Source: Gemmatimonadales bacterium (lineage in GTDB: Bacteria > Gemmatimonadota > Gemmatimonadetes > Gemmatimonadales > GWC2-71-9). Taken from it: a DNA stretch of 64,000 nucleotides. Below the pieces are notes generated by a model, which saw only the letters and a list, made by a program, of their open reading frames with translations, was not told where the DNA came from and ran no database searches. A program made the translations under genes and the position numbers. Shown one piece after another: positions 1-64,000 of the stretch. Numbering within the stretch: the first letter of the stretch is position 1; every line of letters begins with the position of its first letter. The stretch covers positions 1,216 through 65,215 of the forward strand of contig DATGDT010000257.1 in NCBI GenBank assembly GCA_035310725.1. The letters run 5' to 3'.

Positions 1-469
1 GCTGGTTCAGGGAATGGTGATGACCACGATGGAGAATCGTGACGCCGGCCAGGTTGGCCAGGAGTCCCACGCTGGCGACGCCGAGCAGCAGTCCGCCATG
101 CACGGCCGGTGGGACCTGCAGGCGGCGCACCGCCTCGATGCCGATTCCCAGCGCGATCGCGATCAGCGCGGCGCCGTTCACCAGAGCTGCGAGGATCTCG
201 AGCCGAACCAGCCCGTAGGTGCGCTCAGGCGTCGCCGGGCGCTGCGCCATCCGTAGCACCATCAGTGCGAGCCCCAGCGCCACCACGTCGGCCAGCATAT
301 GACCCGCATCCGCGAGCAGCGCCAGCGAATGAGCCAGCCACCCGCCGACCGCTTCCGCGACCATCACCGTGGCGGTGAGGCCGAGCACCCATGCGAGGCG
401 GCGGGCGCTTTCGCTCCGCTCCGGCACTCGATGCGCGCATTGAACGTCGAGCGGCAGGGTCTGGGTCAT
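1..469 (-). CDS. Cation diffusion facilitator (CzcD/ZitB-like) transporter, N-terminal part; 3' end runs off the window
   Basis: Absent from the ORF track because there is no stop in the window. Hand translation from ATG (revcomp of 467-469) gives MTQTLPLDVQCAHRVPERSESARRLAWVLGLTATVMVAEAVGGWLAHSLALLADAGHMLADVVALGLALMVLRMAQRPATPERTYGLVRLEILAALVNGAALIAIALGIGIEAVRRL...HRGHHHSLNQ. This is typical CDF TM1-TM3 sequence. Confidence 0.85.
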   Translation of the reverse strand, partial: MTQTLPLDVQCAHRVPERSESARRLAWVLGLTATVMVAEAVGGWLAHSLALLADAGHMLADVVALGLALMVLRMAQRPATPERTYGLVRLEILAALVNGAALIAIALGIGIEAVRRLQVPPAVHGGLLLGVASVGLLANLAGVTILHRGHHHSLNQ

Positions 470-541
470 GTGTGCTCCAGCCGAAGGATAGGCAACTCGC
501 GCCTTGATGTCACCCTCGGCCCCGCTACTTTCCCCCTCCCT

Positions 542-1873
542 ATGCCAGCGCCCGCCGCTGAATCCCTGGGCCTTCGCCTCGCGGCAGTCGCCATTCTCAT
601 CCTGGTGAACGCCTTCTTCGTGGCCGCCGAGTTCTCCCTCGTCGCCGCGCGCCGCACGCGCATCGAAGCCATGGTCCGCCGCGGCGACCGGAAGGCGAAG
701 ACGGTCCTCGTGGCGCTGCACGACATGAACCGGCAGCTCTCCGCCGCCCAGCTCGGCATCACGGTCGCCTCGATTCTCCTGGGCTACGTCGCGGAAGACA
801 CGGTCGCCCACCTGTTTCGCGGATGGTTTTCGGCGCTCCCCCCGGCGCTCAGCTTCCTGACGCGCGGCGGGGTCGCGTCGGTTGTCGCCGTGTCCATTGT
901 TTCCTTCCTGCACGTCGTATTCGGGGAGCAGGCGCCCAAGGCATGGGCGATCACCTACCCCGAAGGGACGAGCCGCTGGATCGCGGCGCCGCTCATCTTC
1001 TTTTCCCTGATCACCCGGCCCTTCACCGGCCTCCTGAACTGGAGCGCCAACCGGATCGTGCGGCTGTTCGGCATCAAGGGCGGCACGGCCGAGCACGAGC
1101 GCGTGCACTCCCCCGAGGAGATCATGATGCTCGTCGAGCAGAGCCGCAAAACCGGACGCCTCGCCCCGCAGGACGCGCGCATGATCGAGGGGGTGTTCGA
1201 GTTCAGCGAGAAGAACGCACGGGACGTCATGACGCCCCGCACGCAGGTCATCGCGCTGCAGAGCGACCTCACCCTCTCACAGGCCGCCGACCGGGTGGCG
1301 GCGGCGGGCCGCTCGCGCTACCCGGTGTATCGCGAATCGCTGGACGACGTCATCGGCGTGGTGCACGCCAAGGCGATCCTGGCCGGGCTTCGGGCCGACC
1401 CCGCGCAGCGTCTCGAGGCGATCATGCGCCCCACGCTCTTCGTGCCCGGCACGCGCGAGGTCGAGGACGTCCTGGCCGACATGAAGCGCCAGAAAGTCCA
1501 CATGGCCATCGTGCTCGACGAGTACGGCGGCACCGCCGGTCTCGTCACGATGGAAGATCTGCTGGAAGAGATCGTGGGACAGATCTACGATGAGTACGAC
1601 CGTCCCGAGGCGGGCGTCGCCGCCGGCGGCGCGACGGCGCCCGCTCCCGTGATCGCCGGCGGCACCGAGGTCGCCGACGTCAACCGGACCTATGGACTCC
1701 AGATCGACGATACCGACTACACGACGATCGGCGGGGTCCTGTTCGGAGAGCTGGGCCGGCTCCCCAAGGTCGGCGATCGGCTCGAGATCGCGGGCGCGAC
1801 CTTCGAGGTGCTGGAAATGGACGGCCGGCGGGTCGGCAAGGTACGGGTGACGCAACCGCGACCCGCCGCCTGA
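542..1873 (+). CDS. HlyC/CorC-family transporter (DUF21 membrane domain + CBS pair + CorC_HlyC C-terminal domain)
   Basis: Part of ORF 299-1873. I moved the start to ATG 542 (MPAPAAESLGLRLAAVAILILVNAFFVAAEFSLV), where the DUF21-like TM region begins. CBS-like and C-terminal transporter-associated regions are visible (RDVMTPR..., VLDEYGGTAGLVTMEDLLEEIVG). Confidence 0.85.
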   Translation: MPAPAAESLGLRLAAVAILILVNAFFVAAEFSLVAARRTRIEAMVRRGDRKAKTVLVALHDMNRQLSAAQLGITVASILLGYVAEDTVAHLFRGWFSALPPALSFLTRGGVASVVAVSIVSFLHVVFGEQAPKAWAITYPEGTSRWIAAPLIFFSLITRPFTGLLNWSANRIVRLFGIKGGTAEHERVHSPEEIMMLVEQSRKTGRLAPQDARMIEGVFEFSEKNARDVMTPRTQVIALQSDLTLSQAADRVAAAGRSRYPVYRESLDDVIGVVHAKAILAGLRADPAQRLEAIMRPTLFVPGTREVEDVLADMKRQKVHMAIVLDEYGGTAGLVTMEDLLEEIVGQIYDEYDRPEAGVAAGGATAPAPVIAGGTEVADVNRTYGLQIDDTDYTTIGGVLFGELGRLPKVGDRLEIAGATFEVLEMDGRRVGKVRVTQPRPAA

Positions 1874-1882
1874 CGCCCGAGC

Positions 1883-2821
1883 TCAGTCTCGCACGCGGCT
1901 CCGCTGCGCCAGCTCGGTCGCGAGCTCGAGGGCGGCCCGCATGCTCCCTGGATCCGCAACGCCCTTTCCCGCGATGTCGAACGCCGTGCCGTGATCGGGC
2001 GATGTCCGCGGAAACGGCAATCCCAGGGTGATGTTCACGCCCTTGCCGAACCCGGCCACCTTGACGGCCGTCATGCCGACGTCGTGGTAGGGAGCGAGCA
2101 CCGCGTCGAACATCCCGCGCAGCGCCTTCACGAACACCGTGTCGGCCGGCAGCGGGCCCGCGGCCCCGAGCGCCTGCGCCGCGGGTCGGAGGATGCGATC
2201 GTCCTCGTCGCCGAACAGGCCGCCTTCGCCGGCATGGGGGTTCAGCGCGCACAGCGCGAGCCGAGGCGTGGCCAGCCCCCACCACCGCTCCAGCGCCGCC
2301 TCCGTCAGCCGTCCGACCGCGACGATCCCCTCGGTGGTGAGACGCTGCGGCACCTCACGCAGCGGGATGTGCGTGGTCACCAGGACGACACGCAGCGGAC
2401 CTGCGGCCAGCATCATCGCCGTCGGAATATCGCCGGCCAGGCGTGACAGCAGCTCCGTGACGCCGGGAAACGGGTAGCCGGCGAGGTGGAGGGCGCGTTT
2501 CTCGACCGGCCCGGTGACCACCGCGTCCACCTCTCCGGCCCGGGCCAGCCACACGGCGCGCTCGATCGACCGGACAGCGAGTTGCCCTGCCGCCCGCGCA
2601 CGCTCCTCACCCGCTCGGCCCTCGTCCCCCGTCCCCCGTCCCCAGTTTCCCACCCCGATCCGGCTGCGCGCCGCGATGCCGTTCAGCAGATCATCCGGTC
2701 CCACGAGCACGACATCCGCGCCCAGCGGACCGCCGGCGAGCGCACGTGTCACGACCTCCGGCCCGATCCCTCGCGGATCGCCGAGCGTCACGGCGAGTCG
2801 CGGGCGGCGCGCGGCGGCCAC
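1883..2821 (-). CDS. pdxA: 4-hydroxythreonine-4-phosphate dehydrogenase
   Basis: C-terminal 313 aa of the artefactually long ORF 1883-4393: LAVTLGDPRGIGPEV...TGPVEKRAL...LNPHAGEGGLFG...TSPDHGTAFDIAGKG. GTG start at 2821 lies 2 nt after the surA stop. Confidence 0.9.
   Translation of the reverse strand: MAAARRPRLAVTLGDPRGIGPEVVTRALAGGPLGADVVLVGPDDLLNGIAARSRIGVGNWGRGTGDEGRAGEERARAAGQLAVRSIERAVWLARAGEVDAVVTGPVEKRALHLAGYPFPGVTELLSRLAGDIPTAMMLAAGPLRVVLVTTHIPLREVPQRLTTEGIVAVGRLTEAALERWWGLATPRLALCALNPHAGEGGLFGDEDDRILRPAAQALGAAGPLPADTVFVKALRGMFDAVLAPYHDVGMTAVKVAGFGKGVNITLGLPFPRTSPDHGTAFDIAGKGVADPGSMRAALELATELAQRSRVRD
2619..2643 (-). repeat. Tandem heptamer block (GGGGACG)x3+AGGG inside pdxA, encoding GRGTGDEGRA
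   Basis: Plus strand reads ccct cgtcccc cgtcccc cgtcccc. By hand alignment it is 26/28 identical to the heptamer block at 25060-25087 (envC 5' end), in the same reading frame. Confidence 0.9.
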
Positions 2822-2823
2822 GG

Positions 2824-4137
2824 TCAGAGCCGGATGTCGATGTAGGTCTGGCGGCGCAGCTGATCGACGTAGTGACGGACCCCCAGCTCCTGGGCGAGCT
2901 GGGTGCGGATCTGGTCCCGCACGTCGTCGTACGTCACTTCCCCTTCGGCCTGCCGTGCCGTGACCTCGAGCACCACGAACTGCGGGCGGGCGCCCGCGGC
3001 GCCCAGCTCGAGCACCGGCTTGAGCCCCATCGTGCTGTCGGCGGTGAACAGCCGCTGGTATTCCGGTCCTAGCTGGGCGATGGCGACGCCTTCCGCCAGC
3101 TTGGGAACGTTCTGGTCCCCGTAGCGCTGAGCCAGCGAATCGAACGATGCCCCGCGGGCGAGAGCGGCGCGCACCGAATCGGCCAGCCGGCGTCCCGACT
3201 CGATTTGTGCAGGCGATACCTCCGGCGCGATGAGGATGTGACGCGCCAGCACCTCGGCGGGCTGGATGCGCTGGACCTGGATGATGTGGAACCCGAAGTC
3301 GGTTTCCACGACGTCCGAGATCTCGCCGGGCCGGAGCCGGAAGGCGGTCTCCTCGAAAGCCTTGACCATCGTACCGCGGCGGAACCACCCGAGCGTGCCG
3401 CCCGAGTCCCGCGTGGTGCTGTCCGCCGACAGCCGCCGCGCCAGCTCGGCAAAATCGGCGCCTCCCCGCAGCACGACGACCAGAGACTCGGCCGTCGCCC
3501 GCGCGCGGGCGCGCGCCGCGGAGTCGGGCCGCGGCAGGATGACGATCTGGCGGAATGAAACGTTCGCCGGACGCTGCTGCGCCTGGCCCTTGTTCTCGTC
3601 CCAGTACGCGCGCATCTGCGCGTCGCTCGGGGGGATCGGCTTGATCTTCTCCCGCTGCCGCAGGTTCTCCAGCAATCGCGTGCGCAGGATCTCGCGGCGC
3701 TGGTTCTCCGTGAGCCACCGGCGCCACTCCTCCACCCCGCCGAACGCGGCCAGCCGCAGCTGCTGCTGGAATTCCGTCTCGGACGCGAACCGGCCGCGCA
3801 CGTTGCGCACCGTCTGCTCCACCGCGTCCTGCACCTCCTGCTCGGTCACCTTCACCGTCGTGTCGTGCTCCGCCTGCTGCACCAGCAGCTCGGTCTCGAC
3901 CAGGGTGCTCAGGATACGGCGCCGCAGGGCCGCGCGGCCGGCCGAATCCTGGGGGACCGCCTGACCCGCCGCCTGTGCCTGGGCCAGTTCCTCCTCGAGC
4001 TGCGAGGCCAGGATCGGCGTCGTGCCCACGACGGCCACGATGCGGTCGACCGGCACGGTGTTCTGCGCCCACGCGACTGGAGCCGCGGTCGCTCCGAGCG
4101 ACAGCGCGAGGAGCGCGTGCCGGCCGGGTCTGATCAT
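2824..4137 (-). CDS. surA: SurA-like periplasmic chaperone / parvulin-type peptidyl-prolyl isomerase
   Basis: ORF 437 aa. It has a signal peptide (ALLALSLGATAAPVAWAQ), a SurA N-domain-like region and a PpiC rotamase motif (GGTLGWFRRGTMVKAFEETAF...DFGFHIIQV). ATGA overlap with the upstream PPIase gene. Confidence 0.85.
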   Translation of the reverse strand: MIRPGRHALLALSLGATAAPVAWAQNTVPVDRIVAVVGTTPILASQLEEELAQAQAAGQAVPQDSAGRAALRRRILSTLVETELLVQQAEHDTTVKVTEQEVQDAVEQTVRNVRGRFASETEFQQQLRLAAFGGVEEWRRWLTENQRREILRTRLLENLRQREKIKPIPPSDAQMRAYWDENKGQAQQRPANVSFRQIVILPRPDSAARARARATAESLVVVLRGGADFAELARRLSADSTTRDSGGTLGWFRRGTMVKAFEETAFRLRPGEISDVVETDFGFHIIQVQRIQPAEVLARHILIAPEVSPAQIESGRRLADSVRAALARGASFDSLAQRYGDQNVPKLAEGVAIAQLGPEYQRLFTADSTMGLKPVLELGAAGARPQFVVLEVTARQAEGEVTYDDVRDQIRTQLAQELGVRHYVDQLRRQTYIDIRL

Positions 4138-5618
4138 TGCACCGTGCGCCGCACCGGCGCCTTGCGCAACACCGAGTCGGGAACCGGGGGGACGGGCGGA
4201 GGTCCGGGAGCCGGCCGGACCTCAGCACCGGGACCGCCGGCCGTGGGCGGACGCAACGAATCGGCGCTGGCCCGCAGCGCGACCGCCCGCTCCACTGCCC
4301 GCTGTACGCCGGATTCGTCGATCGACCACTTGCTCCGCTCGCGCAGCAGCTGCGCGAGCAGCGGTGGCACGGGGAAGAACTGCGTCTGCCCACCCACCAG
4401 CCGGTCGAAGTAGTCGTTCACGCGCGCCATCATGAAGCGCTCCCGCCCTTCTTTGGTCGTCGCTGAATCGTGCAGCATGGCGGGAGTGAATCGCAGCTCG
4501 GAGCCCAGGATGGCGAGCGAGGAATCGTACTCGGTCCGGATCGCCACCCACTCCGTGTCGGTGAGCTGCACCTTGGCGGAGTCCGCTTGCCGCAACGCCA
4601 GATGCCGCTCCGTGAGCCGCTGCAGCAGCTCCCCGATCGCCGAATCGCTCGCCTGTGGAATACTGCCGAGATAGCGGGGATCGATGCCGTACAACCAGCG
4701 CACCAGGTCCTTCATTCTGAACTCGCCGCCGTCGTAGCTGACCAGCGACTTGTTGCTGTGGGCCGCGGCGTCCAGGTCCTGCGTGGCGGATCGCACGGCC
4801 TCGCCCGCCCCGCTGGACACCCGCACGTGACGTGTGGCCGAGAGATTGGCCATATACGAAGAATCGAACCGCATCAGCAACGCATCCTTGGCGCCTTCCG
4901 CGAAGCTGTCGCGAATCTCGGCCAGCGGCGGACGGCGGATGATGTGGAAGCCGAACGGTGTGCGCACCACGCCCGACATCGCGCCGGGTGACAGCTGCCA
5001 CGCGGCGTCTTCGAACGGCGCCACGAACTGCCCCCGCGGCCGCACGCCGAGCCAGCCGCCCGCCGCCTTCGACCCGGGATCCTCCGAGCTGCGCCGCGCC
5101 ACCGCCTCGAAGTTGGTTCCCCCCGTCGCCACGAGGGAGCGCCACAGGGCGTTGGCCTGGGCCTCCTTCTGCTGCACCACGGTCGGCGCGGCGCTCTGGG
5201 GAACGGTGATGAGCACATGCTGGAAGGCCCGCAGCTCCCCGGCGGCGAACAGCGAATCGATCTGCCGGTCGTTCGGCATCCGGTCGGCGCTGATGCGGTC
5301 GTGGAAATGAGAGAACTTCAGCTGGGATACGGCGGGCCACATCGCCTCCGCCACGATCGCGGTGTCGCTGAGAGACTGGCCGTCGGCCATGGCCATGGCG
5401 AACAACGTGAAGTCCACATACACGCCGGCCAGCTTGCCCAGGTTCGTCGGCTGCAGCGGGAAGCCTTTGGCCCGCGCGGCGATCTCGGCGAGGCGCTCCA
5501 CACTCAGGGTCTGGCCGGCGGCGCGCGCCGCGGCATCGGGATGGGCCGTGAACGCGTCCCGAATCGCCGTGCATCCGGTCACCGCGAGCCCCACCACCAC
5601 GAACACCAGTCGACGCAT
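4134..5618 (-). CDS. Lipoprotein peptidyl-prolyl isomerase (PpiC/parvulin type, SurA/PrsA-like)
   Basis: ORF 494 aa. Lipobox VGLAVTGC and rotamase core GGWLGVRPRGQFVAPFEDAAWQLSPGAMSGVVRTPFGFHIIRR. Confidence 0.8.
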   Translation of the reverse strand: MRRLVFVVVGLAVTGCTAIRDAFTAHPDAAARAAGQTLSVERLAEIAARAKGFPLQPTNLGKLAGVYVDFTLFAMAMADGQSLSDTAIVAEAMWPAVSQLKFSHFHDRISADRMPNDRQIDSLFAAGELRAFQHVLITVPQSAAPTVVQQKEAQANALWRSLVATGGTNFEAVARRSSEDPGSKAAGGWLGVRPRGQFVAPFEDAAWQLSPGAMSGVVRTPFGFHIIRRPPLAEIRDSFAEGAKDALLMRFDSSYMANLSATRHVRVSSGAGEAVRSATQDLDAAAHSNKSLVSYDGGEFRMKDLVRWLYGIDPRYLGSIPQASDSAIGELLQRLTERHLALRQADSAKVQLTDTEWVAIRTEYDSSLAILGSELRFTPAMLHDSATTKEGRERFMMARVNDYFDRLVGGQTQFFPVPPLLAQLLRERSKWSIDESGVQRAVERAVALRASADSLRPPTAGGPGAEVRPAPGPPPVPPVPDSVLRKAPVRRTVQ

Positions 5619-5636
5619 GCCAGGACTCCAATCCGG

Positions 5637-8600
5637 TCAGAGATCGGCGGATACCGCCGTGAGTGCCCGCACCAGCCCGGGCCCGATCGCCTCGCCCCCC
5701 AAGCGCCGGAGTCGCAGCGAGAGCGGAACCGTCCGGCGAACGTCGGCGGCGAACTGCACCGCGTCGAGCGCCGCCGTGAGGCCGGCCATGCGGGGCCGGG
5801 CGTCCCGCCGAAACGTGAGCCGCGCCTCATCGCCCCGCACCAGGATCGTTTCCAATCCCGCCCGGGCGCCGAGCGCGCGGAGTTCCGTCACGAGCAGCAG
5901 TCGCTCCGCCTCGGGAGGCAGGGGGCCGAAACGGTCACGCAGCTCCTCGCGAACCGCTGGAATCTCGCCAGGCCGCTCCGCGCGCGCCAGTCGGCGGTAC
6001 ACGTCCAGCTTCGACGCATGATCGGACACGTAGTCGTCCGGCAAGTGCGCGGCTTCGTCGAAGGCGACCTCGGGCGCGGGGAGCGGACCGCGCTCCGCAC
6101 CACCCTCCTTGAGTGTGCGCACTTCCTCTTCGAGCCACCGCAGGTACGTGTCGAAGCCGACCGCCTGCGCCTGGCCGGATTGCTCGGCACCCAGCAGATT
6201 GCCCGCGCCGCGCAGCTCCAGATCGCGCAGCGCGATCCGGTACCCCGAACCCAGATCCGTATGATGCTCGAGCACCGCGAGGCGCTCCTCCGCCGCCGGA
6301 TCGACCGGCTCGGGCACGAGCAGGTAACAGGAAGCCCGCCGGTGGCTCCGTCCCACACGGCCGCGCAGCTGATAGAGCTGCGCCAGACCGAAGCGGTCCG
6401 CCCGGTCCACGATCATGGTATTCGCGTTCGGCACGTCGAGCCCCGATTCGACGATCATGGTACACACCAGCACGTCCACCTCGCCCGCCACGAAGCGGGC
6501 CATCACGCGGTCCAGCTCCGCTTCCTTCATCTGACCGTGCGCCACGGCCAGCCGCGCGCGCGGCGCCAGCGTGCCCACACGGGCCGCGATGGTGTCGATC
6601 GTCTCGATGCGGTTGTGCACGAAGTACACCTGGCCCCCCCGGTCGAGCTCTCGCGCCATGGCCTCCTCGAGCAACCCGTCGTCCCACGGCTCGATGAACG
6701 TGAGCACCGGCGAACGATCCTTGGGGGGTGTTTCCAGCAACGTCAGGTCCCGCAGTCCGGCGAGCGACAGGTGCAGCGTGCGGGGAATCGGCGTCGCCGT
6801 CAGCGTCAGCACGTCGACGCTCAGCTTCAGAGCCTTCAGGCGCTCCTTGTGTTTCACTCCGAAGCGGTGCTCCTCGTCCACGATCACCAAGCCGAGGTCC
6901 TTGAACGACACATCCTGGGAGAGCAGCCGGTGCGTGCCGACCACCAGGTCGAGCGATCCGTCTACGAGCCGTGCCAGTGCCGCCGCGCTCTCGCGCGGAG
7001 ACCGGAACCGCGACAACACCTCGAGTCGCACGGGATAGTCGGCGAGCCGCTCCCGGAACGTGCGCCCGTGCTGCTCCGCGAGAATGGTCGTCGGCACCAG
7101 CACGGCGACCTGCTTACCCGCCTGGACCGCCTTGAAGGCGGCGCGCAGCGCGACCTCCGTCTTGCCGTACCCCACGTCACCCACGAGGAGCCGGTCCATC
7201 GGCCGGGCCCGCTCCATGTCGCGCTTCACCTCGACGGTCGCCCGCACCTGGTCGGGGGTGTCCTCGTACAGGAAGGCCGACTCCAGCTCGCGCTGCCACT
7301 GAGTGTCCGGAGGGAAGGCGAAGCCGGGGGCGAGCTGCCGTCGCGCGTACAGCGCGAGCAGCTCCTGCGTCATGGCGCGAATCGCGGCCCGGGTCTTGTC
7401 GCGCTGCCGCTGCCAGCTGGTGCCGCCGAGCCGGTGCAGGCGCGGCGGCGGCGCCTCTCCATCCCCCGGCGAGCGATACGGCTCGAGCTGATCCAGCCGG
7501 TACAGCGGGACGTTGAGCCGGTCGCCGCCCTCGTACTCGACGACCGCCACTTCCAGCGTGGCCTCGCCCACCGCGATGGTCTGCAGTCCGCGAAAAATCC
7601 CGATGCCGTGCTCCAGGTGGACCACGAAGTCGCCCGGCGCGAGCGGCCGGGACGCGGCCGCAGACGTCGACGTGCGGTAGCGCCGCGGGCGCCGCAGGCG
7701 ACGGGCGCGACGGAAGATCTCGTGGTCGGTGAGCACCCGCAGTGCCGGCAATACGAACCCTGCGTCCAGTGCTCCCACCACGAGCGTCGCCCCCCCGGCG
7801 TACTCGCCGAGCAGGTCCTCGAGGCGCTCCAGCTGTCCCTCGTTGTCGCACAGGATGACGGTCGGCGGGGGTGCGTTCACGACCTGACGCAGCCGTTTGA
7901 GGTCCCGGTCGATCGCTTCAGGGGGCGCCAGCGGGAAACGCAGCTTGGGGTCCTCCGCCCCGACCCCCGGCACGAAACGCCCGAACCGCCGCACCGCCGC
8001 CGTCCATTCCGACGGCGGGACGAGCTGTTGTTCCCGGGACGGCGCATCCACGCCCATCCGCCGAGCGACCTCCACGTGGTGCGCGGTCTCCGACCACGCC
8101 CGGTCCACCTCGTGCTCGACGGCCGGCTCCTGGTCCAACACCAGGACGGCATCGCTGGGGAGCAGGTCGAGCAGCGTCGAGCGAACGGGTTCCTCGTCGT
8201 CAGGCGCGCCCGCTTCCGAGCGGACGGGCAGCACCGTCACGTGCTGGAGCTCCTCTCCCGACCGCTGGGTATCCAGATCGAAGGAGCGCAGCGAAACGAT
8301 TTCGTCGGCCCACCACTCGATCCGCGCCGGCGCGGCCATCCCGTACCCGTAGACGTCGAGGATCCCGCCTCGCACGCTGAACTGGGCCACCTCCAGCACC
8401 AGCGGCACCCGTTCCAGGCCCATCTCGGTCAACCGCTGCACCACCGTCGACAGCGTGGAGTCCGGCGCCGGTCCGGTCGTGAGATCCAGGCGGGCGCGCG
8501 CCAGGGCGGCCGGCACCGCCGTCCGCTCCGCGCTCGCCCGAGCCGTCGTCACCACGATGCGAGCCGCTCCCGACAACAACGCCTGCAACGTCTCGATCCG

Positions 8601-8912
8601 CTCGCCCGCGATCTCGACGTGCGGCTCCTCGAGCCCCAGGCTCTCTCGCTGCGGATAGAGCGCCACGGCGCCCTCCCCGCCGCGCAGGGCCTGCAGGTCG
8701 GCCAGCCAGCGTTCGGCGTCGGCCGGTGCCGGGGTCACCACGACGAAAAGGCGCTGCGGCAGCCGTCGCGCGAGTGCGGCGACCAAGACGGCCGGGCTGG
8801 ACCCGGGAAGGCCACCCACCGCAACCCGCCCACCGGCACCCGGTACGCGCTCCGCAACGGCACGGGTCGCGGGGATCTCATCCAGGCGATCGAGCAGGAA
8901 TTCGAGCGACAT
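5637..8912 (-). CDS. mfd: Transcription-repair coupling factor
   Basis: ORF 1091 aa. UvrB-homology N-terminus, CarD/TRCF domain and DEAD-box helicase motifs (GDVGYGKTEVALRAAF, DEEHRFGV, TATPIPRT, QLRGRVGRS). Confidence 0.95.
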   Translation of the reverse strand: MSLEFLLDRLDEIPATRAVAERVPGAGGRVAVGGLPGSSPAVLVAALARRLPQRLFVVVTPAPADAERWLADLQALRGGEGAVALYPQRESLGLEEPHVEIAGERIETLQALLSGAARIVVTTARASAERTAVPAALARARLDLTTGPAPDSTLSTVVQRLTEMGLERVPLVLEVAQFSVRGGILDVYGYGMAAPARIEWWADEIVSLRSFDLDTQRSGEELQHVTVLPVRSEAGAPDDEEPVRSTLLDLLPSDAVLVLDQEPAVEHEVDRAWSETAHHVEVARRMGVDAPSREQQLVPPSEWTAAVRRFGRFVPGVGAEDPKLRFPLAPPEAIDRDLKRLRQVVNAPPPTVILCDNEGQLERLEDLLGEYAGGATLVVGALDAGFVLPALRVLTDHEIFRRARRLRRPRRYRTSTSAAASRPLAPGDFVVHLEHGIGIFRGLQTIAVGEATLEVAVVEYEGGDRLNVPLYRLDQLEPYRSPGDGEAPPPRLHRLGGTSWQRQRDKTRAAIRAMTQELLALYARRQLAPGFAFPPDTQWQRELESAFLYEDTPDQVRATVEVKRDMERARPMDRLLVGDVGYGKTEVALRAAFKAVQAGKQVAVLVPTTILAEQHGRTFRERLADYPVRLEVLSRFRSPRESAAALARLVDGSLDLVVGTHRLLSQDVSFKDLGLVIVDEEHRFGVKHKERLKALKLSVDVLTLTATPIPRTLHLSLAGLRDLTLLETPPKDRSPVLTFIEPWDDGLLEEAMARELDRGGQVYFVHNRIETIDTIAARVGTLAPRARLAVAHGQMKEAELDRVMARFVAGEVDVLVCTMIVESGLDVPNANTMIVDRADRFGLAQLYQLRGRVGRSHRRASCYLLVPEPVDPAAEERLAVLEHHTDLGSGYRIALRDLELRGAGNLLGAEQSGQAQAVGFDTYLRWLEEEVRTLKEGGAERGPLPAPEVAFDEAAHLPDDYVSDHASKLDVYRRLARAERPGEIPAVREELRDRFGPLPPEAERLLLVTELRALGARAGLETILVRGDEARLTFRRDARPRMAGLTAALDAVQFAADVRRTVPLSLRLRRLGGEAIGPGLVRALTAVSADL

Positions 8913-10579
8913 CAGCGCGCCAGTGTCGCCGCCGCGAGCTCACCAAAAGCGAGCAGCAATGCGAGCGCCAGCAGCAGCCCGCTGATGTCCGCGCGATGCA
9001 GTCCGGCGAACGCGGCCTGTCCGAAGTCGTTGTCCTCGACAACCTCGGCGCCCAACGCCTGCCGGATGAGCGCCGGTTCGGCAAGCGTGAGGTCGGTTTC
9101 CCGTGGATCCGGCCCGTAGACCGTGGCACCCACGGTATCGGCGCCCACCGTGTGGAAAGCGACGTGGACCGCACCCACGCGCTCTTCGACGGGCGCCTCG
9201 CCCCGGGCGAAGCGGTTCACGAGGGCGTCGACGAACGGCACGAACACCGGAGCCGTGGGCAACGCCGTCCAGCTCGTGTCGAGGCGACTTCCCAGCAGCA
9301 CGATGCCTTTCCCGGCTACCACCCAGGGCTCTCCATTCACCGTAGCCAGGATCGCCGCGGTGTCGGACCCCTCGAGCCGCTGGCGCCGTGTGACGGCCAC
9401 GCCGTCCAGTCCGGCTCCCGCGATCAGGCCCGGTGTCCCCCCCGGTCCGAATCGCCACGCCATCCCTCGCGTCGTGAGGGCGCGGTTCACCTGACCGAGC
9501 AGGGCCGGATCGGCAGGAGGGGCGACCACGGAGAGCCCGCTCCCGGGAGCCTCCCCGATCGTCACGTCCGCCCCTTCGGTGACTCGCCCCGCCGATCGCA
9601 GGACCTGAAGCGCCGCTGCGACGAACGAACCGGCTCCGCCCGTGGCCGTCACGCGCGCCGGGGGCGTCGCGTGCCACACGATGGCGCGCCGGTCATCACT
9701 GCGCAGCTCATCGGGCGGCAGTACGACCTCTCCTGCCCACCAACCGGGGCCCGTGGCACCCACTGGCAACGTGGCCGTGGCACCCGCTCCTGCGAGGGCC
9801 CTCCCCACGTCCCGGTCACGCACGCGTAGAGTGACCGGGACCTGCCCGCCGGGAGTCGCGCCACCGATACTGACCGCTACGGCCCCGGCCGTGACCCGTG
9901 CCGCGGTGATGCCCCGATTGGGCGGCGCTGGACGGGCCGCGAGCACCTGCACCCGAACCCCGGGCGGGAGCGTGACCCGGCCGACCTCCAGAGCAGTGCG
10001 CTGCAGATCGCTCACGACCTGGACTTCGCGTACCGTTGCGGGATCGGCGCCCACGACCTGCCCTGCGGCGTTCACCGCAGCGACCAGGTCCAGGCGTCGC
10101 GCATCCGCAGTGGCGCTGTCCACCGCGCCACGCAGCTCGTCGCGCCCACCTGCGCGGATGATCCCGTCGGCGAGGACGAGCCAGAGCCGGTCGCTGGGTG
10201 TCGCGCGATCGAGGACGGACCGCGCCGCCGCCTTCAAGCGCTCGAGCGTCACCTGCCCGCCCGACACGGCACCGGACGACAATGAGTTGTCGAGGATCAG
10301 CGCCAGCGCAGTCGGGGGATGCGCCGCACCCGTGCGGCGCGCCGGAACGAGCGGGCGCGCAGCCGCCAGCACGAGCACGACGATCAGCGCCGTGCGCAGG
10401 ATCAGCAACAGCAGGTGCCGCAATCGCAGGCGTCGCGCACTGCGCCGTTCGGCTTCGTTCAGATAGCGTAACGGCGGAAACTCGACCTCGGGTGGGGTGC
10501 GCCGTTGAAACAGGTGCAGCAGCGCCGGAATCGCCGCCGCGACGATGCCGAACAGGACCAGCGGATGGAGGAAGATCAC
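8912..10579 (-). CDS. Membrane protein with BatA-type aerotolerance-regulator N-terminal domain and vWA-like middle region
   Basis: ORF 555 aa. N-terminus is MIFLHPLVLFGIVAAAIPALLHLFQRR. A DxSxS-like LILDNSLSSG is present, plus a C-terminal TM helix. It overlaps the DUF58 stop and the mfd start. Confidence 0.7.
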   Translation of the reverse strand: MIFLHPLVLFGIVAAAIPALLHLFQRRTPPEVEFPPLRYLNEAERRSARRLRLRHLLLLILRTALIVVLVLAAARPLVPARRTGAAHPPTALALILDNSLSSGAVSGGQVTLERLKAAARSVLDRATPSDRLWLVLADGIIRAGGRDELRGAVDSATADARRLDLVAAVNAAGQVVGADPATVREVQVVSDLQRTALEVGRVTLPPGVRVQVLAARPAPPNRGITAARVTAGAVAVSIGGATPGGQVPVTLRVRDRDVGRALAGAGATATLPVGATGPGWWAGEVVLPPDELRSDDRRAIVWHATPPARVTATGGAGSFVAAALQVLRSAGRVTEGADVTIGEAPGSGLSVVAPPADPALLGQVNRALTTRGMAWRFGPGGTPGLIAGAGLDGVAVTRRQRLEGSDTAAILATVNGEPWVVAGKGIVLLGSRLDTSWTALPTAPVFVPFVDALVNRFARGEAPVEERVGAVHVAFHTVGADTVGATVYGPDPRETDLTLAEPALIRQALGAEVVEDNDFGQAAFAGLHRADISGLLLALALLLAFGELAAATLAR

Positions 10580-11460
10580 GCCAGGCGGCGCAGGACGCGA
10601 CCGAACGGCTCGTCGGTCAGCACGTCATGGTAGGCGATGCCGTGACGGCGGCAGGCGGAGCGCCATGCGGAAATCTCGCGCTGCACGGCGTCCCGATAAG
10701 CGCGCGCCAGCTCGCGCGGACGCACGACCAGACTTTCATCTGACTCCGGATCGCGGAACCGGACTTCGGGTGGGCCGGCGAGCGCGCGCTCGGCAGGATC
10801 CATGAGATGCAGGACCACCACCTGATGCCCGCGGTGGCGCAGGAACCGCAACGCCACGAGGGCGAGGCTCCGGTCCAGGAGCAAGTCGGAAATCAGCACC
10901 ACCAGACCGCGGCGTACCAACAAGGACGTCACCTGTCGCAAGGCCGCCTCCGCCGCCGTCCCCCGGCCCTCCGGTAGCGCCACGATCCCGCGTAGCAGTC
11001 GCCGCCACTGCCCCGACTTCACGCGCGGCGGCACCACTTCACGAACCGCGTCGTCGAACGTGATGAGCCCCGTGGCATCCCGCTGGCGCAGCAGGATCAG
11101 CCCCAGGGCTGCCGCCAGTCGCTGCGCATACTCCAGTTTCGTCAGACGCTCCGGCGCGCCGCGCCACGACATCGAACGGCTCGCGTCCAGCAGGATCATC
11201 GCCCGGAGGTTCGTCTCCTCCTCGAACTGCTTCACGAACAGCCGATCCGAGCGGGCGAGCATGCGCCAGTCGAGGTAGCGCGGCTCGTCCCCGGGCTGAT
11301 AGGCCCGGTGCTCGGTGAACTCGACGGAGAACCCCCGGAACGGTGACCGGTGCAGCCCGGAGAGAAAGCCCTCCACGACGCCCTGGGCGATGATCTCGAT
11401 GCCGCCCAAGCGCGACACCTCGATGGGATCGAGCAGATCGACTCGCTCTCGGACCGTCAT
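10576..11460 (-). CDS. DUF58-family protein (usually MoxR/vWA associated)
   Basis: ORF 294 aa with HRSPFRGFSVEFTEHRAYQPGDEPRYLDWR, typical of DUF58. No MoxR ATPase gene is adjacent in this window. Confidence 0.8.
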   Translation of the reverse strand: MTVRERVDLLDPIEVSRLGGIEIIAQGVVEGFLSGLHRSPFRGFSVEFTEHRAYQPGDEPRYLDWRMLARSDRLFVKQFEEETNLRAMILLDASRSMSWRGAPERLTKLEYAQRLAAALGLILLRQRDATGLITFDDAVREVVPPRVKSGQWRRLLRGIVALPEGRGTAAEAALRQVTSLLVRRGLVVLISDLLLDRSLALVALRFLRHRGHQVVVLHLMDPAERALAGPPEVRFRDPESDESLVVRPRELARAYRDAVQREISAWRSACRRHGIAYHDVLTDEPFGRVLRRLA

Positions 11461-11615
11461 GGCTCGCGGAAGCTAGAGACGGTCGCGTGTCCATGGTAGA
11501 GGACAGTCGGCGTGTCTCCCGTCGCGTGGCAATCACTCAACATGCTGTAGAGTAATGACTTCGAGAGGTGTCGGGCGCGGCACGTGCCCTGCGCTTGCAC
11601 CGTGTCGGAGGTCAT

Positions 11616-12968
11616 ATGCTCGCAACCATCGTGCTGTTCACCGCCCTCGGCGGCCGCTCTCTGCCGGCGACTGTTGTCGCCGCCTCCCATCTCGATCGCC
11701 CGCGCGTGGAGGTCTGGACCAACCGCGGCGACGATCCTTACCACACCGGGGAGGACGCCCGCGTTTATCTGCGCGCCGATCGCGACGCCTACGTCGCCCT
11801 CTTCCGGGTCGATACCGACGGCCGGGTGCGGGTGCTCTTCCCGCGCGACCCCTGGGACGACGGCTTCGTCCGGGCGGGCCGCGAATTCGAGGTCGAAGGC
11901 GGGCACGGCTATGACGCGTTCGAGATCGACGACTATCCCGGCGTCGGGTACGTGTTCGCGGTCGCCTCGGCGGACCCCTTCGACTTCGATGCGATCACGC
12001 GTGGCGACCACTGGGACTATCGGGTGATCGCCGACGGTCGTGTTCGTGGTGACCCTTATGTCGCCCTCACCGATCTGGCTGAGCGCATCGTGCCGCCCGG
12101 CTATGACGATTGGGACTACGACATCGCTCCGTACTACGTGGAGCGGCGCTACGACTACCCACGGTTCCTGTGCTATGACTGTCACAGCTACGCGACCTTC
12201 TCCTATTGGAATCCATACGCCTACTCCTGCGTGCGTTTCCGTATCGTGGTGTTCGACGACCCTTACTACTACCCCTATCGCTATTACGGGGGCAGGCGCG
12301 TCGTCTTTACCCGGCCCTTCCGCCCCCAGCCCCGTTTCATCTTCAAGGATCGGGGCGGCGTTGGGGATGACCGTTTCGTGACCCGTGAACGGGAGCGCCC
12401 CGTGAACGACAACGGACGCCGAGGCGTGCGGGGAGTGGACCTGGGTGGTCGCGGCTCGATTCCCGTCCCCGACGTCAGCCGGCGCCGGGCCGCAGGCACC
12501 GGTCGCCAGAACGATGCCGCGGGCGTTCCCGAGCGGCCTCGTTCCGCCGATCCGAACGTCCGCGGTGACGATCGCCGGGACGAGAATCGCCGGGAAGTGC
12601 AGCCGCGACGTGAAGAACCGTCGCAGCGCCCGGACGATCGCAACCAGACCGATCGAGGCCGCCCTGAACAGCGACCGCAGGCCGGTGAAGGTCGGCGCCG
12701 TCCGGCCGCGGATCGCCCCACACCGCCGGCGCGCCAGGGAGGCGAGTGGAGCGATCGTGGACAGGATCGCCGCGATCCGCCGCGAGAGGCGCAGCCGCGG
12801 CGCCCACAGTCCGAACCCCGCGCGCAGCCGGCGCGGCCGCAGGCCGAACCCCGCTCGCAGCCGCCGCGCGCCTCCGAGGGAGGGCGGTCTGAGCCGCGCG
12901 GGCGGGAGGCGTCCCCCAGCCGCGGGAAGTCTTCGGACAAACCCGAGCTGCGGCGCCGGCGTCCTTAG
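11616..12968 (+). CDS. Secreted DUF4384-like protein with a long Arg/Pro/Glu/Asp-rich disordered tail
   Basis: ORF 11568-12968. I prefer ATG 11616 (MLATIVLFTALGG signal-like). The DUF4384-like core is VEVWTNRGDDPYHTGEDARVYLRADRDAYVALFRVDTDGRVRVLFP. The last ~190 aa are low complexity with the internal repeat PQSEPRAQPARPQAEPRSQPPRA. Confidence 0.7.
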   Translation: MLATIVLFTALGGRSLPATVVAASHLDRPRVEVWTNRGDDPYHTGEDARVYLRADRDAYVALFRVDTDGRVRVLFPRDPWDDGFVRAGREFEVEGGHGYDAFEIDDYPGVGYVFAVASADPFDFDAITRGDHWDYRVIADGRVRGDPYVALTDLAERIVPPGYDDWDYDIAPYYVERRYDYPRFLCYDCHSYATFSYWNPYAYSCVRFRIVVFDDPYYYPYRYYGGRRVVFTRPFRPQPRFIFKDRGGVGDDRFVTRERERPVNDNGRRGVRGVDLGGRGSIPVPDVSRRRAAGTGRQNDAAGVPERPRSADPNVRGDDRRDENRREVQPRREEPSQRPDDRNQTDRGRPEQRPQAGEGRRRPAADRPTPPARQGGEWSDRGQDRRDPPREAQPRRPQSEPRAQPARPQAEPRSQPPRASEGGRSEPRGREASPSRGKSSDKPELRRRRP

Positions 12969-12993
12969 TCCGTCGCGGCCTGCAACTCACTGA

Positions 12994-13027
12994 CGCGCCC
13001 GTCCGTAGTCGCACGCGGACGGGCGCG
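12994..13027 (+). terminator. GC-rich hairpin downstream of the DUF4384 gene
   Basis: 12-bp perfect stem, cgcgcccgtccg (12994-13005) / cggacgggcgcg (13016-13027), with a 10-nt loop. No U-tract follows. Confidence 0.45.
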
Positions 13028-13089
13028 CTAGCTTCCACCCCCGCGGACGTCCAACTAACCCGCCGTCGCCCCATCCCAGAGGAGCATGC

Positions 13090-14655
13090 ATGCGTCACTT
13101 GAGAATCGTCCTGCCGGCCCTCGCACTCGCGTGCGGCGGTCACAGGTCGCAACCGGCCGTCGCCCCGACGCCGACTGCCGTACCCACCGCGCCGGTCGGA
13201 GTCGCCTCCATCACGGCGGACGGCGTTCGCGGGCGCATCTACCGCATCGCCGATGACTCGATGCGGGGTCGGGCGACGCCATCGCCGGAGCTCGACAAGA
13301 TGGCCGCCTACGTCGCTACGGAGTTCCGCCGCTTCGGGCTCAGGCCGGGCGGCGATAGCGGCGGGTACCTGCAGCGCTATCCCCTGGAGGTCTATCAGGC
13401 GGTTCCCGAGAGCGCCGCGGTGTGGGCGACTGGAGTGGCACCGGTGCGCTGGTCGCTCGGCCAGGACATGAAGTTCGTGCAGGGCCAGCCGGTGGCCGAC
13501 CGTGTGGCGGAGGGGGTGGTGCTCGTCACCGGGACGCCACAATCGGGCGGCGCACTCGATTCCGCCACGGTCACGGGTAAGATCGCCGTCGTCCCCATCG
13601 GGACGTCCGGGTTCGCGGCAGCGACGGCCCTGCTCCCACGTCATCCGGCGGCGATTGTCGCGGTGTTCGACGTGCCGGACGCCGCCTGGCTCCAGTTTCC
13701 GAGTCAGACGGGGAAGGTGGTGCAAAACCCGAACGAGGGCGGCGGGCTCGTGATCCCGCCCATCCTCGTGGTTCGCGACGCCAGCGCGCGCGCCTGGCTC
13801 GCGCAGGCGGGCGTGAACATCGATTCGGCCCGCGCCGCGACCACCGGACCATTGGCCGCCCGTGCCCTTCCCGGCGTGACGATCCATGTCGATCTGCCGC
13901 GGCGCCTGCTGCAGCGGACTACCGCGCCGAACGTCGTCGGCATCCTCGAGGGCTCTGACCCGGTCCTCAAGCACCAGTACGTGATCTTCAGCGGCCACAT
14001 GGATCATATCGGCACACCCCCCGACGGCGAGGGCTGCGCGCCCAGGGGTGCCGACTCCATCTGCAACGGAGCCGATGACGACGGCACGGGGTCGGTGGCG
14101 GTATTGGAGCTCGCGCAGGCGTTCGCCTCGGCGCCAGTCCGAACCAAGCGCTCTCTCGTCTTCCTGACCGTCAGCGGGGAGGAACGAGGACTCTGGGGGA
14201 GCGCGTATTTCGCCGACCACGCCACCGTGCCGATCGACAGCATCGTGGCGGATCTCAACAGCGACATGGTGGGCCGCTCCGACACGCTCCGCGACTCGAT
14301 CGTCGCGATCGGCCGCGAGCATTCCGACCTGGGCACGACGCTCGACCGGGTCGCGGGGGCGCATCCCGAACTGCGCATGACGCCGGTGGGGGACCGCTGG
14401 CCGCAGGAACAGCTTTTCTTCCGCTCGGATCACTACAACTTCGCGAGGAAGGGCATCCCGATCCTCTTTTTCACCAGCGGACTGCACCCGGACTACCACC
14501 AGGTCAGCGACACGCCCGACCGGATCGACACGGAGAAGGAAGCGCGTTTCGTCCGGCTGGAGTACTACCTGGGCGAGACGGTGGCCAACGCGGCGCAGAA
14601 ACCGCAGTGGAATCCGGACAGTTACCAGAAGATCGTCCAGGGGGGCGGGCACTGA
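13090..14655 (+). CDS. M28-family aminopeptidase lipoprotein with PA domain
   Basis: ORF 521 aa. Lipobox LALACGG and metal-ligand region FSGHMDHIG...NGADDDGTGSVAVLELAQ...SGEERGLWGSAYF. Confidence 0.85.
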   Translation: MRHLRIVLPALALACGGHRSQPAVAPTPTAVPTAPVGVASITADGVRGRIYRIADDSMRGRATPSPELDKMAAYVATEFRRFGLRPGGDSGGYLQRYPLEVYQAVPESAAVWATGVAPVRWSLGQDMKFVQGQPVADRVAEGVVLVTGTPQSGGALDSATVTGKIAVVPIGTSGFAAATALLPRHPAAIVAVFDVPDAAWLQFPSQTGKVVQNPNEGGGLVIPPILVVRDASARAWLAQAGVNIDSARAATTGPLAARALPGVTIHVDLPRRLLQRTTAPNVVGILEGSDPVLKHQYVIFSGHMDHIGTPPDGEGCAPRGADSICNGADDDGTGSVAVLELAQAFASAPVRTKRSLVFLTVSGEERGLWGSAYFADHATVPIDSIVADLNSDMVGRSDTLRDSIVAIGREHSDLGTTLDRVAGAHPELRMTPVGDRWPQEQLFFRSDHYNFARKGIPILFFTSGLHPDYHQVSDTPDRIDTEKEARFVRLEYYLGETVANAAQKPQWNPDSYQKIVQGGGH

Positions 14656-14671
14656 GCACCGCGGGCGCGTG

Positions 14672-15098
14672 GTGACACTCGACCTCTACGCCCGGCACAA
14701 GTCCGAGTACATCGCCCCCCGGATCGCCGGCCTTCTTGACGATCGGGGCCGCCAGGTACCTGACTGTGGCGGGACGCGGTGACCCCAATGGACCCGCGTT
14801 CGGCGCCGCAGTCGGGGCGCTGTACGGCATCGCGTATACGATCAAGATGGCCAAGAAGGCCGGCGGCCGCACCCTGGAGGCCCGAGTACGGTTGGAAACG
14901 CAGCGCGAGGGCCGGTGCGTGCAGATGCTGCACCGCGGTCCCTACCGGGCGGAGCACGCCACCATCACCGCGATGGTGGCGTTCGCCCGCGGCCGGGGAC
15001 TGCGCCCACGGGGCCGGCACCACGAGATCTACCTCTCCGACCCGCGGCGCGTCGCTCCAGCGAAACTGCGCACCATTCTCCGGCAACCCGTGCGTTAG
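14672..15098 (+). pseudogene. Decayed GyrI-like (SOUL/small-molecule-binding) gene with a frameshift in a C6 run plus an apparent internal deletion
   Basis: Frame A runs GTG 14672 to TGA 14780-14782 (VTLDLYARHKSEYIAPR...). Frame B is ORF 14736-15098 (..TIGAARYLTVAGRGDPNGPAFGAAVGALYGIAYTIKMAKKAGG...HHEIYLSDPRRVAPAKLRTILRQPV). Removing one C from cccccc (14715-14720) joins them. Confidence 0.6.
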
Positions 15099-16036
15099 GC
15101 GGCTTCGATCCCGAGTACGCCGGCGTTCGTCTTCGAGCGCTTGAGCATGGCCAGCAGGTTCTCCATGGCCTGCGTGGGAGGCAGTCCCACCAGACGGCGG
15201 CGCAGCTCCTGCCGCGCGGTCACCACCGCCGGTGGGGCGAGCAGTTCCTCCCGCCGGGTCCCACTCGCGGCGATATCCACGGCAGGGTAGATGCGCCGGT
15301 CCGCCATCTCGCGGGTGAGGCGCAGTTCGGCGTTGCCCGTCCCCTTGAACTCCTCGAAGATCACGTCGTCCATGCGGCTCTCGGTTTCGACGAGCGCGGT
15401 CGCGATGACGGTGAGCGATCCCCCGTCGGGCACGGCGCGGGCCGACCCGAACAGGGCCTTGGGTTTGGCCATCGCGTTCGCATCGAGCCCACCCGACATC
15501 GTTCGCCCGCTCGAGCGGCCCGCCGTGTTGTGCGAGCGCGCCAGGCGAGTGAGTGAGTCGAGGACGATCACGACGTCGCGTCCGAGCTCGACCTGGCGCC
15601 GAGCGTGCTCGAACACCATGTCGGCCACCGCCACATGCCGCTCGTGCGGCAGATCGAAGCTGGATGCGATGACCTCACCGCGGCCCCAATCGATCATCTC
15701 GCTCACTTCTTCGGGCCGCTCATCGACCAGCAGGATGAGCAGCTCCACCTGCGGATGATTCAGGGCGACGCCTTCCGCCACCGCCTGCAGCACCGTCGTC
15801 TTCCCCGCCTTCGGCGGCGACACGATGAGGGCACGCTGGCCGAACCCGAACGGGCAGACCAGATCGATGACGCGCTGAATGTCTCCGGTCCGCTGGCTCT
15901 GCTGGCTCACCGTCTCCAGACGCAGCGGCCGTGATGGATGGACCGCGCCGAGCGCGGAGAACTCGGGACGCTCACCCATCCGCTCCGGAGCGAGGCCGTT
16001 CACGCTGACGACCCGCCCACCCTCGAGCGTCACCAC
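15095..16036 (-). CDS. rho: Transcription termination factor Rho, ATPase core only (N-terminal domain missing or unclear start)
   Basis: ORF 313 aa with Walker A SPPKAGKTTVLQ, LLVDERPEEV, VLDSLTRLARS and SLTVIATALVETESRMDDVIFEEFKGTGNAEL. The frame stays open upstream to TAG at 16193-16195 but contains no ATG/GTG/TTG there. Confidence 0.85.
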   Translation of the reverse strand: MVTLEGGRVVSVNGLAPERMGERPEFSALGAVHPSRPLRLETVSQQSQRTGDIQRVIDLVCPFGFGQRALIVSPPKAGKTTVLQAVAEGVALNHPQVELLILLVDERPEEVSEMIDWGRGEVIASSFDLPHERHVAVADMVFEHARRQVELGRDVVIVLDSLTRLARSHNTAGRSSGRTMSGGLDANAMAKPKALFGSARAVPDGGSLTVIATALVETESRMDDVIFEEFKGTGNAELRLTREMADRRIYPAVDIAASGTRREELLAPPAVVTARQELRRRLVGLPPTQAMENLLAMLKRSKTNAGVLGIEAA

Positions 16037-16184
16037 GTCGCCGCGGCGCAGGCCCGGGAGACGAACCCCCGGGTCGCCGCGGGCGGGCAGGTAGCTGTTG
16101 GCCGCGAACCGCAGGGCGCCGCCCTTGGGAGCGGGATCGAACCAGCCGGTGATTGGTGGCAGGGGGTGACCTCGCTGGAAATAT

Positions 16185-16266
16185 GCTATCGGCTATCAGC
16201 TATCGGCAGGGTGCGTAGCCCTGGGCCACCCGTCAGCCGAGAGGCCGATAGCCGATAGCCGATAGC
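16185..16266. repeat. Heptamer-array palindrome: (GCTATCG)(GCTATCA)(GCTATCG)GC, 36-nt spacer, GC(CGATAGC)x3
   Basis: Left arm is 16185-16207 and right arm is 16244-16266. The arms are 22/23 complementary, with one A/C mismatch at 16198/16253. Confidence 0.95.
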
Positions 16267-16282
16267 TTATCTTCCCTCGCAC

Positions 16283-18082
16283 ATGCGCCAAGCCAACATC
16301 CGCAACTTCTGCATCGTCGCCCATATCGACCACGGGAAGTCCACCCTCGCCGACCGCCTGATCGAGCTCACGGGCACGCTCGATAAGCGCCTGATGCGCG
16401 AGCAGGTGCTCGACACCATGGATCTGGAGCGCGAGCGGGGCATCACGATCAAGCTGAACGCGGTCCGGATGGGCTACCACGCGCGCGACGGGCAGGTCTA
16501 CGAGCTCAACCTGATCGACACTCCCGGGCACGTCGACTTCACCTACGAAGTCTCGCGCTCCCTGGCGGCCTGCGAGGGAGCGATCCTCGTCGTGGACGCC
16601 TCGCAGGGCATCCAGGCGCAGACGGTGTCCAACCTGTTCCTGGCGCTGGACGCCGGCCTCGAGATCATCCCCGTGTTGAACAAGATCGATCTCCCGGGCG
16701 CGGAGCCCGACAAGCGGGCGCAGGAGATACACGACCTGATCGGAGCCAAGCCGGAAGAGATCCTGCGCATTTCCGCCAAAGACGGGACCGGAGTCCCCGA
16801 AGTCCTCGAGGCCGTCGTCCAGCGCGTCCCGCATCCCCGGGGGGAGTCCGGGGCGCCACTGCGCGCGCTGATCTTCGATTCCTACTACGACCGCTACCGC
16901 GGCGCGATCCCCAGCATCCGCGTAGTCGATGGCCAGCTGCGGCCCGGGATGAAGATCGCGTTCGGCGCCCACAAGGACGATCTCTACGAGGTCGACGAAG
17001 TGGGCTACCTGCAGCTCGGCCACAAGCCGACGGAGCAGCTGGAGGCGGGCGAGGTCGGCTACTTCATCGCCAACATCCGCGGGGTGCGGGAAACCCGCCC
17101 GGGCGACACCGTGCTCGATGCCGAGCATCGCGACGCGCCACTGCTCCTCGGCTATCGGGACATTCAGTCGATGGTGTTCGCGGGACTCTATCCCACGAAC
17201 GCCGAGCAGTACGAAGAGCTGCGCGACGCCCTCGCCAAGCTCCAGATGAACGACGCCTCGCTGCACTACGAGCCGGAAACCTCGGTGGCGCTGGGGTTCG
17301 GGTTCCGCTGCGGATTTCTCGGCCTGCTCCACATGGAGATCGTGCGCGAGCGGCTGGAGCGCGAGTTCGACCTCGACCTGATCTCCACGGTGCCCAACGT
17401 GGAGTATCACGTCTACAAGACCGACGGTACGAAGGAGATCGTGGAGAATCCGAGCGCGATGCCGCACGGCACGGGTGTGGAGCGCGTGGAAGAGCCGTAC
17501 GTGAAGGCGCGGATCCTGACGCCGGCCGAATACATCGGCGCCATCATGAAGCTCGGCCAGGAGCGCCGCGGCGTGTACCAGGGGATGCACTACGTGGACC
17601 CGACGCGCGTCGATTTCACCTTCGAATTCCCGCTGGCCGAGATCATCCTCGATTTCTACGACAAACTGAAGACCGTGTCGCGCGGCTACGCCTCGCTCGA
17701 CTACGAGTTCCTGGGCTACCGGCCGAGCGAGCTCATCAAGCTCGACCTGCTGCTCAATGGCGAGGCCGTGGACGCGTTCAGCGTCATCATCCACCGCGAC
17801 AAGGCCTATGACTGGGGTCGCAAGATCGCCGAGAAGCTGAAGGAGCTGATCCCTCGACAGCTGTTCGAAGTGATCATCCAGGCCGCCATCGGCAGTAAGG
17901 TGATCGCCCGCGAGTCCATCCGCCCGCTGCGCAAGAACGTGCTCGCCAAGTGCTACGGCGGCGATGTGACGCGCAAGCGCAAGCTCCTGGAGAAGCAGAA
18001 AGAAGGCAAGAAGCGGATGAAGCAGGTCGGCACCGTGGAGATTCCGCAGGAGGCATTCCTGGCGGTCCTGCAGGTCGACTGA
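16283..18082 (+). CDS. lepA: Elongation factor 4
   Basis: ORF 599 aa: [33 protein letters not shown], and a C-terminal LepA_C region ([25 protein letters not shown]). Confidence 0.97.
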
Positions 18083-18109
18083 CTCACCACGGCGCGTCCC
18101 GGCACACCG

Positions 18110-19144
18110 ATGCCCGACCCCCGTCCATCCCCCGCGCTCGTCGTCCAGACCGCATTCCTCGGTGACGTCGTCCTCACCACGCCGCTGCTCGCCGTGCTCG
18201 CCGAGCGGCACGGACCGGTGGACGTGGTAACCACGCCGGCCGCTGCGCCGCTGCTCGAAACGCACCCGGCGGTGCGCCGGGTGCTCGTGTACGACAAGCG
18301 GAAGGCCGACCGCGGACTCGCGGGCCTGCAGCAGCTCGCCCGCCGGCTGCGTGCGGAACGCTATGCGGTGGCGTACCTTCCTCACCGCTCGCTGCGCAGC
18401 GCCGCGTTGGCGCGGCTCGCCCGCATCCCGCGCCGCGTCGGCTACATGGACGGTTGGCGCTCGCTGTACACCGAGGCGCGGCCCCGCCCGCGAGACGGGC
18501 ACGAGATCGACCGGCTGCTGGCATTGGTCGACGCGACACCGCACCAAGGGACCCGGCCGACGCTGCAGCTCGTGGCGAGCGACGTGGCGCGGGCCGAAGC
18601 GGAGATCAGGTCGGCGGCCGTCGCGCCGCCTTTCGTGGCTCTTGCGCCGGGCTCCATCTGGGGCAGCAAGCGGTGGCCGCACTTCGCCGCGCTGGCGCGG
18701 CGGCTGACGCAGCATTTCCACGTCGTGCTGGTGGGCGGACCCGACGATGCGGCGCTCGCCGACACGATCGTGGCCGCGGCGACCGATGCCAAGGCCGCGC
18801 ATCGTGTCGTGAGTCTGTGCGGCCGGTTGTCGCTGCGCGAATCTGCGGCGGTGATTCGCGAGGCCGCGATCCTCGTGACCAACGATTCGGCGCCGCTGCA
18901 TTTCGCTCAGGCGGTGGAGACGCCGACGGTGGCGATATTCGGGCCGACGATTCCGGCGTTCGGGTTCGGCCCCCGGGGGCCACACGACGTCGTGGTGGGA
19001 CTCGACCGGCTCGCCTGCCGCCCGTGCTCGCCGCACGGGCCCGCGGCGTGTCCGCTGGGGCACCATCGGTGCCTGCAGGCTGTGAGCGTAGACGACGTCC
19101 TGCGAGCCATGGAGGAGACCGGTGCGGTACATCGTCGGGATTGA
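18110..19144 (+). CDS. Glycosyltransferase family 9 (ADP-heptose:LPS heptosyltransferase-like)
   Basis: ORF 344 aa: LAPGSIWGSKRWP...LVGGPDD...LVTNDSAPLHFAQAVETPTVAIFGPT. Confidence 0.85.
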   Translation: MPDPRPSPALVVQTAFLGDVVLTTPLLAVLAERHGPVDVVTTPAAAPLLETHPAVRRVLVYDKRKADRGLAGLQQLARRLRAERYAVAYLPHRSLRSAALARLARIPRRVGYMDGWRSLYTEARPRPRDGHEIDRLLALVDATPHQGTRPTLQLVASDVARAEAEIRSAAVAPPFVALAPGSIWGSKRWPHFAALARRLTQHFHVVLVGGPDDAALADTIVAAATDAKAAHRVVSLCGRLSLRESAAVIREAAILVTNDSAPLHFAQAVETPTVAIFGPTIPAFGFGPRGPHDVVVGLDRLACRPCSPHGPAACPLGHHRCLQAVSVDDVLRAMEETGAVHRRD

Positions 19145-20090
19145 CGTCGGCGGCACCAACATCGTGGCGGGCACGGTGGCCGAGGACGGATCCGAGATCC
19201 TGGGCGTGCTGTCCGAGCCCACGAAACCCGAGGAGGGACCCGACGCGGTGGTCGGGCGGATCGTCGAGCTGACGCGGGCGTCGATGGCCGCAGCGGGCCG
19301 CGGCCGGGACGTCGCCGGGGTCGGCATCGGCTCGCCGGGACCGCTCAACACGAAGACCGGCGTCGTGTTGCTCACCCCGAATCTCGGCTGGGTCAACATG
19401 CCGTTGCGCGACCGCGTGGCGGGCGCACTCGGCCTGCCGGGGACGCTGGACAACGACGCCAACTGCGCCGTGTTCGGCGAGTGGTGGCGCGGGGCCGCGC
19501 GCGGGGCGAAACACGTCGTGGGGTTGACCATCGGCACCGGCATCGGGGGCGGGATCGTGCTGAACGGCGACATCTACCGCGGCGCCTCGGACATCGCCGG
19601 CGAGATCGGCCACATGACCATCGACTCCACCGGGCGCCGCTGCAAGTGCGGCAATTACGGCTGCCTCGAAGCGTACGCGTCGGGCCCGGCGATCGCGGCC
19701 CGCGCGGTCGAGGGGATCGAAGCAGGGGCTGACAGCACCCTGCCCCGGCTGGTCGGGGGTGACCTGCGAAAGGTCACCGCGCAGGTGGTATACGACGCCG
19801 CGCACGAAGGCGACGAGTTCGCGCTCGAGGTCGTCCGGGACACCGCCAAATTCCTCGGGGCGGGTGTGGCCAACATCATCAACATCTTCAACCCTGAGGT
19901 CGTTGTGATCTGCGGTGGCGTGACACTGGCCGGCGACAAGCTGTTCGTCCCGCTTCAGAGCGAGGTGAAGCGGCGGGCGTTCAAGCCGGCCGTCGATGTC
20001 TGCCGCATCCTCCCGGGGGAGCTGCCGGGCACGGCCGGCGTCTGGGGCGCCGCGGCGGTCTTCATCAAGCGGACGTGGGGTCTGAAGTGA
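19122..20090 (+). CDS. ROK-family glucokinase
   Basis: ORF 322 aa. N-terminus IVGIDVGGTNIV, ROK signature GEIGHMTIDSTGRRCKCGNYGCLEAYASG. GTG start overlaps the previous gene by 23 nt. Confidence 0.9.
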   Translation: MRYIVGIDVGGTNIVAGTVAEDGSEILGVLSEPTKPEEGPDAVVGRIVELTRASMAAAGRGRDVAGVGIGSPGPLNTKTGVVLLTPNLGWVNMPLRDRVAGALGLPGTLDNDANCAVFGEWWRGAARGAKHVVGLTIGTGIGGGIVLNGDIYRGASDIAGEIGHMTIDSTGRRCKCGNYGCLEAYASGPAIAARAVEGIEAGADSTLPRLVGGDLRKVTAQVVYDAAHEGDEFALEVVRDTAKFLGAGVANIINIFNPEVVVICGGVTLAGDKLFVPLQSEVKRRAFKPAVDVCRILPGELPGTAGVWGAAAVFIKRTWGLK

Positions 20091-21016
20091 AGCGCCTCGG
20101 GGTCATCGGGACGATGGTGTGGGACACGATCCACGGGCGCGACCCCACGCAGCGCGCGGTCGAGGAGTGGGGGGGAATTGCCTACGCCCTGGCCGGGCTG
20201 GACGCGGCGCTCCCCGACGACTGGGCCATCGTGCCGCTCATCAAGGTGGGACGGGACCTGGCGCCGCGGGCGTCGGCCTTCCTGCGCGATGTGCGGCGCG
20301 CTGTCCCGGGGTCCCGGTTCATCGAAGTGCCGGAGCCCAACAACCGCGTCACCCTGCACTACGAGACGGCCGAGCGGCGTTGTGAGCAGCTCACCGGCGG
20401 CGTCCCTGGATGGACGTGGGCCGAGCTGGGTGGTCTGGTGCGCGATCTCGACGCACTGTACCTGAACTTCATCTCCGGCTGGGAGCTGGGGCTCGACACG
20501 GCGCAGCTGCTGCGCCGCGGCTTCGCCCGGCCGATCTACGCCGACCTGCACAGTCTCTTCCTCGGACGCTTGCCGGACGGCACGCGCGTGCTGCAGGCGC
20601 TCCCTGGCGGCGACGACTGGTTCGGCTGCTTCGATACGGTGCAGGTGAACGAGGACGAGTTCGGTCAGCTCGGCCCCGACCCGCTCGCGGCCGCGGCCCA
20701 CGTGCTCGCGGCCGGGTGCCGCACCCTGATCGTGACACTCGGCGTGCGCGGGGTCGCCTACTTCGTCGCCACGCCGGGACAGCCGATTCGCAGCGCCCGG
20801 GTCGCGCTGGAGCCGGGCGACCGGACCCCGGTGGCCGGCGGCGATCCGACCGGCTGCGGCGACGTCTTCGGCGCGGTGGCGTGCGCACACCTGCTGCAGG
20901 GCGCCTCGCTCGACGCGGCGATCCGCGCGGGAAGTCATATGGCAGCCCGGAACGTGACCCATCGCGGCGCGACCGGGCTGCGCGATCATCTGCTCGGCCG
21001 ATTGGCTTCCGTATGA
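20087..21016 (+). CDS. PfkB-family carbohydrate kinase
   Basis: ORF 20075-21016. The start is either GTG 20075 or GTG 20087; the latter forms a GTGA overlap with the ROK stop. C-terminal PfkB motif GDPTGCGDVFGAVACAHLL. Confidence 0.8.
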   Translation: MKRLGVIGTMVWDTIHGRDPTQRAVEEWGGIAYALAGLDAALPDDWAIVPLIKVGRDLAPRASAFLRDVRRAVPGSRFIEVPEPNNRVTLHYETAERRCEQLTGGVPGWTWAELGGLVRDLDALYLNFISGWELGLDTAQLLRRGFARPIYADLHSLFLGRLPDGTRVLQALPGGDDWFGCFDTVQVNEDEFGQLGPDPLAAAAHVLAAGCRTLIVTLGVRGVAYFVATPGQPIRSARVALEPGDRTPVAGGDPTGCGDVFGAVACAHLLQGASLDAAIRAGSHMAARNVTHRGATGLRDHLLGRLASV

Positions 21017-21918
21017 CGAAGCTGGTGGACGTCCCGGCGCAGTTCGACGACCGGACGTTCGATCAATTCGCTGCGGCCTACAGCCGCGCCGCGGCCGAGG
21101 GCGGGCGCATGCTGTTCGACGCGCACGCGACCGAGTGGGCGTCTCCCTACGGACTCGTCGGCCTGCTGGCGGCCGGCCAGGCGGCGCAGGCATCGGGCGG
21201 CGAGCGGCCGCTGCTGACCGCCCCCACCGCTCCGGACGTGCTGAGCTACTGGGGGCGTGCCGGATTCTTCCGCGATGCGCGCGAGTTGTTCGAGATCCAC
21301 GGGAAAGTGCCCCGCGGACAGTCGGCCGCCGACTCGGACGTGCTCCTCCCGGTGACGGCCGTGCGCGCCGCCGAGGACGTTCATGAAGTGGTCGGGCACA
21401 TCCAGCAGCGCGCCACCGCGATTCTCTCGAGCGAGCTCGGCATCGATCCGAAGGCGACCATGGGATTCGCTATGGCGCTTTCGGAGGCGTGTCAGAATAT
21501 TGTAGAGCACGCCGGTACGGGCGGCTGGGTGGCGGTGCAGAGTTACCACTGGCGGCGCCGTCTGGCTCGCCGCGTGGTGGTCATCGCCGTGGCCGACGCG
21601 GGCGTGGGGTTCCGTGCCTCACTCGAAGCGGCGCACGGGCGCCGCTTCGGCGACCGTTGGAGCGACGCCGCGGCGCTGGAGGCGGCGCTGATCCAGGGGG
21701 TGAGTCGGTTCCGGGACCCCGGCCGCGGGCAGGGACTGAAGGGGATCCGGAATTACGTCTCGCGGTGGGACGGCAAGATCGCCATCCGCAGCGGCACCGC
21801 GCGCATCGCGATCGTCCCGTCCTGGGACGACGACGTGCCGCTCGCCGAGGGGTTGCCGCCGTTCCCCGGCTCCCAGGTGCTTCTCATCATCCCGGAGCAG
21901 AGAGCCCGACACACGTGA
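21013..21918 (+). CDS. GHKL/HATPase_c-type ATP-binding protein (RsbW/SpoIIAB-like kinase fold) with an unknown ~110-aa N-terminal domain
   Basis: Real part of ORF 20410-21918. ATG 21013 forms an ATGA overlap with the pfkB stop. ATPase region: ALSEACQNIVEHAG...VIAVADAGVGF...GRGQGLKGIRNY...GKIAIRSGTARI. Confidence 0.7.
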   Translation: MTKLVDVPAQFDDRTFDQFAAAYSRAAAEGGRMLFDAHATEWASPYGLVGLLAAGQAAQASGGERPLLTAPTAPDVLSYWGRAGFFRDARELFEIHGKVPRGQSAADSDVLLPVTAVRAAEDVHEVVGHIQQRATAILSSELGIDPKATMGFAMALSEACQNIVEHAGTGGWVAVQSYHWRRRLARRVVVIAVADAGVGFRASLEAAHGRRFGDRWSDAAALEAALIQGVSRFRDPGRGQGLKGIRNYVSRWDGKIAIRSGTARIAIVPSWDDDVPLAEGLPPFPGSQVLLIIPEQRARHT

Positions 21919-22352
21919 TCCAGTCCATCGATGTTTCCGCCGTCCTGCGCCTCGCGGTGCGCGCCACGTACGCGGACCTCGTCACCCGGGCCACGGGCCG
22001 CGCGGTCCGGGAGCACATCGAGCAGGCGTACGCCGCCGATGTCGGGTTCGTGGCCCGGATGGACTTCACCGGCGTCCGCTGCATCGACTATTCCTGCGCC
22101 GACGAGATCGTGGCCAAGCTGCTACGGGAGCGGATTCACGTGCTGGTGCTGCGCGGCTGCTCGGACGCGCACCTGGAAGCGCTCGGGCCCGTCCTCGAAG
22201 GACACGGCCTGGCGGCGCTACTCGAGCGGGCCGATGGGACGCTCGACGGCCTGGGCCGACCGGAATCCACCGAGGCCCTGCTGGACGAGCTGGTCGCCCG
22301 CCGGCTGGCCGCGCGGACAGCCGGGGGCGCGGTCGCGCTGGTCGCCGCGTGA
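21915..22352 (+). CDS. DUF4325 / STAS-like domain protein
   Basis: Part of ORF 21489-22352. GTG 21915 forms a GTGA overlap with the upstream stop. TRATGRAVREHIEQ...VARMDFTGVRCIDYSCADEIVAKLL resembles the DUF4325 pattern (lDF.gV..is.SFadE). Confidence 0.6.
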   Translation: MIQSIDVSAVLRLAVRATYADLVTRATGRAVREHIEQAYAADVGFVARMDFTGVRCIDYSCADEIVAKLLRERIHVLVLRGCSDAHLEALGPVLEGHGLAALLERADGTLDGLGRPESTEALLDELVARRLAARTAGGAVALVAA

Positions 22353-23506
22353 CGCGCCGTCGGCTCGGCCTCTCCACTCGCGCCATCCACGGCGAGCCGG
22401 AGCCGCGACCCGATTGGACGCCGATCTCCCAACCGATTTACCAGAGCAGCACGTTCACCAATCCCGTCGGCTCGTCCGCCGAAGTCCTCTACACCCGATA
22501 CGGCAATAACCCCAACCAGGTGCAGATCGGGCGCCGCTTGGCCCGCCTGGAGGGCGCCGAGGCGGCGCTGTTCGTGGCGAGCGGGATGGGAGCCACCGCC
22601 CTCGCCCATCTCGCCGTACTGCGGCCGGGGGATCACCTGATCTCCAGCGAGTGGATCTACGGGGGCGTCCACAAGCTGTTCACGGAGGAATTCGGACGCT
22701 TCGGGATCGAGGTGACCTTCGTGGACCCGCTGCGCTCGCGCGCCTGGAAGGAAGCGCTGCGCAAGAACACGCGGGCGATGTTCGTGGAGACACCGACAAA
22801 CCCGCTGCTGCGCGTCATCGACCTCGAGCCGATCGCCACACTGGCGAAGGCCGAGGGGCTGGCCCTCCTCGTGGACTCCACCTTCGCCTCCCCGATCGCG
22901 TTCCGGCCGCTGGAGCACGGGGCCGACATCGTGATCCACAGCGCGACGAAGTACCTGAACGGCCACACCGACGTGATCGCCGGCGCCGTGGCGGGCACCG
23001 AGTCCGTCGTCGAGGAAGTCCGGCGGCTGATGCAGCTGTGGGGCCAGGCGATCGATCCGCACGCCGCCTGGCTCATCGAGCGCGGGATGCGAACGCTCGC
23101 CATCCGCGTGGCGCGGCACTCCGCGACGGGCCTCGCGGTGGCGGAGTGGTTCAGCCGCCAGCCGCAGGTCGCCGTGGTGCACTACCCCGGGCTGTCCTCG
23201 CACCGTGATCACAAGACGGCCAAACGGGTACTCGAAGGATATGGCGGGATGCTGGGCCTCGAGCTCAAGGGCGGCGCGCGGGCTGCCGAGCGGTTCCTGC
23301 GGGCCCTCACGATCGCCGCGCACGCGCCGTCGCTGGGCGGCACGGAGACGCTGGTTTCCGAGCCGCGGCTCACGTCTCACAAGGGACTCACGGCCGACGA
23401 ACGCGCCCGGGCTGGCATTCCGGACGGGTTCCTGAGATTTTCCCTCGGACTCGAGGATGCCGACGACCTCATCGCGGATTTCGCCCAGGCGCTGGCACAG
23501 CTCTAG
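22349..23506 (+). CDS. Cys/Met-metabolism PLP enzyme (cystathionine gamma-synthase/beta-lyase family)
   Basis: ORF 385 aa. PLP-lysine motif VIHSATKYLNGHTDVIAG and AHAPSLGGTETLV. Confidence 0.9.
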   Translation: MTRRRLGLSTRAIHGEPEPRPDWTPISQPIYQSSTFTNPVGSSAEVLYTRYGNNPNQVQIGRRLARLEGAEAALFVASGMGATALAHLAVLRPGDHLISSEWIYGGVHKLFTEEFGRFGIEVTFVDPLRSRAWKEALRKNTRAMFVETPTNPLLRVIDLEPIATLAKAEGLALLVDSTFASPIAFRPLEHGADIVIHSATKYLNGHTDVIAGAVAGTESVVEEVRRLMQLWGQAIDPHAAWLIERGMRTLAIRVARHSATGLAVAEWFSRQPQVAVVHYPGLSSHRDHKTAKRVLEGYGGMLGLELKGGARAAERFLRALTIAAHAPSLGGTETLVSEPRLTSHKGLTADERARAGIPDGFLRFSLGLEDADDLIADFAQALAQL

Positions 23507-24202
23507 GTGATCAAGTTCACGAGCGTCTTCAAGACGTACGCGAAGGGTGGACTCGCCCTCAAAGACGTCTCCTTCCATATCGCGAAGGGCGAGTTCGCCT
23601 TCCTCACCGGTCACTCCGGCGCCGGCAAATCCACCGTTCTGAAGCTCACCTACGCCGACGAGCAACCCTCGAGCGGTGAGGTGCGCGTGTCCGGGTACGA
23701 CGTCACGAGCATCAGCGCGCGCGATGTGCCGCACCTGCGGCGCCGCCTGGGGATCGTATTTCAGGATTTCCGGCTGCTGGAGGACCGCACAGCCGAGGAA
23801 AACGTCGCGTTCGCCCTCGAGGTGACCGGAGCGCGACGCTCCGCGATACCCGCCCGCGTGATGCGCGTACTCACCCAGGTGGGCCTCGCCGCGAAGGCCG
23901 GGGCGTACCCCCGGGAGCTGTCCGGGGGGGAGCAGCAGCGCGTCGCGATCGCCCGCGCCCTCGTGAACGAGCCGCAGGTCCTCCTGGCGGACGAGCCCAC
24001 CGGCAATCTCGACGAGCGCGCCACGCGGGGCGTGTTCCAGCTGCTGCGCGACATCAATGCCAGCGGTACGGCGGTGGTCATGGCGACGCACGATCTGGAG
24101 CTGGTGCGCTCGGCCCCCTACCGGGTCATCGAGCTGCAGGACGGCGCCGTGGTCTACGACTCCGCCGTGGACGAGGCGGCGGCGGGAGGCGAACCCGCGT
24201 GA
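23507..24202 (+). CDS. ftsE: Cell-division ABC ATPase FtsE
   Basis: ORF 231 aa: [35 protein letters not shown]. Followed by ftsX. Confidence 0.92.
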
Positions 24203-25056
24203 CCCTGACGGTGCGCGAGGCCCTGCTCGCCTTTCGGCGCGCGCCGCTCCTGTCGGCGCTCTCGGTCACCACGATCGCGTTCTCGCTGTTCGTGCTCGGG
24301 CTGTTCGGGCTCGTCGCCGTGAACCTCCGCCAGGCGCTGCGCGGGGTGGCGGAGCGGGTGGAGATCGTCGCGTACGTCCTTCCCGGCACGCAGATCGAGA
24401 CGGTGACGCTGGCCGAGCAGGACATCGAGGCGTTTCCCGAAGTGCTGTCTGCCGACTACGTGCCCGAGGATAGCGCGCTGGCGCGCGCCCGCCGCGAGCT
24501 GGTGGAATTCCGCGACCTGTTGCGCGAGATGGAGCGCAATCCACTGCCCTCTTCCATCGAGGTCAAGCTCAAACCGGGCTACCAGGACGCGGCCCACGTC
24601 AATGCCGTCGCCGAGCGGCTGCGGAGCTTCAGCTTCGTGGACGACGTGCGCTACGGTCGCGATTGGGTGGAGAAGCTGGATCGGCTGCGCGGGCTCGCCG
24701 CCGCCGTCGGCGTGGTGGTCGGCGCGGCCTTCGCCGTCGTCGCCGTGATCATCATCGGCACCACGATCCGGATGGCCGTGCTGCAGCGCAGCCGGGAGAT
24801 CGCGATCATGCGGCTCGTGGGCGCGACCGACGGGTTCATTCGCCGCCCGTTCCTGCTCCAGGGCGCCCTCAAGGGGCTGCTCGGGGGGCTGGTCGCCGTC
24901 GGCTTGTCCTACGTCGCCTACGTGTTCATCAACCGGTTCTTGATCGCTTCTTCCTTCTTCACGGCGCTACAGGCGCTGGCCGTCGTGGTGTTCGGGACGG
25001 TCATCGGGCTGATGGGGAGTCTCCTCAGCGTCGGGCGACATTTGAGACGAGTATGA
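24199..25056 (+). CDS. ftsX: Cell-division permease-like protein FtsX
   Basis: ORF 285 aa. GTGA overlap with ftsE, four TM segments and an FtsX extracellular-domain pattern. Confidence 0.9.
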   Translation: MTLTVREALLAFRRAPLLSALSVTTIAFSLFVLGLFGLVAVNLRQALRGVAERVEIVAYVLPGTQIETVTLAEQDIEAFPEVLSADYVPEDSALARARRELVEFRDLLREMERNPLPSSIEVKLKPGYQDAAHVNAVAERLRSFSFVDDVRYGRDWVEKLDRLRGLAAAVGVVVGAAFAVVAVIIIGTTIRMAVLQRSREIAIMRLVGATDGFIRRPFLLQGALKGLLGGLVAVGLSYVAYVFINRFLIASSFFTALQALAVVVFGTVIGLMGSLLSVGRHLRRV

Positions 25057-26279
25057 ACCGGGGACGGGGGACGAGGGACGAGGGACGGGCCTGGATCATC
25101 GCGGCCATCGCGATAGTCCTCGTCACGCTTCCCTCGTCCCCCATCCCTCTCTTCGCCCAGCGCCCGACCCTCGAGCAGCAGATGCGCGACAATCAGCAGC
25201 GCCTGGAGGGCATCCGCCGAGAGCGGACCCAGGCGCAGCAGGATCTGGAGCGGCTGCGCGCCCAGGTCCACAGCCTCGCCGACGAGCTGACCAACCTCGA
25301 GCATCAAAAAGAGACCACGAACCGCATCGTGAACGAGCTGGACCGGCAGATCCTCCAGCTGGGCGACGCGATCGACCGCATCACGGTGGACCTGGTGCTG
25401 GCCCAGGACGCGCTGGACGAGAAGCGCGCTGTGGCGGAGCGGCGGCTCGTCGACATCTACAAGCGCGGCCCGTTGTACGCCTACCAGGTGCTGTTCGCGG
25501 CCGAGAGTTTCGGCGACCTCCTGTCGCGGTACAAGTACCTCTACCTGATCAGCCGGCAGGACCGCCAGCTCGCCAACGAGATGAACCGGCTGCGGGATCG
25601 CATCGCACGGGAGCGGCGCGGTCTGGTGGAAGCGCGCGACGCGCTGGAGCGGCGCCGCACCGAGCGGTCCGAAGAGCTGCAGCATTTCGTCGATCTCGCC
25701 TCGCAGCGGCAACGCCGGCTGCGCGAGACCCGCCGTGACGTGGAGCGGGTCCAGGAGCGGCTCACCGCCACCGACGCCGAGGAGCGGCGGGTCGCCAACG
25801 CCATCGCCACGCTCGAGCGGGCGCGCCGCGAGGCCGAGGCCCGGGGCGCCGTGCCGACGACCGGCGCGATCACGAGCGGGAGTCTGGGCTCGCTCGACTG
25901 GCCGGTGACCGGCCGCGTGGTCTACGACTTTGGCCCCGCCGCGGGGCCCGACAACACGCGCATCACCTGGCATGGCATCGGTATCGCCGCGGACGAGGGC
26001 ACGGCCGTGAAGGCGGTCGCGCCCGGGACGGTCGCCCTGGTGGGGCCCCTCGGCACTTACCTCACGACGGTGATCGTGGATCACGGCGGCGGCTTCTACA
26101 CGATCTACGCCTCGCTCAACGACGCGGCGGTCTCCAAGGGCGACCGCGTGGTCCGCGGACAGCTGCTCGGTCACGTCGGCGGCGGCACGACCGAGCAGGG
26201 CCCGCACCTGCACTTCGAGATCCGGGGCCCGGGGCAGATTGCGCTCGATCCGCTGAATTGGCTGAAACCGAAACCTTAA
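25053..26279 (+). CDS. EnvC-like murein hydrolase activator (coiled coil + M23/LytM domain)
   Basis: Real part of ORF 24663-26279. ATG 25053 forms an ATGA overlap with ftsX. It has a signal-anchor WIIAAIAIVLVTL, a long coiled coil, and a C-terminal M23 region (GIGIAADEGTAVKAVAPGTV...VIVDHGGGFYTIYASL...GPHLHFEIR). Confidence 0.85.
   Translation: MNRGRGTRDEGRAWIIAAIAIVLVTLPSSPIPLFAQRPTLEQQMRDNQQRLEGIRRERTQAQQDLERLRAQVHSLADELTNLEHQKETTNRIVNELDRQILQLGDAIDRITVDLVLAQDALDEKRAVAERRLVDIYKRGPLYAYQVLFAAESFGDLLSRYKYLYLISRQDRQLANEMNRLRDRIARERRGLVEARDALERRRTERSEELQHFVDLASQRQRRLRETRRDVERVQERLTATDAEERRVANAIATLERARREAEARGAVPTTGAITSGSLGSLDWPVTGRVVYDFGPAAGPDNTRITWHGIGIAADEGTAVKAVAPGTVALVGPLGTYLTTVIVDHGGGFYTIYASLNDAAVSKGDRVVRGQLLGHVGGGTTEQGPHLHFEIRGPGQIALDPLNWLKPKP
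25060..25144. repeat. Heptamer array (GGGGACG)x2(AGGGACG)x2 with a degenerate inverted partner, inside the envC 5' end
   Basis: Direct units span 25060-25087. acgggggacgaggg (25064-25077) is 13/14 complementary to ccctcgtcccccat (25131-25144). An inner palindrome atcgcg/cgcgat lies at 25098-25114. Confidence 0.85.
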
Positions 26280-27224
26280 ATGCGTCGAGCGAAGGCGTCG
26301 AGCGAAGGCGTCGAGCAGCGGCGTCGAGCGAGAACGTATTCGCTCGACGGTTCTGCTCGACGATTTCGCTCGACGTTTGTGCTCGACGCCTTTCTGTTGT
26401 CGTGCCTCGCCTGTGCCGCCCCGACGAACCGCCTGGAAGTGGCCGGCACCGTCGAGATCCGTGACATCGGCATCGCTCCACTCGCCGCCGGCCGGGTCGT
26501 ACGCCTGCTGAAGGACGAAGGCGATTCGGTACGACGCGGGGACACCATCGCGGTGCTCGAGCAGCCCGGCCTCCCGGCGCTCATCGGCCAGCGGCAGGCC
26601 CAGGCCCAGGCGGCACAGCGGCGCACGGCGGAGGTCCGTGCGGCGGTCGCCGACAGCACGCGGGCGGCGAACGATCTCGCTCGCGCGGGCTCCCTGCGCG
26701 AGCAGGGCATCATGTCGGCGCAACAGTACGACGCGCTGGTGACCGCCGCCGCGGCGGCCACGGCCCGGCTCCAGGCGGTGCACGCGGCCGCGAGCGAGTC
26801 GCGCGCCGCCGCCGCGGGACTCGCGGCCACCGAGGCGATCCGCGACGAGCTCGTGCTGCTCGCTCCGGCGGACGGCGTCATCCTCACGCGCTATCTCGAG
26901 GCGGGCGAGGCCGCGAACGTCGGCGTGCCGGTCGTGTCGCTCGGCGTCGTGGCACAACCCTGGATCCGCGCGTACGTCGGTGAGCCGTACATCGCGCGGG
27001 TGCACCTTGGCCAGACGGTGACGATTCGCGCCGACGGTCTGGCGACGCCCGTCAGCGGACGCATCGTCGACATCGCGACGCGCGCCGAGTTCACGCCGCG
27101 CGCCGCCCTCACCGACCGCGAGCGCGCCGATCTCGTCTTCGCCATCAAGGTGGGATTCGACGATCCGGCCGGGCGTCTCAAGGCCGGCCTGCCCGTGACG
27201 CTCGAGCTGCCGCTCACGCCGTGA
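26280..27224 (+). CDS. HlyD/YbhG-family membrane-fusion (periplasmic adaptor) protein of the ABC-2 exporter
   Basis: ORF 314 aa. Resembles E. coli YbhG (biotinyl-lipoyl-like GRVVRLLKDEGDSVRRGDTIAVL; C-terminal RAEFTPRAALTDRERADLVFAIKV). Start is uncertain: ATG 26280 or in-frame GTG 26379 (LDAFLLSCLACAAP lipobox-like). Confidence 0.8.
   Translation: MRRAKASSEGVEQRRRARTYSLDGSARRFRSTFVLDAFLLSCLACAAPTNRLEVAGTVEIRDIGIAPLAAGRVVRLLKDEGDSVRRGDTIAVLEQPGLPALIGQRQAQAQAAQRRTAEVRAAVADSTRAANDLARAGSLREQGIMSAQQYDALVTAAAAATARLQAVHAAASESRAAAAGLAATEAIRDELVLLAPADGVILTRYLEAGEAANVGVPVVSLGVVAQPWIRAYVGEPYIARVHLGQTVTIRADGLATPVSGRIVDIATRAEFTPRAALTDRERADLVFAIKVGFDDPAGRLKAGLPVTLELPLTP
26282..26390. repeat. 109-nt symmetric array: four 13-nt-period direct units (core CGTCGAGC) followed by four inverted units (core GCTCGACG)
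   Basis: Direct cores start at 26283, 26296, 26309 and 26322. Inverted cores start at 26342, 26355, 26368 and 26381. All four core pairs share one symmetry axis (position sums 52671). The first two units are identical (gcgtcgagcgaag). Confidence 0.95.
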
Positions 27225-27955
27225 GCGACATCGCAGTCGACATCCAGCAGTTGACGCGCCGATTCGGCGCCCTCACCGCCGTCTCCGGACTGACGCTCCA
27301 GATCCCCCGCGGGCAGGTCTTCGGGCTGCTCGGGCCCAACGGCTCGGGCAAGACCACGACGATCCGTATGCTGTGCGGCCTGCTCGATCCCTCCGAAGGC
27401 ACCGCCTCGGTCGCGGGGATCGACATCCGCACGGCGCCGGAGCGCGTGAAGATGCAGATCGGCTACATGTCCCAGCGGTTCGGGTTGTACGAGGATCTCA
27501 CCGTCGCCGAGAACCTCGAATTCTACGGCGGGATCTACGGCCTCCGCGGCCGGGCGCGCGCCGAGCGCACGGCGGAGGTGGTGCGCTTTCTGGGCATCGG
27601 CGGACGACTCGAGCAGCTGGCGGGGCAGCTGTCGGGCGGCTGGAAGCAGCGCCTGGCATTGGGCTGCGCCCTGCTGCACCAGCCTCCCGTGTTGTTCCTC
27701 GACGAGCCGACGGCCGGTGTGGACCCGGCCGCGCGACGCAACTTCTGGCAGGCCATCCATGATCTCGCGCACGGGGGCACCACCGTCCTGGTGACGACGC
27801 ACTACATGGACGAGGCCGAACGCTGTGACCGGCTGGCGATGATGAGCCTGGGGCACCTGATCGCCCTGGGCACGCCGGCAGAGGTCGCGGCGCAGGTCGG
27901 CGGCCGGACCCTCGAAGACGCCTTCATCATCCTCCAGGAGCGCGACGAGCGATGA
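27221..27955 (+). CDS. ABC transporter ATP-binding protein (ABC-2/YbhF-like)
   Basis: ORF 244 aa: GPNGSGKTT, LSGGWKQRLALGCAL, LFLDEPTAGVD. GTGA overlap with the hlyD-family gene. Confidence 0.92.
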   Translation: MSDIAVDIQQLTRRFGALTAVSGLTLQIPRGQVFGLLGPNGSGKTTTIRMLCGLLDPSEGTASVAGIDIRTAPERVKMQIGYMSQRFGLYEDLTVAENLEFYGGIYGLRGRARAERTAEVVRFLGIGGRLEQLAGQLSGGWKQRLALGCALLHQPPVLFLDEPTAGVDPAARRNFWQAIHDLAHGGTTVLVTTHYMDEAERCDRLAMMSLGHLIALGTPAEVAAQVGGRTLEDAFIILQERDER

Positions 27956-29064
27956 TGTCCCGCTTCTGGCCGATGTTCCGCAAGGAATTCATCCAGATGA
28001 AGCGCGACCGGCTCACGCTGGGCATCATGATCGGCATCCCGGTGGTGCAGCTGCTGATGTTCGGGTACGCCATCCAGACCGACGTGCGGCATATCCCGAC
28101 GGTGGTCCTGGACCGCTCCCGCACGCCGGAGAGCCGCGATCTGATCGCGGCGTTCGAGAACACCGGGAGCTTCCGCATCGTGGACCACGTGGACGGCCAG
28201 CCGGCGCTCGACGCTTCGATCGAACGGGGGCGGGCGCAGGCCGGCATCATCGTCCCCCCGGAGTACGCCCGCGATCTCGGCCGCGGCCGCACCGCGACGG
28301 TGCAGGTCGTGATCGACGCCTCCGACCCCCTGTCGTCCCAGTCCGCGCTCGCGGCGGCGGCCGGCGTCGGCCAGGTGCGCAATCTGGCCGCGCTCGTCGC
28401 CGGCGCCGGTCGCTTGAGTGTCCCCATCGACGTGCGCGTGCGGCCGCGCTACAACCCCGGGCTGCGCAGCCCGAACTACATCGTGCCCGGCCTGGTGGGG
28501 GTGATCCTCACGCTCACCCTCGTGCTCATCACGGCGATGGCGATCGTCCGGGAACGCGAGCGCGGTACCCTGGAACAGCTCATCGTCACGCCGATCACCA
28601 AGACCGAGCTGATGCTGGGGAAGATCGCCCCCTATATCGGAGTGGGGATCGTGCAGATGACCGCGGTCCTCACGCTCGGCCGCTTCGTGTTCGATGTGCC
28701 GCTCTCGGGCAGCCTGCTGCTGCTCTACGGCGTGTCGCTGATCTTCGTGATCGCCAGTCTCTCCTTCGGCCTGTTCATCTCCACCATGGTCAGGAACCAG
28801 CAGCAGGCGATGCAGGTCAGCTTTTTCTTCGTGATGCCGAACATCCTGCTCTCCGGCTTCATGTTTCCACGCGCGGCGATGCCGGCGTTATTCCAGTGGT
28901 TCAGCCTCCTGCTGCCGCTCACGCACTATCTCCAGGTGCTGCGCGGCATTCTGCTCAAGGGCGTGGGCCTGAACGCGATCTGGCCGCAGGTGGTGATCCT
29001 GTGCGGCTTCGCCGTAGCCCTGATCTCGCTGGCCGTGCGGAGATTCCACAAGACGCTGGACTGA
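27952..29064 (+). CDS. ABC-2 type transporter permease (YbhR/YbhS-like)
   Basis: ORF 370 aa. Has an N-terminal cytoplasmic segment, one TM helix, a large periplasmic loop and five C-terminal TM helices. ATGA overlap with the ATPase gene. Confidence 0.9.
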   Translation: MMSRFWPMFRKEFIQMKRDRLTLGIMIGIPVVQLLMFGYAIQTDVRHIPTVVLDRSRTPESRDLIAAFENTGSFRIVDHVDGQPALDASIERGRAQAGIIVPPEYARDLGRGRTATVQVVIDASDPLSSQSALAAAAGVGQVRNLAALVAGAGRLSVPIDVRVRPRYNPGLRSPNYIVPGLVGVILTLTLVLITAMAIVRERERGTLEQLIVTPITKTELMLGKIAPYIGVGIVQMTAVLTLGRFVFDVPLSGSLLLLYGVSLIFVIASLSFGLFISTMVRNQQQAMQVSFFFVMPNILLSGFMFPRAAMPALFQWFSLLLPLTHYLQVLRGILLKGVGLNAIWPQVVILCGFAVALISLAVRRFHKTLD

Positions 29065-29071
29065 AGAGGCA

Positions 29072-29156
29072 GGGAGTGGGGAGTGGGGAGTGGGGAGTGG
29101 TACTCGGCGGAGCGAAGACGGAGTTCCGCCACCGTCGGGTACCACTCCCCACTCCC
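29072..29156. repeat. Heptamer-array palindrome: (GGGAGTG)x4 GTAC, 35-nt spacer, GTAC C(ACTCCCC)(ACTCCC)
   Basis: Direct units span 29072-29099. An 18-bp perfect stem pairs gggagtggggagtggtac (29086-29103) with gtaccactccccactccc (29139-29156). An inner ggcgga/tccgcc pairing sits in the spacer. Confidence 0.95.
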
Positions 29157-29175
29157 GGTCCCCACGCGCAAGTTT

Positions 29176-29844
29176 ATGGCGATGCCCCCTGCCCCGGAAA
29201 CCCGCTCCGCGCGCCGCCGCATGGTGCGCCGGCAACTCGCGGCGCGCGGCGTTCGCGACGCCCGCGTGCTGGCGACGATGGCCCGCATTCCGCGCGAGTG
29301 GTTCCTGGCCGACGCCCTCGACCCGCAGGCCTATCGCGACGGCCCGTTGCCCATCGGCAACGGACAGACGATCTCGCAGCCCTACATCGTGGCGGTGATG
29401 ACTGCCGCGCTCGGCGCCCAGCGACGGCACCGCGTGCTCGAGATCGGCACGGGATCGGGATACCAGACTGCGGTGCTCGCGCGTCTGGTGGGACACGTCT
29501 ACACGGTCGAGCGCTTGCCGGACCTGCTGGTCGAAGCGGAGGAACGGCTCCGCCGGCTCGGAATCGGCAACGTGACCACGCGACTCGGCGATGGAGCCGC
29601 GGGGTGGCCCGAGGCGGCACCGTTCGACGGCATTCTCGTCACCGCCGCGATCCCGCGTGTGCCTCCACCATTGCTCGAGCAGGTGACACCAGGCGGGCGC
29701 ATCGTGGCGCCGATCGGTGACCAGGCGGAGCAGGAGCTGGTCATTCTGGAGCGACGGGCAGCCGGGTGGGCCGAGCGCAGCGCGGGCGGAGTCCGTTTCG
29801 TGCCGCTGATCTCGCGGCTCGCGTTTCCCCGGGAGTCGCCCTGA
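29176..29844 (+). CDS. pcm: Protein-L-isoaspartate O-methyltransferase
   Basis: Real part of ORF 29083-29844, starting at ATG 29176. Motifs: GQTISQPYIVAVM, VLEIGTGSGYQTAVLA, FDGILVTAA. Confidence 0.9.
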   Translation: MAMPPAPETRSARRRMVRRQLAARGVRDARVLATMARIPREWFLADALDPQAYRDGPLPIGNGQTISQPYIVAVMTAALGAQRRHRVLEIGTGSGYQTAVLARLVGHVYTVERLPDLLVEAEERLRRLGIGNVTTRLGDGAAGWPEAAPFDGILVTAAIPRVPPPLLEQVTPGGRIVAPIGDQAEQELVILERRAAGWAERSAGGVRFVPLISRLAFPRESP

Positions 29845-30716
29845 TTCTCCACGACGACCTGCTGGGCGCGCACGTGTCGAGTCTGGGCGGCGTGGCGCAC
29901 GCGCCCGAACGCGGACGAACCGTCGGCGCGAACGCGATCCAGGTGTTCACCAAGACGCCCAATCAGTGGCGCGAACCGGCGATCGACGCGGCCCAGGCCG
30001 ACGGCTTCCGGTCCGCATTGACGCGGTCGAGAATCCGCGCCGTGGTGGCCCACGACAGCTACCTGATCAACCTGGCCTCGCCCGACGCGGCGTTGCGGGC
30101 GCGCAGTGAAGCGAGCTTCACCCGCGAGCTGGAGCGCTGCCGGATGCTCGGCATCCCCTGGGTGGTGAGTCACCCCGGGAACTTCATGGACGAACGCGCC
30201 TCCGGGCTCGAACGCAACGCGCAGAGCTATGCCGCCTGCCTGACCCGCGTGGACGGGCCGGGGGTGCTGATCGAGGGGACCGCGGGGGCCGGGACGGCAT
30301 TGGGCGCGACCTTCGAAGAGCTGGCGGCCCTGCGCGAGGCGCTGCCGCCCGCGCTGCGGCCGCGCGTGGGATTCTGCCTCGACACCGCCCATCTGCACGC
30401 TGCCGGGTATAACGTCGCCGCGGATATCGCGGCGGTGTGGGAGGAGTTCGACCGGGTCGTAGGAATGGCGCACCTGCGGTGCCTGCACCTCAACGATTCG
30501 CGGGTGGCGCGGGGATCGCGCATCGACCGGCACGCCTGGATCGGCGAGGGTGCGATCGGCCCCGAGGCATTCCGGCACATCATGCGGGACCAGAAACTCG
30601 AGGGAGTGATTAAGATTATCGAAACGCCGAAGGCGGACGACCCGGTGCGTCACGACCGGCGCATGTTGCGGCGGCTGCGCGCGTACGCGCGTGGCACCCC
30701 CTCCACGGCGTGTTGA
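29766..30716 (+). CDS. nfo: Endonuclease IV (AP endonuclease, xylose-isomerase-like TIM barrel)
   Basis: ORF 316 aa: LGAHVSS..GG, AHDSYLINLASP, SHPGN, CLDTAHLHAAGY, HLNDS. The only canonical start before the conserved GAHVS strand is GTG 29766, which overlaps pcm by 79 nt. A CTG/ATT start near 29841 would fit homologs better, so the 5' end is uncertain. Confidence 0.85.
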   Translation: MGRAQRGRSPFRAADLAARVSPGVALILHDDLLGAHVSSLGGVAHAPERGRTVGANAIQVFTKTPNQWREPAIDAAQADGFRSALTRSRIRAVVAHDSYLINLASPDAALRARSEASFTRELERCRMLGIPWVVSHPGNFMDERASGLERNAQSYAACLTRVDGPGVLIEGTAGAGTALGATFEELAALREALPPALRPRVGFCLDTAHLHAAGYNVAADIAAVWEEFDRVVGMAHLRCLHLNDSRVARGSRIDRHAWIGEGAIGPEAFRHIMRDQKLEGVIKIIETPKADDPVRHDRRMLRRLRAYARGTPSTAC

Positions 30717-30724
30717 GGACCATC

Positions 30725-31084
30725 ATGCAACGCTGGTCGACCAGAGCGCAGCGCGGAGTGGCACGCGGCATCGCAACCCTGCTGTTCGTTCTGCAGGCGG
30801 GGGCGGGCGGAGCCGTGGCGCTGGCGCATGCCAACGACTCTCTCGGCGGGCCGGCCACCCTCGAGTCGCATCACAGCGCACAGTGCGTGACAGTCCACGA
30901 TGCCGCACGCTGCGCGCAGTGCCAGTATCAGGCGACCCGCGTGCTGCCCGCGGCGCGGCGTCGCGTCCCGCTCGCGTCGGGCGCCACCCACACCCAACCC
31001 ACCTGCGAGCTCGCGCGCCTCGCGCCGCCACGGCCGCCCCTGCGCGCCGCCCCACCTCGCGCCCCTCCCGAGTCTCTCGCCTGA
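30725..31084 (+). CDS. Small membrane-anchored His/Cys-containing hypothetical protein upstream of the RND efflux genes
   Basis: ORF 30710-31084 with possible starts GTG 30710, TTG 30713 or ATG 30725. N-terminal TM IATLLFVLQAGAGGAVALAHA, then ESHHSAQCVTVHDAARCAQCQY. The position is analogous to small periplasmic or regulatory proteins of czc/cus operons. No family is recognised with certainty. Confidence 0.45.
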   Translation: MQRWSTRAQRGVARGIATLLFVLQAGAGGAVALAHANDSLGGPATLESHHSAQCVTVHDAARCAQCQYQATRVLPAARRRVPLASGATHTQPTCELARLAPPRPPLRAAPPRAPPESLA

Positions 31085-31207
31085 GTTCGGTCAAGCACCG
31101 CGCGTCGACGGGTACGATGCGCGCGTAGAGTCCACGGGTGCTCGCGGAACACCTTCGTTCGCCGGCCGCGGTCCCCTGCTGGACCACCCGTTCGGAGGCA
31201 TTGGGAG

Positions 31208-32512
31208 ATGTCGCACGTGCGATATGTGGTTCTGGTACTGGCGGGGACAGCCGCCGGGATCGTTCCGGGGAAAGCGCGGGGCCAGGAAGTCCCGCGCACC
31301 TCACCCCCGGCTCTGGTGCTCACGCGCCGAGATGCCGTCGATTCTGCGCTGGCTCGCAACCCGCAGCTGCGCGTCGCGCGGGAGCAGGTCGCGCAGGCAC
31401 GGGCGCGCGCCGTCCAAACCGGCGCGTTTCCCGATCCGACGCTCACCGGCGATCTGACCGGACAGACAGGCGCAACGCGGTTCCGCTCGAACACGGGGAG
31501 CGACGTCGGCATCGGCCTGCTGCTCCCGTTCCCGACCAAGTTCCTGTTGCGCCGGCAGGTGGGCGGCGCCGACGTGGCGGCGGTCCAATTCGACTACGAA
31601 CAACTGCGCCAGGAAACGGCCTCGCTGACGGCGCAGAGTTACGACGCGCTGATCGTGCTGCTGCGCCACCGGGCCGACCTGATCGACGGAGACTCCCTGG
31701 CGCGGGAGTTCCTGCACAAGACGCAGGTCCGCTTCGAGGCGGGCTCCGTGCCGCGACTGGACGTGCTGAAGGCCCAGGTGGATCTCGCCCAGGCGGAAAA
31801 CGCCCTGCTCGCCAATCAGCGCGACGTCGCCAACGCCAGAGCGGCGCTCAACCGACTGCTGGGGCGTCCGCTGGGCGCCGGAATCGAGGCCGCCGACACG
31901 CTCGCGGTTCCGCCTGACCTGCCGCCACTCGATTCGCTGGTGAGCGTCGCGCTGACCCGCCGCCCCGAGCTCCTGGGGTTGGCGCGGCAACGCGCGGGCG
32001 CCGGCGCCGCCACGGCCCTGGCCCAGCAGTACTGGCTGCCCGATCTGGACCTCTCGGTCGAGAAGAACCTGAGCCAGGGCACGCCCGGCACCTACACGAC
32101 GGGCATCGGCATCACGGTGCCCCTCTTCTTCTGGAACCACCAACGCGGTGAAGTGGCGGAGTCGAAGCATCGCGAGCGTGAGCTCGACGCCGCCTACACC
32201 GATCTCGAAGCGGAGGTCGAAGAAGACGTGCGCACCACGTATGCCGCCGCAACCACCGCATTGCAGCAGGCGGTCTATCTGCGCGACCATCTGCTCCCCG
32301 AGGCCCGGCGAGCCTACGAGATCGCCCTGACGAGCTACGGGCTCGGCGGCGCCTCGACCCTCGACGTGCTCGACGCCCGTCGGACCCTGCTCGACGCCGA
32401 AGGCCAGTACGCCGATGCCCTCGGCGCCGCCAACGATGCGCGCGCCGACCTGGAGCGCGCGATCGGCACTCCCCTGGACGATGATGCCGCCGGAGCCCGC
32501 CATGACCATTGA
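31208..32512 (+). CDS. TolC-family outer-membrane efflux protein (CzcC-like)
   Basis: ORF 434 aa with a signal peptide and two OEP repeats, each with a coiled-coil pattern. Precedes the MFP and RND genes. Confidence 0.85.
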   Translation: MSHVRYVVLVLAGTAAGIVPGKARGQEVPRTSPPALVLTRRDAVDSALARNPQLRVAREQVAQARARAVQTGAFPDPTLTGDLTGQTGATRFRSNTGSDVGIGLLLPFPTKFLLRRQVGGADVAAVQFDYEQLRQETASLTAQSYDALIVLLRHRADLIDGDSLAREFLHKTQVRFEAGSVPRLDVLKAQVDLAQAENALLANQRDVANARAALNRLLGRPLGAGIEAADTLAVPPDLPPLDSLVSVALTRRPELLGLARQRAGAGAATALAQQYWLPDLDLSVEKNLSQGTPGTYTTGIGITVPLFFWNHQRGEVAESKHRERELDAAYTDLEAEVEEDVRTTYAAATTALQQAVYLRDHLLPEARRAYEIALTSYGLGGASTLDVLDARRTLLDAEGQYADALGAANDARADLERAIGTPLDDDAAGARHDH

Positions 32513-33623
32513 CCGCCGCGCCGTGATCGTCGCCGTGCTGTGTGCCGCCTGCGGGCACGGCGGCGCGAAAGTCGAGGCCGACCAGGGTGCCGCCTTCGGG
32601 CTCACCGCCTCCCAGCGAGCCCGGATCCATGTCGAGGTCGTGAGCGCTGCAGACTTCCGCCCGACCGTCGAGGTCAGCGGTACGGTGGCCTTCGACGGCG
32701 ACCACAGTACGCAGGTGCTCGCCCCCATCTCCGGGCCGGTGAGCCGCATCCTTGTGGAGCCCGGCGCGCGGGTCGCCGCAGGGCAGCCGCTCGCCTACGT
32801 GTCTTCGCCCGACTTCGCCGCGGCGCTCGCCGCCTACCGCAAGGCGGAGGCGGCCGCCGGCAACGCGGTGCGCGTGGCCGCCCGCGACTCGGCCCTGTAC
32901 GCCAACGACGCCTTGGCACGCCAGGAGCTCGAGCAGGCGCAAACGGAGGCGGCGGCGGCGGTCGCGGACCGCGACGCAGCGGTCGATCAGCTCCGAGCCA
33001 TCGGCGTCGACGCCACGACCATCGACGCGCTTCGCCAGGGGCAGTCGATTCAGATCCTGCAGGGCGTGATTCGCGCGCCGCTCCCCGGCACCGTGGTCGA
33101 GCGGCTCATCACGCCGGGCCAGCTGCTCACGGCCAGCCAGACGCCGTGCTTCACGGTGGCCCGGCTCGGGACGATGTGGGTGATGGGAAACGTGTTCGAG
33201 CAGGATCTTCCCGACGTGGCGGTGGGCGACGCGGCTGACGTCCAGCCCACCGGTGGCGAGCGCGTCTTCCACGGACGCGTCGACTACGTCGGGGCGCTGG
33301 TCGATCCCGAGACGCGCGCCACGGCGGTGCGCGTGGTGACCGACAACCCGGGCGCGGGATTGAAGAAGGATATGTACGTCCGCGTGGCCATTCACTCGCG
33401 TCACGCGCGGCGGGGGCTGCTCGTCCCGACGTCGTCGGTGCTGCGCGACGATCAGAATCTGCCGTTCGTCTTCCTGGTCAAGCCCGACAGCTCTTTCGAG
33501 CGACGCACCGTGCGCCTGGGCTCGCGCGTGGGAGACCGGTTCGAGGTCGCGTCCGGCCTCGCCGCCGGGGACCACGTCGTCACCGAGGGCGCGCTGTTCC
33601 TGCAGTTCGCGGAGAATCAGTGA
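32502..33623 (+). CDS. RND efflux membrane-fusion protein (CzcB/CusB-like)
   Basis: Real part of ORF 32415-33623, starting at ATG 32502 (MTIDRRAVIVAVLCAACG lipobox). HlyD_D23-like barrel regions are present. Confidence 0.85.
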   Translation: MTIDRRAVIVAVLCAACGHGGAKVEADQGAAFGLTASQRARIHVEVVSAADFRPTVEVSGTVAFDGDHSTQVLAPISGPVSRILVEPGARVAAGQPLAYVSSPDFAAALAAYRKAEAAAGNAVRVAARDSALYANDALARQELEQAQTEAAAAVADRDAAVDQLRAIGVDATTIDALRQGQSIQILQGVIRAPLPGTVVERLITPGQLLTASQTPCFTVARLGTMWVMGNVFEQDLPDVAVGDAADVQPTGGERVFHGRVDYVGALVDPETRATAVRVVTDNPGAGLKKDMYVRVAIHSRHARRGLLVPTSSVLRDDQNLPFVFLVKPDSSFERRTVRLGSRVGDRFEVASGLAAGDHVVTEGALFLQFAENQ

Positions 33624-36600
33624 TGGATCAGGTGCCCGTGCCGCCCGACGAGCTCCGCACCGCGTCCTTCATCAACCGGATCGTCGCGGTCTCCCTGCGG
33701 CAGCGTTTCCTGGTCGGGCTGCTGACGTTGCTCCTGATCGGCGTCGGAGTCTGGTCGTTCTCGCGGCTGCCGGTGGATGCGTACCCCGACCTCTCGCCCA
33801 CCATGGTGGAGGTCATCACCCAATGGCCGGGGCACGCCGCGGAAGAGGTCGAGCGCCTGATCACCGTGCCGCTGGAGGTCGAGATGAACGGCCTGCCGCG
33901 GATGCGGATCATCCGGTCTGTCTCGCTGTACGGCCTTTCGGACGTCGTGATGACGTTCGCCGACGGCACCGACGACTATTTCGCGCGCCAGCAGGTCTTC
34001 GAGCGGCTTCCCGACGCGGAGCTTCCCGACGGCGTGTCTCCCTCGGTATCCCCGCTCTTCTCGCCCTCGGGGCTAGTCTACCGCTACGTGGTGGAGAGCC
34101 CCGATCGCTCGCCCTGGGAGCTGAAGATCATCAACGACTGGGTCATCGGACGCCAGTACAAGTCGGTCCCGGGCGTGGCCGACGCGTCTCTATTCGGCGG
34201 CGAGACCTTCCAGTATCAGGTCCTGATCGACCCGACCCGGCTCGCCGGCGCCGGCCTGTCGGTGGTGGACGTCGAAAACGCGCTGGCACAGAACAACGGC
34301 AATGCCGGCGGGGGCTTTTATTCCGAGGGCGGCCAGTTCTACTACATCCGGGGTCTCGGACGGCTCCAGACGCTCGAGGACATCGGCAACGTCGTGCTCG
34401 CGACCCGCAACGGCGTGCCCATCCTGGTCAAGGATGTCGGGCAGGTGGTCGCGGGGCACGCCCCCCGCCTCGGGCAATTCGGCTTCAACCGGACCGACGA
34501 TGCCGTCGAGGGCGTGATCCTGATGCGGAAGGGGGAGCAGGCCCAAACCGTGCTGAAGGGCGTCGCGGCCAGGACGCAGGAGCTCAACGAGTCCATCCTC
34601 CCGAAGGACGTCAAGGTTCACGTCTATTACGACCGCAGCGACCTGATCGCCCTGACCACCCATACCGTGGAGGGAAACCTGGCGCGCGGGATCATCCTGG
34701 TTCTCGTGGTCCTGGTCTTCTTCCTCTACGACGTCCGCTCGGCGCTGATCGTCGGGGTGACCATCCCCCTCTCGCTGCTGTTCGCGTTCCTGTGGCTCGA
34801 CCTGCGCCACATCCCCGCGAACCTGCTGTCAATCGGAGCGATCGATTTCGGGATCCTCGTCGACAGCGCGGTGATCATGGTGGAGAACATCCACCGGCAG
34901 GTCGCGCTGCGCTACGGAACCGACTACCGCCTCCACGAGGTCATCGTGGACGCCGCGGCCGAGGTCGACCGGCCGATCTTCTATTCGGTGGCCGTGATCG
35001 TGGCCGGATTCCTGCCGATCTACGTGCTCTCCGGCCCCTCGGGCAAGCTGTTCAAGCCCACCGCGGATACGATGATTTTCGCCCTGGTGGGGTCGCTCCT
35101 AGTCACCCTGACGCTCTTGCCGATGCTCTGTGCCTGGCTCCTGCGGCGGGGCGTCAAGGAGCGTCGCAACCCGGTATTCGAGCGAATCAAGGAATGGTAC
35201 GAGCGGACGCTCGACTGGTGCCTCGCCCGGCCCCGGACGACGATCGGGGCGTCGGCCGGGCTGTTCGCCTTCGGGCTGCTGCTTACGCCGGCGATCGGCG
35301 CGGAGTTCATGCCGCATCTCGACGAAGGCGCCGTCTGGGTGCGGGCCACCATGCCGTACACGATCTCGCTCGAGGAGTCGGCGAAGATCGTGCCGCAGAT
35401 TCGCGCCATCCTGATGTCGTTCCCCCAGGTAACGGATGTCGCGGACGAGCACGGACGCCCCGATGACGGCACCGACCCCACCGGCTTCTTCAATGCCGAG
35501 TTCTACGTCGGCCTGAAGCCGTATGGGGAATGGACCGGCCCGATCAGGAACAAGGCGCAGCTGATCGCGGCCATCGACCAACGGCTCGAATCCTTCCCGG
35601 GGATCATCTTCAACTACACGCAGCCCGCCGAAGACGCGGTCGACGAGGCGGAGACGGGGCTGAAGAGCGCGCTGGACGTGAAGGTCTTCGGCCCCGACCT
35701 GGACACGCTGCAGACCATCGGCAAACAGATCAAACGCGTGCTCCAGAACGTGGCCGGCGTCAGCCAGCTCACGCTGGTCGAGGAACTCGGGCAACCGAGC
35801 CTCACCGTGACGCCCGATCGGGCGAAGATCGCGCGCTACGGGCTCAACGTCGCCGACATCAACAACCTCATCGAAGCCGCGGTCGGCGGCAGTGCGGCCA
35901 CGCAGATCGTCCAGGGAGAGCGATTGTTCGACCTGGTCGTGCGACTCCAGCCGCAGTTCCGGGAAACCCCCGAGGCGATCGCGAACATCGTCGTGGCGAC
36001 CCCCGGCGGGCAGCATATTCCGCTCAAGGAGCTGGCGACCATTCAAGTGGCGAACGGCGCCTCCTTCATCTATCGCCAGGACAACTCCCGCTTCATCGGA
36101 GTGCAGTATTCGGTCGAAGGGCGCGACCTCGCGGGCACGGTGCAGGACGCCCAGCGGCAGGTGGCGGCACAGGTACACGCACCGCCGGGCTACCGTGTCG
36201 TGTGGGGAGGGGAGTATCAGGAATACACGGCGTCGCGCAGCCAGTTGCGGGTAATCGTGCCACTCACCCTGCTGCTGATCCTGCTGATTCTGTTCGCCCT
36301 GTACGGCAACATGAAGTTCCCGTTGATCGCCGTGGGGGGAGTGGTGCTGTCGGCCCCGTTGGGGGGGCTGTTGATGTTGTGGATCACGGGCACCCCCTTC
36401 TCGGTGTCTTCCGGCATCGGATTCCTTGCGCTGTTCGGCGTCTCGGTTCAGACTGCCGTCGTGTACGTTTCCTACGCCAATGAGCTGCGCAAGGACGGCA
36501 TCGACATCGCCAACGCGGCCCGCGAGGCGGCGCTCCTGCGGCTGCGTCCCATCATGATGACCGCCATCGTCGCCGCGCTGGGGCTGCTCCCCGCGGCCAT

Positions 36601-36745
36601 GGCGCACGGCGTCGGCACCGATTCCCAGCGCCCGTTCGCCATGGTGATCGTCGGCGGCATGATGTCGGAGCTGTTGATCAGCATCCTCCTGATGCCCGTG
36701 CTGTATGCCCTGGTCGCGCGCAGCGGGGATCGATTGGAGGTGTGA
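33620..36745 (+). CDS. Heavy-metal efflux RND pump (CzcA/CusA family)
   Basis: ORF 1041 aa with 12-TM AcrB/CzcA topology and HME-like motifs (GAIDFGILVDSAVIMVEN). Confidence 0.92.
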   Translation: MMDQVPVPPDELRTASFINRIVAVSLRQRFLVGLLTLLLIGVGVWSFSRLPVDAYPDLSPTMVEVITQWPGHAAEEVERLITVPLEVEMNGLPRMRIIRSVSLYGLSDVVMTFADGTDDYFARQQVFERLPDAELPDGVSPSVSPLFSPSGLVYRYVVESPDRSPWELKIINDWVIGRQYKSVPGVADASLFGGETFQYQVLIDPTRLAGAGLSVVDVENALAQNNGNAGGGFYSEGGQFYYIRGLGRLQTLEDIGNVVLATRNGVPILVKDVGQVVAGHAPRLGQFGFNRTDDAVEGVILMRKGEQAQTVLKGVAARTQELNESILPKDVKVHVYYDRSDLIALTTHTVEGNLARGIILVLVVLVFFLYDVRSALIVGVTIPLSLLFAFLWLDLRHIPANLLSIGAIDFGILVDSAVIMVENIHRQVALRYGTDYRLHEVIVDAAAEVDRPIFYSVAVIVAGFLPIYVLSGPSGKLFKPTADTMIFALVGSLLVTLTLLPMLCAWLLRRGVKERRNPVFERIKEWYERTLDWCLARPRTTIGASAGLFAFGLLLTPAIGAEFMPHLDEGAVWVRATMPYTISLEESAKIVPQIRAILMSFPQVTDVADEHGRPDDGTDPTGFFNAEFYVGLKPYGEWTGPIRNKAQLIAAIDQRLESFPGIIFNYTQPAEDAVDEAETGLKSALDVKVFGPDLDTLQTIGKQIKRVLQNVAGVSQLTLVEELGQPSLTVTPDRAKIARYGLNVADINNLIEAAVGGSAATQIVQGERLFDLVVRLQPQFRETPEAIANIVVATPGGQHIPLKELATIQVANGASFIYRQDNSRFIGVQYSVEGRDLAGTVQDAQRQVAAQVHAPPGYRVVWGGEYQEYTASRSQLRVIVPLTLLLILLILFALYGNMKFPLIAVGGVVLSAPLGGLLMLWITGTPFSVSSGIGFLALFGVSVQTAVVYVSYANELRKDGIDIANAAREAALLRLRPIMMTAIVAALGLLPAAMAHGVGTDSQRPFAMVIVGGMMSELLISILLMPVLYALVARSGDRLEV

Positions 36746-37353
36746 TGCGGAGCCAGGTCTCGGCGTTCGTGCTGCTGTGCGTCGGCGCAGTCCGGCTGGC
36801 TGCCCAGACGTCGCTGCACGCTACCGTCGCCGCACGCTACACTTCGACCCTGGTGCACGATTCGATCGTCACACCCCTCGACGTGCGGCCGGACGTCGCG
36901 CCCGCGCTCACGGCCGCGGTGGATCTGCCGCTCACCGCTCCCTGGAAGCTCGAGATCCTGGCCGACCTCACCACCAGCACGCTGCGCCGCCACGACGCGG
37001 GCGGCGGCACCGCTCCCATCACCAGGCTGTGGACGCTCGGCGTGTCGGTGGGCCTGCGCCGGCAGCTCAATCCCTGGCTCGAAGGGCGCGCGGCGGTGGG
37101 CGGATTGAAGTACCTGCCGGCCGCTTCGATCGGCCTGTTCAGCGCCGGCAGCGGATTGATGCCTTACGGATCGATCGCGCTGGATGCCGCGCCGGCCGTC
37201 CTCGCGCAGCGCCGCCTGGCGCTCGAGGTGGCCGGCGACGTGCATCGGTTTCTCACTCCGGCACTGCGCAATGCCGGATTCACCGACGCCCGGCTCGTGT
37301 ATCGGCTCAGCGCCGGCGTGCGAGTGGACCTGCGGCGCGGGAGGGCATCGTGA
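36742..37353 (+). CDS. Putative small outer-membrane beta-barrel protein
   Basis: ORF 203 aa. Has a signal peptide (VLLCVGAVRLAAQ) and alternating hydrophobic beta-strand pattern; the C-terminus is atypical. GTGA/ATGA-type overlap with the RND gene. Confidence 0.5.
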   Translation: MMRSQVSAFVLLCVGAVRLAAQTSLHATVAARYTSTLVHDSIVTPLDVRPDVAPALTAAVDLPLTAPWKLEILADLTTSTLRRHDAGGGTAPITRLWTLGVSVGLRRQLNPWLEGRAAVGGLKYLPAASIGLFSAGSGLMPYGSIALDAAPAVLAQRRLALEVAGDVHRFLTPALRNAGFTDARLVYRLSAGVRVDLRRGRAS

Positions 37354-37994
37354 GGGACCGGCGCTGGCCGGTGCTGGCGATCGCGCTGGCAGCCGCCGGC
37401 TGCACCGATCCCCTGGTACCGAGTCGCGCGGCGATCTATCCGTTCGCCGATGCCTTCGGCGACGTGTTTCATTGGCCCGCCGACCGGCTCCCCGTACGCA
37501 TCTACGCCGATCCGCGCGGCGATCTCTCCGCGCTGGTCAGCCGGGCGGTCGATCTCTGGGCGCGGCAGCTGCTCTACGGTGAGCTCACGGTGGTCATGGT
37601 GGCGGACTCGAACCGCGCCGACGTGATCGTGCGCTGGGCCGACAGTGTGCCGCCGGCGGCTACGCCCGATGCGGGCCCGCCGGTCGAAGCCTGCGGCGGC
37701 GTCACCCAAGGCACCCTGGACGGGACGGGCCAGGCGTTCGCCGCGCCGTTCGAGACCGAGATCAGCATTCTCACCGGCACCGTGTTCACGCCCGAGCAGG
37801 TGGCGGCATGCGTCCGGCGCACGACGCTGCACGAGCTGGGGCATTCCTTCGGGCTGTTCCAGGAAACGGCGGATACGCTCTCCGCGATGCGCTCGCCGCC
37901 GCTCGTGGCGGAGCCGGCCGCCATCGACCGCCGCACGATCCAGGTGCTGTACCACACGCCAGCGACGCTCGCGCCGCCACCACGCCGGCCGTAA
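37350..37994 (+). CDS. Lipoprotein zinc metalloprotease (HExxH, matrixin/M10-like)
   Basis: Part of ORF 36705-37994. GTG 37350 forms a GTGA overlap with the upstream stop. Lipobox LAAAGC and zinc motif TLHELGHSFGL. Confidence 0.65.
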   Translation: MRDRRWPVLAIALAAAGCTDPLVPSRAAIYPFADAFGDVFHWPADRLPVRIYADPRGDLSALVSRAVDLWARQLLYGELTVVMVADSNRADVIVRWADSVPPAATPDAGPPVEACGGVTQGTLDGTGQAFAAPFETEISILTGTVFTPEQVAACVRRTTLHELGHSFGLFQETADTLSAMRSPPLVAEPAAIDRRTIQVLYHTPATLAPPPRRP

Positions 37995-38027
37995 GTCCCA
38001 CGCGCGCCTGGGAATACGGCGCTTCGG

Positions 38028-38056
38028 CTTGACACCCCCGCCCTGTCCGCCTAGCA
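38028..38056 (+). promoter_or_regulatory. Candidate sigma70-type promoter of maeB
   Basis: TTGACA (38028-38033), 17-nt spacer, TAGCAT (38051-38056). It lies 35 nt upstream of ATG 38091, in a 96-nt intergenic gap. Confidence 0.4.
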
Positions 38057-38090
38057 TAACCCCTTCCCTGGAAAGGACTTCTGGAACTCG

Positions 38091-40361
38091 ATGTCCAGCC
38101 GCCGCCAGGAGGCCCTCGATTATCACTCGCAGGGCCGCCCTGGGAAGATCCAGGTCTCGCCGACCAAGCCCTTCAAGAACCAGCGCGACCTGTCCCTCGC
38201 CTACACGCCGGGGGTGGCGGAGCCGTGCCTCGAGATCGCCAAGCACCCGGACGACGTCTACCTCTATACGACCCGGGGCAACCTCGTGGCCGTGGTCTCG
38301 AACGGCACCGCGGTGCTCGGTCTGGGCGACATCGGGGCGCTCGCCTCTAAGCCGGTGATGGAGGGCAAGGGAATCCTCTTCAAGGCGTTCGCCGACATCG
38401 ACGTGTTCGACCTGGAAGTCGGGTCCACCGATCCCGACGACCTGATCCGGTTCTGCCAGCTGCTCGAGCCGACCGTCGGCGGGATCAACCTCGAAGACGT
38501 GCGCTCCCCGGACTGCTTCTACGTTGAAGAGCGGCTGCGGGAGACGCTGTCCATTCCGGTGTTTCACGACGATCAGCACGGCACGGCGATCATCACCGGC
38601 GCCGCGCTCACGAACGCCCTGGAGCTCGTCGAGAAGGATGCGGCCGAGGTGCAGGTGGTGTTCGCCGGTGCCGGCGCAGCCGCCCTCGCGACGGCGGAGC
38701 ACTACGTCCGCCTGGGCGTACAGCGCGAGCACATCACGCTGTGCGACATCAACGGACCGGTGCACGACGGCCGGACCGACCTGAACCCCTACCAGCGCCG
38801 CTTCGCCCGGACGCTGCGCGCCCGCACACTGGCCGAGCTGTTCCGCGGCGCGGACGTGTTCGTCGGGCTGTCGGCGGGCGGGATCGTCAGCGGCGACATG
38901 ATCAAGGACATGGCGGAGCGTCCCATCGTCTTCGCGTTGGCGAATCCCACGCCGGAAATCATGCCCGACGAGGTCCGCCGCGTCCGCCCCGACGCGATCG
39001 TGGCGACGGGGCGCTCCGACTTTCCCAATCAGGTGAACAACGTCCTCGGGTTCCCGTTCATCTTCCGGGGCGCGCTCGACGTACGCGCGAAGAAGATCAA
39101 CGCGGAGATGGAGATGGCCGCGACCCGGGCGCTCGCGGCGCTCGCCAAGGCGGAGGTGCCGGAGCCGGTGATGCGCGCCTACGGACTGGAACGGCTGCGG
39201 TTCGGTCCCGAGTACCTGATCCCCAAGCCGTTCGATCCGCGGGTCCTCCTGTGGGTCGCCCCCGCCGTGGCCTGGGCGGCCGTCGGCTCCGGGGTCGCCG
39301 GCCGGGTGATCGACGTCGAGGAGTACCGCGCCGAGCTGGACACCAGGCTCGGGCGGGTGCGGGGAGTGATGCGCGGTCTGTCGCAGCGGGTGCAGCACGA
39401 CCCGCAGCGCATCGTCTTTCCGGAAGGCGAGGACCCTCGCATCCTGCGCGCGGCGCGTGTGCTGGCCGACGACGGCGCCGCCCGCCCGATCCTGCTCGGC
39501 GACGTCGACGTGATGCGCCGCCAGGCCGACCATGCGGGCGTCACGCTCGAGGAGATCGAGCTGCTGGACCCGCGGCGCGCGGCGAACGCCGAGACGATGG
39601 CGCAGGAGATGTGGCGGCGCCGGCAGCGCCGCGGCATTACGCTGCGTGAAGCCCGGGCGCGCATCGCCGATCCGATGTACTACGGATTACTGATGTTGCG
39701 TCAGGGACAGGCCGACGCCTTCGTCGCCGGAGCGGACATGCACTACGCCGAGGCGATCCGGCCGGCGCTGGAGGTGATCGGCGTCGAGCCCGGCCGGCGT
39801 CACACCAGCGGCATCTACATGCTGGTGTTCCAGCAGCAGACGCTGTTCTTCGCCGACTGCACCGTCAACATCGACCCCGACGCCGAGACGCTGGCCGAAA
39901 TCGCGTCCGCGACGGCCCGGTTCGTCTGGCGCCTCGGCATCGAGCCGCGTGTCGCGCTGCTGTCCTGCTCGAATTTCGGATCCGTGAAACACCCCTCGGT
40001 GGAGAAGGTGCGGCGCGCCGTTCAGCTGCTGCACGAGCGCGAGCCCGAGCTCCAGGTGGATGGGGAGATGCAGGCCGACACGGCGGTGGTAGAGCGCATT
40101 CTCACCAAGACCTACCCCTTTTCCCGCCTGCGCACCGCCGCGAACGTGTTGATATTCCCCAACCTCGACGCCGCGAACATCTCCTACAAGCTGCTCGACC
40201 GGTTGGGCGGCGCCGAGGTCATCGGGCCGATCCTCGTCGGGATGGCCCAGCCGGTACACGTCTTGCAACGGGGAGCCGAGGTGAGCGATATCGTCAATCT
40301 GGCGGTGCTCGCCGCTCTGGACGCCCTCGAACATCGCCGCCACGCGCGGCCTACGCACTAA
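38091..40361 (+). CDS. maeB: NADP-dependent malic enzyme (malic enzyme + phosphotransacetylase-like domain)
   Basis: ORF 756 aa: [47 protein letters not shown], and a C-terminal PTA-like half. Confidence 0.95.
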
Positions 40362-40373
40362 AGGATCTCTCTC

Positions 40374-41992
<1,619 letters not shown>

Positions 41993-41996
<4 letters not shown>

Positions 41997-43345
41997 CCCG
42001 GCTCGAAGTCGTCCGCGATCCGCTTTGGAACAACATCCGGCTCGAGCCCGAGGCGCTCGAGCTGCTCGACACGCCCGCCGTCCAGCGCCTCCGTTACGTC
42101 CGGCAGCTGGGACACGCGTTTCTCGTGTACCCCGGGGCGACCCATACACGGCTCGAACACGCCCTGGGCGCCTATCACCTCGCGCGTCGCGCGATCGCGC
42201 TGCTCGACGAGAGCGGCCAGGCCGTCGATGCGGCCGACGCGCGACTGCTGCGCCTCGCCGCGCTGCTCCACGACGTCGGCCACTATCCGTTCTCGCACGC
42301 GCTGGAGGAGGCAGGCCTCCCCGGCCACGAGACCCTGGCCGAGATTCATCTGGCGCAGCCCGAGGTCGCCGAGGTCCTGGGCCGCTCGCGTATCGCCCCC
42401 CAGAAGCTGCTGACCCTGATCCGCGGCCAGAGCAAGGACCCGTTGGCGGGTCTCGTCTCCGGGGCGGTGGACGTGGACAAGCTCGACTATCTGTCGCGCG
42501 ATGCCTGGATGTGCGGCGTGCCCTACGGCGTCATCGACGTCGAGCGGCTGCTCTCCTCGCTGACCCTCGCGCCCGGTCCGGGCGGCCGCCTGTCGCTCGC
42601 CCTGCACGAGAAGGGCCTCGCGGCGCTCGAATCCCTGCTGTTCGCGAAATACCAGATGTATCGCAACGTGTACTGGCACCATGCGGTGCGCAGCGCCACG
42701 ACGATGTTCAAGCGGCTCGTCCGCACGGCCATCCGGGAGGGCCGCATCCGGGCCGACGACGTCGCCGTCGCGACCGATGACGGCCTGATCCACGAGCTGG
42801 ACCGCGATGATCCCACCGGGCTGGCGCGCCGCCTGCGCGAGCGCCGCCTCGCCAAACGGGCCCTGGACCTGCCCGCGACCGACCTCCCCGCCGATGTTGC
42901 CGACTGGCCCGCGACCGATCCCGACCTGACCGAGCAGGTCGAAGACCGGCTGGCCGCAGAAGCAGGGCTGCCGCCGGGAGCGTTGTTCCTCGATTTCCCC
43001 GCCAAGGAGCACATGCTGAGCGTCGAGCTGCCGCTCGTGCGCCGCGACGCGGCGGCGGGGGGAGGCCAGTCCACCGGCGATGGCGTGGGGACTCACCTGG
43101 GACTGCCGCGCGTGGCCGCCGAGTTGTACCGCTCGGCCCGGCGCCTGCGCGTGTTCACGCTGCAGACGGTGCGCCTGCGGGAGTCTGATATCGTCGAGCT
43201 GATCCGTCTGCCGCGCGAGGAAGTGGCGGCGCGGCTCGCCACTCAGCGGGGACTGCTCAGCGCTTCCGCGGGACCTCGGTCGCCTGGGTCGTCTCGTCGT
43301 CCTCGGGATACTCCACCGAATCGATCCGGACCAGAATCGCGGTGA
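41993..43345 (+). CDS. HD-domain phosphohydrolase (SAMHD1/dGTPase-like family)
   Basis: ORF 450 aa: [40 protein letters not shown] overlap with pckA. The 3' end overlaps the convergent PP2C gene by 89 nt. Confidence 0.8.
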
Positions 43346-44045
43346 TGTTGTCGAGGCCGCCGTGGCGGTTGGCCTCGTTGATCAGCTTGTCCACCTGCTC
43401 CTGCGGCATCTCGTCGCCGCGGCCGATGATTTCCTGCAGCTCGGGATCCTCGAGCATGCCCGTGAGCCCGTCCGAGGCCAGCAGGAACAGATCCTTCGCC
43501 TTCACGGAGCCCACGTACACGTCCGGCGTCACGTCACTGTTGGCGCCGACGCACCGCGTGATCACGTTGCTGTAGGGATGCGTGCGGGCCTGCTCGGCCG
43601 TGAGATATCCGGCGTCCACCTGCTCCTGCACGTAGGAATGGTCCTTGGTGACCTGGGTGAGCTTGCCGTCGCGCAGCAGGTAGGCGCGGCTGTCACCCAC
43701 CTGACCGATCAGGAACCGGGTGCCGTACAGCACCAGCGAGGTGACGGTCGTTCCCATCCCCCGCTTGTCGTGCTCGGTGAGAGTCCGCTGGAAGATGGCC
43801 GCGTTGGCCGCGCGGATCGCCCCCTGCATCCGATCGGCGACGTCCTTGTCCCCGAGTCCCCGCAGCGAGCCCAGTTCGCGGGCGATGTGACGCACCGCCA
43901 TCTCGCTCGCCACCTCCCCCGCGGCGTGGCCCCCCATGCCGTCGGCCACGACGAAGATCCCGCGGTCCGGCACCATGAGGTAGCTGTCCTCATTTCCCGA
44001 CCGGATGATGCCGACGTCGGACCGCCCTGCGCAGGTGATATGCAC
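43257..44045 (-). CDS. PP2C-family Ser/Thr protein phosphatase
   Basis: ORF 262 aa: RSGNEDSY, VADGMGGHAAGEVAS, MGTTVTSL, ASDGL. Confidence 0.92.
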   Translation of the reverse strand: MHITCAGRSDVGIIRSGNEDSYLMVPDRGIFVVADGMGGHAAGEVASEMAVRHIARELGSLRGLGDKDVADRMQGAIRAANAAIFQRTLTEHDKRGMGTTVTSLVLYGTRFLIGQVGDSRAYLLRDGKLTQVTKDHSYVQEQVDAGYLTAEQARTHPYSNVITRCVGANSDVTPDVYVGSVKAKDLFLLASDGLTGMLEDPELQEIIGRGDEMPQEQVDKLINEANRHGGLDNITAILVRIDSVEYPEDDETTQATEVPRKR

Positions 44046-44053
44046 GCTGGGCG

Positions 44054-45487
44054 TTACACCAGGATCCAGTAGATCAACATCGTGGCCGCAAGCACGACGA
44101 CGGCAGCACTCGAGCCGCAGCCTTTGCCCTTCTTCGGCGTCTGGGCAACGGGAGCCCCCGGACGCTTCGCGGGTCCGGCCGGCTTGGCGGGCGTCCTGGC
44201 CGGCGCGGGGGCGCGGGCGGGCGGAGGGGCAGAAGCGGGAGCGGGAGCGGCCTTGGGTGCTGGCGCCGCGGGCTTCGCCGCCGGCGCAGGAGCTGCCGGG
44301 GGAGGCGATGCCGGCGGCTTGATCGACTCGATCACCTTGGTGCCGCCACCCTTGACGACGCCCAGCGCGTCGTCCGTGGGCTCGAACACCAGCTGCACGT
44401 CGCCGAACCGCACCAGCGTCCCCGGCGCGATCGGCGTATCAGCGGCGATCCGCTCCCCGTCCACGTACGTGCCGTTCGTCGAGCCCAGATCCACCAGCAC
44501 CCACACCCCTTCGCGGCGCTGCAGCTTGGCATGGGCGGTCGAGACGGATTCGTCGGGGAGCACGAGGTCGTTGTAGTCGGCGCGTCCGATGTTGGCGATC
44601 GGGGTCTTCACCATCAGCCGCGTGCCCTTCAACCCACCGCTGCGCACCAGGAAGTTCGCGAGTGTCCCTCCACCGGCGACGGAGCCGGCCGGGGCGGCGG
44701 CGGACGCGCCGGGTCGTGGCGTCGCCGGCATGCCGAACGAGGTGTTCTGGAGTCGCGCGCCCGCACCGGGCGCCGGCGCGCTCGCCGCCGGTGCCGCCGC
44801 AGCCGCGGCGGCCGGCGCAGCCGCGGGGGCTGCGTCGGCGTAGAAGCGGAAGCTCTCCTCGCCGATCCGGATCACGTCGCCCCGCGCCAGCACGCGCTGC
44901 CCCTGGATCTGCTCGTCGTTGACGAACACGCCATTGGTGCTCGAATCGATCAGCAAATAGCCTTTGGGAGACGGGGCAATCTCGGCATGACGGCGCGATA
45001 CGTCCTTGCCGGGCACCACCACGTCACAGCCGGCTTCACGCCCGATCACGAGTGAAGCGGCCATGATCACGTATTCCCGCCCGTCGGTGAGCGACACGAG
45101 CCGCCCGCCGGTCGTGCCCACGGTGCGCGGCGCACCGGGGCGCGGGGGCGGCGCACCTTCCGGCACGGGCGACATGGCGGGAACGAACTGCGTGCTCCCG
45201 CTGCGGCGCTCGTCAACGAAGGTGAGCTCGAACCCGGCCACCTGCAGCTTGTCCCCGTGCAACAACGGCGTCGGCTCGGCGCCCAGCCGCACACCATTGA
45301 TCATTACGTCCGCCTCGGGGGTCGCCTTGCGGATAACCACCTGACCGTCGGGCTGCCCCTGCAACAGCGCGTGTCGGCTCTGCAGGCCCGGCCCCGTAAG
45401 CGAGATGGCGCACGACGGGTCGCTCCCCAGGGCAACTTCGCCCAGAGGAATCGTAAACCGCTTGCCGCCGAGCTCGAGCAAGGACAT
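44054..45487 (-). CDS. Triple-FHA-domain membrane-anchored protein
   Basis: ORF 477 aa. Three FHA cores (GSDPSCAISL...SRHALL; GREAGCDVVV...SRRHAEI...STNGVFVN; GRADYNDLVL...STAHAKL...STNGTYVDG), a Pro/Ala-rich linker and a C-terminal TM helix (AAVVVLAATMLIYWILV). Confidence 0.85.
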   Translation of the reverse strand: MSLLELGGKRFTIPLGEVALGSDPSCAISLTGPGLQSRHALLQGQPDGQVVIRKATPEADVMINGVRLGAEPTPLLHGDKLQVAGFELTFVDERRSGSTQFVPAMSPVPEGAPPPRPGAPRTVGTTGGRLVSLTDGREYVIMAASLVIGREAGCDVVVPGKDVSRRHAEIAPSPKGYLLIDSSTNGVFVNDEQIQGQRVLARGDVIRIGEESFRFYADAAPAAAPAAAAAAAPAASAPAPGAGARLQNTSFGMPATPRPGASAAAPAGSVAGGGTLANFLVRSGGLKGTRLMVKTPIANIGRADYNDLVLPDESVSTAHAKLQRREGVWVLVDLGSTNGTYVDGERIAADTPIAPGTLVRFGDVQLVFEPTDDALGVVKGGGTKVIESIKPPASPPPAAPAPAAKPAAPAPKAAPAPASAPPPARAPAPARTPAKPAGPAKRPGAPVAQTPKKGKGCGSSAAVVVLAATMLIYWILV

Positions 45488-45563
45488 GAACGGCTTCTCC
45501 AGGGGCGCTTGCCGAAGGTCGGAAAGCTACGCCCGGGGGTGTAACCGGGCAAGCCGACGTGGG

Positions 45564-46628
45564 TTACGTGACTTCTCCCTCGAGCTCCCGCCCCACGAGT
45601 CCAGCGCGCAGCCAGCGCCAGAAGAGCAGCGAACCGAACGCGACCGTCGCATAGCTGTTGATGAAACGCCAGATCACGGTGTAGCCCGGCAACAATTCCC
45701 GCGGCACGTAGATCGACATCACGGCGGCCGACAGCACTTCGGCCAGGCCCGAAGCGCCCGGCGTGGGCGCAAAGTATAGCAGGAACGAGATGAACGTCTG
45801 GACGAGGAGGATGTCCACGAAATGCGCCGGCAACCCGAGGGCGCGCATGGCGATGTATCCCGCCAGCAGCTTGTTGGCGTGCGAGGGGGCCGACAGGATG
45901 ATCGCCCAGACCAGAGCCAGCAGGCCACGCGGGCTGCCGAACGCCTCCATGCATTCGTGGGCCCGGTCGATGCCCTCCCGCAGGCGATCGATGCGGGCCG
46001 CGACCTTCGCGCTGCGCGCTTCCAGCCGGGTCGCTACCCAGTGCACGAAATCCCGCAGCAGGCGCGGGAAGAACATGGCGAACGCCATGGCGATGCCGAT
46101 CAACACGAAGATGAGGAAGCTGGTCTTGAACAGGTCGTACAGCGTGATGCCGAGCACCACCCCGTGCTGCGCCAGGGAGCGCCCCGCCCCGAGGAAGATC
46201 GCCAGCGGACCCGCTACGGCGAAGAAGATGACGGTGGCGACGAAGGTCATGAACGTCGACGTCACCGCTTCGGGCAGCGCCACCCCCGCGCGCCGCATCG
46301 TCCACATCATCATCGGACCCGCGCCGGTCTGAAACGGCGTGAGGTAGGCGCCCCAGGCGCTCATGCCGCCGGACACGACCATGTCGCGCCAGCGGACTCC
46401 CGGGTGCACGTGCCGGGCGACGACCCACAGCCGCGTCCCCCCTCCCAGCCAGTCCATCGAGGCCAAGCCCAGGCCGATGACCAGCCACCACCAGCGCAAC
46501 CCGAGGAACGCGCTGACGAACGCCTGCCAGTTGTTGCCGTAGAGGAGCAGCCCTACGAAGCCGCCGATCGAGATGAGGGCGAAGACCTCGAGACCGCGGC
46601 GCAGCAATCGGGGGGTGAGGGCGGGCAT
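45564..46628 (-). CDS. Lysylphosphatidylglycerol-synthase-TM-region / flippase-like membrane protein (UPF0104 type)
   Basis: Real part of ORF 45564-46859, starting at ATG 46628 (MPALTPRLLRRGLEVFALISIGG). About 8 TM helices and FAPTPGASGLAEV, typical of this family. Confidence 0.7.
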   Translation of the reverse strand: MPALTPRLLRRGLEVFALISIGGFVGLLLYGNNWQAFVSAFLGLRWWWLVIGLGLASMDWLGGGTRLWVVARHVHPGVRWRDMVVSGGMSAWGAYLTPFQTGAGPMMMWTMRRAGVALPEAVTSTFMTFVATVIFFAVAGPLAIFLGAGRSLAQHGVVLGITLYDLFKTSFLIFVLIGIAMAFAMFFPRLLRDFVHWVATRLEARSAKVAARIDRLREGIDRAHECMEAFGSPRGLLALVWAIILSAPSHANKLLAGYIAMRALGLPAHFVDILLVQTFISFLLYFAPTPGASGLAEVLSAAVMSIYVPRELLPGYTVIWRFINSYATVAFGSLLFWRWLRAGLVGRELEGEVT

Positions 46629-46716
46629 GCCGCCGACAAACCTAGGACGTTCCCGGGTAGCCGCCAGCGGCCGCCGCTCCCCTGCGCGCGGCCGTTTCCG
46701 GTTAACTTTGCAGGTT

Positions 46717-49560
46717 ATGTCGGCGCCCCCCGATCGCGTGATTCTCCGCAATGCGCGACAGCACAACCTCAAGGGAATCACGGTGGAGCTGCCCCGGCGG
46801 GCGCTCACCGTCATCACCGGCCCCTCGGGGTCCGGCAAGAGCTCGTTGGCGTTCGACACGCTGTATGCGGAGGGACAGCGCCGCTACATCGAGTCGCTCT
46901 CCACGTACGCCAAGCAGTTCCTCGAGCGCATGCCCAAGCCCCTGGTGGACTCCCTCGAGGGTCTGTCTCCGGCCGTGGCCATCGAGCAGAAGAACCCCAC
47001 GACCTCCAGCCGCTCCACCGTCGGGACCGCAACGGAGATCTACGATTTCCTCCGACTTCTCTGGGCACGGGTGGGCACCCCCTATTGCCTCCACTGCGGT
47101 TCGGTGGTCAAAGTGGACACGGTCGAGGAGGTCGTGGACGACATCCTCGGGGCAACGGGGACCCTGCAGAGCGCCGCTGGGGAGCAGTCGGAGGCGGTGC
47201 TGGTCACCTTCCCGCTGCCCGACAGCGCGCATCGCCCCGACGTCGACGCCGCCGCCCAGCTGGTGGCGGCCGGATTCGTACGTGCCCAGGTGGATGGGGT
47301 TCTGCTCCGACTCGATGAGCCGGAGGCCGAGTCACGGGTCCGGGGAGGCCGCGACGTGCTCGTCATCGTGGATCGCCTCGCTCCGTCGGACCGCAATCGC
47401 GGTCGGCTGGCCGACGCGGTCGCCACCGCATTCGCCGAAGGGGAGGGCGTCGCCGTGGCGCTCGACAACGGGCGGCGACGTCGTCTTTCGTCTCACCCGA
47501 CCTGCTCGGCGTGCGGGCGGGCCGGCCCCGCGCTCACCCCGGCGCTGTTCTCCTTCAATAATCCGCGCGGCGCCTGCCCCGGGTGCAACGGATTCGGAGC
47601 GGTGCTCGAGTACGACGAATCGCTCATCGTGCCCGAGTCCGGCATGACCCTCGCGCAGGGCGCGATCGACCCGTGGACGAAGCCGCGCTATGAAGGTCGT
47701 CGCCGCCTGCTGCGCGAAACGGCGCGCGCGCGCGGGATCCCGGCGAACACTCCGTGGCGTGACCTGGATGCCCGTCAGCGCCACTTCCTGCTGCACGGCG
47801 GCACCGGCGGCGGCCGCTACGTGGGGGTCTTCCCCTTCCTCGAGCGGCTCGAGTCGAAGCGTTACAAGCAGTACATCCGCGTGTTCCTCCGGCAGTATCA
47901 GCTCGCCAAGACCTGCCCCGCTTGCAGCGGCGCCCGCCTGAAGCCCGAGGCCCTGGCGGTCCAGGTGGGCCGGCGCACGATCGCCGAGGTCGCCGCTCTC
48001 ACGGCCGCGGAGCTGCAGCGCTGGATCGGCGAGCTGACGTTGACACCGTTCCAGCAAGCAGTCGCGCGGCACCTGCTCGAGGAGCTGACGGCCCGCGTGT
48101 CGTTCGTCGTGGACGTGGGTCTCGGGTACCTGACCATCGATCGCCAGACCCGTACCCTGTCGGGCGGCGAAGCCCAGCGCATCGCGCTCTCCAACGCCCT
48201 CGGGTCCAAGCTCACCGAGACCCTGTACGTCCTCGACGAGCCGACCATCGGCCTGCACCCGAGCGACGTGCAGCGCCTGCTCGCCCTGCTGCGCCGCCTC
48301 GCGACAGCCGGCAACACCGTCGTCGTGGTGGAGCACGACCCGGCCGCCATGGCCGTCGCCGATTACATGGTGGAGCTGGGTCCCGGGAGCGGGACCGCGG
48401 GGGGATCGCTCGTCTATCAGGGACCGGCCGCCGGGGTGAAATCGGCCGGCACCCTCACCGGCCAGTATCTCTCGGGGGAGAAGCGGATCAGCGTGCCGTC
48501 GGCGCGGCGCCCCGCCCTGCGCTGGCTCACGCTGCGCGGGGCCCGGCTGCACAACCTCGAGAACGTGGACGTCCGGATTCCCCTGCATGCGCTCGTCGCC
48601 GTCACCGGCGTGTCGGGCTCGGGCAAGTCCACCCTGGTGCACGACGTCCTGTACCGCCAGCTGGAGCGCCGGCTCCGGGGCGGGCACAGCGCCAAGGAGC
48701 ACCTGGGCGAGCCGGTGGGCGAGGTCGCGGCGCTCGAGGGCTGGGAGGCCATCGGCGACGTCGTCCTGATCGACCAATCGCCGATCGGCCGCACGCCGCG
48801 GTCCAACCCAGTCACTTACGTGAAGGCGTTCGACGAGCTGCGACAGCTGTTCGCCGCCCTGCCCCGCGCCCGCGAGCGGCGCTACACCGCGAGCACGTTC
48901 TCCTTCAACGTCCGGGGCGGGCGCTGCGAGGCGTGTGAGGGGGCCGGGGCGGTGCTCGTGGAGATGGTCTTCCTGGCCAACGTGTTCGTCCCCTGTGAGA
49001 TGTGCGGCGGACGGCGGTTCAAGAAGGAGGTGCTCGACGTCCGGCTCGACGGACAATCGATCCACGACGTGCTCGAATGGACGGTGGACGAGGCGCTGCG
49101 CCGCTTCCACAAGCAGCCACGTCTGGCCCGGGCCCTGTGGCAGCTGCAGCAGGTGGGACTCGGGTATCTGCGGCTCGGGCAGCCAGCCACCACCCTTTCG
49201 GGCGGAGAAGCCCAGCGGCTCAAGATCGCCCGCGAGCTGACCCTGTCGGGGATCCGACCCGCTCGGGGGGGAGGCACAGGCGGCCGGCGCAATCTCTACA
49301 TCCTGGACGAGCCCACCACCGGGCTCCATCTCGACGACGTGCGGACGCTGTGCCGCGTCCTCGACCGCCTGGTGGACGCCGGGCACACCGTGGTGGTCAT
49401 CGAGCACCACCTGGACGTGATCAAGCGGGCGGACTGGGTGATCGACCTGGGTCCGGGGGCGGGCACCGCCGGCGGCCGCATCGTCGCGGCGGGCACGCCG
49501 GAGGCGGTGGGACAGGCCGCGGAGAGCGCCACCGGCCGCTATCTGAAGGAGGTGCTGTGA
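46717..49560 (+). CDS. uvrA: Excinuclease ABC subunit A family protein
   Basis: Real part of ORF 46573-49560, starting at ATG 46717. Two ABC modules (GPSGSGKSSLAFDTLYAEGQRRY; GVSGSGKSTLV), two LSGGEAQR signatures and Cys4 zinc modules (CPGCNG, CEACEGAG...CEMCGGRR). Confidence 0.88.
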   Translation: MSAPPDRVILRNARQHNLKGITVELPRRALTVITGPSGSGKSSLAFDTLYAEGQRRYIESLSTYAKQFLERMPKPLVDSLEGLSPAVAIEQKNPTTSSRSTVGTATEIYDFLRLLWARVGTPYCLHCGSVVKVDTVEEVVDDILGATGTLQSAAGEQSEAVLVTFPLPDSAHRPDVDAAAQLVAAGFVRAQVDGVLLRLDEPEAESRVRGGRDVLVIVDRLAPSDRNRGRLADAVATAFAEGEGVAVALDNGRRRRLSSHPTCSACGRAGPALTPALFSFNNPRGACPGCNGFGAVLEYDESLIVPESGMTLAQGAIDPWTKPRYEGRRRLLRETARARGIPANTPWRDLDARQRHFLLHGGTGGGRYVGVFPFLERLESKRYKQYIRVFLRQYQLAKTCPACSGARLKPEALAVQVGRRTIAEVAALTAAELQRWIGELTLTPFQQAVARHLLEELTARVSFVVDVGLGYLTIDRQTRTLSGGEAQRIALSNALGSKLTETLYVLDEPTIGLHPSDVQRLLALLRRLATAGNTVVVVEHDPAAMAVADYMVELGPGSGTAGGSLVYQGPAAGVKSAGTLTGQYLSGEKRISVPSARRPALRWLTLRGARLHNLENVDVRIPLHALVAVTGVSGSGKSTLVHDVLYRQLERRLRGGHSAKEHLGEPVGEVAALEGWEAIGDVVLIDQSPIGRTPRSNPVTYVKAFDELRQLFAALPRARERRYTASTFSFNVRGGRCEACEGAGAVLVEMVFLANVFVPCEMCGGRRFKKEVLDVRLDGQSIHDVLEWTVDEALRRFHKQPRLARALWQLQQVGLGYLRLGQPATTLSGGEAQRLKIARELTLSGIRPARGGGTGGRRNLYILDEPTTGLHLDDVRTLCRVLDRLVDAGHTVVVIEHHLDVIKRADWVIDLGPGAGTAGGRIVAAGTPEAVGQAAESATGRYLKEVL

Positions 49561-50444
49561 CGCGCCGCCAGGCCGACCTCGCGCTGATCTCCGCCTGCCT
49601 GCTCTGGGGAGTCAGCTTCGTCGTCGTGAAGCTCGCGCTCGAGGACGCCACGCCGCTGGCCTTCGCCGCGGTGCGCTTCGCGATCGGCGCCCTGCTCCTC
49701 GCGCCGTTCGCCCGGCTGCGCCAGCCCTTCACCGGTGCCGAGGTGGGAGCCGGCGCCCTGCTCGCGGGTCTGCTTGGAATCGGGTTTCTCGCCCAGACCG
49801 CCGGCCTGGTGTGGACGACGCCCTCCCGCTCCGCGTTCATCGTCGCCATCTCGTCGGTGCTCGCACCGGCCATGGCGGCCCTGGCCCTGCGCGAGCGCCC
49901 CGCCTGGCCGCTGGTCACGGCGGTGCTCCTCGCCGCATTGGGCACCTACTGGCTGACCGATCCCGAGGCGGGCGGGCTGAATCGTGGGGACATGCTCACG
50001 CTCGTCACGGCCGTGCTGTTCGGGGCCCAGATCGTGGCGACCACCGCCCTGTCCCGCCGCTTCGACCCGTTTCGCCTCGTGTGGATGCAGATCGCCGGAA
50101 CCGCGGTCCTGGGCGCCGTCGGGGCTGCCCTGCTCGAGCGGCCCGTGATCCACTGGACGACCACGTTCGTCTGGGCGCTCGCCTACACCACTGTCGGCCC
50201 GACCGTGGTCGCGTTGCTGCTGCAGATGGTGTCACAGCGGCACATGTCATCGGCACGGGCGGCGCTGCTCTTCTGCTTCGAGACGCTGTTCGCCGCGGGG
50301 ACGTCGTGGATGGTTTTGGGCGAGCACCTCTCGGCACAACAGTGGTTGGGTGGAGGTCTGATTCTCGGCGGGCTGATGCTGGCAGAACTGAAGGCGTCGT
50401 CGGCTATCGGCTATCAGCCATCGGCAGAGCGCGATTCGGGTTGA
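49557..50444 (+). CDS. EamA/DMT-family transporter
   Basis: Part of ORF 49002-50444. GTG 49557 forms a GTGA overlap with uvrA. It has 10 TM segments and two EamA repeats. The last ~15 codons (SSAIGYQPSAERDSG) and the stop are encoded by the GCTATCG repeat copy. Confidence 0.8.
   Translation: MTRRQADLALISACLLWGVSFVVVKLALEDATPLAFAAVRFAIGALLLAPFARLRQPFTGAEVGAGALLAGLLGIGFLAQTAGLVWTTPSRSAFIVAISSVLAPAMAALALRERPAWPLVTAVLLAALGTYWLTDPEAGGLNRGDMLTLVTAVLFGAQIVATTALSRRFDPFRLVWMQIAGTAVLGAVGAALLERPVIHWTTTFVWALAYTTVGPTVVALLLQMVSQRHMSSARAALLFCFETLFAAGTSWMVLGEHLSAQQWLGGGLILGGLMLAELKASSAIGYQPSAERDSG
50403..50433. repeat. Second copy of the GCTATCG heptamer element (left arm and start of spacer)
   Basis: gctatcg gctatca gccatcg gcagagcgcg versus 16185-16215 gctatcg gctatca gctatcg gcagggtgcg gives 28/31 identity. 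A degenerate right-arm unit, ggcgata, starts at 50461, 35 nt after the left arm (36 nt at locus 1). Confidence 0.85.
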
Positions 50445-50469
50445 AGTCGCGGGGCCCGGTGGCGATATT
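50441..50469 (+). promoter_or_regulatory. Candidate promoter of tRNA-Asn
   Basis: TTGAAG (50441-50446), 17-nt spacer, GATATT (50464-50469). It lies about 45 nt upstream of the tRNA 5' end, inside the spacer and degenerate arm of the repeat element. Confidence 0.3.
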
Positions 50470-50514
50470 ACCGCCCCACACACGGGGTAGCACCCGTTGG
50501 CCTTCAGCATCCAG

Positions 50515-50587
50515 TCCCGAGTAGCTCAGTTGGTAGAGCAGCCGGCTGTTAACCGGCGGGTCGGGGGTTCGAGTCCCTCCTCGGGAG
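50515..50587 (+). tRNA. tRNA-Asn (anticodon GTT)
   Basis: Hand-folded cloverleaf. Acceptor tcccgag/ctcggga, D arm gctc-agttggta-gagc, anticodon arm gccgg-ctGTTaa-ccggc, T arm ggggg-ttcgagt-ccctc, discriminator g. No encoded CCA. Confidence 0.93.
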
Positions 50588-50627
50588 CTTCTCTTTCACC
50601 GCCACCGGCTCGAGGTGGACGCACACC

Positions 50628-51353
50628 ATGCCGGAGCCCCGCGGGGTGACTCGCGGGGTCTCGTTTTCCATGAAGCCCCAGCGCATCGGCAAGAACGACG
50701 TCCTGGCCTGGCTCGAGCGGCGGGGTACCCGACGCAACGTCGAGGGCATGGCGCGCTACGGTATCGTCGCCAAGCGCGTGTTCGGGGTGCCGATCAAGAC
50801 CCTGCTGGTGATGAAGCAGCGGTTGGGGACGGATCACGCCCTGGCTGCGGCCTTGTGGGCCAGCGGGTGGTACGAGGCGCGATTACTGGCCGCTTTCGTG
50901 GACGATCCGGCGCGCGTGACGCGTGGGCAGATGAATGCGTGGGCCGCGAGTTTCGAGAACTGGGCCGACTGCGACACAGTCTGTTTCCACCTCTTCGACA
51001 GAACCCCTTTCGCCTGGGAGAAGGCCCGCCAGTGGTCGGCCTCCTCCCGGCTCTTCGTCAAGCGCGCCGCCTTCGCGTTGATGGCGTGCCTGGCGTTGCA
51101 CGACAAGGCGGCTCCCGACGAGCGTTTTCTGGCCTTCCTGCCCCTCATCGAACAGGGCGCGGGGGACGAGCGCAACTTCGTGAAGAAGTCCGTGAGCTGG
51201 GCCCTGCGCGCCATCGGGAGACGAAGCGCGAGGCTCAAGGTTGCCGCCCGGACCGTGGCTGCTCGCCTGGGGCAGTCGGAGCACGCGGCGCCCCGGTGGG
51301 TGGGCAGGGACGCGCTGCGCGATCTCGCGAAGGCGCGCCGGAAGGCGCGGTAG
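50628..51353 (+). CDS. DNA alkylation repair enzyme family protein (AlkD-like HEAT repeats)
   Basis: ORF 241 aa: [45 protein letters not shown]. The start may instead be ATG 50670. Confidence 0.75.
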
Positions 51354-51384
51354 CGCTTTTGTCGACGTCCTGCAGATTAATGCC

Positions 51385-54300
51385 GTGACGCTTTCCGCCG
51401 AATCGCCATCCCGCAATCCCGGGGACGCGCTCGCCCCGGTGCTGGACGGCGCCTTCCTCCAGGCGCTGCTGGAGCACAGCTCCGACGTCATCGTCCTGCT
51501 CGACGCTGCCGGGACGATCCTCTACACCTCCCCGGCCGTGACCCCGCTGCTCGGTTTTGTGCCGGGCGAGCTGGCGGGCGGCAACGCCTTCGGGCTGGTG
51601 CACCCCGACGATGTGTCGCGGGCGCAGGGCCTGTTCGCCAAGCTCCTGGAGCATCCCGACGACCCGGTCACCGCACGGGTCCGGTACCGCCACAAGGATG
51701 GCAGCTGGCGCGAGATCGAGGGGGTGGGGGTGAACCGCCTCCACGACCCCGTGGTGCGCGCCATCGTCGTGCACTACCGCGACGTCACCGCCCGCCACGC
51801 GGCGGAAACCGAGGCGCGCCGCACCGTCTCGCTGCTGCAGTCCACGCTCGAGTCCACGGCCGACGGGATCCTCGTGGTGGACGACGCCGGGCGGATCGTT
51901 TCCTACAACCGCCGCTTCGTCGAGCTGTGGCGCATACCGCAGGCGGTCCTCGACTCCCAGGACGACGATCGCGCGCTCGCCCATGTGCTCGACCAGATCG
52001 CCAACCCGGAACAGTTCCTCGCCAAGGTCCGCGAGCTCTACGCCCATCCCGAGGCGGCGAGCTTCGACATCCTGGAATTCAAGGATGGGCGCATCTTCGA
52101 GCGGTTCTCCCTGCCCCAGCGGCTCGACGGCAAGTCGGTCGGACGGGTCTGGAGTTTTCGCGACGTGACCGCGCGGGCGCGCGCCGAGCGCGCCCTGCGG
52201 GAGAGCGAGGAGCGGTACCGGGCCTTCATCACGCATACGTCGGAAGGGGTGTTTCGCATCGAGTACCAGCCGCCCGTGCCGGTGGACCTCCGCGTGGACG
52301 AGCAGATCGAGGCCCAATACCGGTCCGGTGTGCTGGCCGAGTGCAATGCAGTGCTGGCCCAGATGTATGGCTTCGAGCGGCCCGAGCAGCTGGTCGGCCG
52401 GCACCAGTACGAGTTTCTCGATCAGTCGGACCCGTCGAATCTCGAAGCGATGCGGCGCTTCGTCCTGGCGGGAAATCGCGATCTGGATGCCGAATACCAC
52501 GAATTCGATCGACTGGGGCGCCGCCGGGTGTTCGTGTGCAACTCCGTCGGATTCGTGGAAAACGGCGCCCTGGTGCGACTCTGGGGCACGCAGCGGGACG
52601 TCACCGAACGCCGCCGGGCCGAGCAGGTGCAATCGGCCACCTATCGAATTTCGGAGGCGGCGAACGCCGCCCATACGCTCCCCGACCTGTACCGCGCCGT
52701 CCATGCGATCGTCGCCGAGCTGATGCCGGCCCGGAATCTCTACATCGCACTGTACGACGAATCGAACCAGACGCTGTCGTTCCCGTACTTCCAGGACGAA
52801 TTCGACACCGGATTCCCCGCCAAACCGATGGGACGGGGCCTGACCGAGTACGTGTTGCGCACCGGCGCGCCCTTGCTCGCGACGCCCGATGTGTACAGCC
52901 GGCTGGTCGAGCAGGGAGAGGTCGAGCTGATCGGGACTCCCTCGCTGGACTGGATCGGCGTGCCTCTCAAAGCGGGAGGCCGCACGCTGGGCGTGATCGC
53001 CGTGCAGACCTACTCGGCGGGCGTCCGGTACGGCGAGCGGGAGCGGCAAATCCTGGAGTTCGTCTCGACCCAGGTCGCCCTGGTGATCGAGCGCAAGCGC
53101 GCCGAGCAACAGCTCGCCGACAGCGAGGCTAAATACCGCCTGCTGTTCGAAGTCAATCCCGAGCCGATGTGGGTCTACGACTACGACCGGTTCCGGATCC
53201 TCGCGGCAAATCGCGCGGCGATCACGAGTTACGGCTACGACGAGGCCGAGCTGGCCGGCATGACCGTGTACGATCTCCACCCACCCGCGGAGCATGCGGC
53301 GCTGGACGAGCTGTTGCGGGGGCCCCGCCAGGGCGCCGCCACCCGGGTCGGGTTCCATCATCGGAAGAAGGACGGCACGATCATCGAGGTCGAGATCCTG
53401 GCCGATTCCATCGATTTCGAAGGACGGCCCGCGCGCCTGGTGCTGTCCCGCGACGTCACACAGCGGCGCCAGCTCGAGCGCCAGCTGCAGGAGAACGAGC
53501 AGAAGTACCGCATGCTGTTCGAGTCGAATGCCGAGGCGATGTACGTCTACGACCTCGAGACCTTCCGCTTCCTCGCCGTCAATCAGGCCGCGATCGCCCG
53601 CTACGGCTATACGCGCGACGAGTTTCTCGCACGCACCGTGTTCGACCTGCGCCCCCCGGAAGAGGTCCCCAAGCTGCAGGCCTATCTGCGGGAGCACCCG
53701 CGCGTGTCCGAAACCACGAGCGGCTGGATCCACCAGCGCAAGGACGGTACGCTGCTCGAGGCGGAGGTGGTCGCCCATACGATCGACTTCGGCGGGCGCC
53801 CGGCCAATCTCATTCTCGCCCGCAACGTCACCGAGCAGCGCCGACTCGAAGCGCAGCTGCGCCAGGCCCAGAAGATGGAGGCGGTGGGTCGGCTTGCCGG
53901 CGGGATCGCGCACGACTTCAACAACCTCCTCACCGCCATCCTCGGATCGGCGCAGTTGGCCCTGCGGGAGGTTGAACCCTCGCACCCCGTTCGCGAAGAT
54001 CTCGAGGAAATCCGCCGCGCCGGGCTGCGTGCGGCCGAGCTCACCCGCCAGCTGCTGGCGTACAGCCGGCGGCAGGTGGTGGCGCCCAAGGTCGTCAACG
54101 TCAACGAGGTGGTGCGCAACGTCGAATCGATGCTCCGGCGCCTGATCCGTGAGGACATCGACCTCGTGCTCGAGCTCGCCCCCCACCCGCTCGCCGTGAA
54201 GAGCGACCCCGGACAGCTCGACCAGATTCTGATGAACCTGGTAGTCAACGCGCGCGACGCCATGGCTTTGGGCGGCCGCATTACGGTGCGCACCGCCGCC

Positions 54301-54996
54301 GCCATGTTGGGCGTCCAGCAGCCGGGCAACGAGCCTCCCGCGACTCCCGGCGCCTATGTGTACCTCGCCGTCTCCGACACGGGGAGCGGCATCACCCCCG
54401 AGGCGCGCGCCCATCTGTTCGAGCCGTTCTTCACCACCAAGGAGATGGGCAAGGGCACGGGCCTCGGCCTGGCGACCGTGTACGGGATCGTCAAGCAGAA
54501 CAGCGGGTTCATCTACGTGGACTCGGGGCCAGGCCTGGGCACGACGGTCCGGATTTACCTGCCGCTGAGCACGGAGCAGCTGCCCGGTGGGGAGGTCGCG
54601 GCCCCGGCGACCGCACCCGCCAAGGGCTCGGAGACGGTCCTCCTGGTCGAGGACGAGCCCGCGGTGCGGCAGTTCGCCCGGCGGGCGCTCGAGGCGAGCG
54701 GCTATTGCGTCCTCGCCGCCGGTGACGGTGCGGAAGCCCTCACGCTGGCGGACCAGCACGCCGGCATCATCCACGTGCTACTGACCGATGTGGTGATGCC
54801 CGGGATGGGGGGCCCGGAACTCGCCCGCAAACTGTCCCTGCGACGACCAGGCCTGAGAGTCCTGTACTGTTCGGGCTATACGGATGACGCCGCCATCCGC
54901 GAGGGCGTGCGAGAGGCCGGGACAGCCTTCCTGCAGAAGCCCTTCGCCCCGGAGGATCTGATTCACAAGATCAGGGAGGTGCTGGCCACGCCGTGA
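51385..54996 (+). CDS. Multi-PAS/GAF hybrid sensor histidine kinase with C-terminal receiver
   Basis: Part of ORF 51241-54996; GTG 51385 is the first in-frame start after the alkD-like stop. At least five PAS/PAC-like repeats, a GAF-like segment, HisKA ([14 protein letters not shown]), HATPase ([13 protein letters not shown]) and REC (VLLVEDEP...[12 protein letters not shown]). Confidence 0.88.
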
Positions 54997-55036
54997 GGAA
55001 ATGATGGAAACAAAGCGAGTGTCTACTCACTCTTTG

Positions 55037-55120
55037 TGGCAACTCGTTCGCTGTAAATGACTTACTGTCACACAAGCCCTGCAATGGCATCGTAAGTCAC
55101 GTCCAACACAAGAGTTGCCA
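55037..55120. other. Nested-stem structured element in an AT-rich spacer (candidate terminator or small RNA)
   Basis: Outer stem tggcaactc (55037-55045) / gagttgcca (55112-55120). Inner stem tgacttac (55058-55065) / gtaagtca (55092-55099). Apical gcc/ggc (55076-78/55086-88). Local GC is about 47% by hand count over 55001-55130. Confidence 0.35.
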
Positions 55121-55164
55121 TAAGCCTGACCCGCAGTTGACCGCCCCCCAGCTAGATTGCGCCC

Positions 55165-56196
55165 ATGCCTCTTCGCCCTTTATACGGTCATGAAGCCCTG
55201 CGTCGCCGCCTGGCGACCGCCGCCAGGTCGGGCCGGTTGCCGCAAGCCCTGTTGCTGGAGGGCCCGGAAGGCGTCGGGAAGCAACGCCTGGCCCTGTGGC
55301 TCGCCCAGCTACTGCTCTGTGAGCGAAGCGGCGAAGAGCCCTGCAACGATTGCCGCGGCTGCAAGATGACAAGCTCCCTCACCCACCCGGACCTGCACTG
55401 GCTGGTCCCGCTCGAGCCGTCGAAGAAGGCAGCCGACGCTGAGAAGCAGGTGGAGGTCGTGGCGAGTGCCCTGGCGGACGAAATGGCCGTCCGGCGCGAT
55501 CGGCCGCTCTACGGACCTTTGTCCGGGATGGCTGTACATAGTGTTGCGGTAGTCCGACACATGCTACGACATGTTGCGCTGACGCCAGCTATGGCCAGCC
55601 GCAAGGTCTTCATTGTGGGGGATGCCGAGCGCCTCATTCCGCAACGCGCCAACCCCGAGGCGGCAAATGCCCTGCTGAAGGTCCTGGAAGAGCCCCCTGC
55701 AGACACGATCCTCATCCTGACCGCCTCGGAGCCAGACTCCCTCCTGCCCACGATCCTCTCGCGCGTCGTGAGGGTAAGGGTCCAGCGAGTCCCGGATAGT
55801 GTCGTGACAGCATTCATACATAACGAGCTTCCCGAGTCAAAAATGCCAGCTTCCGAGGCCGAAGGCTGTATCGGCAGGGTTTTTGCCCGAGGGCAGGCAG
55901 TCGCTCCAGAGCGGGAAGTGTCCGGAGCGTTCCAGACGAGCCTGCGCAGTGCCGTCGACCGATACGCATTCGCGCTGCGTCAGGCGCCGTTCCAGGCACG
56001 GGGTGGCTTTACGGACATGCTGGACGGCCTGGTGGACCGTTTGCGGGCCGAGGTCCGGCGCGGAGGCGACACGAGCCGGCTGGCTGGGGCGATCGCGCTG
56101 GTGCTGCAGGCCCGGGAGCAAGCGCAGGGGAACGTGAACCCGCAATTGCTGACGGCGGTGCTGGCAGGGGATCTGGCCGATCAGTGGCCGACCTGA
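55165..56196 (+). CDS. holB: DNA polymerase III delta-prime subunit
   Basis: ORF 343 aa: ALLLEGPEGVGK, zinc module CNDCRGCK, and SRVVRVRV (SRC-like). Codon usage is visibly less GC-biased than in the neighbours. Confidence 0.85.
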   Translation: MPLRPLYGHEALRRRLATAARSGRLPQALLLEGPEGVGKQRLALWLAQLLLCERSGEEPCNDCRGCKMTSSLTHPDLHWLVPLEPSKKAADAEKQVEVVASALADEMAVRRDRPLYGPLSGMAVHSVAVVRHMLRHVALTPAMASRKVFIVGDAERLIPQRANPEAANALLKVLEEPPADTILILTASEPDSLLPTILSRVVRVRVQRVPDSVVTAFIHNELPESKMPASEAEGCIGRVFARGQAVAPEREVSGAFQTSLRSAVDRYAFALRQAPFQARGGFTDMLDGLVDRLRAEVRRGGDTSRLAGAIALVLQAREQAQGNVNPQLLTAVLAGDLADQWPT

Positions 56197-56660
56197 CGCA
56201 CCTGGACGAGGGCGGCAACGCCCGAATGGTGGACGTCGGCGGAAAGCCGCTTACGGCTCGCAGCGCCACCGCCGAGGGAGCGATCAGGATGTCACGGGAG
56301 GCGTTCCGGCTCGTGGCAGGGGGTGCGGTCCCGAAGGGCGACGTGCTCACGGTGAGCCGGATCGCGGGGACCCTGGCGGCCAAGCGCACGGCGGAGCTCA
56401 TCCCGTTGTGTCACCCCTTGGGCCTCGACCATGTCGAGGTGGCAGCCAGCCTGGACGAGGCGTTGCCCGGGGTTCAGGTACGAGCCACGGTCCGCACGGT
56501 GGGGCGGACCGGGGTGGAGATGGAAGCCCTCACCGCCGTTTCAGTCGCGCTTCTGACCGTGTACGACATGGTTAAGAGCGCGGATCGGGAGATGGAGCTC
56601 CTGTCAGTGCGGTTGCTGGAGAAGACAGGGGGCAGCCGGGGCGATTGGCGCCGCGGCTGA
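56184..56660 (+). CDS. moaC: Cyclic pyranopterin monophosphate synthase
   Basis: ORF 158 aa: MVDVGGKP.T.R.A, KGDVL.V.RIAG..AAK.T.ELIPLCHPL, VGRTGVEMEALTAVSVALLTVYDM.K. Confidence 0.93.
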   Translation: MADLTHLDEGGNARMVDVGGKPLTARSATAEGAIRMSREAFRLVAGGAVPKGDVLTVSRIAGTLAAKRTAELIPLCHPLGLDHVEVAASLDEALPGVQVRATVRTVGRTGVEMEALTAVSVALLTVYDMVKSADREMELLSVRLLEKTGGSRGDWRRG

Positions 56661-56680
56661 GGACGGCAATCGGGAGGGGT

Positions 56681-57340
56681 ATGCGCGCTTCACGAAGGTG
56701 GCAGGTGCAGGGTGGGCTGATCCTGGTCTGTGCGCTGGCCATCGCCAGCTTCGGCTGGGCCCGTCACGCCACTGCCGACGAGCAGCCGCTGGCGGGTGCG
56801 ACGCTGACCGAGATGCGGGCGATGTCGCAGCAGCTCGAGTCGCTCCGGGGGGAGTTGACCGTGGCACGGCTGCAGCTCGACCGGGCCGACGCGGTCATGG
56901 AGTTCTCGGGCCGCTACCACATCCCGGCCGATCTGACGGGGGCGATCTACGATATCGCGTTGGCCGAGGGGATCGAACCCGCCCTCGCCTTCCGGCTGGT
57001 GAGCGTCGAGTCCCGGTTCGACGTCCGGGCCCACAGCCCAGCCGGCGCCGTCGGGTTGACCCAGATTCTGCCCAGCACGGCCAGGCTGTTCGAGCCCAGC
57101 CTCACGATCGATCAGATCTATGATCGGGAAACGAACCTGCGGCTGGGGTTCCGCTACCTGCACGACCTGCTGGTGCGTTACGACGACAACCTGGAGCATG
57201 CGCTGCTCGCCTACAACCGCGGCCCCTCCAAGGTCCAGGAACTCGTCACCGCCGGCGTGGATCCCTCGAACGGCTATGCGCAGTCGGTGATGCGCGGCTA
57301 CCGGCGCCAGCCCCGCCCGCATGGGGCAGGCGCGGAGTGA
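56681..57340 (+). CDS. Soluble lytic transglycosylase (SLT domain) protein
   Basis: Part of ORF 56645-57340. ATG 56681 is preceded by gggagggg. Signal-anchor LILVCALAIASFGW and catalytic region VSVESRFDVRAHSPAGAVGLTQILPSTA...AYNRGP. Confidence 0.85.
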   Translation: MRASRRWQVQGGLILVCALAIASFGWARHATADEQPLAGATLTEMRAMSQQLESLRGELTVARLQLDRADAVMEFSGRYHIPADLTGAIYDIALAEGIEPALAFRLVSVESRFDVRAHSPAGAVGLTQILPSTARLFEPSLTIDQIYDRETNLRLGFRYLHDLLVRYDDNLEHALLAYNRGPSKVQELVTAGVDPSNGYAQSVMRGYRRQPRPHGAGAE

Positions 57341-57341
57341 G

Positions 57342-57420
57342 TCACTCCGCCTGACCACCCCCCGCCCCGTTCGGCGGCGGGATCCGCAGCAGCTGACCAG
57401 GCTTGATAATCGACTTCGTT
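57342..57420 (-). repeat. Duplicated 3' end of the MltD-like gene (LysM C-terminal fragment, no start codon)
   Basis: 57342-57417 versus 57463-57538 (offset 121 nt) shows about 70/76 identity by hand. The copy reads ..SIIKPGQLLRIPPPNGAGGGQAE-TGA, versus genic ..SIIKPGQLLRIPPPNGAGRRQAE-TAG. Weaker similarity continues about 25 nt further. Confidence 0.85.
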
Positions 57421-57462
57421 GGGAGAGTGTTCGCGTCCCGACCGGGGCCAGGAACTCCTGAG

Positions 57463-58983
57463 CTACTCCGCCTGACGCCTCCCCGCCCCGTTCGGCGGCG
57501 GGATCCGCAGCAGCTGACCAGGCTTGATAATCGACGTCATCGTGAGACCGTTGTAGTCCAGGAGCGACCGGAGAGTCACCCCGAACCGCCGGGCGATCTG
57601 GCTCGGGGTCTCCCCTGAGCGGACGCGGTGGGAAGCCGAGATCGTGCCGCCCTTCGCGCTCGTCGTCCGGGGGGCGGCGGTGCGCTCCGACGGCCCATTC
57701 CACGCCGCCCGCGGGACGGCGCGCCCGCTCATCGGAATGACCAGCCGCTGGCCCACGCGCAACGTGCGGGGCTTGAGCGACGGGTTGGCGCCCTGGATCG
57801 TCGAGACCGACACCCGATACTGCTTGGCGATATCGGACAGGGTCTGGCCCCGCGTGACATAGTGCTCCACGAAGGTGATCCGGCTCGTGACCGACAGGGT
57901 GTCAAAGCGTTCCGCCACCAGGGTCCCCCGACCGCGGGGGATCCGCACGGTCACCTCGCGCCCCGGCGGGGTCACGCCGCGCACAAACTGCGGATTGAGC
58001 TCCAGCAGCGCCGCCGTCGTCGTGTCCGCGAGCCGCGCCAGGACGTCGAGCCCGGTGGCGTCGGGCACCCGGATCTCATCAAAGGTCAGGGGAGGCAGCT
58101 GCGAGATATCGGTGAACCCGTAGCGCGAGGGCTGCTTGGCAACCAGGGCGGCCGCGATCAGCTTGGGGACGTAGTCCCGGGTCTCGCGCCGCAGGATGCG
58201 GGTGCTGGCGAGCTGGAAGAACGTATCGTCGGTGAGGCTATCCGCCTCGCCCGGCAGCCGCCGCACGCCGCGCTGGATCCGGCCCTCGCCGGCATTGTAG
58301 GCGGCCGCCGCCAGGTAGACGCTCCCGAGCTTCTGGACGAGGTCCGACAGGTACTCCACCGCCGCGTCGGTCGCCTTGTACGGATCGCGCCGCTCGTCCA
58401 CCCAGGGATCGATCGTGAGACCGTACAGCCGCCCCGTTCCGGCCACGAACTGCCACATGCCGACCGCGCGGGCCCGGCTCACGGCCGAATTGGACAGGCC
58501 GCTCTCGATCAGGGTCAGATACACTAGGTCCTCGGGCAGCCCCTTCGCCCGCAGCCGATCGCGGATCATCCCTTCGTAGCGGGACAACCGGGACAGCCAG
58601 ATGGCCATGCGATCCCGGGCGTCGACCTGGAAGAACTCCAGGTATTCGAGCACCCGGCGGTTCGCGGCATAGCTCGTCACGTCGATGTCGAAGGTCGGGA
58701 CGCTGGTGTCGTCCGCGACAGCCTTCGCCCCCACGATCTCCCGCCCTTCCGGCCCGAAGAGGCGGACTGCCTCCCGCTCCACGTCCTCGCTGCGCACGGT
58801 CGCCGCGGGGGGCACAGTGTCGCCGACCGTGGGTCCCGGGGCGGGCGCCGCAACCACGGCCGGGCGCGCTGCGGGAGGCGGGGCCGGCAACGGCGTCATC
58901 TGGGCCGAGGGCTGGTGCCCGGCGCAGGCCGCGAGGCCCAGAAGGAGCAAGCAGGAGGAGGTCTTCGACGTGTGTGTGGTCAT
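57463..58983 (-). CDS. MltD-like lipoprotein lytic transglycosylase with LysM repeats
   Basis: Real part of ORF 57463-59235, starting at ATG 58983 (MTTHTSKTSSCLLLLGLAACAG lipobox). SLT core LIESGLSNSAVSRARAVGMWQF. Two clear C-terminal LysM domains (YVTRGQTLSDIAKQYRVSV...; HRVRSGETPSQIARRFGVTL...). Confidence 0.88.
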   Translation of the reverse strand: MTTHTSKTSSCLLLLGLAACAGHQPSAQMTPLPAPPPAARPAVVAAPAPGPTVGDTVPPAATVRSEDVEREAVRLFGPEGREIVGAKAVADDTSVPTFDIDVTSYAANRRVLEYLEFFQVDARDRMAIWLSRLSRYEGMIRDRLRAKGLPEDLVYLTLIESGLSNSAVSRARAVGMWQFVAGTGRLYGLTIDPWVDERRDPYKATDAAVEYLSDLVQKLGSVYLAAAAYNAGEGRIQRGVRRLPGEADSLTDDTFFQLASTRILRRETRDYVPKLIAAALVAKQPSRYGFTDISQLPPLTFDEIRVPDATGLDVLARLADTTTAALLELNPQFVRGVTPPGREVTVRIPRGRGTLVAERFDTLSVTSRITFVEHYVTRGQTLSDIAKQYRVSVSTIQGANPSLKPRTLRVGQRLVIPMSGRAVPRAAWNGPSERTAAPRTTSAKGGTISASHRVRSGETPSQIARRFGVTLRSLLDYNGLTMTSIIKPGQLLRIPPPNGAGRRQAE

Positions 58984-59411
58984 CGTGTCGTCACGTAGTT
59001 CCCCAGAACGCGGTTGGTCGCGTTCAGGACCGCCAGTGCTGCCCCGCGCGGCGGATCGGTTTCCGTCAGATACGAGCCGACCATGCGCCACGAGCTGCCC
59101 TCCGAGCGCACTGCCAGACTCACGATCACAACCGTCGCGTCGAACGCCCGGACGGCTTTCACTCCCAGAAGCTCCAGCTCGACACCGGGCCGAACCGCTT
59201 CCGTCAACGCCTGTACCGCCGCCTCCGCGGAGCACCGCAACTCCCCCGCCTGCGACGTCATCCCCTCGGCCACGCCCACGAACTCACGGCCGTCCGTCCA
59301 CGCCAGCTGCACCCGGGCCCGGCAGCGGCCGTCGGGGAGGCGGTCGAACCCGAACACCTGAAAGCGCAGCCGCTCGGCCGTCGCCGTTCTCCCGCTCACC
59401 CGGTCACTCAA
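58980..59411 (-). CDS. Hypothetical protein (143 aa), translationally coupled to the MltD-like gene
   Basis: High GC3 throughout. TTG 59411 (or GTG 59399) is the start and overlaps the upstream stop (TTGA); its own stop overlaps the mltD-like ATG (ATGA). It shows two internal beta-beta-beta-helix-like halves (…ARVQLAWTDGREFVGVAEG…SAEAAVQAL / …VIVSLAVRSEGSSWRMVGS…GAALAVLNA). No family recognised. Confidence 0.6.
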   Translation of the reverse strand: MSDRVSGRTATAERLRFQVFGFDRLPDGRCRARVQLAWTDGREFVGVAEGMTSQAGELRCSAEAAVQALTEAVRPGVELELLGVKAVRAFDATVVIVSLAVRSEGSSWRMVGSYLTETDPPRGAALAVLNATNRVLGNYVTTR

Positions 59412-59656
59412 TCGAAGTGCACCTCGATCTGGTGTTGCGCCGACGGATCCTGGGGCGCCTCGATGACGTCCACCTCGAGCCGTGGCCGTCCCTGGTCGTC
59501 TCGGTCCGCCGCAATCAGCAGGATCAGACCACCCACGAGGTCCACCTTCATATGACGCAAGTCCGACCGGACCGTCACACCACTCACCACCGCCCCGCGC
59601 AGCCGCTCCACCGCCGTTACGATGCGGCGCAGGGCCTGGAGCTCCGCTTGGCTCAC
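59408..59656 (-). CDS. Hypothetical protein (82 aa), first clearly coding member of the chain leading to the MltD-like gene
   Basis: GTG 59656 start with GC3-rich codons. Sequence: MSQAELQALRRIVTAVERLRGAVVSGVTVRSDLRHMKVDLVGGLILLIAADRDDQGRPRLEVDVIEAPQDPS.... No family recognised. Confidence 0.5.
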   Translation of the reverse strand: MSQAELQALRRIVTAVERLRGAVVSGVTVRSDLRHMKVDLVGGLILLIAADRDDQGRPRLEVDVIEAPQDPSAQHQIEVHFD

Positions 59657-59778
59657 GCCAGGCGCTCAGCCAGCCGACGCCCCACCGCGGCCTTCGACAT
59701 CCGTTCCGCCTGCAGAAATGGTGCCCATCGGGACGAGGCCTCCAGGGGAAAACTCGCCCACAGCGCAGATTCCTGCAT
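59653..59778 (-). CDS. Possible 41-aa upstream ORF (weak)
   Basis: ATG 59778 (MQESALWASFPLEASSRWAPFLQAERMSKAAVGRRLAERLA) ends in a GTGA overlap with the 82-aa ORF. Many A/T-ending codons make it atypical for this genome. The 79-aa TTG-started version in the track begins upstream of the predicted promoter. Confidence 0.2.
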   Translation of the reverse strand: MQESALWASFPLEASSRWAPFLQAERMSKAAVGRRLAERLA

Positions 59779-59890
59779 CCTGCCCGAGTTCGCGCGAAAC
59801 GACACGGCGTCCGGCCAGGGCTTCAACCCCAGGTCTTGTCGCGATAGGTGATGACACACCAGGCCATCAATGACCCTCAACTGGCCGCTC

Positions 59891-59919
59891 AATATGACCC
59901 TAACTGCAAGTCAGGTCAA
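59891..59919 (-). promoter_or_regulatory. Candidate sigma70-type promoter for the small-ORF/MltD-like string
   Basis: On the minus strand: TTGACC (revcomp of 59914-59919), 17-nt spacer, CATATT (revcomp of 59891-59896). It sits immediately after the ilvE stop in a locally AT-richer stretch. Confidence 0.4.
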
Positions 59920-59923
59920 TACT

Positions 59924-60784
59924 TCAGTCGCCGGAGGTCGCCAGAGCGTGGAAACGCAGCGCCATGTCCTTGGTGACCGGGCCGGCCGTCCCAGCGCCGA
60001 TGGTCCGACCGTCCAGGCGCGTAATCCCAACGACCTCCGCGGCGGTGCCGGTGAGGAACACCTCATCCGCCGTGTAGAGGTCGTAGCGGTTCAGGGGGAT
60101 CTCCTCCACGGCGTAACCAGCATCACGCGCCAACTCCATCACCGCGTCCCGCGTGACGCCGCGGAGAATGCCGCTCCACGGCGGCGGCGTGCGCAGGGTG
60201 TGGTTGGCGACGGCGAACAGGTTCATGCCGCTGGCCTCGGTGACGTAGCCCGAGGAATCCAGCATCACCACTTCGTCCACGTTGGCGGCGATGCCTTCGA
60301 TCTTGGCCAGGATGTGGGCCAGGTAGTTGAGGGACTTGATGCGGGGAGAGAGGTTCTCGCGGTGACTGATAGGTGTGGCGGCGGTCAGGCACGTCAGGCC
60401 GTGATCGTAACGGTCCTGGGGCCAGAGGCGGATGGTATCCACGATACAGATGACCGTGGGCTTGGCACACTTGCGGGGATCGAGCCCCAGATCGCCCACG
60501 CCCCGCGTGACCAGCAGGCGGAGATAGGCGTCACGCATGCCGCTCTTGGCGAACGCTTCCGACACCATGGTGGTCATCTGGGGCCGGGGCATCGGGATTT
60601 CGAGGCAGATACCCTTGGCCGAGGCGTACAAGCGATCGAGGTGCGCGTCGAGCCGGAAGATGCGTCCCGCGTAGGCCCGGATGCCCTCGAACACTCCGTC
60701 GCCGTACAGCAGGCCGTGGTCGAAGACACTGACCGTGGCCGTGTCGCGGTCGAAGTACTTCCCGTCGATCCAGATGGTCGTCAT
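59924..60784 (-). CDS. ilvE: Branched-chain amino acid aminotransferase (class IV)
   Basis: ORF 286 aa: DHGLLYGDGVFEGIRAY, LRLLVTRG, IKSLNYL, GILRGVTR, EVFLTGTAAEV. Confidence 0.92.
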   Translation of the reverse strand: MTTIWIDGKYFDRDTATVSVFDHGLLYGDGVFEGIRAYAGRIFRLDAHLDRLYASAKGICLEIPMPRPQMTTMVSEAFAKSGMRDAYLRLLVTRGVGDLGLDPRKCAKPTVICIVDTIRLWPQDRYDHGLTCLTAATPISHRENLSPRIKSLNYLAHILAKIEGIAANVDEVVMLDSSGYVTEASGMNLFAVANHTLRTPPPWSGILRGVTRDAVMELARDAGYAVEEIPLNRYDLYTADEVFLTGTAAEVVGITRLDGRTIGAGTAGPVTKDMALRFHALATSGD

Positions 60785-60812
60785 GCCGGGGGAGAAATCT
60801 GCCTCCCCCGGC
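60785..60812 (-). terminator. GC-rich hairpin between the stop of DUF4382-like paralog 1 and the ilvE start
   Basis: 10-bp perfect stem gccgggggag (60785-60794) / ctcccccggc (60803-60812) with an 8-nt loop. It abuts the ilvE ATG and has no U-tract. It could equally be a 5'-UTR structure of ilvE. Confidence 0.35.
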
Positions 60813-60843
60813 GGGTGATGACAACCCTGTTCGCGGCGCCCGT

Positions 60844-61554
60844 CTAGAGGTCTCCTCCCCCTTCCAGACCGTCGTCTTCACCGTCGTGGTTGTCGTCTTC
60901 GAACGCATGGAACGACCGCAGAATGTTCTGGTGGATGAGACTGGCGTTGGCCGGGTTCGTCGGATCGATCACGGCACCCGTCGCGTCCTTGAACCAGCTC
61001 GCCACGTCCACATTGATGGTGAGGTTGGACGTGGTGGCATCAACTGTGACGGGCGTCTGGAAGGCCGCCTCGATCTCCGCTTCGGCTCCCAGCGCGAGCT
61101 TGAAATCGTGGGTCTGGTTGTTCGCGTCGGTGAAGGTCACCAGCACACTGTCGACCTTCGCCTCGAGGGCAGTGTACGTGCCCGGGGGCACGACCTTGTC
61201 GAGAAACACCTTCGTGGTGCCGTCCACGGGCAGGTCGACGGGGACCGGCCCCACTTCAAGCTCGTCACAATTATCGTGTTCCCCGGTGCTGGAGCACGTG
61301 CCGCCGGTTGACAGCTCGATCTCCGACATCACGACCTGTACTTTGCTGATCGTGATCGCACTCGTGCCGCTGCCGACCACGATATCGGCATTGAGGCCCG
61401 GCGCAGCCGGCAGCGGCGCGGCCGCCGCCGACTTCGCGGTGACCGAGAGACTGAGCGACCTGGACGGTCCCATGTCATGGCAGCCGATCAGGATCAACGC
61501 CAGCGGAGCGAGCCAGAGCGCGCGGGATGAGGGGAATGCGTGCACCATAGGCAC
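60844..61554 (-). CDS. DUF4382-like lipoprotein, paralog 1
   Basis: ORF 236 aa. Start is GTG 61554 or ATG 61548. Lipobox LILIGC, then LSLSVTAKS, ITISKVQVVMSEIEL, acidic Cys-Cys loop CSSTGEHDNCDE, PPGTYTALEAKVD, and C-terminal ILRSFHAFEDDNHDG. Confidence 0.7.
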   Translation of the reverse strand: MPMVHAFPSSRALWLAPLALILIGCHDMGPSRSLSLSVTAKSAAAAPLPAAPGLNADIVVGSGTSAITISKVQVVMSEIELSTGGTCSSTGEHDNCDELEVGPVPVDLPVDGTTKVFLDKVVPPGTYTALEAKVDSVLVTFTDANNQTHDFKLALGAEAEIEAAFQTPVTVDATTSNLTINVDVASWFKDATGAVIDPTNPANASLIHQNILRSFHAFEDDNHDGEDDGLEGGGDL

Positions 61555-61656
61555 CTCGAAGATTGAGTGAGAACGGACACACCGGTTGGCGTGACCAGCA
61601 GGCGATATGCCCGAGCTGCCCCGCCGCGTCAGTCATTGCAGTCCGTTGGCACACAA

Positions 61657-61699
61657 CGCGTTGCCCCATGACCAGAAATTTCGGTCATGGGGCAACGTG
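61657..61699 (-). terminator. Strong hairpin downstream of DUF4382-like paralog 2
   Basis: 14-bp perfect stem gttgccccatgacc (61660-61673) / ggtcatggggcaac (61683-61696) with a 9-nt loop. It extends to about 17 bp with one G-U pair. On the minus strand it is followed by TTGTGTG. Confidence 0.6.
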
Positions 61700-61749
61700 C
61701 ATCGAAACAGGTCAAAATGGTGTGTCGTGAGACAGCGCGAGAGGCTCGG

Positions 61750-62541
61750 CTACCCTTCAAGGCCGTCGTGGTTGTCGTCCTCGAACGCCTCGATCGACTG
61801 CTTGATGTTCTCCTTCACGATCCCCTCGTTCTGCCCACCCTTGATCGCGGAAGCGGGATCGACCAGCGCACCGTTGCTCACGAACCAGGTGGAGACGTCC
61901 ATCCGGATCGTAAGATTGGCGCTCGTGCCTGCCGTGACGTCGAGCGGCGCAGGCAGGACCATCTCCTGCGAGGCATCCAGATCCGTGGTATAGACGAACG
62001 CGGTGTGGTTGAAGGTCCCCGTCACCCGGATCGAGATGTTCTTGAAGTCCGGGTTGGCTGCGATGAACGCCGCTTCCTGACTCGAGGTCGTGTCGGTGCG
62101 GTGAATCTCGAACTCCAGCTTGTCGTATTGCCCCGCGGGCGCCGCCACCGTCACGGCCGCGACCGTATTCGTGGTTCCGAGGGGGAAGGACGCCAGAACC
62201 GGTCCCGATTCGAACTCCTCGCAGTCGCCGTTGTCGGGAACGCTGTCGCAGGAAGCCGCCTCCACCCGCTTCAGTTCGATCTTGCGCAGCACCACGTCGA
62301 CGCTCCGCAGGACGATCGTGTCGCTGCCCAGCGCGATGATCGTGGTGTCACCGGCGGCGAGCACGGCCGGCGCTGCGAGGTTGCCGCTCACCGCCGGCGC
62401 GGCCGCCGCGCCCGCTGCCGCCCGGGCGGAAAGGGAGAGGGACACGTTACCGCCGGCGCTGCTATCCGAACACGCGGCCGCCCCGACCAGGGCAATCGCC
62501 ACGGCGAACCAACGGGACTTCTCCAGCCTGCTGCCGTTCAT
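61750..62541 (-). CDS. DUF4382-like lipoprotein, paralog 2
   Basis: ORF 263 aa. Lipobox VGAAAC, then VSLSLSARA, IVLRSVDVVLRKIEL, CDSVPDNGDCEE, PAGQYDKLEFEIH, and C-terminal IKQSIEAFEDDNHDG. Confidence 0.7.
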   Translation of the reverse strand: MNGSRLEKSRWFAVAIALVGAAACSDSSAGGNVSLSLSARAAAGAAAAPAVSGNLAAPAVLAAGDTTIIALGSDTIVLRSVDVVLRKIELKRVEAASCDSVPDNGDCEEFESGPVLASFPLGTTNTVAAVTVAAPAGQYDKLEFEIHRTDTTSSQEAAFIAANPDFKNISIRVTGTFNHTAFVYTTDLDASQEMVLPAPLDVTAGTSANLTIRMDVSTWFVSNGALVDPASAIKGGQNEGIVKENIKQSIEAFEDDNHDGLEG

Positions 62542-62732
62542 CGTGAGCTCCAGGTTTCAGGTGTGTGCATCGAGCTGAACGGCCCGACGGTTTCGCACGA
62601 CGCGTGCCCCATGGCCTGACGGCCATTCGCTTGTCCGCCATACAGTTAGCGGACGTGCTCGGGGTCACACACCTCTGGGACTGTATCGAAACGGCTCAGG
62701 AATGGGATCCGACGAAGCGCTTCGAGGCAGGG

Positions 62733-63533
62733 CTACTGAGACGTGCCGTCCTCGAGCCCGTCGGCGTTCGCATCGCGAAACACCTTGAGGGACGTGCGGA
62801 TGTTGCCGCGCACCAGGCCCTCGTTCCGCCCCGCGAGCCCCGCCGTGGCGGGATCGACGAAGGACCGGCCATCCTCGCTGCGGAACCAGGAGGCCACATC
62901 CACGCGCAGGGTGACGTGGAGCGTGTCACCGGGCTTCACCGTCAGCGCCGGTTCGAGCGTGATCTCCTCGGTCTCGTTGAAGTCCGAGTTGAAGGTGAAG
63001 GGGCGACGTCTCCCGCCCCGGCTGATCGTTCCCTCCACGCGGATCGACCTGGCCCAGAGCTCGGGGTGGTGCAACAGCAGCTGGACGTCGTGAGCGGAGA
63101 CGGAATCGGGCCGGTGGATCATCGCCTGGAACAGGTTGTAGTCGGTCGCCGGCGCTGGCTTGGTCGAGCGGTGGGTCGCCCCGCTCCCCAGGGGCAGCTC
63201 GATCACCACCGGCTCGTCGTCGAACTCGACGCAGGGGGGGTTGTCCTCCCCTTCTTCTTCCTCGCACTCGTTCGACACGGCGGGGGCCAGCGCCAGTCCC
63301 CCGAGCACGATGCGGGCGACGCCCAGGAACAGCGTATCCCGGCCATGCACGAGCATGGTGTCGTTGATGACGAGCGACGACGCCGTATCGGCCGTAGTCG
63401 GATGCCGGGCGGAGATCTGGAATACGACGGCCCCGGCCGGGGCCTCCTTCTCCTTCTTCTCCCGGCACCCGGCGGCAGCGGCGACGGCTGCCACGATGAC
63501 GAAGGCGGACCACGGTGCGCGAGCGGGGATCAT
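62733..63533 (-). CDS. DUF4382-like lipoprotein, paralog 3 (most divergent)
   Basis: ORF 266 aa. Lipobox AAAAGC, then ECEEEEGEDNPPCVE, PATDYNLFQAMIH, and C-terminal IRTSLKVFRDANADG. Confidence 0.65.
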   Translation of the reverse strand: MIPARAPWSAFVIVAAVAAAAGCREKKEKEAPAGAVVFQISARHPTTADTASSLVINDTMLVHGRDTLFLGVARIVLGGLALAPAVSNECEEEEGEDNPPCVEFDDEPVVIELPLGSGATHRSTKPAPATDYNLFQAMIHRPDSVSAHDVQLLLHHPELWARSIRVEGTISRGGRRRPFTFNSDFNETEEITLEPALTVKPGDTLHVTLRVDVASWFRSEDGRSFVDPATAGLAGRNEGLVRGNIRTSLKVFRDANADGLEDGTSQ

Positions 63534-63581
63534 GACACTGAACCTATCCGGCCCGTGCTGACTCGTGCAACTCGCGCTCCC

Positions 63582-64000
63582 CTACCCTCCGGCGGTCACG
63601 GGCTCGGGAACGGACGCGGGCGCTTCCGCAGGCGGCGCCTCCGGGATCGCCAGTCCGGCGAGATAGCGGTACACGGCCCAGCGGTCCGCGACCTCGCGCT
63701 CGGCTTGCGCCATCAGCCGCTCGTAGCGCGCCGGATCGAGCCGCTCCGCGGCGTGGAAGCGAGTCTCGATCCGCTGGTAGGCCGCCAGGGAGACGGTCGG
63801 ATCCTTCGAATCGAGCTGCAGCGGCGCCAGGTGCTCCGCCGTGCGGCGCGGATCGAAGCGATACAGGGGCCACGCGCCGGACTTCACCGCCAACTGCTGC
63901 TGCTCCAGGCCGTGGGAGAGGTCGTAGCCCTGCGCGATGCAGGGCGAGTAGGCGATGATGAGCGACGGCCCGGGGTAGCTCTCCGCCTCGGCGAACGCGC
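63582..64000 (-). CDS. Pyruvate:ferredoxin/flavodoxin oxidoreductase (PFOR/NifJ), C-terminal end; 5' part lies beyond the window
   Basis: The track shows only 63582-63893, but the frame stays open to 64000. Hand translation gives AFAEAESYPGPSLIIAYSPCIAQGYDLSHGLEQQQLAVKSGAWPLYRFDPRR...LQLDSKDP, typical of the PFOR C-terminus. Confidence 0.85.
   Translation of the reverse strand, partial: AFAEAESYPGPSLIIAYSPCIAQGYDLSHGLEQQQLAVKSGAWPLYRFDPRRTAEHLAPLQLDSKDPTVSLAAYQRIETRFHAAERLDPARYERLMAQAEREVADRWAVYRYLAGLAIPEAPPAEAPASVPEPVTAGG

Follow-up and report, generated by a model that had tools for sequence, protein, structure and literature searches.

Escherichia coli Rho is a protein of 419 aa. Its primary RNA site is formed by residues F62, F64, R66, D78, Y80, E108, and Y110, with R66 and D78 reading the 3' cytosine there. 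Shorter forms are also on record: the 'Group B' Rho, so named by D'Heygere et al. in 2013, reportedly lacks the N-terminal domain and is encoded by an additional copy in genomes that also have a full-length rho. Type 4 Rho in the classification of Moreira et al. (NAR 2024, PMC11347177) likewise lacks the N-terminal helix-bundle domain and is defined by a detectable Rho RNA-binding domain; the main text of that paper does not mention Gemmatimonadota. In addition, NCBIfam holds a curated model of ~360 aa, NF041509 ('paralog_Rho2, transcription termination factor Rho, short form'). Here we analyzed a rho gene in a 64-kb stretch of Gemmatimonadales DNA (hereafter the window). Since short Rho proteins without the N-terminal domain have already been described, it is the variant that is new and not the kind of system. 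Together, the comparisons below make it probable that this is an intact, expressed, and naturally short rho gene of a Gemmatimonadales clade, predicted to encode 355 aa from a CUG start, with a trimmed OB fold and no helix bundle.

The annotated rho gene and the divergent lepA gene are separated by a spacer that contains a heptamer-repeat palindrome (Table 1). The 313-aa product of the annotated ORF is identical to the NCBI MAG protein MGE5745270.1. As the first-pass annotation had stated, no canonical start of this frame precedes GTG 16036, yet the frame remains open for 52 more codons (16192..16037) up to a TAG inside the palindrome, adjoined by a TGA. Codon-by-codon reading bore out that ATG, GTG, and TTG are all absent from these 52 codons; the near-cognate codons among them are ATA 16189, CTG 16162, ATC 16153, and the CTGs at 16114, 16090, and 16051. 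The same annotation correctly observed that the ~47-aa helix bundle cannot be encoded upstream, because lepA starts at 16283, and only 120 nt lie between CTG 16162 and that start. A sequencing or assembly error was ruled out by a second public assembly, GCA_050263815.1, whose contig JBLNFO010000411.1 (25,173 bp, a record separate from the window) is identical over the aligned window positions 16020-16297, and by the presence of the CTG in 9 other related loci. A consensus promoter and terminator scan of positions 15950-16450 found none.

Table 1 Features of the rho-lepA region, in window coordinates
Feature	Position	Strand	Basis or remark
rho ORF as annotated	15095..16036	minus	GTG start, 313 aa
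Proposed full rho CDS	15095..16162	minus	355 codons + TAA stop, CTG start; Met position in relatives, substitution bias, model
RecA-type ATPase domain, residues 97-300	15263..15874	minus	PF00006; P-loop SPPKAGKT at 15797-15820
Trimmed OB-fold remnant of Rho RNA-binding domain (predicted), residues 4-56	15995..16153	minus	hhalign, AlphaFold
GTG, first canonical start, probably internal Val43	16034..16036	minus	annotated 313-aa product begins here
CTG, likely initiation codon	16160..16162	minus	homologous to ATG of relatives
GAGGT, Shine-Dalgarno-like box	16169..16173	minus	6 nt upstream of CTG
In-frame stops TGA 16198-16196 and TAG 16195-16193	16193..16198	minus	both within palindrome arm
Heptamer-repeat palindrome, rho-lepA spacer	16181..16270		upstream of rho start, outside gene
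lepA	16283..18082	plus	divergent from rho; upstream limit for rho

The start of the protein is marked by its relatives. Among the 120 best relatives (cluster representatives), 84 have Met at one fixed homologous codon, with lengths of 353-355 aa. At this codon the first residue was called as Leu in 6 representatives and as Val in 1, while another 25 have Leu there and were mis-called, 20 of them too long and 5 too short. Since only these 5 were called short, and at differing internal positions, a Val-start short Rho is not the norm of the clade, a reading that the first-pass annotation had left room for. Of 18 loci whose start codon was read at the DNA level, 10 have CTG at the homologous position (the window, L001, L002, L161-L166, and L168), 1 has TTG (L167), and 7 have ATG. 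In four of the CTG loci (the window, L001, L002, and L162), no ATG, GTG, or TTG occurs in frame between the CTG and the next stop upstream. The GAGGT box of the window has its counterparts as well: a purine-rich Shine-Dalgarno core was found at 9 of the 10 CTG loci versus none of the 8 ATG/TTG loci (Fisher p=4e-4, which overstates independence as the loci are related). In a low-resolution neighbour-joining tree, the CTG loci fall into one main clade of 8 and two separate lineages, which suggests that ATG-to-CTG changes occurred repeatedly at the homologous codon.

The substitution pattern points to the same codon. Over ten loci, pairwise differences in codons 2-43 after the CTG are distributed as 249/143/846 among the three codon positions (688 synonymous and 282 non-synonymous), with purifying selection on the 42 codons upstream of GTG 16036. 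The 9 codons before the CTG give 64/82/76 (20 synonymous and 103 non-synonymous), and the third-position bias starts exactly at the CTG. If the annotation were right, translation would begin at GTG 16036 and give a 313-aa, ATPase-only Rho-like protein preceded by 52 non-coding codons. GTG 16036 is indeed the first canonical start, and the NCBI and JGI pipelines give 302-318 aa for 29 near-identical database entries. We regard this as highly improbable, given the strong third-position and synonymous bias of the 42 codons from CTG to GTG, the 11 residues in them that are invariant in 97 distinct sequences, a model that places the upstream stretch at pLDDT 89-94 in a β-barrel superposing on the Rho OB fold, and the lack of an SD-like sequence before the GTG. 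Moreover, close relatives are cut at varied internal codons (313, 323, 337, and 339 aa), as happens when gene callers cannot see the true start. The 313-aa product is thus likely an annotation artefact that arose because gene callers leave the rare CTG start unconsidered, and the true product is likely 355 aa. Of the explanations put forward in the first-pass annotation, a non-canonical start is the one these data favor, most likely CTG 16162, a codon it had not named.

Two other near-cognate codons could serve as the start, namely ATC 16153, three codons past the CTG, and ATA 16189, in the palindrome arm. Genetic code table 11 admits both as starts. In E. coli, CUG initiates at ~1-2% of AUG and is a very weak start, and AUA and AUC are at about the same level (bioRxiv 10.1101/063800). 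Three relatives (P0258, P0265, and P0109) begin with MTGW.., having ATG at the ATC position. However, the GAGGT box lies 15 nt from ATC as against 6 nt from CTG, and it is downstream of ATA; the 9 codons before the CTG are without coding signature; and most relatives begin at the CTG-homologous codon. Initiation at ATC or ATA is accordingly judged unlikely, and CTG 16162 remains the favored start.

We then consider the palindrome, whose arms of 27 nt (16181-16207 and 16244-16270) consist of tandem heptamers, are 93% complementary, and enclose a 36-nt loop. As RNA it folds at -71.8 kcal/mol (z=-5.35), and a search of the spacer against Rfam returned no family above threshold, only sub-threshold miRNA-hairpin look-alikes. 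The rho-proximal end of the element is 19 nt upstream of the CTG. Three orthologous spacers (L081-L083) are without a palindrome and their N-terminus is unchanged, while those of L001 and L084 carry palindromes made of other heptamers. lepA is syntenic with rho in 15 of 17 related type A loci, the exceptions being L003 and L085; where relatives lack the repeat, it is found only ~45 nt ahead of rho. As judged from these spacers, the palindrome is an independent intergenic insertion that does not truncate rho. Clipping of the gene by the repeat, one of the options listed in the first-pass annotation, was rejected, as the orthologous rho-lepA loci place the N-terminus at the same codon with or without the palindrome and the element lies wholly upstream. 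On the same comparison, the helix bundle is probably absent by design, and the suggestion of a naturally minimal Rho is supported as to size, the whole family being 353-355 aa.

A related possibility is that the start was lost, through insertion of the palindrome or through mutation of ATG to CTG, leaving a decaying pseudogene or truncated remnant. In favor of this, the stops inside the palindrome close the frame, and palindromes recur in the spacers of the main CTG clade. Still, the N-terminal codon is shared with the element-less L081-L083, the palindrome stops short of the CTG, and the CTG itself is kept across a clade of proteins 79-91% identical to that of the window, in which the frames are unbroken and purifying selection is strong along the whole sequence. 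No catalytic residue has been lost either. Decay of the gene is hardly credible on these grounds, the least probable of the readings weighed here, and an intact gene with a CTG start is preferred.

Next, we turn to what the upstream codons would encode. The extended translation gave no match to Rho_N (PF07498) at E<=1, where a canonical Gemmatimonadaceae Rho used as control scored 28.7 bits. PF07497 (Rho_RNA_bind) gave none even at E<=10, whether in the window protein as a whole, in its residues 1-61, or in the relative P0099; its positive controls reached 111 bits for canonical Rho and 42-44 bits for the type B Rho of Gemmatimonadaceae (our label). With phmmer against PDB sequences the alignment began only at residue 50, and the N-terminus was placed by profile-profile and structure comparison. 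Specifically, hhalign matched it to the type B OB fold with 99.6% probability (E=1.5e-23) and to the canonical OB fold with 90% probability (E=1.4e-6). The AlphaFold model of the 355-aa protein (mean pLDDT 88.5, pTM 0.90) has strands at residues 4-11, 14-18, 43-47, and 50-54, with pLDDT of 89-94, forming a β-barrel, and Foldseek superposed the whole chain on E. coli Rho chains with a TM score of 0.93 (query-normalised) and 45% identity over 365-371 columns. When the protein was aligned in MAFFT with Rho sequences from E. coli and elsewhere, the OB register agreed with the manual alignment in the first-pass annotation; with homology supported by the profile-profile comparison, that manual alignment was essentially right, and the upstream codons are indeed Rho-like.

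The OB fold is trimmed by two deletions, of ~5 and 12-17 residues. Across 97 distinct N-termini of the family, thirteen residues never vary: G6, W7, D9, G15, R18, L25, D30, R39, R40, G41, D42, N55, and G56. Among them are R18 and D30, the equivalents of R66 and D78. The aromatic primary-site residues F62, F64, Y80, and Y110 are lost, by substitution or deletion: the F64 position is Ala in the window protein (A in 62 and F in 29 family members), the Y80 position is never aromatic in the family, and the hairpin with E108 and Y110 is either substituted or missing, according to which alignment is read. The residue mapping of the first 15 residues differs between pairwise and multiple alignment. 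Both the shrunken OB fold and the replaced GFGF aromatics noted in the first pass are thus borne out by the alignments and hhalign. Its heading, by which Rho had no room for an N-terminal domain, was overstated: the helix bundle is missing, but the trimmed OB fold is present. By alignment and model, the loss is confined to the half of the N-terminal domain that forms the helix bundle.

The rest of the protein is a well-conserved Rho core. PF00006 (E=1.8e-21) is the sole Pfam domain of the extended translation, so that of the three models named in the first pass (Rho_N, Rho RNA-binding, and ATPase) only the ATPase one was matched. The P-loop, catalytic Glu, Arg finger, Q-loop, and R-loop are all present. 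The equivalents of K181, K184, T185, E211, R212, D265, R269, R353, and R366 (E. coli numbering) are identical, and the core carries the substitutions K283 to R, K326 to R, and T286 to S. NF006886 (Rho) scored 396.5 bits, above its cutoff of 315, and TIGR00767 scored 392.3 bits, below its cutoff of 509.45; both aligned from model position 115 onward only. NF041509 gave 379.8 bits against a cutoff of 628 (P0099, 370.4 bits), and the other Gemmatimonadota forms tested were likewise under this cutoff.

The mechanism we propose starts with translation from CUG 16162-16160, which would be read as fMet, with the GAGGU box 6 nt ahead of it as putative Shine-Dalgarno sequence. The weak start with its compensating SD box may set a low or regulated level of expression. 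The product would comprise a cut-down OB fold (residues 4-56), a connector (residues 57-96), and a complete Rho ATPase/translocase core. From the conserved residues and the predicted fold, we infer that it binds RNA, forms a hexameric ring, translocates on RNA, and acts in termination. Primary-site recruitment to C-rich rut RNA would be weak or altered, which could leave the protein more reliant on direct loading, on a canonical Rho in the same cell, or on partners, for instance NusG or RNA polymerase.

Whether a canonical Rho shares the cell bears on the role of the short form. Within the window, tblastn found no second rho. A GTDB genome scan of Gemmatimonadota loci, a sparse sample, gave at least 3 short, at least about 13 type B-like, and at least 3 canonical forms, all in different assemblies. 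The neighbours of the type B and canonical loci have nothing in common with the window, and a comparison of NCBI protein accession blocks across the short, type B, and canonical sets found no shared block. By organism label, about half of the named short-form entries are 'Gemmatimonadales bacterium', the largest group, and none is 'Gemmatimonadaceae'. Among canonical entries that carry a name, almost every one is 'Gemmatimonadaceae bacterium'; these labels are a weak hint that short and canonical Rho occur in different lineages.

The role of the short Rho could be that of an accessory 'Group B' paralog, active only in company with a full-length canonical Rho of its own cell, possibly in mixed hexamers that receive RNA-recruitment surfaces in trans. 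This reading concerns the cellular role and is compatible with the gene structure proposed above. Canonical Rho (Rho_N, Rho_RNA_bind, and ATPase) is widespread in Gemmatimonadaceae MAGs; the closest relatives outside the family, among the matches listed, are type B proteins without Rho_N and with an arginine/glycine-rich disordered N-terminus; and second, shorter Rho copies and hetero-hexamers have been reported and proposed, respectively (Moreira et al. 2024, PMC11347177). On the other side stand the absence of a second rho from the 64 kb, the accession blocks that never coincided, the differing organism labels, and the strong conservation and lepA synteny of the short form, as for a housekeeping gene. 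We consider such a paralog a serious possibility, falling somewhat short of an even chance. That the CUG-initiated 355-aa protein is instead the sole Rho in the cell of a Gemmatimonadales lineage, terminating without classical rut recognition and throttled in expression by its near-cognate start, is more doubtful still. If true, it would mean genome-wide factor-dependent termination via direct loading, NusG, or RNA polymerase.

The short Rho has consequences for annotation and for the study of Rho itself. At least 29 near-identical entries are annotated too short and 25 of the 120 representatives are mis-called in either direction, because the CTG was not considered by gene callers, and domain-based surveys would score the clade as a 'Rho-like ATPase' only. 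The family would offer a natural experiment in which the RNA-recruitment module of Rho is whittled while the motor stays under strong selection, and it bears on the debated question of whether Rho is recruited RNA-first (rut/primary-site) or polymerase-first. Repeated ATG-to-CTG change together with gain of an SD box would be a case of compensatory evolution, and rho dosage may be held low.

Finally, we compare the gene with the systems already described. As in other cases of near-cognate (CUG/AUU/AUC/AUA) initiation in bacteria, an in-frame near-cognate codon occupies the ancestral ATG position with an SD box at optimal spacing. Unlike those, the putative CTG start described here recurs in about one in five members of its family, spread over at least two or three lineages, and is coupled to a gained SD box, which is missing from relatives of the ATG type. 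With respect to E. coli Rho (PDB 1PV4, 3ICE, and 5JJI), the predicted protomer fold matches from residue ~50 to the C-terminus, and the shared residues include K181, K184, E211, R212, D265, R353, and R366 as well as primary-site R66 and D78. In contrast to E. coli Rho, the short form has no counterpart of helix-bundle residues 1-47, the SPSQI segment is deleted, and F62, F64, and Y80 are substituted. Outside the short family, the closest relative among the matches listed is the type B Rho of Gemmatimonadaceae (56-59% identical), which corresponds to 'subtype 2d' in the scheme of Moreira et al. It is ~460-580 aa long and consists of the disordered N-terminus, OB, and ATPase. Both lack Rho_N and share the motif block GWFDP..GG.(I/L)R..SYL..GD, whereas type B has a Pfam-detectable OB, equivalents of F64 and Y80, and a disordered extension of 130-200 aa, and does not adjoin lepA.

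Among short forms, the protein aligns over positions 33-357 of the 360 of NF041509, but its score lies under the cutoff and it is therefore taken as a separate lineage of short Rho. With Type 4 and Group B it shares the lack of Rho_N, the conserved ATPase, Q-loop, R-loop, and bicyclomycin-pocket residues, a high-GC genome, and a length, ~355 aa, similar to other short forms. It differs from Type 4 in that PF07497 goes undetected; its OB fold has two deletions and has lost the primary-site aromatics, and the rules of Moreira et al. (PMC11347177) would class it as 'Rho-like' (ATPase only). By these sequence comparisons, the Gemmatimonadota clade is a more eroded short Rho with a recurrent CTG start.

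The short rho gene of the window is annotated as a 313-aa product read from a GTG (Table). As the first-pass annotation had described, and re-reading bore out, the frame remains open for 52 codons beyond GTG 16036, without a single ATG, GTG or TTG, up to a stop inside a palindrome. Specifically, the TAG and TGA stops both fall in an inverted repeat with 27-nt arms, on its left arm, and the near-cognate codons of the extension are ATA 16189, CTG 16162, ATC 16153 and three more CTGs. The window has a GC content of ~70%. Assembly error was ruled out as the cause, since the 25-kb contig of GCA_050263815.1 exactly matches the window's DNA over the aligned 16020-16297; the Gemmatimonadota MAG protein MGE5745270.1 is identical to the 313-aa product.

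Features of the rho-lepA region and repeat elements of the window
Feature	Position	Strand	Remarks
Annotated rho ORF	15095..16036	-	GTG start, 313 aa
Proposed rho ORF	15095..16162	-	355 codons
Shine-Dalgarno-like GAGGT	16173-16169	-	6 nt upstream of CTG
Stops closing the rho frame upstream	TAG 16195-16193, TGA 16198-16196	-	frame reading
Inverted repeat built from tandem GCTATCG heptamers	16181-16207 / 16244-16270		27-nt arms; rho-lepA spacer
lepA start	16283	+	divergent from rho
120-aa ORF	14736-15098	+	converges on rho; stop codons overlap (TTAG, 15095-15098)
Heptamer palindrome	16181-16270		GCTATCG (TRF)
Heptamer palindrome	29072-29156		GGGAGTG/CCACTCC (TRF)
Heptamer palindrome	25060-25149		GGGGACG at 25060-25089 (TRF)
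Heptamer palindrome	50400-50425		single arm without partner (TRF)
Heptamer palindrome	2619-2643
Adjacent 13-nt tandem arrays	26282-26388		GCGTCGAGCGAAG x3.8, then ATTCTGCTCGACG x4.0

A protein-collection search returned thousands of homologs, and the comparison was made on the best 120 cluster representatives, which share 79-91% identity with the window's protein. Met stands at one shared codon (MPPITGWFDP...) in 84 of them, giving lengths of 353-355 aa, while Leu opens six and Val one at this codon. Another 20 carry Leu there with a start called upstream, which yields longer proteins, and five, including the window's, are called shorter at varying internal codons. At the DNA level, 18 loci were compared, namely the window and 17 relatives. 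CTG occupies the homologous position in the window (16162-16160), L001, L002, L161-L166 and L168; L167 has TTG, and seven loci have ATG. Reading upstream to the next stop, no canonical in-frame start occurs in four of the CTG loci: the window, L001, L002 and L162.

Three independent lines of sequence evidence, namely substitutions, the Shine-Dalgarno (SD) box and recurrence, put the predicted coding start at or beside CTG 16162. Over codons 2-43 of the ten CTG loci, differences at codon positions 1/2/3 number 249/143/846, and codons differ synonymously 688 times and non-synonymously 282 times; the corresponding values for the nine codons directly upstream of the CTG, in seven loci, are 64/82/76, 20 and 103. 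A purine-rich SD core is found in 9/10 CTG loci versus 0/8 ATG/TTG loci (Fisher p=4e-4, which ignores kinship and thus overstates independence), the leaders of the latter eight reading ..ccttcctaaATG. CUG initiation in E. coli reaches 1-2% of AUG (10.1101/063800), so the SD gain may be compensatory. A low-resolution neighbour-joining tree groups eight CTG loci in one clade and places the other two among ATG/TTG lineages; because these two lie outside the main clade, the ATG-to-CTG change seems to have arisen more than once at this codon. Initiation at ATC 16153, where three relatives have ATG, is a minor alternative, but the SD box lies 15 nt away from it. Ortholog starts, substitution bias and the SD box favour CTG 16162, in agreement with a non-canonical start, one option of the first-pass annotation, and we infer that rho is most likely translated from this codon by CUG initiation. 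The 313-aa length is an artefact of gene calling, and the lengths of 302-318 aa annotated for 29 near-identical entries have the same origin, a systematic mis-annotation that arises because the gene most likely starts at CTG.

The palindrome of the rho-lepA spacer folds as RNA at -71.8 kcal/mol (z=-5.35), and an Rfam search with it matched no family. Palindromes of other heptamers occupy the equivalent site in L001 (GTCGTCA), L084 (GCCATCA), L164 and L165, while L081-L083 have a lepA-rho gap of only ~45 nt and no palindrome. By this comparison, the element is a variable intergenic insertion. Clipping of rho by the repeat, also proposed earlier, was rejected, since the palindrome-free L081-L083 share the same N-terminus and the window's element stops 19 nt short of the CTG on the upstream side; the gene structure is independent of the repeat. 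The intergenic heptamer-armed palindromes of the window, with a heptamer varying by site, and analogous elements in L001, L084, L161-L165 and L168 look like a family of REP/MITE-like mobile hairpins. The units of the two 13-nt arrays appear roughly reverse-complementary to each other, and the arrays may be a longer-period version of the repeat-armed palindrome.

On the lepA strand of the L081-L083 spacer (orthologous to 16163-16282), a -10-like box, GCTATATT, precedes the lepA ATG by only ~9 nt, so the lepA mRNA there may be leaderless or nearly so; read on the opposite strand, the same TATAGC motif may act as the -10 box of rho. The counterpart of the 120-aa ORF in GCA_050263815.1 is labelled GyrI-like (PF06445). 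This neighbour has 196-197 aa in L164 and L165 and only 96 aa in L163, and it may be shrinking in this lineage.

Pfam recognised the ATPase domain alone in the extended translation. NF006886 (NCBIfam Rho) scored the window protein at 396.5 bits (cutoff 315) with an alignment beginning at model position 115, and the phmmer alignment with PDB sequences begins at residue 50. Despite these gaps, alignments and structure prediction indicate that the first 50 residues are Rho-derived. MAFFT with E. coli Rho (sequence identical to PDB 1PV4) pairs TGWFDPAPK-GGALRFAANSYLPARGDPGV with a 29-residue stretch and RLPGLRRGD with nine residues, leaving deletions of 5 and 12-17 residues in the short Rho. By hhalign, the N-terminus matches the OB domain of type B Gemmatimonadota Rho at 99.6% probability (E=1.5e-23), and that domain is linked to the canonical OB at 98.5%; comparing the short N-terminus with the canonical OB directly yields 90% (E=1.4e-6). 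The AlphaFold model of 355 aa has a mean pLDDT of 88.5 and a pTM of 0.90, with strands 4-11, 14-18, 43-47 and 50-54 at pLDDT 89-94; its superposition on chains of E. coli Rho gives a query-normalised TM of 0.93 over 365-371 columns. These comparisons back the shrunken OB fold suspected upstream of the GTG, and the helix bundle reported missing (E. coli residues 1-47) indeed has no counterpart.

We take the primary RNA site of E. coli Rho to be F62, F64, R66, D78, Y80, E108 and Y110. The equivalents of R66 and D78 (R18 and D30) are invariant among 97 distinct family sequences. The position of F62 is Gly and that of F64 is Ala in the window protein (A 62, F 29 in the family), as expected from the aromatic replacements noted previously; that of Y80 is aromatic in no family sequence, and the E108/Y110 hairpin is substituted or deleted according to the alignment chosen. 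Equivalents of K181, K184, T185, E211, R212, D265, R269, R353 and R366 are unchanged, and Arg replaces the Q-loop and R-loop lysines. Judged by its residues, the motor is intact. The protein would be expected to form rings and translocate, with weakened rut recognition, and it may depend on partners or on a second Rho.

Gemmatimonadota carry at least three kinds of Rho. The short kind (353-355 aa) is the divergent neighbour of lepA in 15 of 17 related loci. Its closest relative is type B (~460-580 aa), whose disordered N-terminus is rich in arginine and glycine and which has the same GWFDP motif and an OB fold detectable by Pfam (42-44 bits); Pfam found no Rho_N in it, and it has no helix bundle. 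As a second non-canonical Rho, type B (L004-L013, L015, L087-L102) is widespread in Gemmatimonadaceae, also on closed 3.1-3.4 Mb contigs, and its N-terminus comprises a conserved MTERRRPPRRGRG followed by 130-200 low-complexity arginine/glycine/aspartate-rich residues (e.g. GDNR, REG repeats). Canonical Rho (417-425 aa) has Rho_N, Rho_RNA_bind and the ATPase domain, and Longimicrobiales (L014) have a fourth form, ~380 aa long, whose OB fold is intact. The 64-kb window holds no canonical rho alongside the short one, and accession blocks compared among the short, type B and canonical protein sets gave no match; organism labels, which prove nothing, hint that the two belong to different lineages. 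Additionally, L003 (DATJBO010000267.1) and L085 carry a short-form rho (77-79% identity) without a lepA neighbour; it sits on a contig of 2.8 kb assigned to 'Solirubrobacteraceae' (Actinomycetota), probably through misbinning, the alternative being that this copy was relocated.

Short Rho without the N-terminal helix bundle corresponds to 'Group B' of D'Heygere et al. 2013 and to 'Type 4' (58 sequences) of Moreira et al. 2024, who use 'subtype 2d' for forms whose N-terminal region is non-homologous and leave Gemmatimonadota unmentioned in their main text (PMC11347177). The sole Rho of Fusobacterium nucleatum is of Type 4 and essential (PMC11347177). A functional Rho has, for these authors, a detectable RNA-binding domain and an ATPase domain, so the window protein, without the former, would count as 'Rho-like' (PMC11347177). 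Nor is it a member of the curated NCBIfam NF041509 ('Rho, short form'), as its 380 bits fall short of the 628-bit cutoff. Together, with its gene structure, homology, predicted fold, kept and lost residues and evolutionary start signature established, the short rho is a real, intact and conserved gene, and its product belongs to the already known short Rho class as a variant that has eroded further.

Follow-up and report, generated by a model that had tools for sequence, protein, structure and literature searches.

What does a palindrome built of tandem heptamers do in the gap between the divergent genes rho and lepA, and what keeps it there? We addressed this question in a 64,000-nucleotide stretch of Gemmatimonadales DNA, referred to below as the window, and in the orthologous gaps of related lineages. 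The answer to which we lean, at not quite even confidence, is that the element is a locus-resident heptamer-repeat palindrome that renews itself and sits in the region that two divergent, near-leaderless promoters share upstream, and that any action it has would be exerted via its structure. On this view the element is neither an operator recognised by its sequence nor a terminator, nor does it serve to stop a reading frame.

Anatomy of the palindrome

The whole element, arms and spacer together, covers positions 16181-16270 and has no strand; it was delimited by reading of the sequence, by a repeat finder and by RNA and DNA folds. Read directly, it consists of ATAT, the left array GCTATCG, GCTATCA, GCTATCG and GC (16185-16207, plus strand), a spacer of 36 nt (16208-16243), the right array GC followed by three copies of CGATAGC, the perfect inverse of the left unit (16244-16266, plus strand), and TTAT. 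Tandem Repeats Finder likewise recovered the left array and assigned period 7 and three units to both arms, and the repeat finder placed two arms of 27 nt each (16181-16207 and 16244-16270), 36 nt apart and complementary at 25 of 27 positions (93%). The palindrome takes up 90 nt of the 120-nt rho-lepA gap, counted from the putative CTG start of rho that is discussed below, and only 18 nt on the rho side and 12 nt on the lepA side of the gap lie outside it. The view of the earlier note that the control regions of both genes overlap the element is borne out by these distances, and the palindrome, its coordinates and its setting between divergent rho and lepA had been described correctly there, as judged by the direct reading, the repeat finder, the domains of LepA and the frame of Rho.

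Folded as RNA, the element reaches -57.5 kcal/mol in the plus-strand sense (z = -6.0) and -65 kcal/mol in the minus-strand sense (z = -6.5), and in neither sense was any of 200 dinucleotide-preserving shuffles as good; the DNA fold gives z = -6.8 against shuffles. Period-7 arrays of at least 20 nt number six in the window, compared to a mean of 1.2 in dinucleotide-preserving shuffles. The bare heptamer GCTATCG is not enriched in the window (8 observed, 6.6 expected), and of its eight occurrences six belong to the rho-lepA arrays or to the further array at 50403. Therefore, as lone heptamers are present at the expected count, it is the tandem arrangement alone that is unusual.

The palindrome is real. 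Over 6.9 kb, an independent NCBI MAG contig (L081, GCA_050263815.1) matches the window at 99.97% identity and has the element unchanged, thus an assembly artefact was rejected; the orthologues described below also come from separate NCBI, ENA and JGI assemblies. The earlier note would have given up its reading had the element been unique to this assembly, and this is not the case.

The flanking genes and the start of rho

To the right of the element lies lepA, encoding elongation factor 4 (16283-18082, plus strand; Pfam GTP_EFTU and LepA_C), whose product is 74-78% identical to those of Gemmatimonadota/Gemmatimonadales MAGs among the matches listed; an exact search for this LepA gave no hit. 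The array ends at 16266 and is separated from the lepA ATG at 16283 by 16 nt, the same distance as previously reported. To the left lies rho (15095-16162, minus strand), which codes for a short form of 355 aa and was delimited by NCBIfam NF006886 and by homologue alignment; the protein passes the NCBIfam model with 396 bits at a cut-off of 315.

The homologue alignment shows that the Rho proteins of Gemmatimonadales are short, about 354 aa, and have the N-terminus MPPITGWFDP, and the codon found in the window at the position of the homologues' start Met is CTG (16162-16160). A Shine-Dalgarno-like GAGG (16170-16173, minus strand) is located 7 nt upstream of this codon. CTG occupies the rho start position in 9 of 10 orthologous lineages, eight of which have it behind GAGG or a similar purine-rich motif; GAGG stands at the matching spacing in 7 of the 10, the weaker AAGG/AGGA in two, and L214 has no such motif and carries GTG in place of CTG. 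From the upstream TAG down to the internal GTG at 16036, which is the annotated start, the rho frame offers no ATG, GTG or TTG. Taking together the homologue alignment, the spacing of GAGG and this lack of another start codon, we infer that rho probably begins at CTG 16162-16160 and not at the annotated internal GTG. Heptamer arrays mislead gene callers at this locus: the NCBI model cuts Rho to 313 aa and loses about 40 conserved residues, and the JGI gene calls (P0002-P0005) lengthen Rho through the arrays, with N-termini such as RQPTADSR and LSAISYRR that are translated arrays.

The TAG that the earlier note had placed in the rho frame is present: CTA at 16193-16195 of the plus strand is an in-frame minus-strand TAG upstream of the Rho frame, and the putative Rho start lies 11 codons downstream of it. 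It belongs to a pair of tandem stops, TGA-TAG (16193-16198, minus strand), made incidentally by the GCTATCA and GCTATCG units. Three copies of CGATAGC give TAG in all three frames on the reading strand, and therefore the rho frame closes at 16193-16195. A three-frame stop cassette was nevertheless rejected, because orthologues with CGACAGC or CGACGAC units contain no stops and leave the frame open. Judged by these orthologous sequences, the closure of the rho frame, which had been presented as a property of the element, is incidental.

Promoter-like boxes around the element

TTATCTT, a -10-like box with a putative promoter function, is located at 16267-16273 on the plus strand, 9 nt before the lepA ATG. 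All relatives examined, L001, L002, L003 and L213 included, have a TATATT or TTATCTT box 8-10 nt ahead of the lepA ATG; these four have no palindrome, and some of them do not have rho as a neighbour. Such a footprint points to a -10 element and to a lepA mRNA that is nearly leaderless. In L003 a direct 9-mer array lies upstream of the lepA box, where the palindrome sits in the window. On the other side, ATATTT (16179-16184, minus strand), a candidate -10 box facing rho, abuts the left arm; boxes of the TATCTT/ATATTT type are found on the rho side in most orthologues, are uncertain in L216 and are absent from L213. A scan with the sigma-70 consensus found no promoter. If the boxes act as their sequences suggest, the palindrome fills the DNA between two outward-facing -10-like elements, and each arm lies where the -35 and upstream region of one promoter would be expected.

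The element in orthologous rho-lepA gaps

Orthologous gaps were recovered through Rho homologues from nine further lineages, and their arrays are read here in the lepA sense. In nine distinct related lineages with divergent rho-lepA, a heptamer array stands at this place together with a self-complementary partner. The number of units ranges from 2 to 6, the spacers (0-41 nt) are mutually unrelated, so that neither the sequence nor the length of the spacer in the window is kept, and the unit, GCTATCG in the window, has drifted to GCTGTCG, GTCGTCG, GGGGTCA and AGACGTC. The window and L081 have three GCTATCG-type units on the left, 36 nt of spacer and three CGATAGC units on the right; L090 has the same types of units on both sides of a spacer of about 11 nt, and L088/89 has them, with some variants, around 19 nt. 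In L082 six units on the left (GCGGTCG, GCTGTCG and others) and about 40 nt of spacer are followed by one CGACAGC-type unit and three copies of CGATGGC, and in L083 and L084-86 five GCTGTCG/GCCATCG units face four CGATAGC-like units across about 41 nt. L087 combines GTTGTCG/GTCGTCA with two copies of CGACGAC (spacer about 37 nt), and L211/212 combines GCCGTCA and GCTATCA with TGATAGC and TGATGGC (spacer 13 nt). L214/215 has four GGGGTCA/GGGATCA units and the matching C-rich inverse about 27 nt further on. In L216 three copies of AGACGTC are self-complementary by themselves, with no spacer and no separate right array.

In one lineage, L213, the genes and their arrangement are unchanged, yet the gap is short (about 60 nt) and free of arrays. 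Thus any function of the element is non-essential, and the element is dispensable for rho and lepA expression as such. In DNA folds, eight array-bearing orthologous gaps and the window form one long hairpin each, with z from -2.5 to -8 (L216 lies outside this set), and the array-free gap of L213 has z = 0.

In their DNA, the flanking genes share about 75-85% identity, and no alignment of the spacers is possible. The arrays are retained between such diverged flanks, thus the element stayed at its site while units, copy number and spacer turned over. Unit number is identical among independent assemblies of the same lineage (L084/85/86, L088/89, L211/212 and L214/215), and fast phase variation was rejected because such assemblies never differ in it. 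Outside this set, at least five Gemmatimonadota lepA loci were found in GTDB genomes, and among the matches listed none has rho adjoining lepA.

Complementarity of the arms

The outer 21 pairs of the arms were counted directly; a covariation count on a MAFFT alignment was dropped, because differing unit numbers and a register shift of 1 nt disrupted the alignment. Watson-Crick pairs number 20 of 21 in the window, 19 in L090, 18 in L088, 16 in L087, 15 in L083, 15 in L082 (plus 5 wobble pairs) and 14 in L084, and L214 has 11 in the counted register and more if a bulge is allowed. No compensatory, both-sided changes were found within the clade with GCNNTCG units: pairing decays there from 20/21 to 14/21, and arms taken from different lineages pair as well as own arms do. 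This pattern fits common descent with slow decay, and at the level of these sequences no selection would be needed to account for it.

Between clades, both arms changed in concert. Each unit of L087 has T.A in place of C.G and G.C in place of A.T, and L214 and L216 have an altogether different unit at the orthologous site. Therefore, complementarity has been renewed over a long time scale, by selection or by a mechanism; the 'correction' of quasi-palindromes by template switching is described as established in E. coli (PMC7202029). Neither wobble pairs nor fold energy gave a consistent strand bias: the rho sense comes out better in the window, L090 and L088, the lepA sense in L082 and L084. 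A strand-specific RNA structure, as wobble asymmetry might indicate, was rejected on account of these opposite senses in three lineages versus two.

Other arrays in the window and in metagenomes

The 64-kb window contains only one further copy of the arm (50403-50427, plus strand), which is 24/25 identical to the left arm, includes the GCTATCA variant and a trailing GCAG, and has no inverted partner. The three sister elements that the earlier note had listed at 25060, 26282 and 29072 do exist and fold as long hairpins, so the architectural family it proposed is a real one within the window; all three lie within an operon and are certainly transcribed. Element B, four copies of GGGGACG and a degenerate inverse (25060-25147, plus strand), is located in the signal-peptide coding part of an envC-like gene, which encodes an M23 peptidase and begins with an ATG that overlaps the stop codon of ftsX. 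Element C, an array palindrome of 13-mers (26282-26392, plus strand), stands at the start of an HlyD-family gene and folds at -88.6 kcal/mol (z = -9.3); L216 does not have it. Element D, four copies of GGGAGTG and their inverse (29072-29156, plus strand), lies between the stop of an ABC-2 permease gene and the pcm ATG (29176); in L216 a canonical terminator directly follows the stop of the permease and the next gene is convergent. An unpaired (CGTCCCC)n array (2619-2646) forms an in-frame insertion in pdxA, and an array also lies at the 3' end of an EamA ORF. The array-palindrome architecture recurs in the window and its positions are mixed: one lies in a promoter gap, two are intercistronic and two are in coding DNA.

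Across the order, element B persists at the orthologous coding site. Dozens of EnvC orthologues of 64-90% identity start with M[KN]RGRG[TK]G[DE]GGRV...TLPSSPxPLPAQRP, and these N-termini are the cyclic translation of the element B array and its inverse; in the DNA of L216 the element is visible with GGGAAGA as its unit. In metagenomes, where only this unit was scanned, GCTATCG arrays of at least three units occur in more than 120 contigs with a GC content of 0.44-0.73 and reach up to 15 units. An inverted partner within 150 nt was found at only 10 of 80 such loci. Over 419 kb, the contigs that bear them contain 76 further heptamer arrays, which comprise 55 different units and often lie next to each other.

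What could maintain the palindrome

According to the explanation that we tentatively prefer, slippage in replication would homogenise the units within each arm, and the arms would stay complementary either because pairing is selected for or through intrastrand template switching at the quasi-palindrome. Unit sequence, copy number and spacer would thus be free to drift and the symmetry would persist. Any action would go via a hairpin or cruciform, or via altered duplex geometry, upstream of rho and lepA; extrusion under negative supercoiling between the divergent transcription units might occlude or insulate both promoters. In favour of this explanation are the persistence of the array at one site between diverged flanks, the concerted change of both arms between clades, the outward-facing boxes, the lack of a strand preference, the copy number shared by assemblies of one lineage, the precedents in Xanthomonas and Geobacter and the parallel case of element B. 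Cruciform extrusion is kinetically unfavourable with a 36-nt loop, which counts against it, as do the array-free gap of L213, the lack of both-sided changes within the GCNNTCG clade, the sigma-70 scan that found no promoter and the Xanthomonas arrays, which have no regulatory role that was found and are scarce between divergent genes. The element could also be transcribed in a rho leader.

That the palindrome is a neutral or selfish by-product, with arrays generated by polymerase slippage and inverted copies by template switching, functionless, tolerated and occasionally lost, is possible, if somewhat doubtful. It agrees with the loss of the element from L213 at an unchanged gene arrangement, with the lack of compensatory evolution within the close clade and with the arrays of many units that are scattered elsewhere, be it inside pdxA, at the 3' end of the EamA ORF or among the 76 arrays on the GCTATCG-bearing metagenome contigs, as well as with the rarity of the inverted partner at the 80 metagenomic loci. 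No function was found for the Xanthomonas arrays either (PMC4692102), and the excess of heptamers is put down to polymerase slippage (Mrazek et al. 2007, as cited in later papers). However, a by-product should hardly be kept as a self-complementary array at the exact site by 9 of 10 lineages, despite change-saturated spacers and a compact genome, nor, in the case of element B, within the coding sequence of EnvC orthologues of as little as 64% identity, and the stable copy number between independent assemblies of the same lineage also speaks against it. A function in RNA would call for a stem-loop in the 5' leader of rho (or lepA) that serves mRNA stability, translation or autoregulation by Rho, and we give this a small chance of being right. 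Rho leaders are autoregulatory in E. coli, the RNA folds are very stable (-57 to -65 kcal/mol, z about -6), the Shine-Dalgarno-like GAGG implies that rho needs some leader, and the sister elements B, C and D are certainly transcribed. Additionally, the sole -10-like box for rho in the array-free L213 overlaps the lepA -10, and the leader there would be 35-40 nt. The lineages, however, show no consistent strand bias, the conserved -10-like boxes point outward at both ends of the element, lepA, with its box at 8-10 nt from the ATG, would have an mRNA almost without a leader and thus with no room for the element, and no Rfam match rises above generic hairpin noise.

Very improbable, in our judgement, is a heptad operator, in which a dimeric or oligomeric protein of the ribbon-helix-helix or IHF/HU type would bind the 7-bp units and co-regulate rho and lepA. 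The arms are placed symmetrically over both putative -35 regions, the unit core G..RTCR is kept in most lineages and a second near-identical array exists at 50403; furthermore, deletion of heptamers changes the behaviour of the recO promoter in Nostoc according to a preprint (bioRxiv 10.1101/2022.06.06.494920), and global-regulator sites were proposed by the Geobacter authors (PMC2700814). Nevertheless, L214 and L216 have GGGGTCA and AGACGTC, respectively, instead of this unit at the same site, the architecture is shared within 64 kb by a 13-mer and by at least three heptamer units that are unrelated to one another, lone heptads are not enriched, spacers of 0-41 nt would shift the relative geometry of the bound proteins, and the binding protein is purely hypothetical.

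The self-renewing palindrome can be extended to a bolder claim, which we consider rather unlikely: the heptad palindromes of Gemmatimonadales would be selected structural switches, a supercoiling-sensitive cruciform at rho-lepA and an RNA hairpin at envC, whose sequence turns over at loci held for a long time. If this were true, the cruciform would couple or insulate two back-to-back near-leaderless promoters, the hairpin just after the envC AUG would enforce translational coupling from ftsX to envC, and the conserved 'code' would be symmetry and 7-nt periodicity, not sequence.

Comparison with known systems

Three known kinds of element were rejected. An intrinsic terminator does not fit, because no terminator-like site or T-run was found and the element is upstream of both genes. 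A MITE or mobile palindrome was dismissed since there is no flanking target-site duplication and the spacer is not common to the copy at 50403 or to the orthologues. Likewise, a first Rfam scan for known structured RNAs returned only tRNA-Asn and a second only miRNA-hairpin noise of 18-35 bits, compared to cut-offs of 68-100.

The operators of omega from inc18 plasmids such as pSM19035 resemble the element in being contiguous 7-bp units, direct or inverted, upstream of promoters. Omega heptads have the fixed consensus WATCACW, follow one another with no long spacer between them and are carried on plasmids together with a cognate repressor gene. The element in the window has its long spacer, and no heptad consensus is conserved among the orthologous sites, which have GCTATCG, GTCGTCG, GGGGTCA and AGACGTC. 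The analogy to omega and other ribbon-helix-helix operators in the earlier note is thus unsupported: the unit is not conserved, lone heptads are not enriched and unrelated units coexist. REP/BIME/REPIN elements share with the palindrome the two inverted arms and a spacer that make a hairpin, and they are extragenic and multi-copy. However, their arms are single imperfect palindromes of 20-40 nt with a sequence shared genome-wide and tied to the RAYT transposase, while elements of the rho-lepA type differ in spacer and units between loci.

The cyanobacterial STRR and other direct heptamer repeats stand in contiguous series of 2-6 or more copies near starts and promoters, comprise several unit families per genome and are suspected of regulation; they differ in being mostly direct arrays without an inverted partner, in hosts of low GC content. 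In Nostoc, which has such repeats at recF/recO, deletion of heptamer repeats reportedly alters the behaviour of the recO promoter (preprint, bioRxiv 10.1101/2022.06.06.494920). The TAACTGA heptamers are found within a few nucleotides of start codons and inside 5' UTRs, and BOGUAY has 169 direct sets of them versus one indirect (MacGregor 2015, PMC4679880). In many prokaryotes heptamers are the most over-represented of the long simple-sequence repeats, an excess put down to polymerase slippage (Mrazek et al. 2007, as cited in later papers).

Paired arrays are known from two groups of GC-rich diderms, thus the earlier note, which knew of no description there, was wrong on this point. The 'global regulator sites' of Geobacter metallireducens (classes 1-3) are paired sites on opposite strands with 3-5 tandem units of 7-9 nt (Aklujkar et al. 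2009, PMC2700814). Their units are the heptamer MTYCTGA and the 8-9-mer TCTCCGTS[Y], they are intergenic and intercistronic with a variable distance within the pair, and their authors read them as binding sites of the IHF/HU type (PMC2700814). The rho-lepA element shares the short-unit sites on opposite strands and the variable spacing, which is 0-41 nt among its orthologues, but the Geobacter classes comprise dozens of BLAST-alignable copies each in one genome, in another phylum and with other units. Xanthomonas genomes contain 183-186 GGGAATC heptamer arrays each, among which there are 70-75 convergent inverted pairs (Rehm et al. 2015, PMC4692102). These arrays typically have 3-4 copies, are about 90% intergenic, have stem-loop or cruciform potential and are kept between the same genes in two species with varying length and sequence; no regulatory role was found for them, and they are under-represented between divergent genes (7-8%) (PMC4692102). 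The likeness rests on tandem 7-nt units, close convergent arrays on opposite strands and an intergenic position near gene ends, and the rho-lepA element has all three. The Xanthomonas unit, on the other hand, is G-rich and forms G-quadruplexes, whereas GCTATCG has no G-tract and cannot; four G-tracts are present in sister elements B and D and in the L214 orthologue. Xanthomonas also has essentially one unit family and the genome of the window several.

Therefore the architecture has been described before, GC-rich diderms included, and by its sequence the rho-lepA element belongs to a known, functionally unexplained class. New here are the phylum, a unit that is not G-rich, a comparative series at one locus and an example in a coding region. 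The rho-lepA site offers a clean series of this kind: the same housekeeping flanks, nine palindrome 'dialects' and one lineage without any, and it makes the question whether symmetry matters directly testable.

The rho and lepA gene starts

[quoted passage not shown] The motif GAGG lies 7-8 nt upstream of this codon and is replaced by AAGG/AGGA in two lineages. For other Gemmatimonadales Rho proteins, the start codon in this place is ATG or GTG. The NCBI gene model of 313 aa begins at a GTG at 16036 and lacks about 40 conserved N-terminal residues; the rho models from JGI are too long and run on through the repeat arrays.

A TATATT/TTATCTT box located 8-10 nt 5' of the lepA ATG is conserved across Gemmatimonadota. 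Sequence comparison places it at 16267-16285 in the window, at 1285-1302 in the more distant relative L216 and in L213, as well as at 9990-10003 in L001, 9988-10003 in L002 and 2343-2359 in L003, where lepA is not a neighbour of rho. Since the box is conserved so close to the ATG and a Shine-Dalgarno motif is absent upstream of lepA at these six loci, the sequences suggest that lepA transcripts are near-leaderless.

Sister palindromes and unpaired arrays in the window

Within the envC-like M23 peptidase gene, a heptamer-array palindrome (25053-25160 in the window, 10001-10110 in L216) lies in the stretch that codes for the signal peptide. It begins 7 nt 3' of an ATG overlapping the stop codon of ftsX, and it may act as a translational-coupling hairpin or a G-quadruplex. 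In EnvC orthologues with identities as low as 64%, array and inverse are translated into the protein's N-terminus ('GRGTGDGGR...LPSSPVPLP').

At the 5' end of the HlyD-family gene, four copies of the 13-mer GCGTCGAGCGAAG and their inverse occupy 26282-26392, with a fold of -88.6 kcal/mol (z = -9.3). The syntenic locus of L216 is without this 13-mer palindrome and its gene has a normal lipoprotein signal; in the window, the in-frame GTG at 26379 may be the true start. The (GGGAGTG)x4 palindrome at 29072-29156, 3' of the ABC-2 permease stop, has G-quadruplex potential because of its four G-tracts. L216 has a canonical GC-stem and T-run terminator straight after the stop of its own ABC-2 permease gene (13943-13990).

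Two further arrays are unpaired. The (GGGGACG)n array at 2619-2646 is an in-frame insertion in the minus-strand pdxA; it is translated as 'WGRGTGDEGRA' within the N-terminal portion of the protein. A copy of the left arm of the rho-lepA element lies without an inverted partner at 50403-50427, at the 3' terminus of an EamA-family ORF and about 90 nt ahead of tRNA-Asn. It is 24/25 identical to that arm and retains both the variant unit GCTATCA and a trailing GCAG.

Arrays in other genomes

The Gemmatimonadales MAG L003 has repeat arrays at 488-526, 1238-1269, 1340-1390 and 2285-2335: AGTGGGA and AGTGAGA heptamer arrays adjoin start codons of minus-strand genes, an 8-mer array is also present, and a 9-mer array (GGCGGTCAA) stands directly 5' of the -10-like box of lepA. 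On metagenome contigs (L092, L118, L123, L125, L135, L156), CGATAGC arrays often adjoin downstream arrays of different heptamers (GGTCGTC, GGGGAGT, CTGCCAT and others), and these are compound arrays with several units side by side. In the Nitrospinota MAG L016 (11110-11181), a GTCATTA array is followed at once by its inverse (TAATGAC/CAATGAC), therefore the array-plus-inverse architecture is also present in a low-GC lineage.

Follow-up and report, generated by a model that had tools for sequence, protein, structure and literature searches.

A palindromic tandem array at the envC-adaptor junction of a Gemmatimonadales bacterium is one copy of a dispersed repeat family

Between the gene of an envC-like peptidase and that of a HlyD/YbhG-like periplasmic adaptor, the 64-kb stretch of Gemmatimonadales DNA analysed here (called the window) carries four direct copies of an 8-nt core followed by four inverted ones. 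The array begins immediately behind the envC stop codon and lies entirely inside the annotated reading frame of the adaptor, which raises the question of whether it is a binding site for a protein, an RNA structure, a piece of coding sequence or a repeat of no use to the host. An earlier note, made from the sequence alone, had likened the layout to iteron, centromere or operator arrays more than to a simple terminator. The array belongs to a dispersed palindromic repeat that is specific to Gemmatimonadales and has copies behind stop codons at many loci.

Anatomy of the array

The array consists of four CGTCGAGC units in the 5' arm and four GCTCGACG cores in the 3' arm, which are arranged around the apex GAGAACGTATTC (Table 1). 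Its 13-nt period, the positions of all eight cores and the identity of the first two 13-mers of the 5' arm (CGTCGAGCGAAGG) were as described in the earlier note, base for base. The start positions of the core pairs add up to 52671 in every case and thus define the single axis of symmetry between 26335 and 26336 that had been proposed. The placement just past the envC stop was likewise reproduced, and the end of the array falls within codon 37 of the adaptor ORF. Tandem repeat analysis (TRF) returned a period of 13 in both arms with 3.8 and 4.0 copies, and in an independent repeat search the arms were 63 nt long and 78% complementary.

The two-core pattern was found seven times in the window, with six matches at the array and one site with two mismatches at 62582; this number was reached in 0 of 100 shuffles (shuffle mean 0.72). 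The core CGTCGAGC by itself occurs 37 times in the window versus 12.6 expected, eight of the occurrences being located within the array. The roughly two-fold excess outside the array was tentatively attributed to codon usage, and a reading of CGTCGAGC as a DNA uptake sequence was set aside.

The sole internal palindrome of the 13-nt unit (CGTCGAGC+RRRRR) is the 4-nt TCGA, and pairing is possible only across opposite arms. The potential to form a long hairpin, which the earlier note had deduced from the symmetry, was borne out by the predicted RNA fold of -92.8 kcal/mol (shuffles, -58.1 +/- 3.9 kcal/mol; z = -8.85). This is the lowest energy among the approximately 6,400 windows of 120 nt in the 64-kb stretch, despite a GC content of merely 0.60. 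For the copy in the window, the sense RNA was predicted to be more stable than the antisense RNA (-85.8 versus -78.2 kcal/mol). Rfam searches of the whole window at gathering thresholds found only a tRNA; a permissive scan of 26200-26460 returned only sub-threshold hairpins resembling miRNA precursors, which were taken as chance matches.

Table 1. Genes, candidate start codons and repeat features around the array (positions in the window).
Feature	Position	Strand	Remarks
envC-like M23 peptidase gene	25053..26279	+	Pfam Peptidase_M23 6e-25 and CC_PcsB
envC TAA stop	26277-26279	+	3 nt upstream of first core
ATG adjoining envC stop (TAAATG)	26280..26282	+	sole in-frame start 5' of GTG 26379
HlyD/YbhG-like periplasmic adaptor (membrane-fusion) lipoprotein gene	26280..27224	+	Pfam HlyD_D23 8e-13, HlyD_3
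5' arm	26283..26329	+	four CGTCGAGC units, cores starting at 26283, 26296, 26309, 26322
5'-arm spacers	26283..26329	+	5 nt, purine-rich: GAAGG, GAAGG, AGCGG
Apex GAGAACGTATTC	26330..26341	+	truncated core pair (CGT/A..) about axis 26335/26336
RNA-fold loop	26332-26339	+	predicted fold
3' arm	26342..26388	+	four GCTCGACG cores at 26342, 26355, 26368, 26381
3'-arm spacers	26342..26388	+	pyrimidine-/T-rich: GTTCT, ATTTC, TTTGT
Coding stretch ARRFRSTFVLDAFLLSCLAC	26355..26414	+	RR n-region, hydrophobic h-region, lipobox cysteines
Alternative in-frame GTG	26379..26381	+	in last unit, buried in predicted stem
ABC ATPase	27221-27955		downstream of adaptor gene
ABC-2 permease	27952-29064		downstream of ABC ATPase

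A dispersed family behind stop codons

A genome scan yielded 16 two-armed matches, all of which (16/16) were located in Gemmatimonadales or Gemmatimonadota MAGs and at different junctions; the maximum per MAG was three loci, counted by stringent matches in SMAG_U16330. The 74 matches in other phyla were one-armed VNTRs with identical spacers, and a scan of viral contigs gave 0 matches. The element was also present on 70 further soil contigs; its distinct copies number 69, and it occurs at more than 30 different, unrelated gene junctions. No Gemmatimonadetes repeat family turned up in literature searches, and the array is apparently one copy of a repeat family of soil Gemmatimonadales that was undescribed so far.

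Family members share the architecture n x [CGTCRAGC + 5 purine-rich nt], apex, n x [5 pyrimidine-rich nt + GCTYGACG]. Each arm repeats its unit 2-10 times in tandem, and the unit numbers of the two arms are equal in 38/69 copies and one unit apart in 23/69 (together 61/69). The consensus of the 5' spacers is A-rich and purine-rich, T accounts for 0.39-0.76 per position of the 3' spacers, and the apices ..ACGTA.. and ..CCGTACGG.. are recurrent.

In 25 of 46 cases the first core is located 2-5 nt past a stop codon. Several of the longer distances hold one additional degenerate unit. The flanking genes, the orientation of which was taken from the flank-based frame call, are co-directional in 19 cases, convergent in 5 and divergent in none (0/24), a bias with P of about 0.001-0.005 in counts that include orthologous copies and are hence not fully independent statistically. 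Between convergent genes the element fills the gap between both stops to within 2-7 nt on each side, and a next gene that starts past the element does so 11-28 nt after the last core. Copies are also found at the ends of operons and within them, namely at nuoA-nuoB and between a kdsD-like and an LptC-like gene, both in essential operons, and at ftsX-envC. Hairpins made of quite different 7-, 8-, 13- and 15-nt units follow the same rule (approximately 0-7 nt past the stop), and a few of them overlap the stop codon. Three hairpins with other units are present in the window. Heptamer hairpins with four G3-4 runs are located in it at 25061 and 29072. At the ftsX-envC and envC-adaptor junctions, different lineages carry different unit families.

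According to the earlier note, close relatives that lack the array and retain an unchanged adaptor N-terminus would argue against any coding or regulatory role. The comparison of orthologous junctions gave a mixed picture: a more distant orthologous operon (L165) has no array and an ordinary signal peptide, whereas in nearer relatives this position is occupied either by the same array or by a hairpin of a different 13-mer.

Between orthologous copies, the cores differ by 3.9%, the flanking coding DNA by 10.9% and the spacers by 39%; the cores are thus conserved better than the neighbouring coding sequence, and unit numbers are maintained between species. Spacer complementarity within an element (2.17/5) was close to that of random left/right pairs (2.31/5), and the G/A polymorphism at core position 5 was independent of its partner (Fisher p = 0.68). 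Compensatory evolution was rejected for the spacers and for the polymorphic core position, and in view of this lack of pairwise covariation the hairpin stems from inverted consensus units rather than from demonstrable compensatory change. Part of the spacer divergence has a different origin: at one pair of orthologous loci (L094 versus L149) the interior of the hairpin is inverted between the arms, so fast point substitution alone was rejected as the cause of their difference. Identical neighbouring units point to unit duplication as a further change at the DNA level.

The notion that a constant orientation follows from the purine-rich arm coming first after the gene was discarded, since a palindrome reads identically on both strands. 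Orientation was judged instead by the counts of G.U and A.C pairs and by strand-specific fold energies. The sense RNA was more stable than the antisense RNA in 26/36 copies (binomial p = 0.011, Wilcoxon p = 0.017), with 160 G.U pairs versus 108 A.C in the sense orientation; this modest bias could be explained by strand-biased mutation.

Reading through the array

The adaptor has 871 homologues, of which those named are from Gemmatimonadales, and the gene order ftsE-ftsX-envC-adaptor-ABC-ABC2 is kept in L161, L163 and L165. For the orthologous adaptor, gene callers gave lengths of 241-328 aa, and these widely differing N-termini are called because of the tandem-repeat hairpins behind the stop. 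The alternative GTG noticed earlier in the last unit is indeed present in the sequence, and the equivalent start was chosen by JGI in P0004; initiation there would give MLDAFLLSC.., which is devoid of a charged n-region. Orthologues at the same place begin with TAG+ATG or with an overlapping GTGA and have a frame open across the array. The adaptor probably starts at the ATG at 26280, which would be reached by translational coupling.

Conceptual translation from this ATG bears out the claim that the right arm encodes part of a lipoprotein signal: FVLDAFLLSC is encoded from 26376, and the part of the stretch ARRFRSTFVLDAFLLSCLAC up to 26388 is derived from the last three 3'-arm units. Reading from the stop-adjacent start meets an open frame in 6/6 array-bearing orthologous junctions (window, L005, L075, L166, L167 and L168), including L168, in which most of the 5' arm is lost and the coding 3' arm is retained. 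In the whole family, 14 copies sit within the downstream ORF and span approximately five gene families; the products concerned are the adaptor, EnvC, two unknown membrane proteins and the LptC-like protein. Of these 14 read-through copies, 13 use a single frame for the 3' arm, giving ARR-x-C[L/S]T-x-LLD, which would supply the charged and the hydrophobic parts of an export signal. Where the gene begins downstream of the element, frame use is 6:3:6, and by composition the three frames are about equally open. Among relatives the adaptor N-terminus varies along with the element, which suggests a coding role of the element, and the array probably encodes part of the adaptor's export signal.

Known systems and competing explanations

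BOX elements of Streptococcus pneumoniae are modular intergenic repeats with a variable number of tandem modules that form a stable stem-loop in mRNA. Their modules measure 45-59 nt, comprise separate parts A, B and C and have no fixed relation to stop codons; they differ from the element described here in not being symmetric arrays of a 13-nt unit.

The element has a general likeness to REP/BIME repeats, which are short, dispersed and hairpin-forming, lie mostly 3' of genes between co-directional or convergent ORFs as do the copies of this family, are often paired head-to-head into larger hairpins and have some intragenic copies. Many REPs lie within 15 nt of a stop codon, where they are described as stalling ribosomes (Liang et al., 2015, as cited in PMC12306157). 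The 13-nt unit starts with CGTC, and REP/BIME repeats include GTAG- and CGTC-tagged superfamilies (Di Nocera et al., 2013, PMC3733652), a resemblance that may be coincidental. A REP unit, however, is itself an imperfect palindrome, a stem-loop of 20-40 nt with an unpaired tag, whereas the 13-nt unit is not self-complementary, has its CGTC bases paired inside the 8-bp core helix and builds arms that are tandem arrays. No RAYT (IS200/IS605-type tyrosine transposase) or other transposase was noticed in the DNA covered, which comprised 64 kb of this genome and flanks of at most 14 kb.

Such arms are known from the inverted heptamers of Xanthomonas (GGGAATC) and Nostoc (GGGGA[C/T]T) (PMC4692102; cyanobacterial STRR), which are likewise tandem with about four units per array, frequently occur as two convergent arrays able to form stem-loops and are enriched between aligned and depleted between divergent ORFs. 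The Xanthomonas arrays are located within 50 bp of stop codons (Rehm et al., 2015, PMC4692102) or overlap them. Our family shares the pairs of convergent arrays, the aligned ORFs and the nearness to the stop, and the two heptamer hairpins of the window look like direct counterparts of these arrays. The element under study differs in its 13-nt unit with a core that is not G-rich and has no G-runs, so that no G-quadruplex is possible, in its host phylum, in arms that are almost always paired and in a tighter distance to the stop (2-5 nt); no coding use has been reported for the heptamer arrays. Rickettsia palindromic elements (RPEs) are, in turn, palindromic repeats inserted in frame and translated as an extra peptide (Delihas, 2008, PMC2229807). 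RPEs are non-tandem, 100-150 nt long and insert at many protein positions, whereas insertion is confined here to the first codons past an overlapping stop/start and the translated 3' arm serves as a predicted signal or anchor segment. A MITE would have terminal inverted repeats, a flanking target-site duplication and a related autonomous IS; the element is an inverted repeat over its whole length, inspection of its stop-side flanks revealed no obvious direct duplication, and no parent IS was identified.

We consider it rather probable, judging from sequence comparisons, that the array is a REP-like intercistronic stem-loop element which would act at the RNA level and has in part been exapted for coding. 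Its copies at many loci retain the cores and turn over the spacers, and the element changes at the DNA level, as indicated by the inverted hairpin interior and by identical neighbouring units that suggest unit duplication. It would be co-transcribed with ftsE-ftsX-envC-adaptor-ABC, and the mRNA would fold as an interrupted helix of approximately 50 bp that may serve as a barrier to 3'-exonucleases, as a site of pausing or partial termination or as an RNase III-type processing site, and would let the envC and transporter segments vary independently in amount. Both candidate start codons of the adaptor would be hidden by the helix, so that most translation of the adaptor would come from ribosomes reinitiating after termination at the envC TAA. 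With envC and adaptor presumably coupled (TAAATG here, GTGA in relatives), the element comes to lie within the adaptor ORF, right at its 5' end. As the frame statistics suggest, ribosomes would read through the array and translate the 5' arm into a charged N-terminal tail and the 3' arm into RR and hydrophobic residues belonging to the lipoprotein signal peptide. As a counterpoint to a role of the RNA, the L165 operon works without any element.

The absence from L165 speaks for the strongest rival, which we regard as unlikely but worth serious attention, namely a selfish or neutral palindromic repeat that is tolerated past stops or in frame in N-terminal signal regions, has no RNA function for the host and spreads by slippage, fold-back/template switching, gene conversion or a putative transposase. 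Arms without covariation, hypervariable spacers, the inverted hairpin interior, the identical first two units of the window copy and the swapping of unit families at the same junction across lineages are all in line with it. Such a repeat would, however, hardly keep its cores better than the flanking coding DNA, its unit numbers steady between species and its two arms equal or one unit apart in nearly all copies. The better folding of the sense strand and the persistence of a hairpin at the same junctions when the unit family differs also speak against it, and the deletion bias of bacteria should remove useless inserts of 100 nt, not trim them to 2-5 nt of stops.

A modular bidirectional intrinsic terminator is improbable. 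With mirror-image A-rich spacers the array could act from either side, and because a U-rich spacer follows each 3' core, the polymerase would meet successive stem-plus-U-tract signals. The purine-rich 5' and T-rich 3' spacers are so arranged on both strands, the element spans the gap between convergent stops, it is missing between divergent genes, and given the T-rich spacers some copies would pass the terminator consensus (GC-rich stem, loop of 3-8 nt, at least 5 U in the 8 nt past the stem). The window copy has just 4 T in the 8 nt past its inner stem (tail GTTCTGCT) and was absent from the results of a consensus scan of 20000-35000. The copies in operons that need downstream expression, such as nuoA-nuoB, ftsX-envC and the kdsD-like/LptC-like pair, argue against strong termination, as do the fourteen copies within the downstream ORF.

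The reading favoured in the earlier note, taken here more broadly as a protein-binding array (operator, iteron, centromere or site of a nucleoid protein) in which CGTCGAGC is recognised at 13-bp spacing, is very unlikely. It would account for the high conservation of the 8-nt core with free spacers, for the strict period and, with units recognised independently, for the lack of covariation between the arms. An operator, iteron or centromere array, however, would be specific to one locus beside the gene it serves. The same architecture at dozens of unrelated junctions and its absence from divergent promoter regions leave this reading unsupported, and the array, whose neighbours are ftsEX-envC and the ABC transporter, has no linked rep, par or regulator gene. 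Moreover, hairpins of unrelated units at the same positions, even at the same junctions, argue against a sequence-specific binding protein. Library artefacts can create palindromes, but an assembly or sequencing artefact, e.g. a chimeric fold-back read, can be practically dismissed, as the junction carries this structure in independent MAGs and assemblies too (L075, L005, L166 and L167; P0001-P0003), where the flanking genes are intact and the substitutions are specific to the lineage.

The REP-like element with partial exaptation remains the reading we prefer, and it may be extended, in a speculative and rather doubtful manner, to an entire class of tandem-repeat palindromes that would renew themselves and have interchangeable 7-15-nt units. 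The terminating ribosome would position these palindromes or mediate their action, and they would recurrently donate export signals and regulate coupling. A purine-rich 5' arm and a pyrimidine-rich 3' arm translate as a charged segment followed by a hydrophobic one, and copies between coupled genes could for this reason donate signal peptides or membrane anchors.

Gemmatimonadota are abundant in soil, and almost no molecular genetics exists for them. The array should not be taken for an operator or centromere. The elements flag a systematic problem of annotation, and they are natural handles for studying the formation of transcript 3' ends and translational coupling in this phylum. If the conservation of the frame reflects real translation, a repeat has repeatedly been recruited into signal peptides and membrane anchors, for instance those of EnvC, the YbhG-like adaptor and the LptC-like protein, and this would be a concrete case of non-coding repeats yielding functional coding sequence.

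The array between envC and the adaptor gene

On re-reading of the sequence, the layout first described for the array held in full: four direct cores (CGTCGAGC) and four inverted cores (GCTCGACG), every core pair centred on a single axis at 26335/26336, 13-mers 1 and 2 identical, and the whole array spanned by an ORF whose ATG directly follows the envC TAA (26277-26279). TRF gave a period of 13, and a repeat search returned arms of 63 nt with 78% complementarity. The array is far from chance expectation: the observed number of two-core matches in the window was reached by 0 of 100 shuffles, and the RNA fold has an energy of -92.8 kcal/mol (z = -8.85). It is the most stable 120-nt window (-85.8 versus a mean of -48.8, sd 8.2, in about 6,400 overlapping windows) at a GC content of only 0.60. 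Since the genes from ftsE to the permease all abut or overlap on one strand, co-transcription of the ftsE-ftsX-envC-adaptor-ABC genes is a reasonable inference; a scan of 20000-35000 detected no sigma-70-like promoter site. The adaptor has 871 homologues, the named ones being from Gemmatimonadales, and the nearest genome locus, L075 in a Gemmatimonadales MAG, shares 99% EnvC identity (L numbers denote loci in other MAGs or soil contigs).

Coordinates of genes, hairpins and other repeats in the window and in other loci
Feature	Sequence	Position	Layout or context
ftsE	window	23507-24202	
ftsX	window	24199-25056	
M23/EnvC-like peptidase gene	window	25053-26279	
HlyD/YbhG-like adaptor gene	window	26280-27224	
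ABC ATPase gene, then ABC-2 permease gene	window		downstream of adaptor
Direct cores	window	starts 26283, 26296, 26309, 26322	5' arm of array
Inverted cores	window	starts 26342, 26355, 26368, 26381	3' arm of array
Heptamer hairpin	window	25061-25147	(GGGGACG/CGAGGGA) x4, then inverted CGTCCCY arm; 4 nt past ftsX TGA (ATGA overlap with envC start), over EnvC codons 3-32
Heptamer hairpin	window	29072-29156	(GGGAGTG) x4 vs (CCACTCC) x2; 7 nt past ABC-2 permease stop
Heptamer hairpin	window	16181-16270	(GCTATCG) x3 vs (CGATAGC) x4; ends 13 nt before lepA-like start (16283)
One-armed array	window	50400-50425	TCGGCTATCGGCTATCAGCCATCGGCAG
tRNA gene	window	50515-50587	
Inverted repeat	window	55034-55123	TTGTGGCAACTCG...GAGTTGCCATAA; 32-nt arms, 75% complementary, not tandem units
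Tandem repeat	window	12789-12869	33-nt unit, 2.5 copies, 83% matches, TRF score 120
Largest family copy seen	L116	639-846	10 units in 5' arm, 5 in 3' arm
Inverted hairpin interior, pair	L094; L149	3320-3431; 4556-4667	orthologous convergent-gene junction
Second-13-mer hairpins	L161	2985-3075; 1700-1870	CGTAKGGR + purines vs complement
Second-13-mer hairpins	L163	2995-3080; 1755-1870	CGTAKGGR + purines vs complement
GGGAGTG-unit hairpin	L146	712-796	

A dispersed family behind stop codons

A search for three cores at 13-nt spacing, run on one genome per species, matched 90 loci. In 74 of them, all from other phyla, the match was a plain one-armed VNTR with identical spacers; the 16 loci with two inverted arms all belong to Gemmatimonadales or Gemmatimonadota MAGs, and they sit at different gene junctions, not at one locus. 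Soil metagenome contigs added 70 matches to the hairpin-shaped pattern, non-identical family copies number 69 in total, and a single MAG, SMAG_U16330, holds three family loci (L005, L015, L087). Neither an Rfam family for the element nor literature describing such elements in Gemmatimonadota was found, and none of the scanned viral contigs carry it.

The 5' arm consists of n units of CGTCRAGC plus an A- and purine-rich 5 nt, the apex is built around a truncated core (..CGTA.. or ..CCGTACGG..), and the 3' arm consists of n units of a T- and pyrimidine-rich 5 nt plus GCTYGACG. Copies have an n of 2 to 10, and the arms are mostly equal (3+3 in 24 copies, 4+4 in 14). Because a palindrome is the same on either strand, the purine-first, pyrimidine-last order is true in both directions, and this spacer layout mirrors the A-tract, stem and U-tract of bidirectional terminators. 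The unequal L116 copy has seven identical spacers in a row (AAAGA), which points to a recent one-sided expansion of units.

A positional-GC frame call validated on known genes gave the orientation of the flanks: 19 copies have co-directional neighbours and 5 convergent ones, and no copy lies between divergent genes, an outcome with a probability of about 0.001-0.005 for a divergent share of 20-25% among junctions. In 25 of 46 cases 2-5 nt separate the abutting gene's stop codon from the first core, and several of the longer distances contain one extra degenerate unit. Convergent pairs have both stops near the element: four pairs have them 2-7 nt outside, and at L126 each falls 7 nt within it. 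Where the next gene begins after the element, as at nuoA|nuoB (L077, L097, L112, L121, L138), its start is 11-28 nt past the last core, leaving space for a ribosome-binding site.

The array is almost certainly a copy of this dispersed post-stop hairpin family. The earlier note had likened it to iteron, centromere or operator arrays more than to a simple terminator, a reading not borne out by a family that is dispersed over different junctions and keeps architecture and position constant while the unit varies. The same holds across orthologous operons. At envC|adaptor the CGTCRAGC 13-mer occurs in the window, L005, L075, L166 and L167, a second 13-mer in L161 and L163, and no element in the more distant L165, where envC and adaptor overlap as GTGA; at ftsX|envC the window and L165 carry heptamers, L161 and L163 the second 13-mer, and L123, L136, L145, L147 and L153 the CGTCRAGC family. 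That different families occupy the same junctions counts against a sequence-specific binding protein, and a structure-based role, or a structure-based origin, of the hairpins is favoured.

Hairpins with other units follow the same placement rule. A TRF-based survey of 649 kb for hairpins with tandem-repeat arms returned, for example, GGGAGTG/CCACTCC, GGGGACG, TGCGGAA, GGCGGTAA and a 15-mer; they begin about 0-7 nt past a stop codon, a few overlapping it, with 10 co-directional, 4 convergent and 0 divergent flanks. Three lie in the window. The one within envC has a G-quadruplex motif (four G3-5 runs) in its G-rich arm and a loop coding for the hydrophobic anchor AWIIAAIAIVLV. The one behind the permease is the second most stable 120-nt fold of the window (-79.8 kcal/mol) and, as its unit recurs at L146, also represents a dispersed family. 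The hairpin before the lepA-like gene is the exception to the post-stop rule: the strict criterion does not call its left flank as coding, a lenient call places a minus-strand gene there, and if the latter holds it is the sole such hairpin seen between divergent genes. A one-armed array near-identical to it lies about 90 nt before a tRNA gene. Two further repeats were observed in the window: the inverted repeat at 55034, past a gene end in a locally AT-richer stretch, and the 33-nt tandem repeat, which may encode an 11-residue protein repeat.

Fold, change at the DNA level and proposed mechanism

With each copy read in the direction of its abutting gene, the sense RNA folded better than the antisense RNA in 26 of 36 (binomial p = 0.011, Wilcoxon p = 0.017; mean difference 3.8 kcal/mol), with 160 G.U versus 108 A.C pairs. 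No pair-specific covariation was detected in the spacers (2.17 of 5 paired within elements versus 2.31 for random left/right spacers), nor any dependence of the G/A polymorphism at core position 5 on its partner (p = 0.68), so the hairpin results from a consensus unit being present in inverted copies. Orthologous copies, some pairs of which are duplicates, diverge by 3.9% in cores, 10.9% in flanking coding DNA, 24% in the loop and 39% in spacers. Part of this divergence is structural: the hairpin interior (loop and inner units) is inverted between L094 and L149, and identity goes up from 153 to 166 of 192 once it is flipped. The inversion points to flip-flop recombination between the arms, and recombination of the arms therefore takes place in the DNA.

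Family membership, the positional rule, core constraint, frame conservation and change at the DNA level are established, the last from the inverted interior and from duplicate neighbouring units. The element would be transcribed within the operon and fold into a roughly 50-bp interrupted helix, a REP-like intercistronic stem-loop acting as exonuclease barrier, pause or partial terminator, or RNase III-type site. This helix would hide both candidate adaptor start codons, in which case the adaptor would be made by ribosomes that end at the envC TAA, reinitiate at the adjacent ATG and then translate through the array. The first part of this mechanism has precedents: REPs located at most 15 nt from a stop codon are described as stalling ribosomes and reducing translation (Liang et al. 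2015, cited in PMC12306157), Xanthomonas inverted heptamer arrays are found between aligned ORFs at no more than 50 bp from stop codons (PMC4692102), and RPEs are known in-frame palindromic insertions (PMC3733652, PMC2229807). By analogy the element may work like REP/BIME elements or an inverted SSR array; however, the unit of REP/BIME is by definition itself a palindrome whereas the 13-nt unit is not, and the Xanthomonas and Nostoc heptamers can form a G-quadruplex whereas the 13-mer cannot. An RNA stem-loop with these specific regulatory roles is put forward tentatively; the combined explanation, a dispersed post-stop hairpin that is REP-like and partly coding, is moderately likely.

Probable translation of the 3' arm

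The only in-frame adaptor starts are ATG 26280 and GTG 26379, the latter giving MLDAFLLSC.. without a charged n-region. Comparison of orthologous envC|adaptor junctions, also suggested earlier, revealed that every array-bearing one retains a start codon at the stop of envC (TAG+ATG in L075 and L005, overlapping GTGA in L166, L167 and L168) and that the frame is open across the whole array in these five, also where gene callers picked an internal start; in L168 most of the 5' arm is gone and three 3' units remain as coding sequence. Part of the predicted lipoprotein signal is indeed encoded by the right arm, A26-R-R-F-R-S-T-F-V-L-D36 (26355-26388) preceding AFLLSCLAC and the lipobox cysteines, the second of which aligns with the conserved lipobox position of orthologues. 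The array is quite likely translated from ATG 26280. With the second 13-mer, the apical loop holds the adaptor ATG, the 5' arm has GGAG-like motifs just upstream of it, and the signal-peptide h-region is coded by the 3' arm (e.g. FSLRLLPLTPLPFVLALGC).

Fourteen family copies fall within the ORF of the gene downstream, and 13 of them have their last three 3' units in the frame that gives ARR / C[L/S]T / LLD[A/V]. The genes encode EnvC, the adaptor lipoprotein, two unknown membrane proteins and an LptC-like protein; the last was assigned by eye, not Pfam, and its gene overlaps a preceding kdsD-like gene by ATGA. Copies with the downstream gene starting after the element fall into frames 6:3:6, and the stop-free fractions of the three frames are about equal (0.45, 0.40, 0.56). 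One frame across unrelated genes without a DNA-level explanation implies, as judged from sequence, that the 3' arm is translated and under selection to supply an RR n-region and, after it, a hydrophobic stretch.

Among adaptor homologues P0001-P0120, the proteins as called are 241 to 328 aa long, with hypervariable N-termini ahead of a conserved L.V[AS]GTVEIR motif. Several short calls that were checked (P0059, P0077) come from gene callers choosing an internal start within or behind a hairpin element, and the calling of adaptor N-termini looks like an annotation problem that is systematic in this clade. The unusual part of the element is the recruitment of its 3' arm into export signals in a constant frame.

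Follow-up and report, generated by a model that had tools for sequence, protein, structure and literature searches.

The four GGGAGTG heptamers between an ABC-2 type permease gene and pcm in this Gemmatimonadales genome probably form the 5′ arm of a palindromic repeat, an old and diverged member of a dispersed family. Repeats of this family are ~90 nt long and abundant in soil Gemmatimonadota. The element is most likely a selfish or neutral palindrome with microsatellite-like arms, and the large hairpin it adds to the transcript would be incidental. Heptamer repeats of bacteria have been on record since 1990, and since 2015 they have also been known to be frequently paired in inverted orientation. 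To our knowledge, neither their origin nor their function has been explained so far. As far as the literature consulted and Rfam show, the GGGAGTG-GTAC family has not previously been described for Gemmatimonadota; the kind of repeat itself is known.

The window analyzed here is the whole stretch of 64,000 nt (64 kb), with a G+C content of 70%. The genes around the array are all on the plus strand, in the order ftsE, ftsX, M23 peptidase, HlyD-like, ABC ATPase, ABC-2 permease, the element, pcm, and a TIM-barrel gene. The permease is a 100% match to the NCBI entry "ABC transporter permease [Gemmatimonadales bacterium]" and has ABC2_membrane Pfam domains. The gene 3′ of pcm encodes a TIM-barrel of the sugar-phosphate-isomerase type. 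The element and its two neighbors are composed of the following parts.

27952 to 29064, plus strand: ABC-2 type permease gene (from the ORF list), whose TGA stop codon at 29062-29064 abuts the element.
29065 to 29071, plus strand: left terminus, the 7 bases AGAGGCA before the array as read from the sequence; with the stop codon it reads TGAAGAGGCA and resembles the family terminus (T)AAAGGCGTG and the TGAAGAGGCGTG of L171, with near-identical termini in L136 and L171.
29072 to 29099, plus strand: 5′ arm, (GGGAGTG)x4, a canonical G-quadruplex (G4) motif; the family norm is 2 units.
29100 to 29103, plus strand: left GTAC, the inner boundary of the arm.
29104 to 29138, plus strand: spacer or core, 35 nt (family norm 38 nt), apparently a diverged CTGACGGTGCG-N16-CGCACCGTCGR, inverted with respect to a 98% relative.
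29139 to 29142, plus strand: right GTAC.
29143 to 29156, plus strand: 3′ arm, (CACTCCC)x2, the perfect complement of units 3 and 4 of the 5′ arm.
29157 to 29175, plus strand: degenerate third unit and right terminus GGTCCCCACGCGCAAGTTT (family form CACTCCCCACGC(C/AG)TTT); 29158-29164 pairs with 29076-29082 in the predicted fold.
29182 to 29844, plus strand: pcm, protein-L-isoaspartate O-methyltransferase (Pfam PCMT, E = 6e-59), with its start taken from the gene calls of relatives and from intergenic alignments.

The array and its inverted partner are a real feature, and their pattern lies beyond chance. The original prediction counted four perfect units at 29072-29099, on which the sequence and Tandem Repeats Finder agree (period 7, 4.1 copies, 100% match). 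It also paired the last two units and GTAC with a downstream partner, and a repeat finder returns this 18-bp perfect complement of 29086-29103 and 29139-29156 across a 35-nt spacer, extendable to 25 nt at 92%. With at most 2 mismatches, the 14-mer GGGAGTGGGGAGTG occurs 5 times in the window versus 0.89 expected, and none of 100 shuffles reached 5. Perfect period-7 arrays number 4 in the 64 kb, and there are 0 at each of the periods from 8 to 12. Two details of the prediction fared less well. The ggcgga (29106-29111) and tccgcc (29124-29129) of the spacer are complementary as described, but this pairing is unused in the predicted minimum free energy (MFE) structure. Similarly, pcm was said to begin 20 nt past the right arm; an ATG does exist at 29176, but the start conserved in relatives is the ATG at 29182, 26 nt past the arm.

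The repeat family was defined with a metagenome scan for the pattern GGGAGTGGTAC-N25-55-GTACCACTCCC, which gave at least 130 matches at at least 120 loci, at least 92 of the copies having distinct flanks. Being part of the scan pattern, GTAC is fixed in every recovered copy. The consensus, 92 nt in full, is (T)AAAGGCGTG-(GGGAGTG)2-GTAC-(38-nt core)-GTAC-(CACTCCC)2-CACGCCTTT(A), with an oriented core of CTGACGGTGCG-N16-CGCACCGTCGR. Among the matches listed, the spacer is 38 nt in 96/130 and 39 nt in 23/130. The arms extend past the fixed pattern as CGTG-GGGAGTG and end in the termini (T)AAAGGCGTG and CACGCCTTT(A), as read from 184 element ends among the matches listed. Left arms possess 1, 2, 3, or 4 units in 13, 55, 21, and 3 of the 92 copies listed, respectively. 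Within the same listed matches the arm combination 2/2 is the commonest, and the 4/2 of the window is found in 3/92. Copies differ freely in unit number and in the central part of the spacer. Many copies carry a perfect 12-14-nt palindrome, CCGGTGCGCACCGG, and the arm sequence CGTG(GGGAGTG)2GTAC has no self-complementarity. Many contigs have 2-3 copies in a 10-kb stretch, and half copies often adjoin these.

The same arrangement, (GGGAGTG)n-GTAC-spacer-GTAC-(CACTCCC)n, is found in the Gemmatimonadota reference genomes L025 and L055. A scan for (GGGAGTG)x3 in one genome per species returned mostly Nostocales, together with Gemmatimonadota, Acidobacteriota, and others, among the matches listed. 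Where arrays of at least three units are paired in the reference genomes, the G-rich arm is the 5′ one in 22/22 of the matches listed. An inverted partner accompanies 12/104 of the cyanobacterial (GGGAGTG)n arrays listed; unlike the Gemmatimonadota family, most of these arrays stand without one.

A hidden Markov model (HMM) of the 38-nt core picks up a sister subfamily with GGGGAGC arms (L214) and gave no significant match to the elements at 29072-29156 or 16181-16270. The window copy is also without the core palindrome. When its spacer is compared with the family core, 69/5000 shuffles score equally well (p ~0.014). Because the core HMM misses this spacer, membership rests on the arms, the two GTACs, the termini, and the weak spacer match. 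From these sequence resemblances we conclude that the window element is probably a diverged family member.

Tandem heptamers make up the arms of each of the three longest hairpins in the 64 kb, and the window holds further repeats of this type.

16181 to 16270: hairpin with GCTATCG arms.
25061 to 25147: hairpin with GGGGACG or GGGACGA arms.
29070 to 29158: hairpin with GGGAGTG arms, the element studied here.
26283 to 26392: fourth hairpin, with 13-mer arms.
2619 to 2643 and 50400 to 50425: solo heptamer arrays.

The original prediction saw in the spacer a likeness to the element at 16181-16270, termed the rho-lepA element. This likeness is at chance level, as 3110/5000 shuffles score equally well. 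The two have a common architecture, a hairpin with heptamer arms, but no common motif, and a core common to both was rejected given the lack of an HMM match and a motif similarity at chance. Only one copy of the GGGAGTG-GTAC family is present within the window, so the family may be inactive in the source genome. In a search of the whole window against Rfam at the gathering threshold, only a tRNA passes and no relevant family is found; an E-value search around the element returned only sub-threshold microRNA-hairpin matches. At 25053 and 26280, start codons are called inside elements, in the window and also in relatives. There, translation of the G-rich arm gives charged residues and that of the C-rich arm gives hydrophobic or proline-rich stretches.

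The permease-pcm position varies among relatives. In a 100% relative the element is identical. The 98% relatives have a left arm of GGGAGCG plus two GGGAGTG, and a 92% relative has two left units. The 94% relatives (L257 and L258) possess only TGA-gaggca-GGGAGT-atagtttctcc-ATG, with pcm directly next. In these genomes the element was either lost or never present, and the element appears dispensable because such a relative keeps a single heptamer only. In the 91% relatives, two other genes occupy this position. In L255, a more distant relative, the permease stop is followed at this position by a G-rich heptamer hairpin with no relation to the element. The spacer itself is 32/35 identical between the window and the 98% relative L122, only after reverse-complementing, and the loop has therefore been flipped.

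Three lineages, with only 85.5%, 55.6%, and 54.9% identity at four-fold degenerate sites, have the same inner arms (18+18 nt) without a single difference. At the four-fold-site rate, the chance of 36 unchanged arm positions would be ~0.556^36, or < 1e-9. The arms are therefore constrained, homogenized, or repeatedly re-inserted. Counting against a selfish or neutral repeat, the constancy of the arms over ~45% neutral divergence could reflect host selection for the hairpin.

Occupied and empty sites were identified by comparing the flanks of all copies with all loci. In L180, the site in an engB-like GTPase gene is empty (atcGGGAGTGcctttt) and reads ...GAC ATC GGG AGT GCC TTT TAC...; in L145, L219, and L252 it is occupied. 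L145 differs from L180 by a 78-nt in-frame insertion. The occupied site reads atcGGGAGTG(78 nt)gcctttt, and its product is GS-GEWGVVRDGENRPAAARRQVPLPTPH-AFYF. There is no target-site duplication at the engB junctions; one heptamer is common to the site and the arm. Both informative empty sites, engB and L257, hold a single GGGAGT(G) followed by a T-rich flank. Instead of being unoccupied targets, these 'empty' sites could have arisen by deletion of the element. No transposase, parent insertion sequence, or target-site duplication was found at the element-bearing loci, so that only presence/absence differences point to mobility. Taken together, the aligned loci show copies that differ between close relatives by the presence or absence of the whole unit, arms that range from 1 to 4 heptamers, and a central loop that can be flipped.

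Copies are also found inside genes. By a strict criterion, 13/83 copies among the matches listed are intragenic. In-frame copies occur in three genes identified by Pfam. One is inside the match to the MMR_HSR1 GTPase, one is inside the match to asparaginase II, and one lies upstream of the Metallophos match in a metallophosphoesterase. All are read in one frame, as a 26-residue insert GEWGVV...VPLPTPH. Asparaginase homologues were searched for a third empty site and gave a variable loop only, with possible arm remnants (LGSGEQGAG and similar).

These observations suggest how the family may behave. The element would spread, or be rebuilt, at sites already holding a single GGGAGTG beside a T-rich flank, via microhomology, template switching, or a putative transposase. 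The identity of the two arms may be kept by hairpin-templated correction, gene conversion, or repeated insertion. Heptamer number would drift by replication slippage, and in the window lineage the 5′ arm may have grown from 2 to 4 units, creating an accidental G4 motif. Transcribed with the ABC-transporter genes, the element would fold as a ~33-bp hairpin starting 7 nt past the stop codon. If it behaves like REP, ERIC, and Correia elements, the hairpin might protect the upstream mRNA 3′ end, attract a double-strand RNase, or weaken the coupling to pcm. Any such effect on the transcript is regarded as a side effect that would not be the reason for the element's existence.

A selected transcript function is possible, though we consider it rather doubtful. 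The element would then be maintained by the host as a bidirectional terminator, an attenuator, or an mRNA 3′-end stabilizer, here separating the ABC-transporter transcript from pcm. Retention for a useful hairpin has likewise been proposed for REP sequences. The genomic context offers some support, as copies cluster just past stop codons and are rare between divergent genes. Among the matches listed, intergenic copies lie between 29 same-direction, 10 convergent, and 5 divergent gene pairs; these counts are approximate, the gene calls coming from a crude GC3-based finder made for this analysis. By the same gene calls, most copies have their inner heptamer 14-21 nt from the upstream stop codon, so that the stop lies a few bases from the element end. 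The orientation of the core with respect to the upstream gene is unbiased (19 forward, 20 reverse, among the matches listed). The left terminus is rich in A and the right one in T (AAAGG...CCTTT), as in a two-way terminator. The arms at the permease-pcm position are perfectly conserved versus four-fold sites at 55% identity, and the unrelated hairpin of L255 at the same position also fits a selected function. Moreover, the predicted hairpin is very stable. The element RNA folds at -77.2 kcal/mol (z = -8.2) and the DNA at -41.2 kcal/mol (z = -7.9), and the main stem of the predicted MFE structure has 25 contiguous pairs, including G·U, plus ~7 outer pairs.

Intrinsic terminators have a short GC-rich stem, a loop of 3-8 nt, and a T-run immediately after the stem. 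The ~33-bp stem and loop of at least 16 nt lie far beyond these norms, no terminator-like site was detected in 28000-30500, and the nearest TTT is 17 nt past the right arm of the window copy. Identity as an intrinsic terminator was rejected for the window copy because it has neither a terminator-like site nor a T-run at the stem. L257 and L258 manage without the element, and in-frame copies lie inside genes, where a terminator would harm. RNAalifold on 61 oriented copies predicts only the fixed arms. Covariation in the inner stem does not exceed that of shuffled controls, and the pairing is kept by sequence conservation. Common descent accounts for this lack of covariation better than selection on RNA structure does, and an evolutionarily selected RNA fold is not claimed.

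Conservation as sequence, and not via compensatory changes, would also suit a protein-binding array, in which the heptamers and the palindromic core (CGGTGCGCACCG) are sites for a DNA- or RNA-binding protein and the hairpin is secondary. Candidate binders include a nucleoid protein, a cold-shock-type protein (one per heptamer), or a regulator. Such roles have been suggested for other heptamer repeats, and the perfect palindrome found in many family copies is in line with this. Nevertheless, this explanation is quite unlikely. No candidate binding protein is linked to the copies, and the unit number and spacer middle are free to vary. Coding regions and the spots right after stop codons are odd places for regulator sites, and the core palindrome is missing from the window copy.

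The original prediction proposed that the same G-tracts can form either a duplex stem or a G4. The coding-sense strand does carry the canonical G3+N1-7 x4 pattern, being one of 8 such motifs in the 64 kb, and the G4Hunter scoring it called for gives 2.24 over the array and 2.40 in the maximum 25-nt window. A hairpin/G-quadruplex switch, in RNA or in transcription-opened DNA, could in principle tune the permease or pcm. Analogous G-rich heptamers form G4s in vitro, and Xanthomonas prefers four units (PMC4692102). With G-quadruplex energies in ViennaRNA, the MFE structure of the nascent RNA holds a G4 until the right arm is made, and only there; the MFE of the full-length RNA is the hairpin even with these energies. 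When the array (29072-29095) is forced to be single-stranded, the fold drops to -31.9 kcal/mol, and the isolated arm as a G4 contributes ~-12.4 kcal/mol (ViennaRNA). The hairpin is thus ~30 kcal/mol better than a G4 plus the remainder. The two states are formally possible, but the hairpin wins at equilibrium.

Relatives and other family copies also argue against a selected switch. At the same position, relatives with 2-3 units fail the motif and one relative is without the element. The commonest arm of the family has 2 units, and 4 units are found in 3/92 copies among the matches listed. Sister elements in the window have arms without G-tracts, such as GCTATCG. At the permease-pcm position, the four G-tracts are specific to the window lineage. 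Being lineage-specific and absent from typical family copies, they suggest that the G4 potential is a slippage by-product. The structural description of the original prediction was right, but a selected G4 switch is very unlikely. The G4 potential is best read as a by-product of local repeat expansion, with no conserved switch.

A purely local origin, a slippage microsatellite with an inverted copy made by a local template switch and unrelated to other copies, draws on the general slippage-proneness of heptamer arrays and on the solo arrays of the window but is scarcely credible and effectively refuted, because the same arms, GTAC boundaries, spacer length, and termini at at least 120 loci are not expected from independent events.

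A dispersed palindromic repeat with heptamer arms, the reading preferred here, can be set beside several known systems. The closest are the G-rich heptamer repeats of Rehm et al. 2015, which are GGGAATC in Xanthomonas and GGGGAYT in Nostoc, with variable unit number (PMC4692102). They are mostly intergenic, with a mean distance of 28 nt from the upstream ORF, and are under-represented between divergent genes (PMC4692102). Each genome has 70-75 convergent inverted pairs capable of forming stem-loops (PMC4692102). G4s form in vitro and a stem-loop/G4 competition was already suggested; no function was established (PMC4692102). Heptamer repeats have also been reported near repair genes of Nostoc. 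Like these repeats, the window array is composed of tandem G3+ heptamers, (GGGAGTG)x4, is intergenic, starting 7 nt past the TGA (criterion ~50 nt), and is found as a convergent inverted pair. It differs in its unit, GGGAGTG, and in its phylum. Unlike the Rehm repeats, the Gemmatimonadota pair belongs to a discrete ~90-nt palindrome that has a core of fixed length (38 nt), bounded by GTAC, and conserved termini outside the repeats. Among the matches listed, arms most often have 2 units and not 4, and the family has in-frame genic copies and single-heptamer empty sites.

REP sequences and REPINs offer a second comparison (Bertels & Rainey 2011, PMC3116915; Di Nocera et al. 2013, PMC3733652). 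Like a REPIN, the family is a hairpin-forming pair of short inverted sequences at fixed spacing (38 nt in 96/130, among the matches listed). As with REP/REPIN, copy number is high, clusters include partial copies, and copies follow genes, between same-direction or convergent ORFs. The arms consist of tandem heptamers, however, where those of a REPIN are small palindromes tagged with GTAG or CGTC. The CGTC-tagged REP families were considered because the family core ends in CCGTC. These have 8-9-bp stems and 4-5-nt loops (PMC3116915, PMC3733652), and membership was rejected, as the inner hairpin of the family has a 7-bp stem and a 16-nt loop. A phmmer search with approximate Y1-transposase seeds, covering 9,424 ORFs in 1.07 Mb of contigs that carry elements, found no RAYT. 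Its single match, which lies 2.3 kb from an element in L199, is a TnpA of the IS200 type and scores 37.7 versus the RAYT cut-off of 80.

Miniature inverted-repeat elements (MITEs) form a third group. A review of them covers the Rickettsia palindromic elements, Correia, and ERIC, which are non-coding palindromes of ~100 nt (PMC10969869). Rickettsia palindromic elements insert in frame, and Correia elements undergo loop inversion and RNase III cleavage (PMC10969869). Like MITEs, the family has terminal inverted repeats (AAAGGCGTG...CACGCCTTT plus the arms), a size of ~100 nt, presence/absence between relatives, and hairpins as possible RNase targets. It resembles the Rickettsia elements in the in-frame insertion into unrelated genes, the window copy itself being intergenic, and the Correia elements in inversion, seen as the flipped loop. 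Unlike MITEs, it has microsatellite-like arms and is without target-site duplication at the engB junctions. It has no sequence relation to Rickettsia, Correia, or ERIC elements, and no parent insertion sequence is known for the Gemmatimonadota family.

Short tandemly repeated heptamers (STRR) of cyanobacteria were reportedly described by Mazel et al. in 1990. Other intergenic tandem heptamers include the TAACTGA repeats of Beggiatoaceae (PMC4679880) and the GGGACCG x4 elements of Geobacter metallireducens, with four units and 49 copies (PMC2700814). The window array resembles all three in being an intergenic run of tandem heptamers. Unlike the Gemmatimonadota repeats, those arrays are not known to belong to a palindrome of fixed length.

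More tentatively, with the odds against it, heptamer-armed hairpins may be a distinct cross-phylum class of palindromic DNA that propagates without a dedicated transposase. In such a class the G-rich arm would always be 5′ on both strands, the heptamers would be of many different sequences, and a short core would lie between GTAC-type boundaries. Insertion would be hairpin- or microhomology-templated at single heptamers. This would explain the missing target duplications, the flipped loops, and arms that stay identical over long divergence. It would also explain how different repeat-armed hairpins replace one another at one gene junction. Since the arms are open in all reading frames, in-frame insertion would be possible, and even signal-peptide-like N-termini could result.

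For annotation, the tempting regulatory story of a G4 switch ahead of pcm is removed as unsupported. A concrete rule takes its place, by which Gemmatimonadota G-rich heptamer arrays with a C-rich inverted partner are to be treated as repeat-family copies. In metagenomics, copies of this type can mislead gene callers, as with the starts inside the elements at 25053 and 26280. The family also provides clean material on the origin of heptamer repeats, with a fixed-length core, more than 100 copies, and occupied and empty sites in close relatives. The flipped loops and the in-frame copies in identifiable enzymes are useful for the same purpose.

Inverted pairing of the GGGAGTG heptamer follows a single orientation. 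The comparison loci from reference genomes (L001-L120) hold at least 126 arrays of three or more units, and among the matches listed, 22 of 126 have an inverted partner no more than 130 nt away. In all 22 of these listed pairs the G-rich arm is 5' and the C-rich arm is 3', with no example of the C-arm-first order. Because of this arrangement, both strands read the G-rich arm first. The purine-rich arm also comes first in the inspected hairpins built of GGAACGC, GCGGAGT, GGGGCGT, GCGGATT, GCGGGAT, and GGGAAAC.

The heptamer of the arms can change while the core is retained. A sister subfamily has different arms. The 81%-identical relative (L255), which has no pcm after the permease gene, carries a distinct hairpin at that junction:

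L214 485-590 and L179 3850-3920: sister subfamily, (GGGGAGC)x3 arms, GGTAC boundary
L255 7113-7215: distinct G-rich heptamer-like hairpin right after the permease stop, GGGACGAGGGACCAGGGAAGCGGGAAAGGG ... CCCACTTCCCGCGTCCCCCGTCCCC

The core of the GGGGAGC-armed copies is matched by the profile of the 38-nt family core (E = 0.0026), and thus one core occurs with different arm heptamers.

Within the window, a hairpin before lepA shares the architecture of the studied element, though its arms are without G-tracts, and the similarity between the two spacers is not significant. The lepA start (16283) lies 13 nt beyond its end; on its far side is a minus-strand gene (15095-16036) whose sole domain is ATP-synt_ab. 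Two other heptamer arrays have no inverted partner. The positions of the hairpin and the arrays are:

16181-16270: (GCTATCG)x3 and inverted copies, 27-nt arms, 93% complementary, 36-nt spacer
2619-2643: solo array, CCCCCGT x3.6
50400-50425: solo array, TCGGCTA x3.7
50515-50587: tRNA gene, ~90 nt downstream of the TCGGCTA array

CCCCCGT is complementary to the GGGGACG heptamer at 25061, and TCGGCTA repeats the unit found at 16185. The TCGGCTA array occupies the final codons of an ORF ending at 50444.

The M23-peptidase gene, which overlaps the ftsX stop with its start (ATGA), carries at its 5' end a repeat-armed hairpin that differs among the window, L122, L126, L253, and L255:

Window 25053-25147: GGGGACG heptamer arms
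L122 7171-7300 and L126 7143-7290 (98% and 91% relatives): 13-mer arms, GCGTCGAG-type
L253 3136-3280: GGGAAAC arms
L255 3089-3290: AAGGCGTAGGGAG arms

No repeat-armed hairpin was found at this gene end in L257 (1395-1500). When the hairpin is translated in frame, a charged N-terminus comes from the G-rich arm, and the hydrophobic part of a signal-peptide-like sequence comes from the loop together with the C-rich arm.

Another hairpin directly follows the M23 stop, where the HlyD-like lipoprotein gene is annotated to start:

Window 26283-26392: GCGTCGAGCGAAG x4, 8-nt gap, four inverted copies

The 98% relative has a single 13-mer unit per side at this position, and its HlyD-like gene starts MRQATLLLDAVLLLCAC. 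In the window, the true start may be further downstream, e.g., GTG 26379.

Two further features are of other kinds:

Window 61657-61699: near-perfect 17-bp inverted repeat, one mismatch, CGCGTTGCCCCATGACC-agaaatttc-GGTCATGGGGCAACGTG
L199 1-444, minus strand: partial IS200/IS605-type TnpA (Pfam Y1_Tnp, E = 2.4e-15)

The inverted repeat has a 9-nt AT-rich loop and arms not built of repeats, and an ORF starting at 61687 comes just after it. The TnpA is 2.3 kb from a family copy and scores under the cut-off for REP-associated transposases; its flanks carry another repeat, ccccggggcccgctgcccggg.

At locus L147 an in-frame element lies within an asparaginase II gene. Homologues P0125, P0127, P0129, and P0133 were compared (alignment A2, columns 201-215). 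At the element site, short G-rich loops occur in several homologues (LGSGEQGAG, LGSREPGAGSG, and LGKGEEGRGK), and other homologues have a 7-residue loop. The G-rich loops look like leftovers of the G-rich arm, and repeated insertion and partial deletion may have taken place inside this coding loop.
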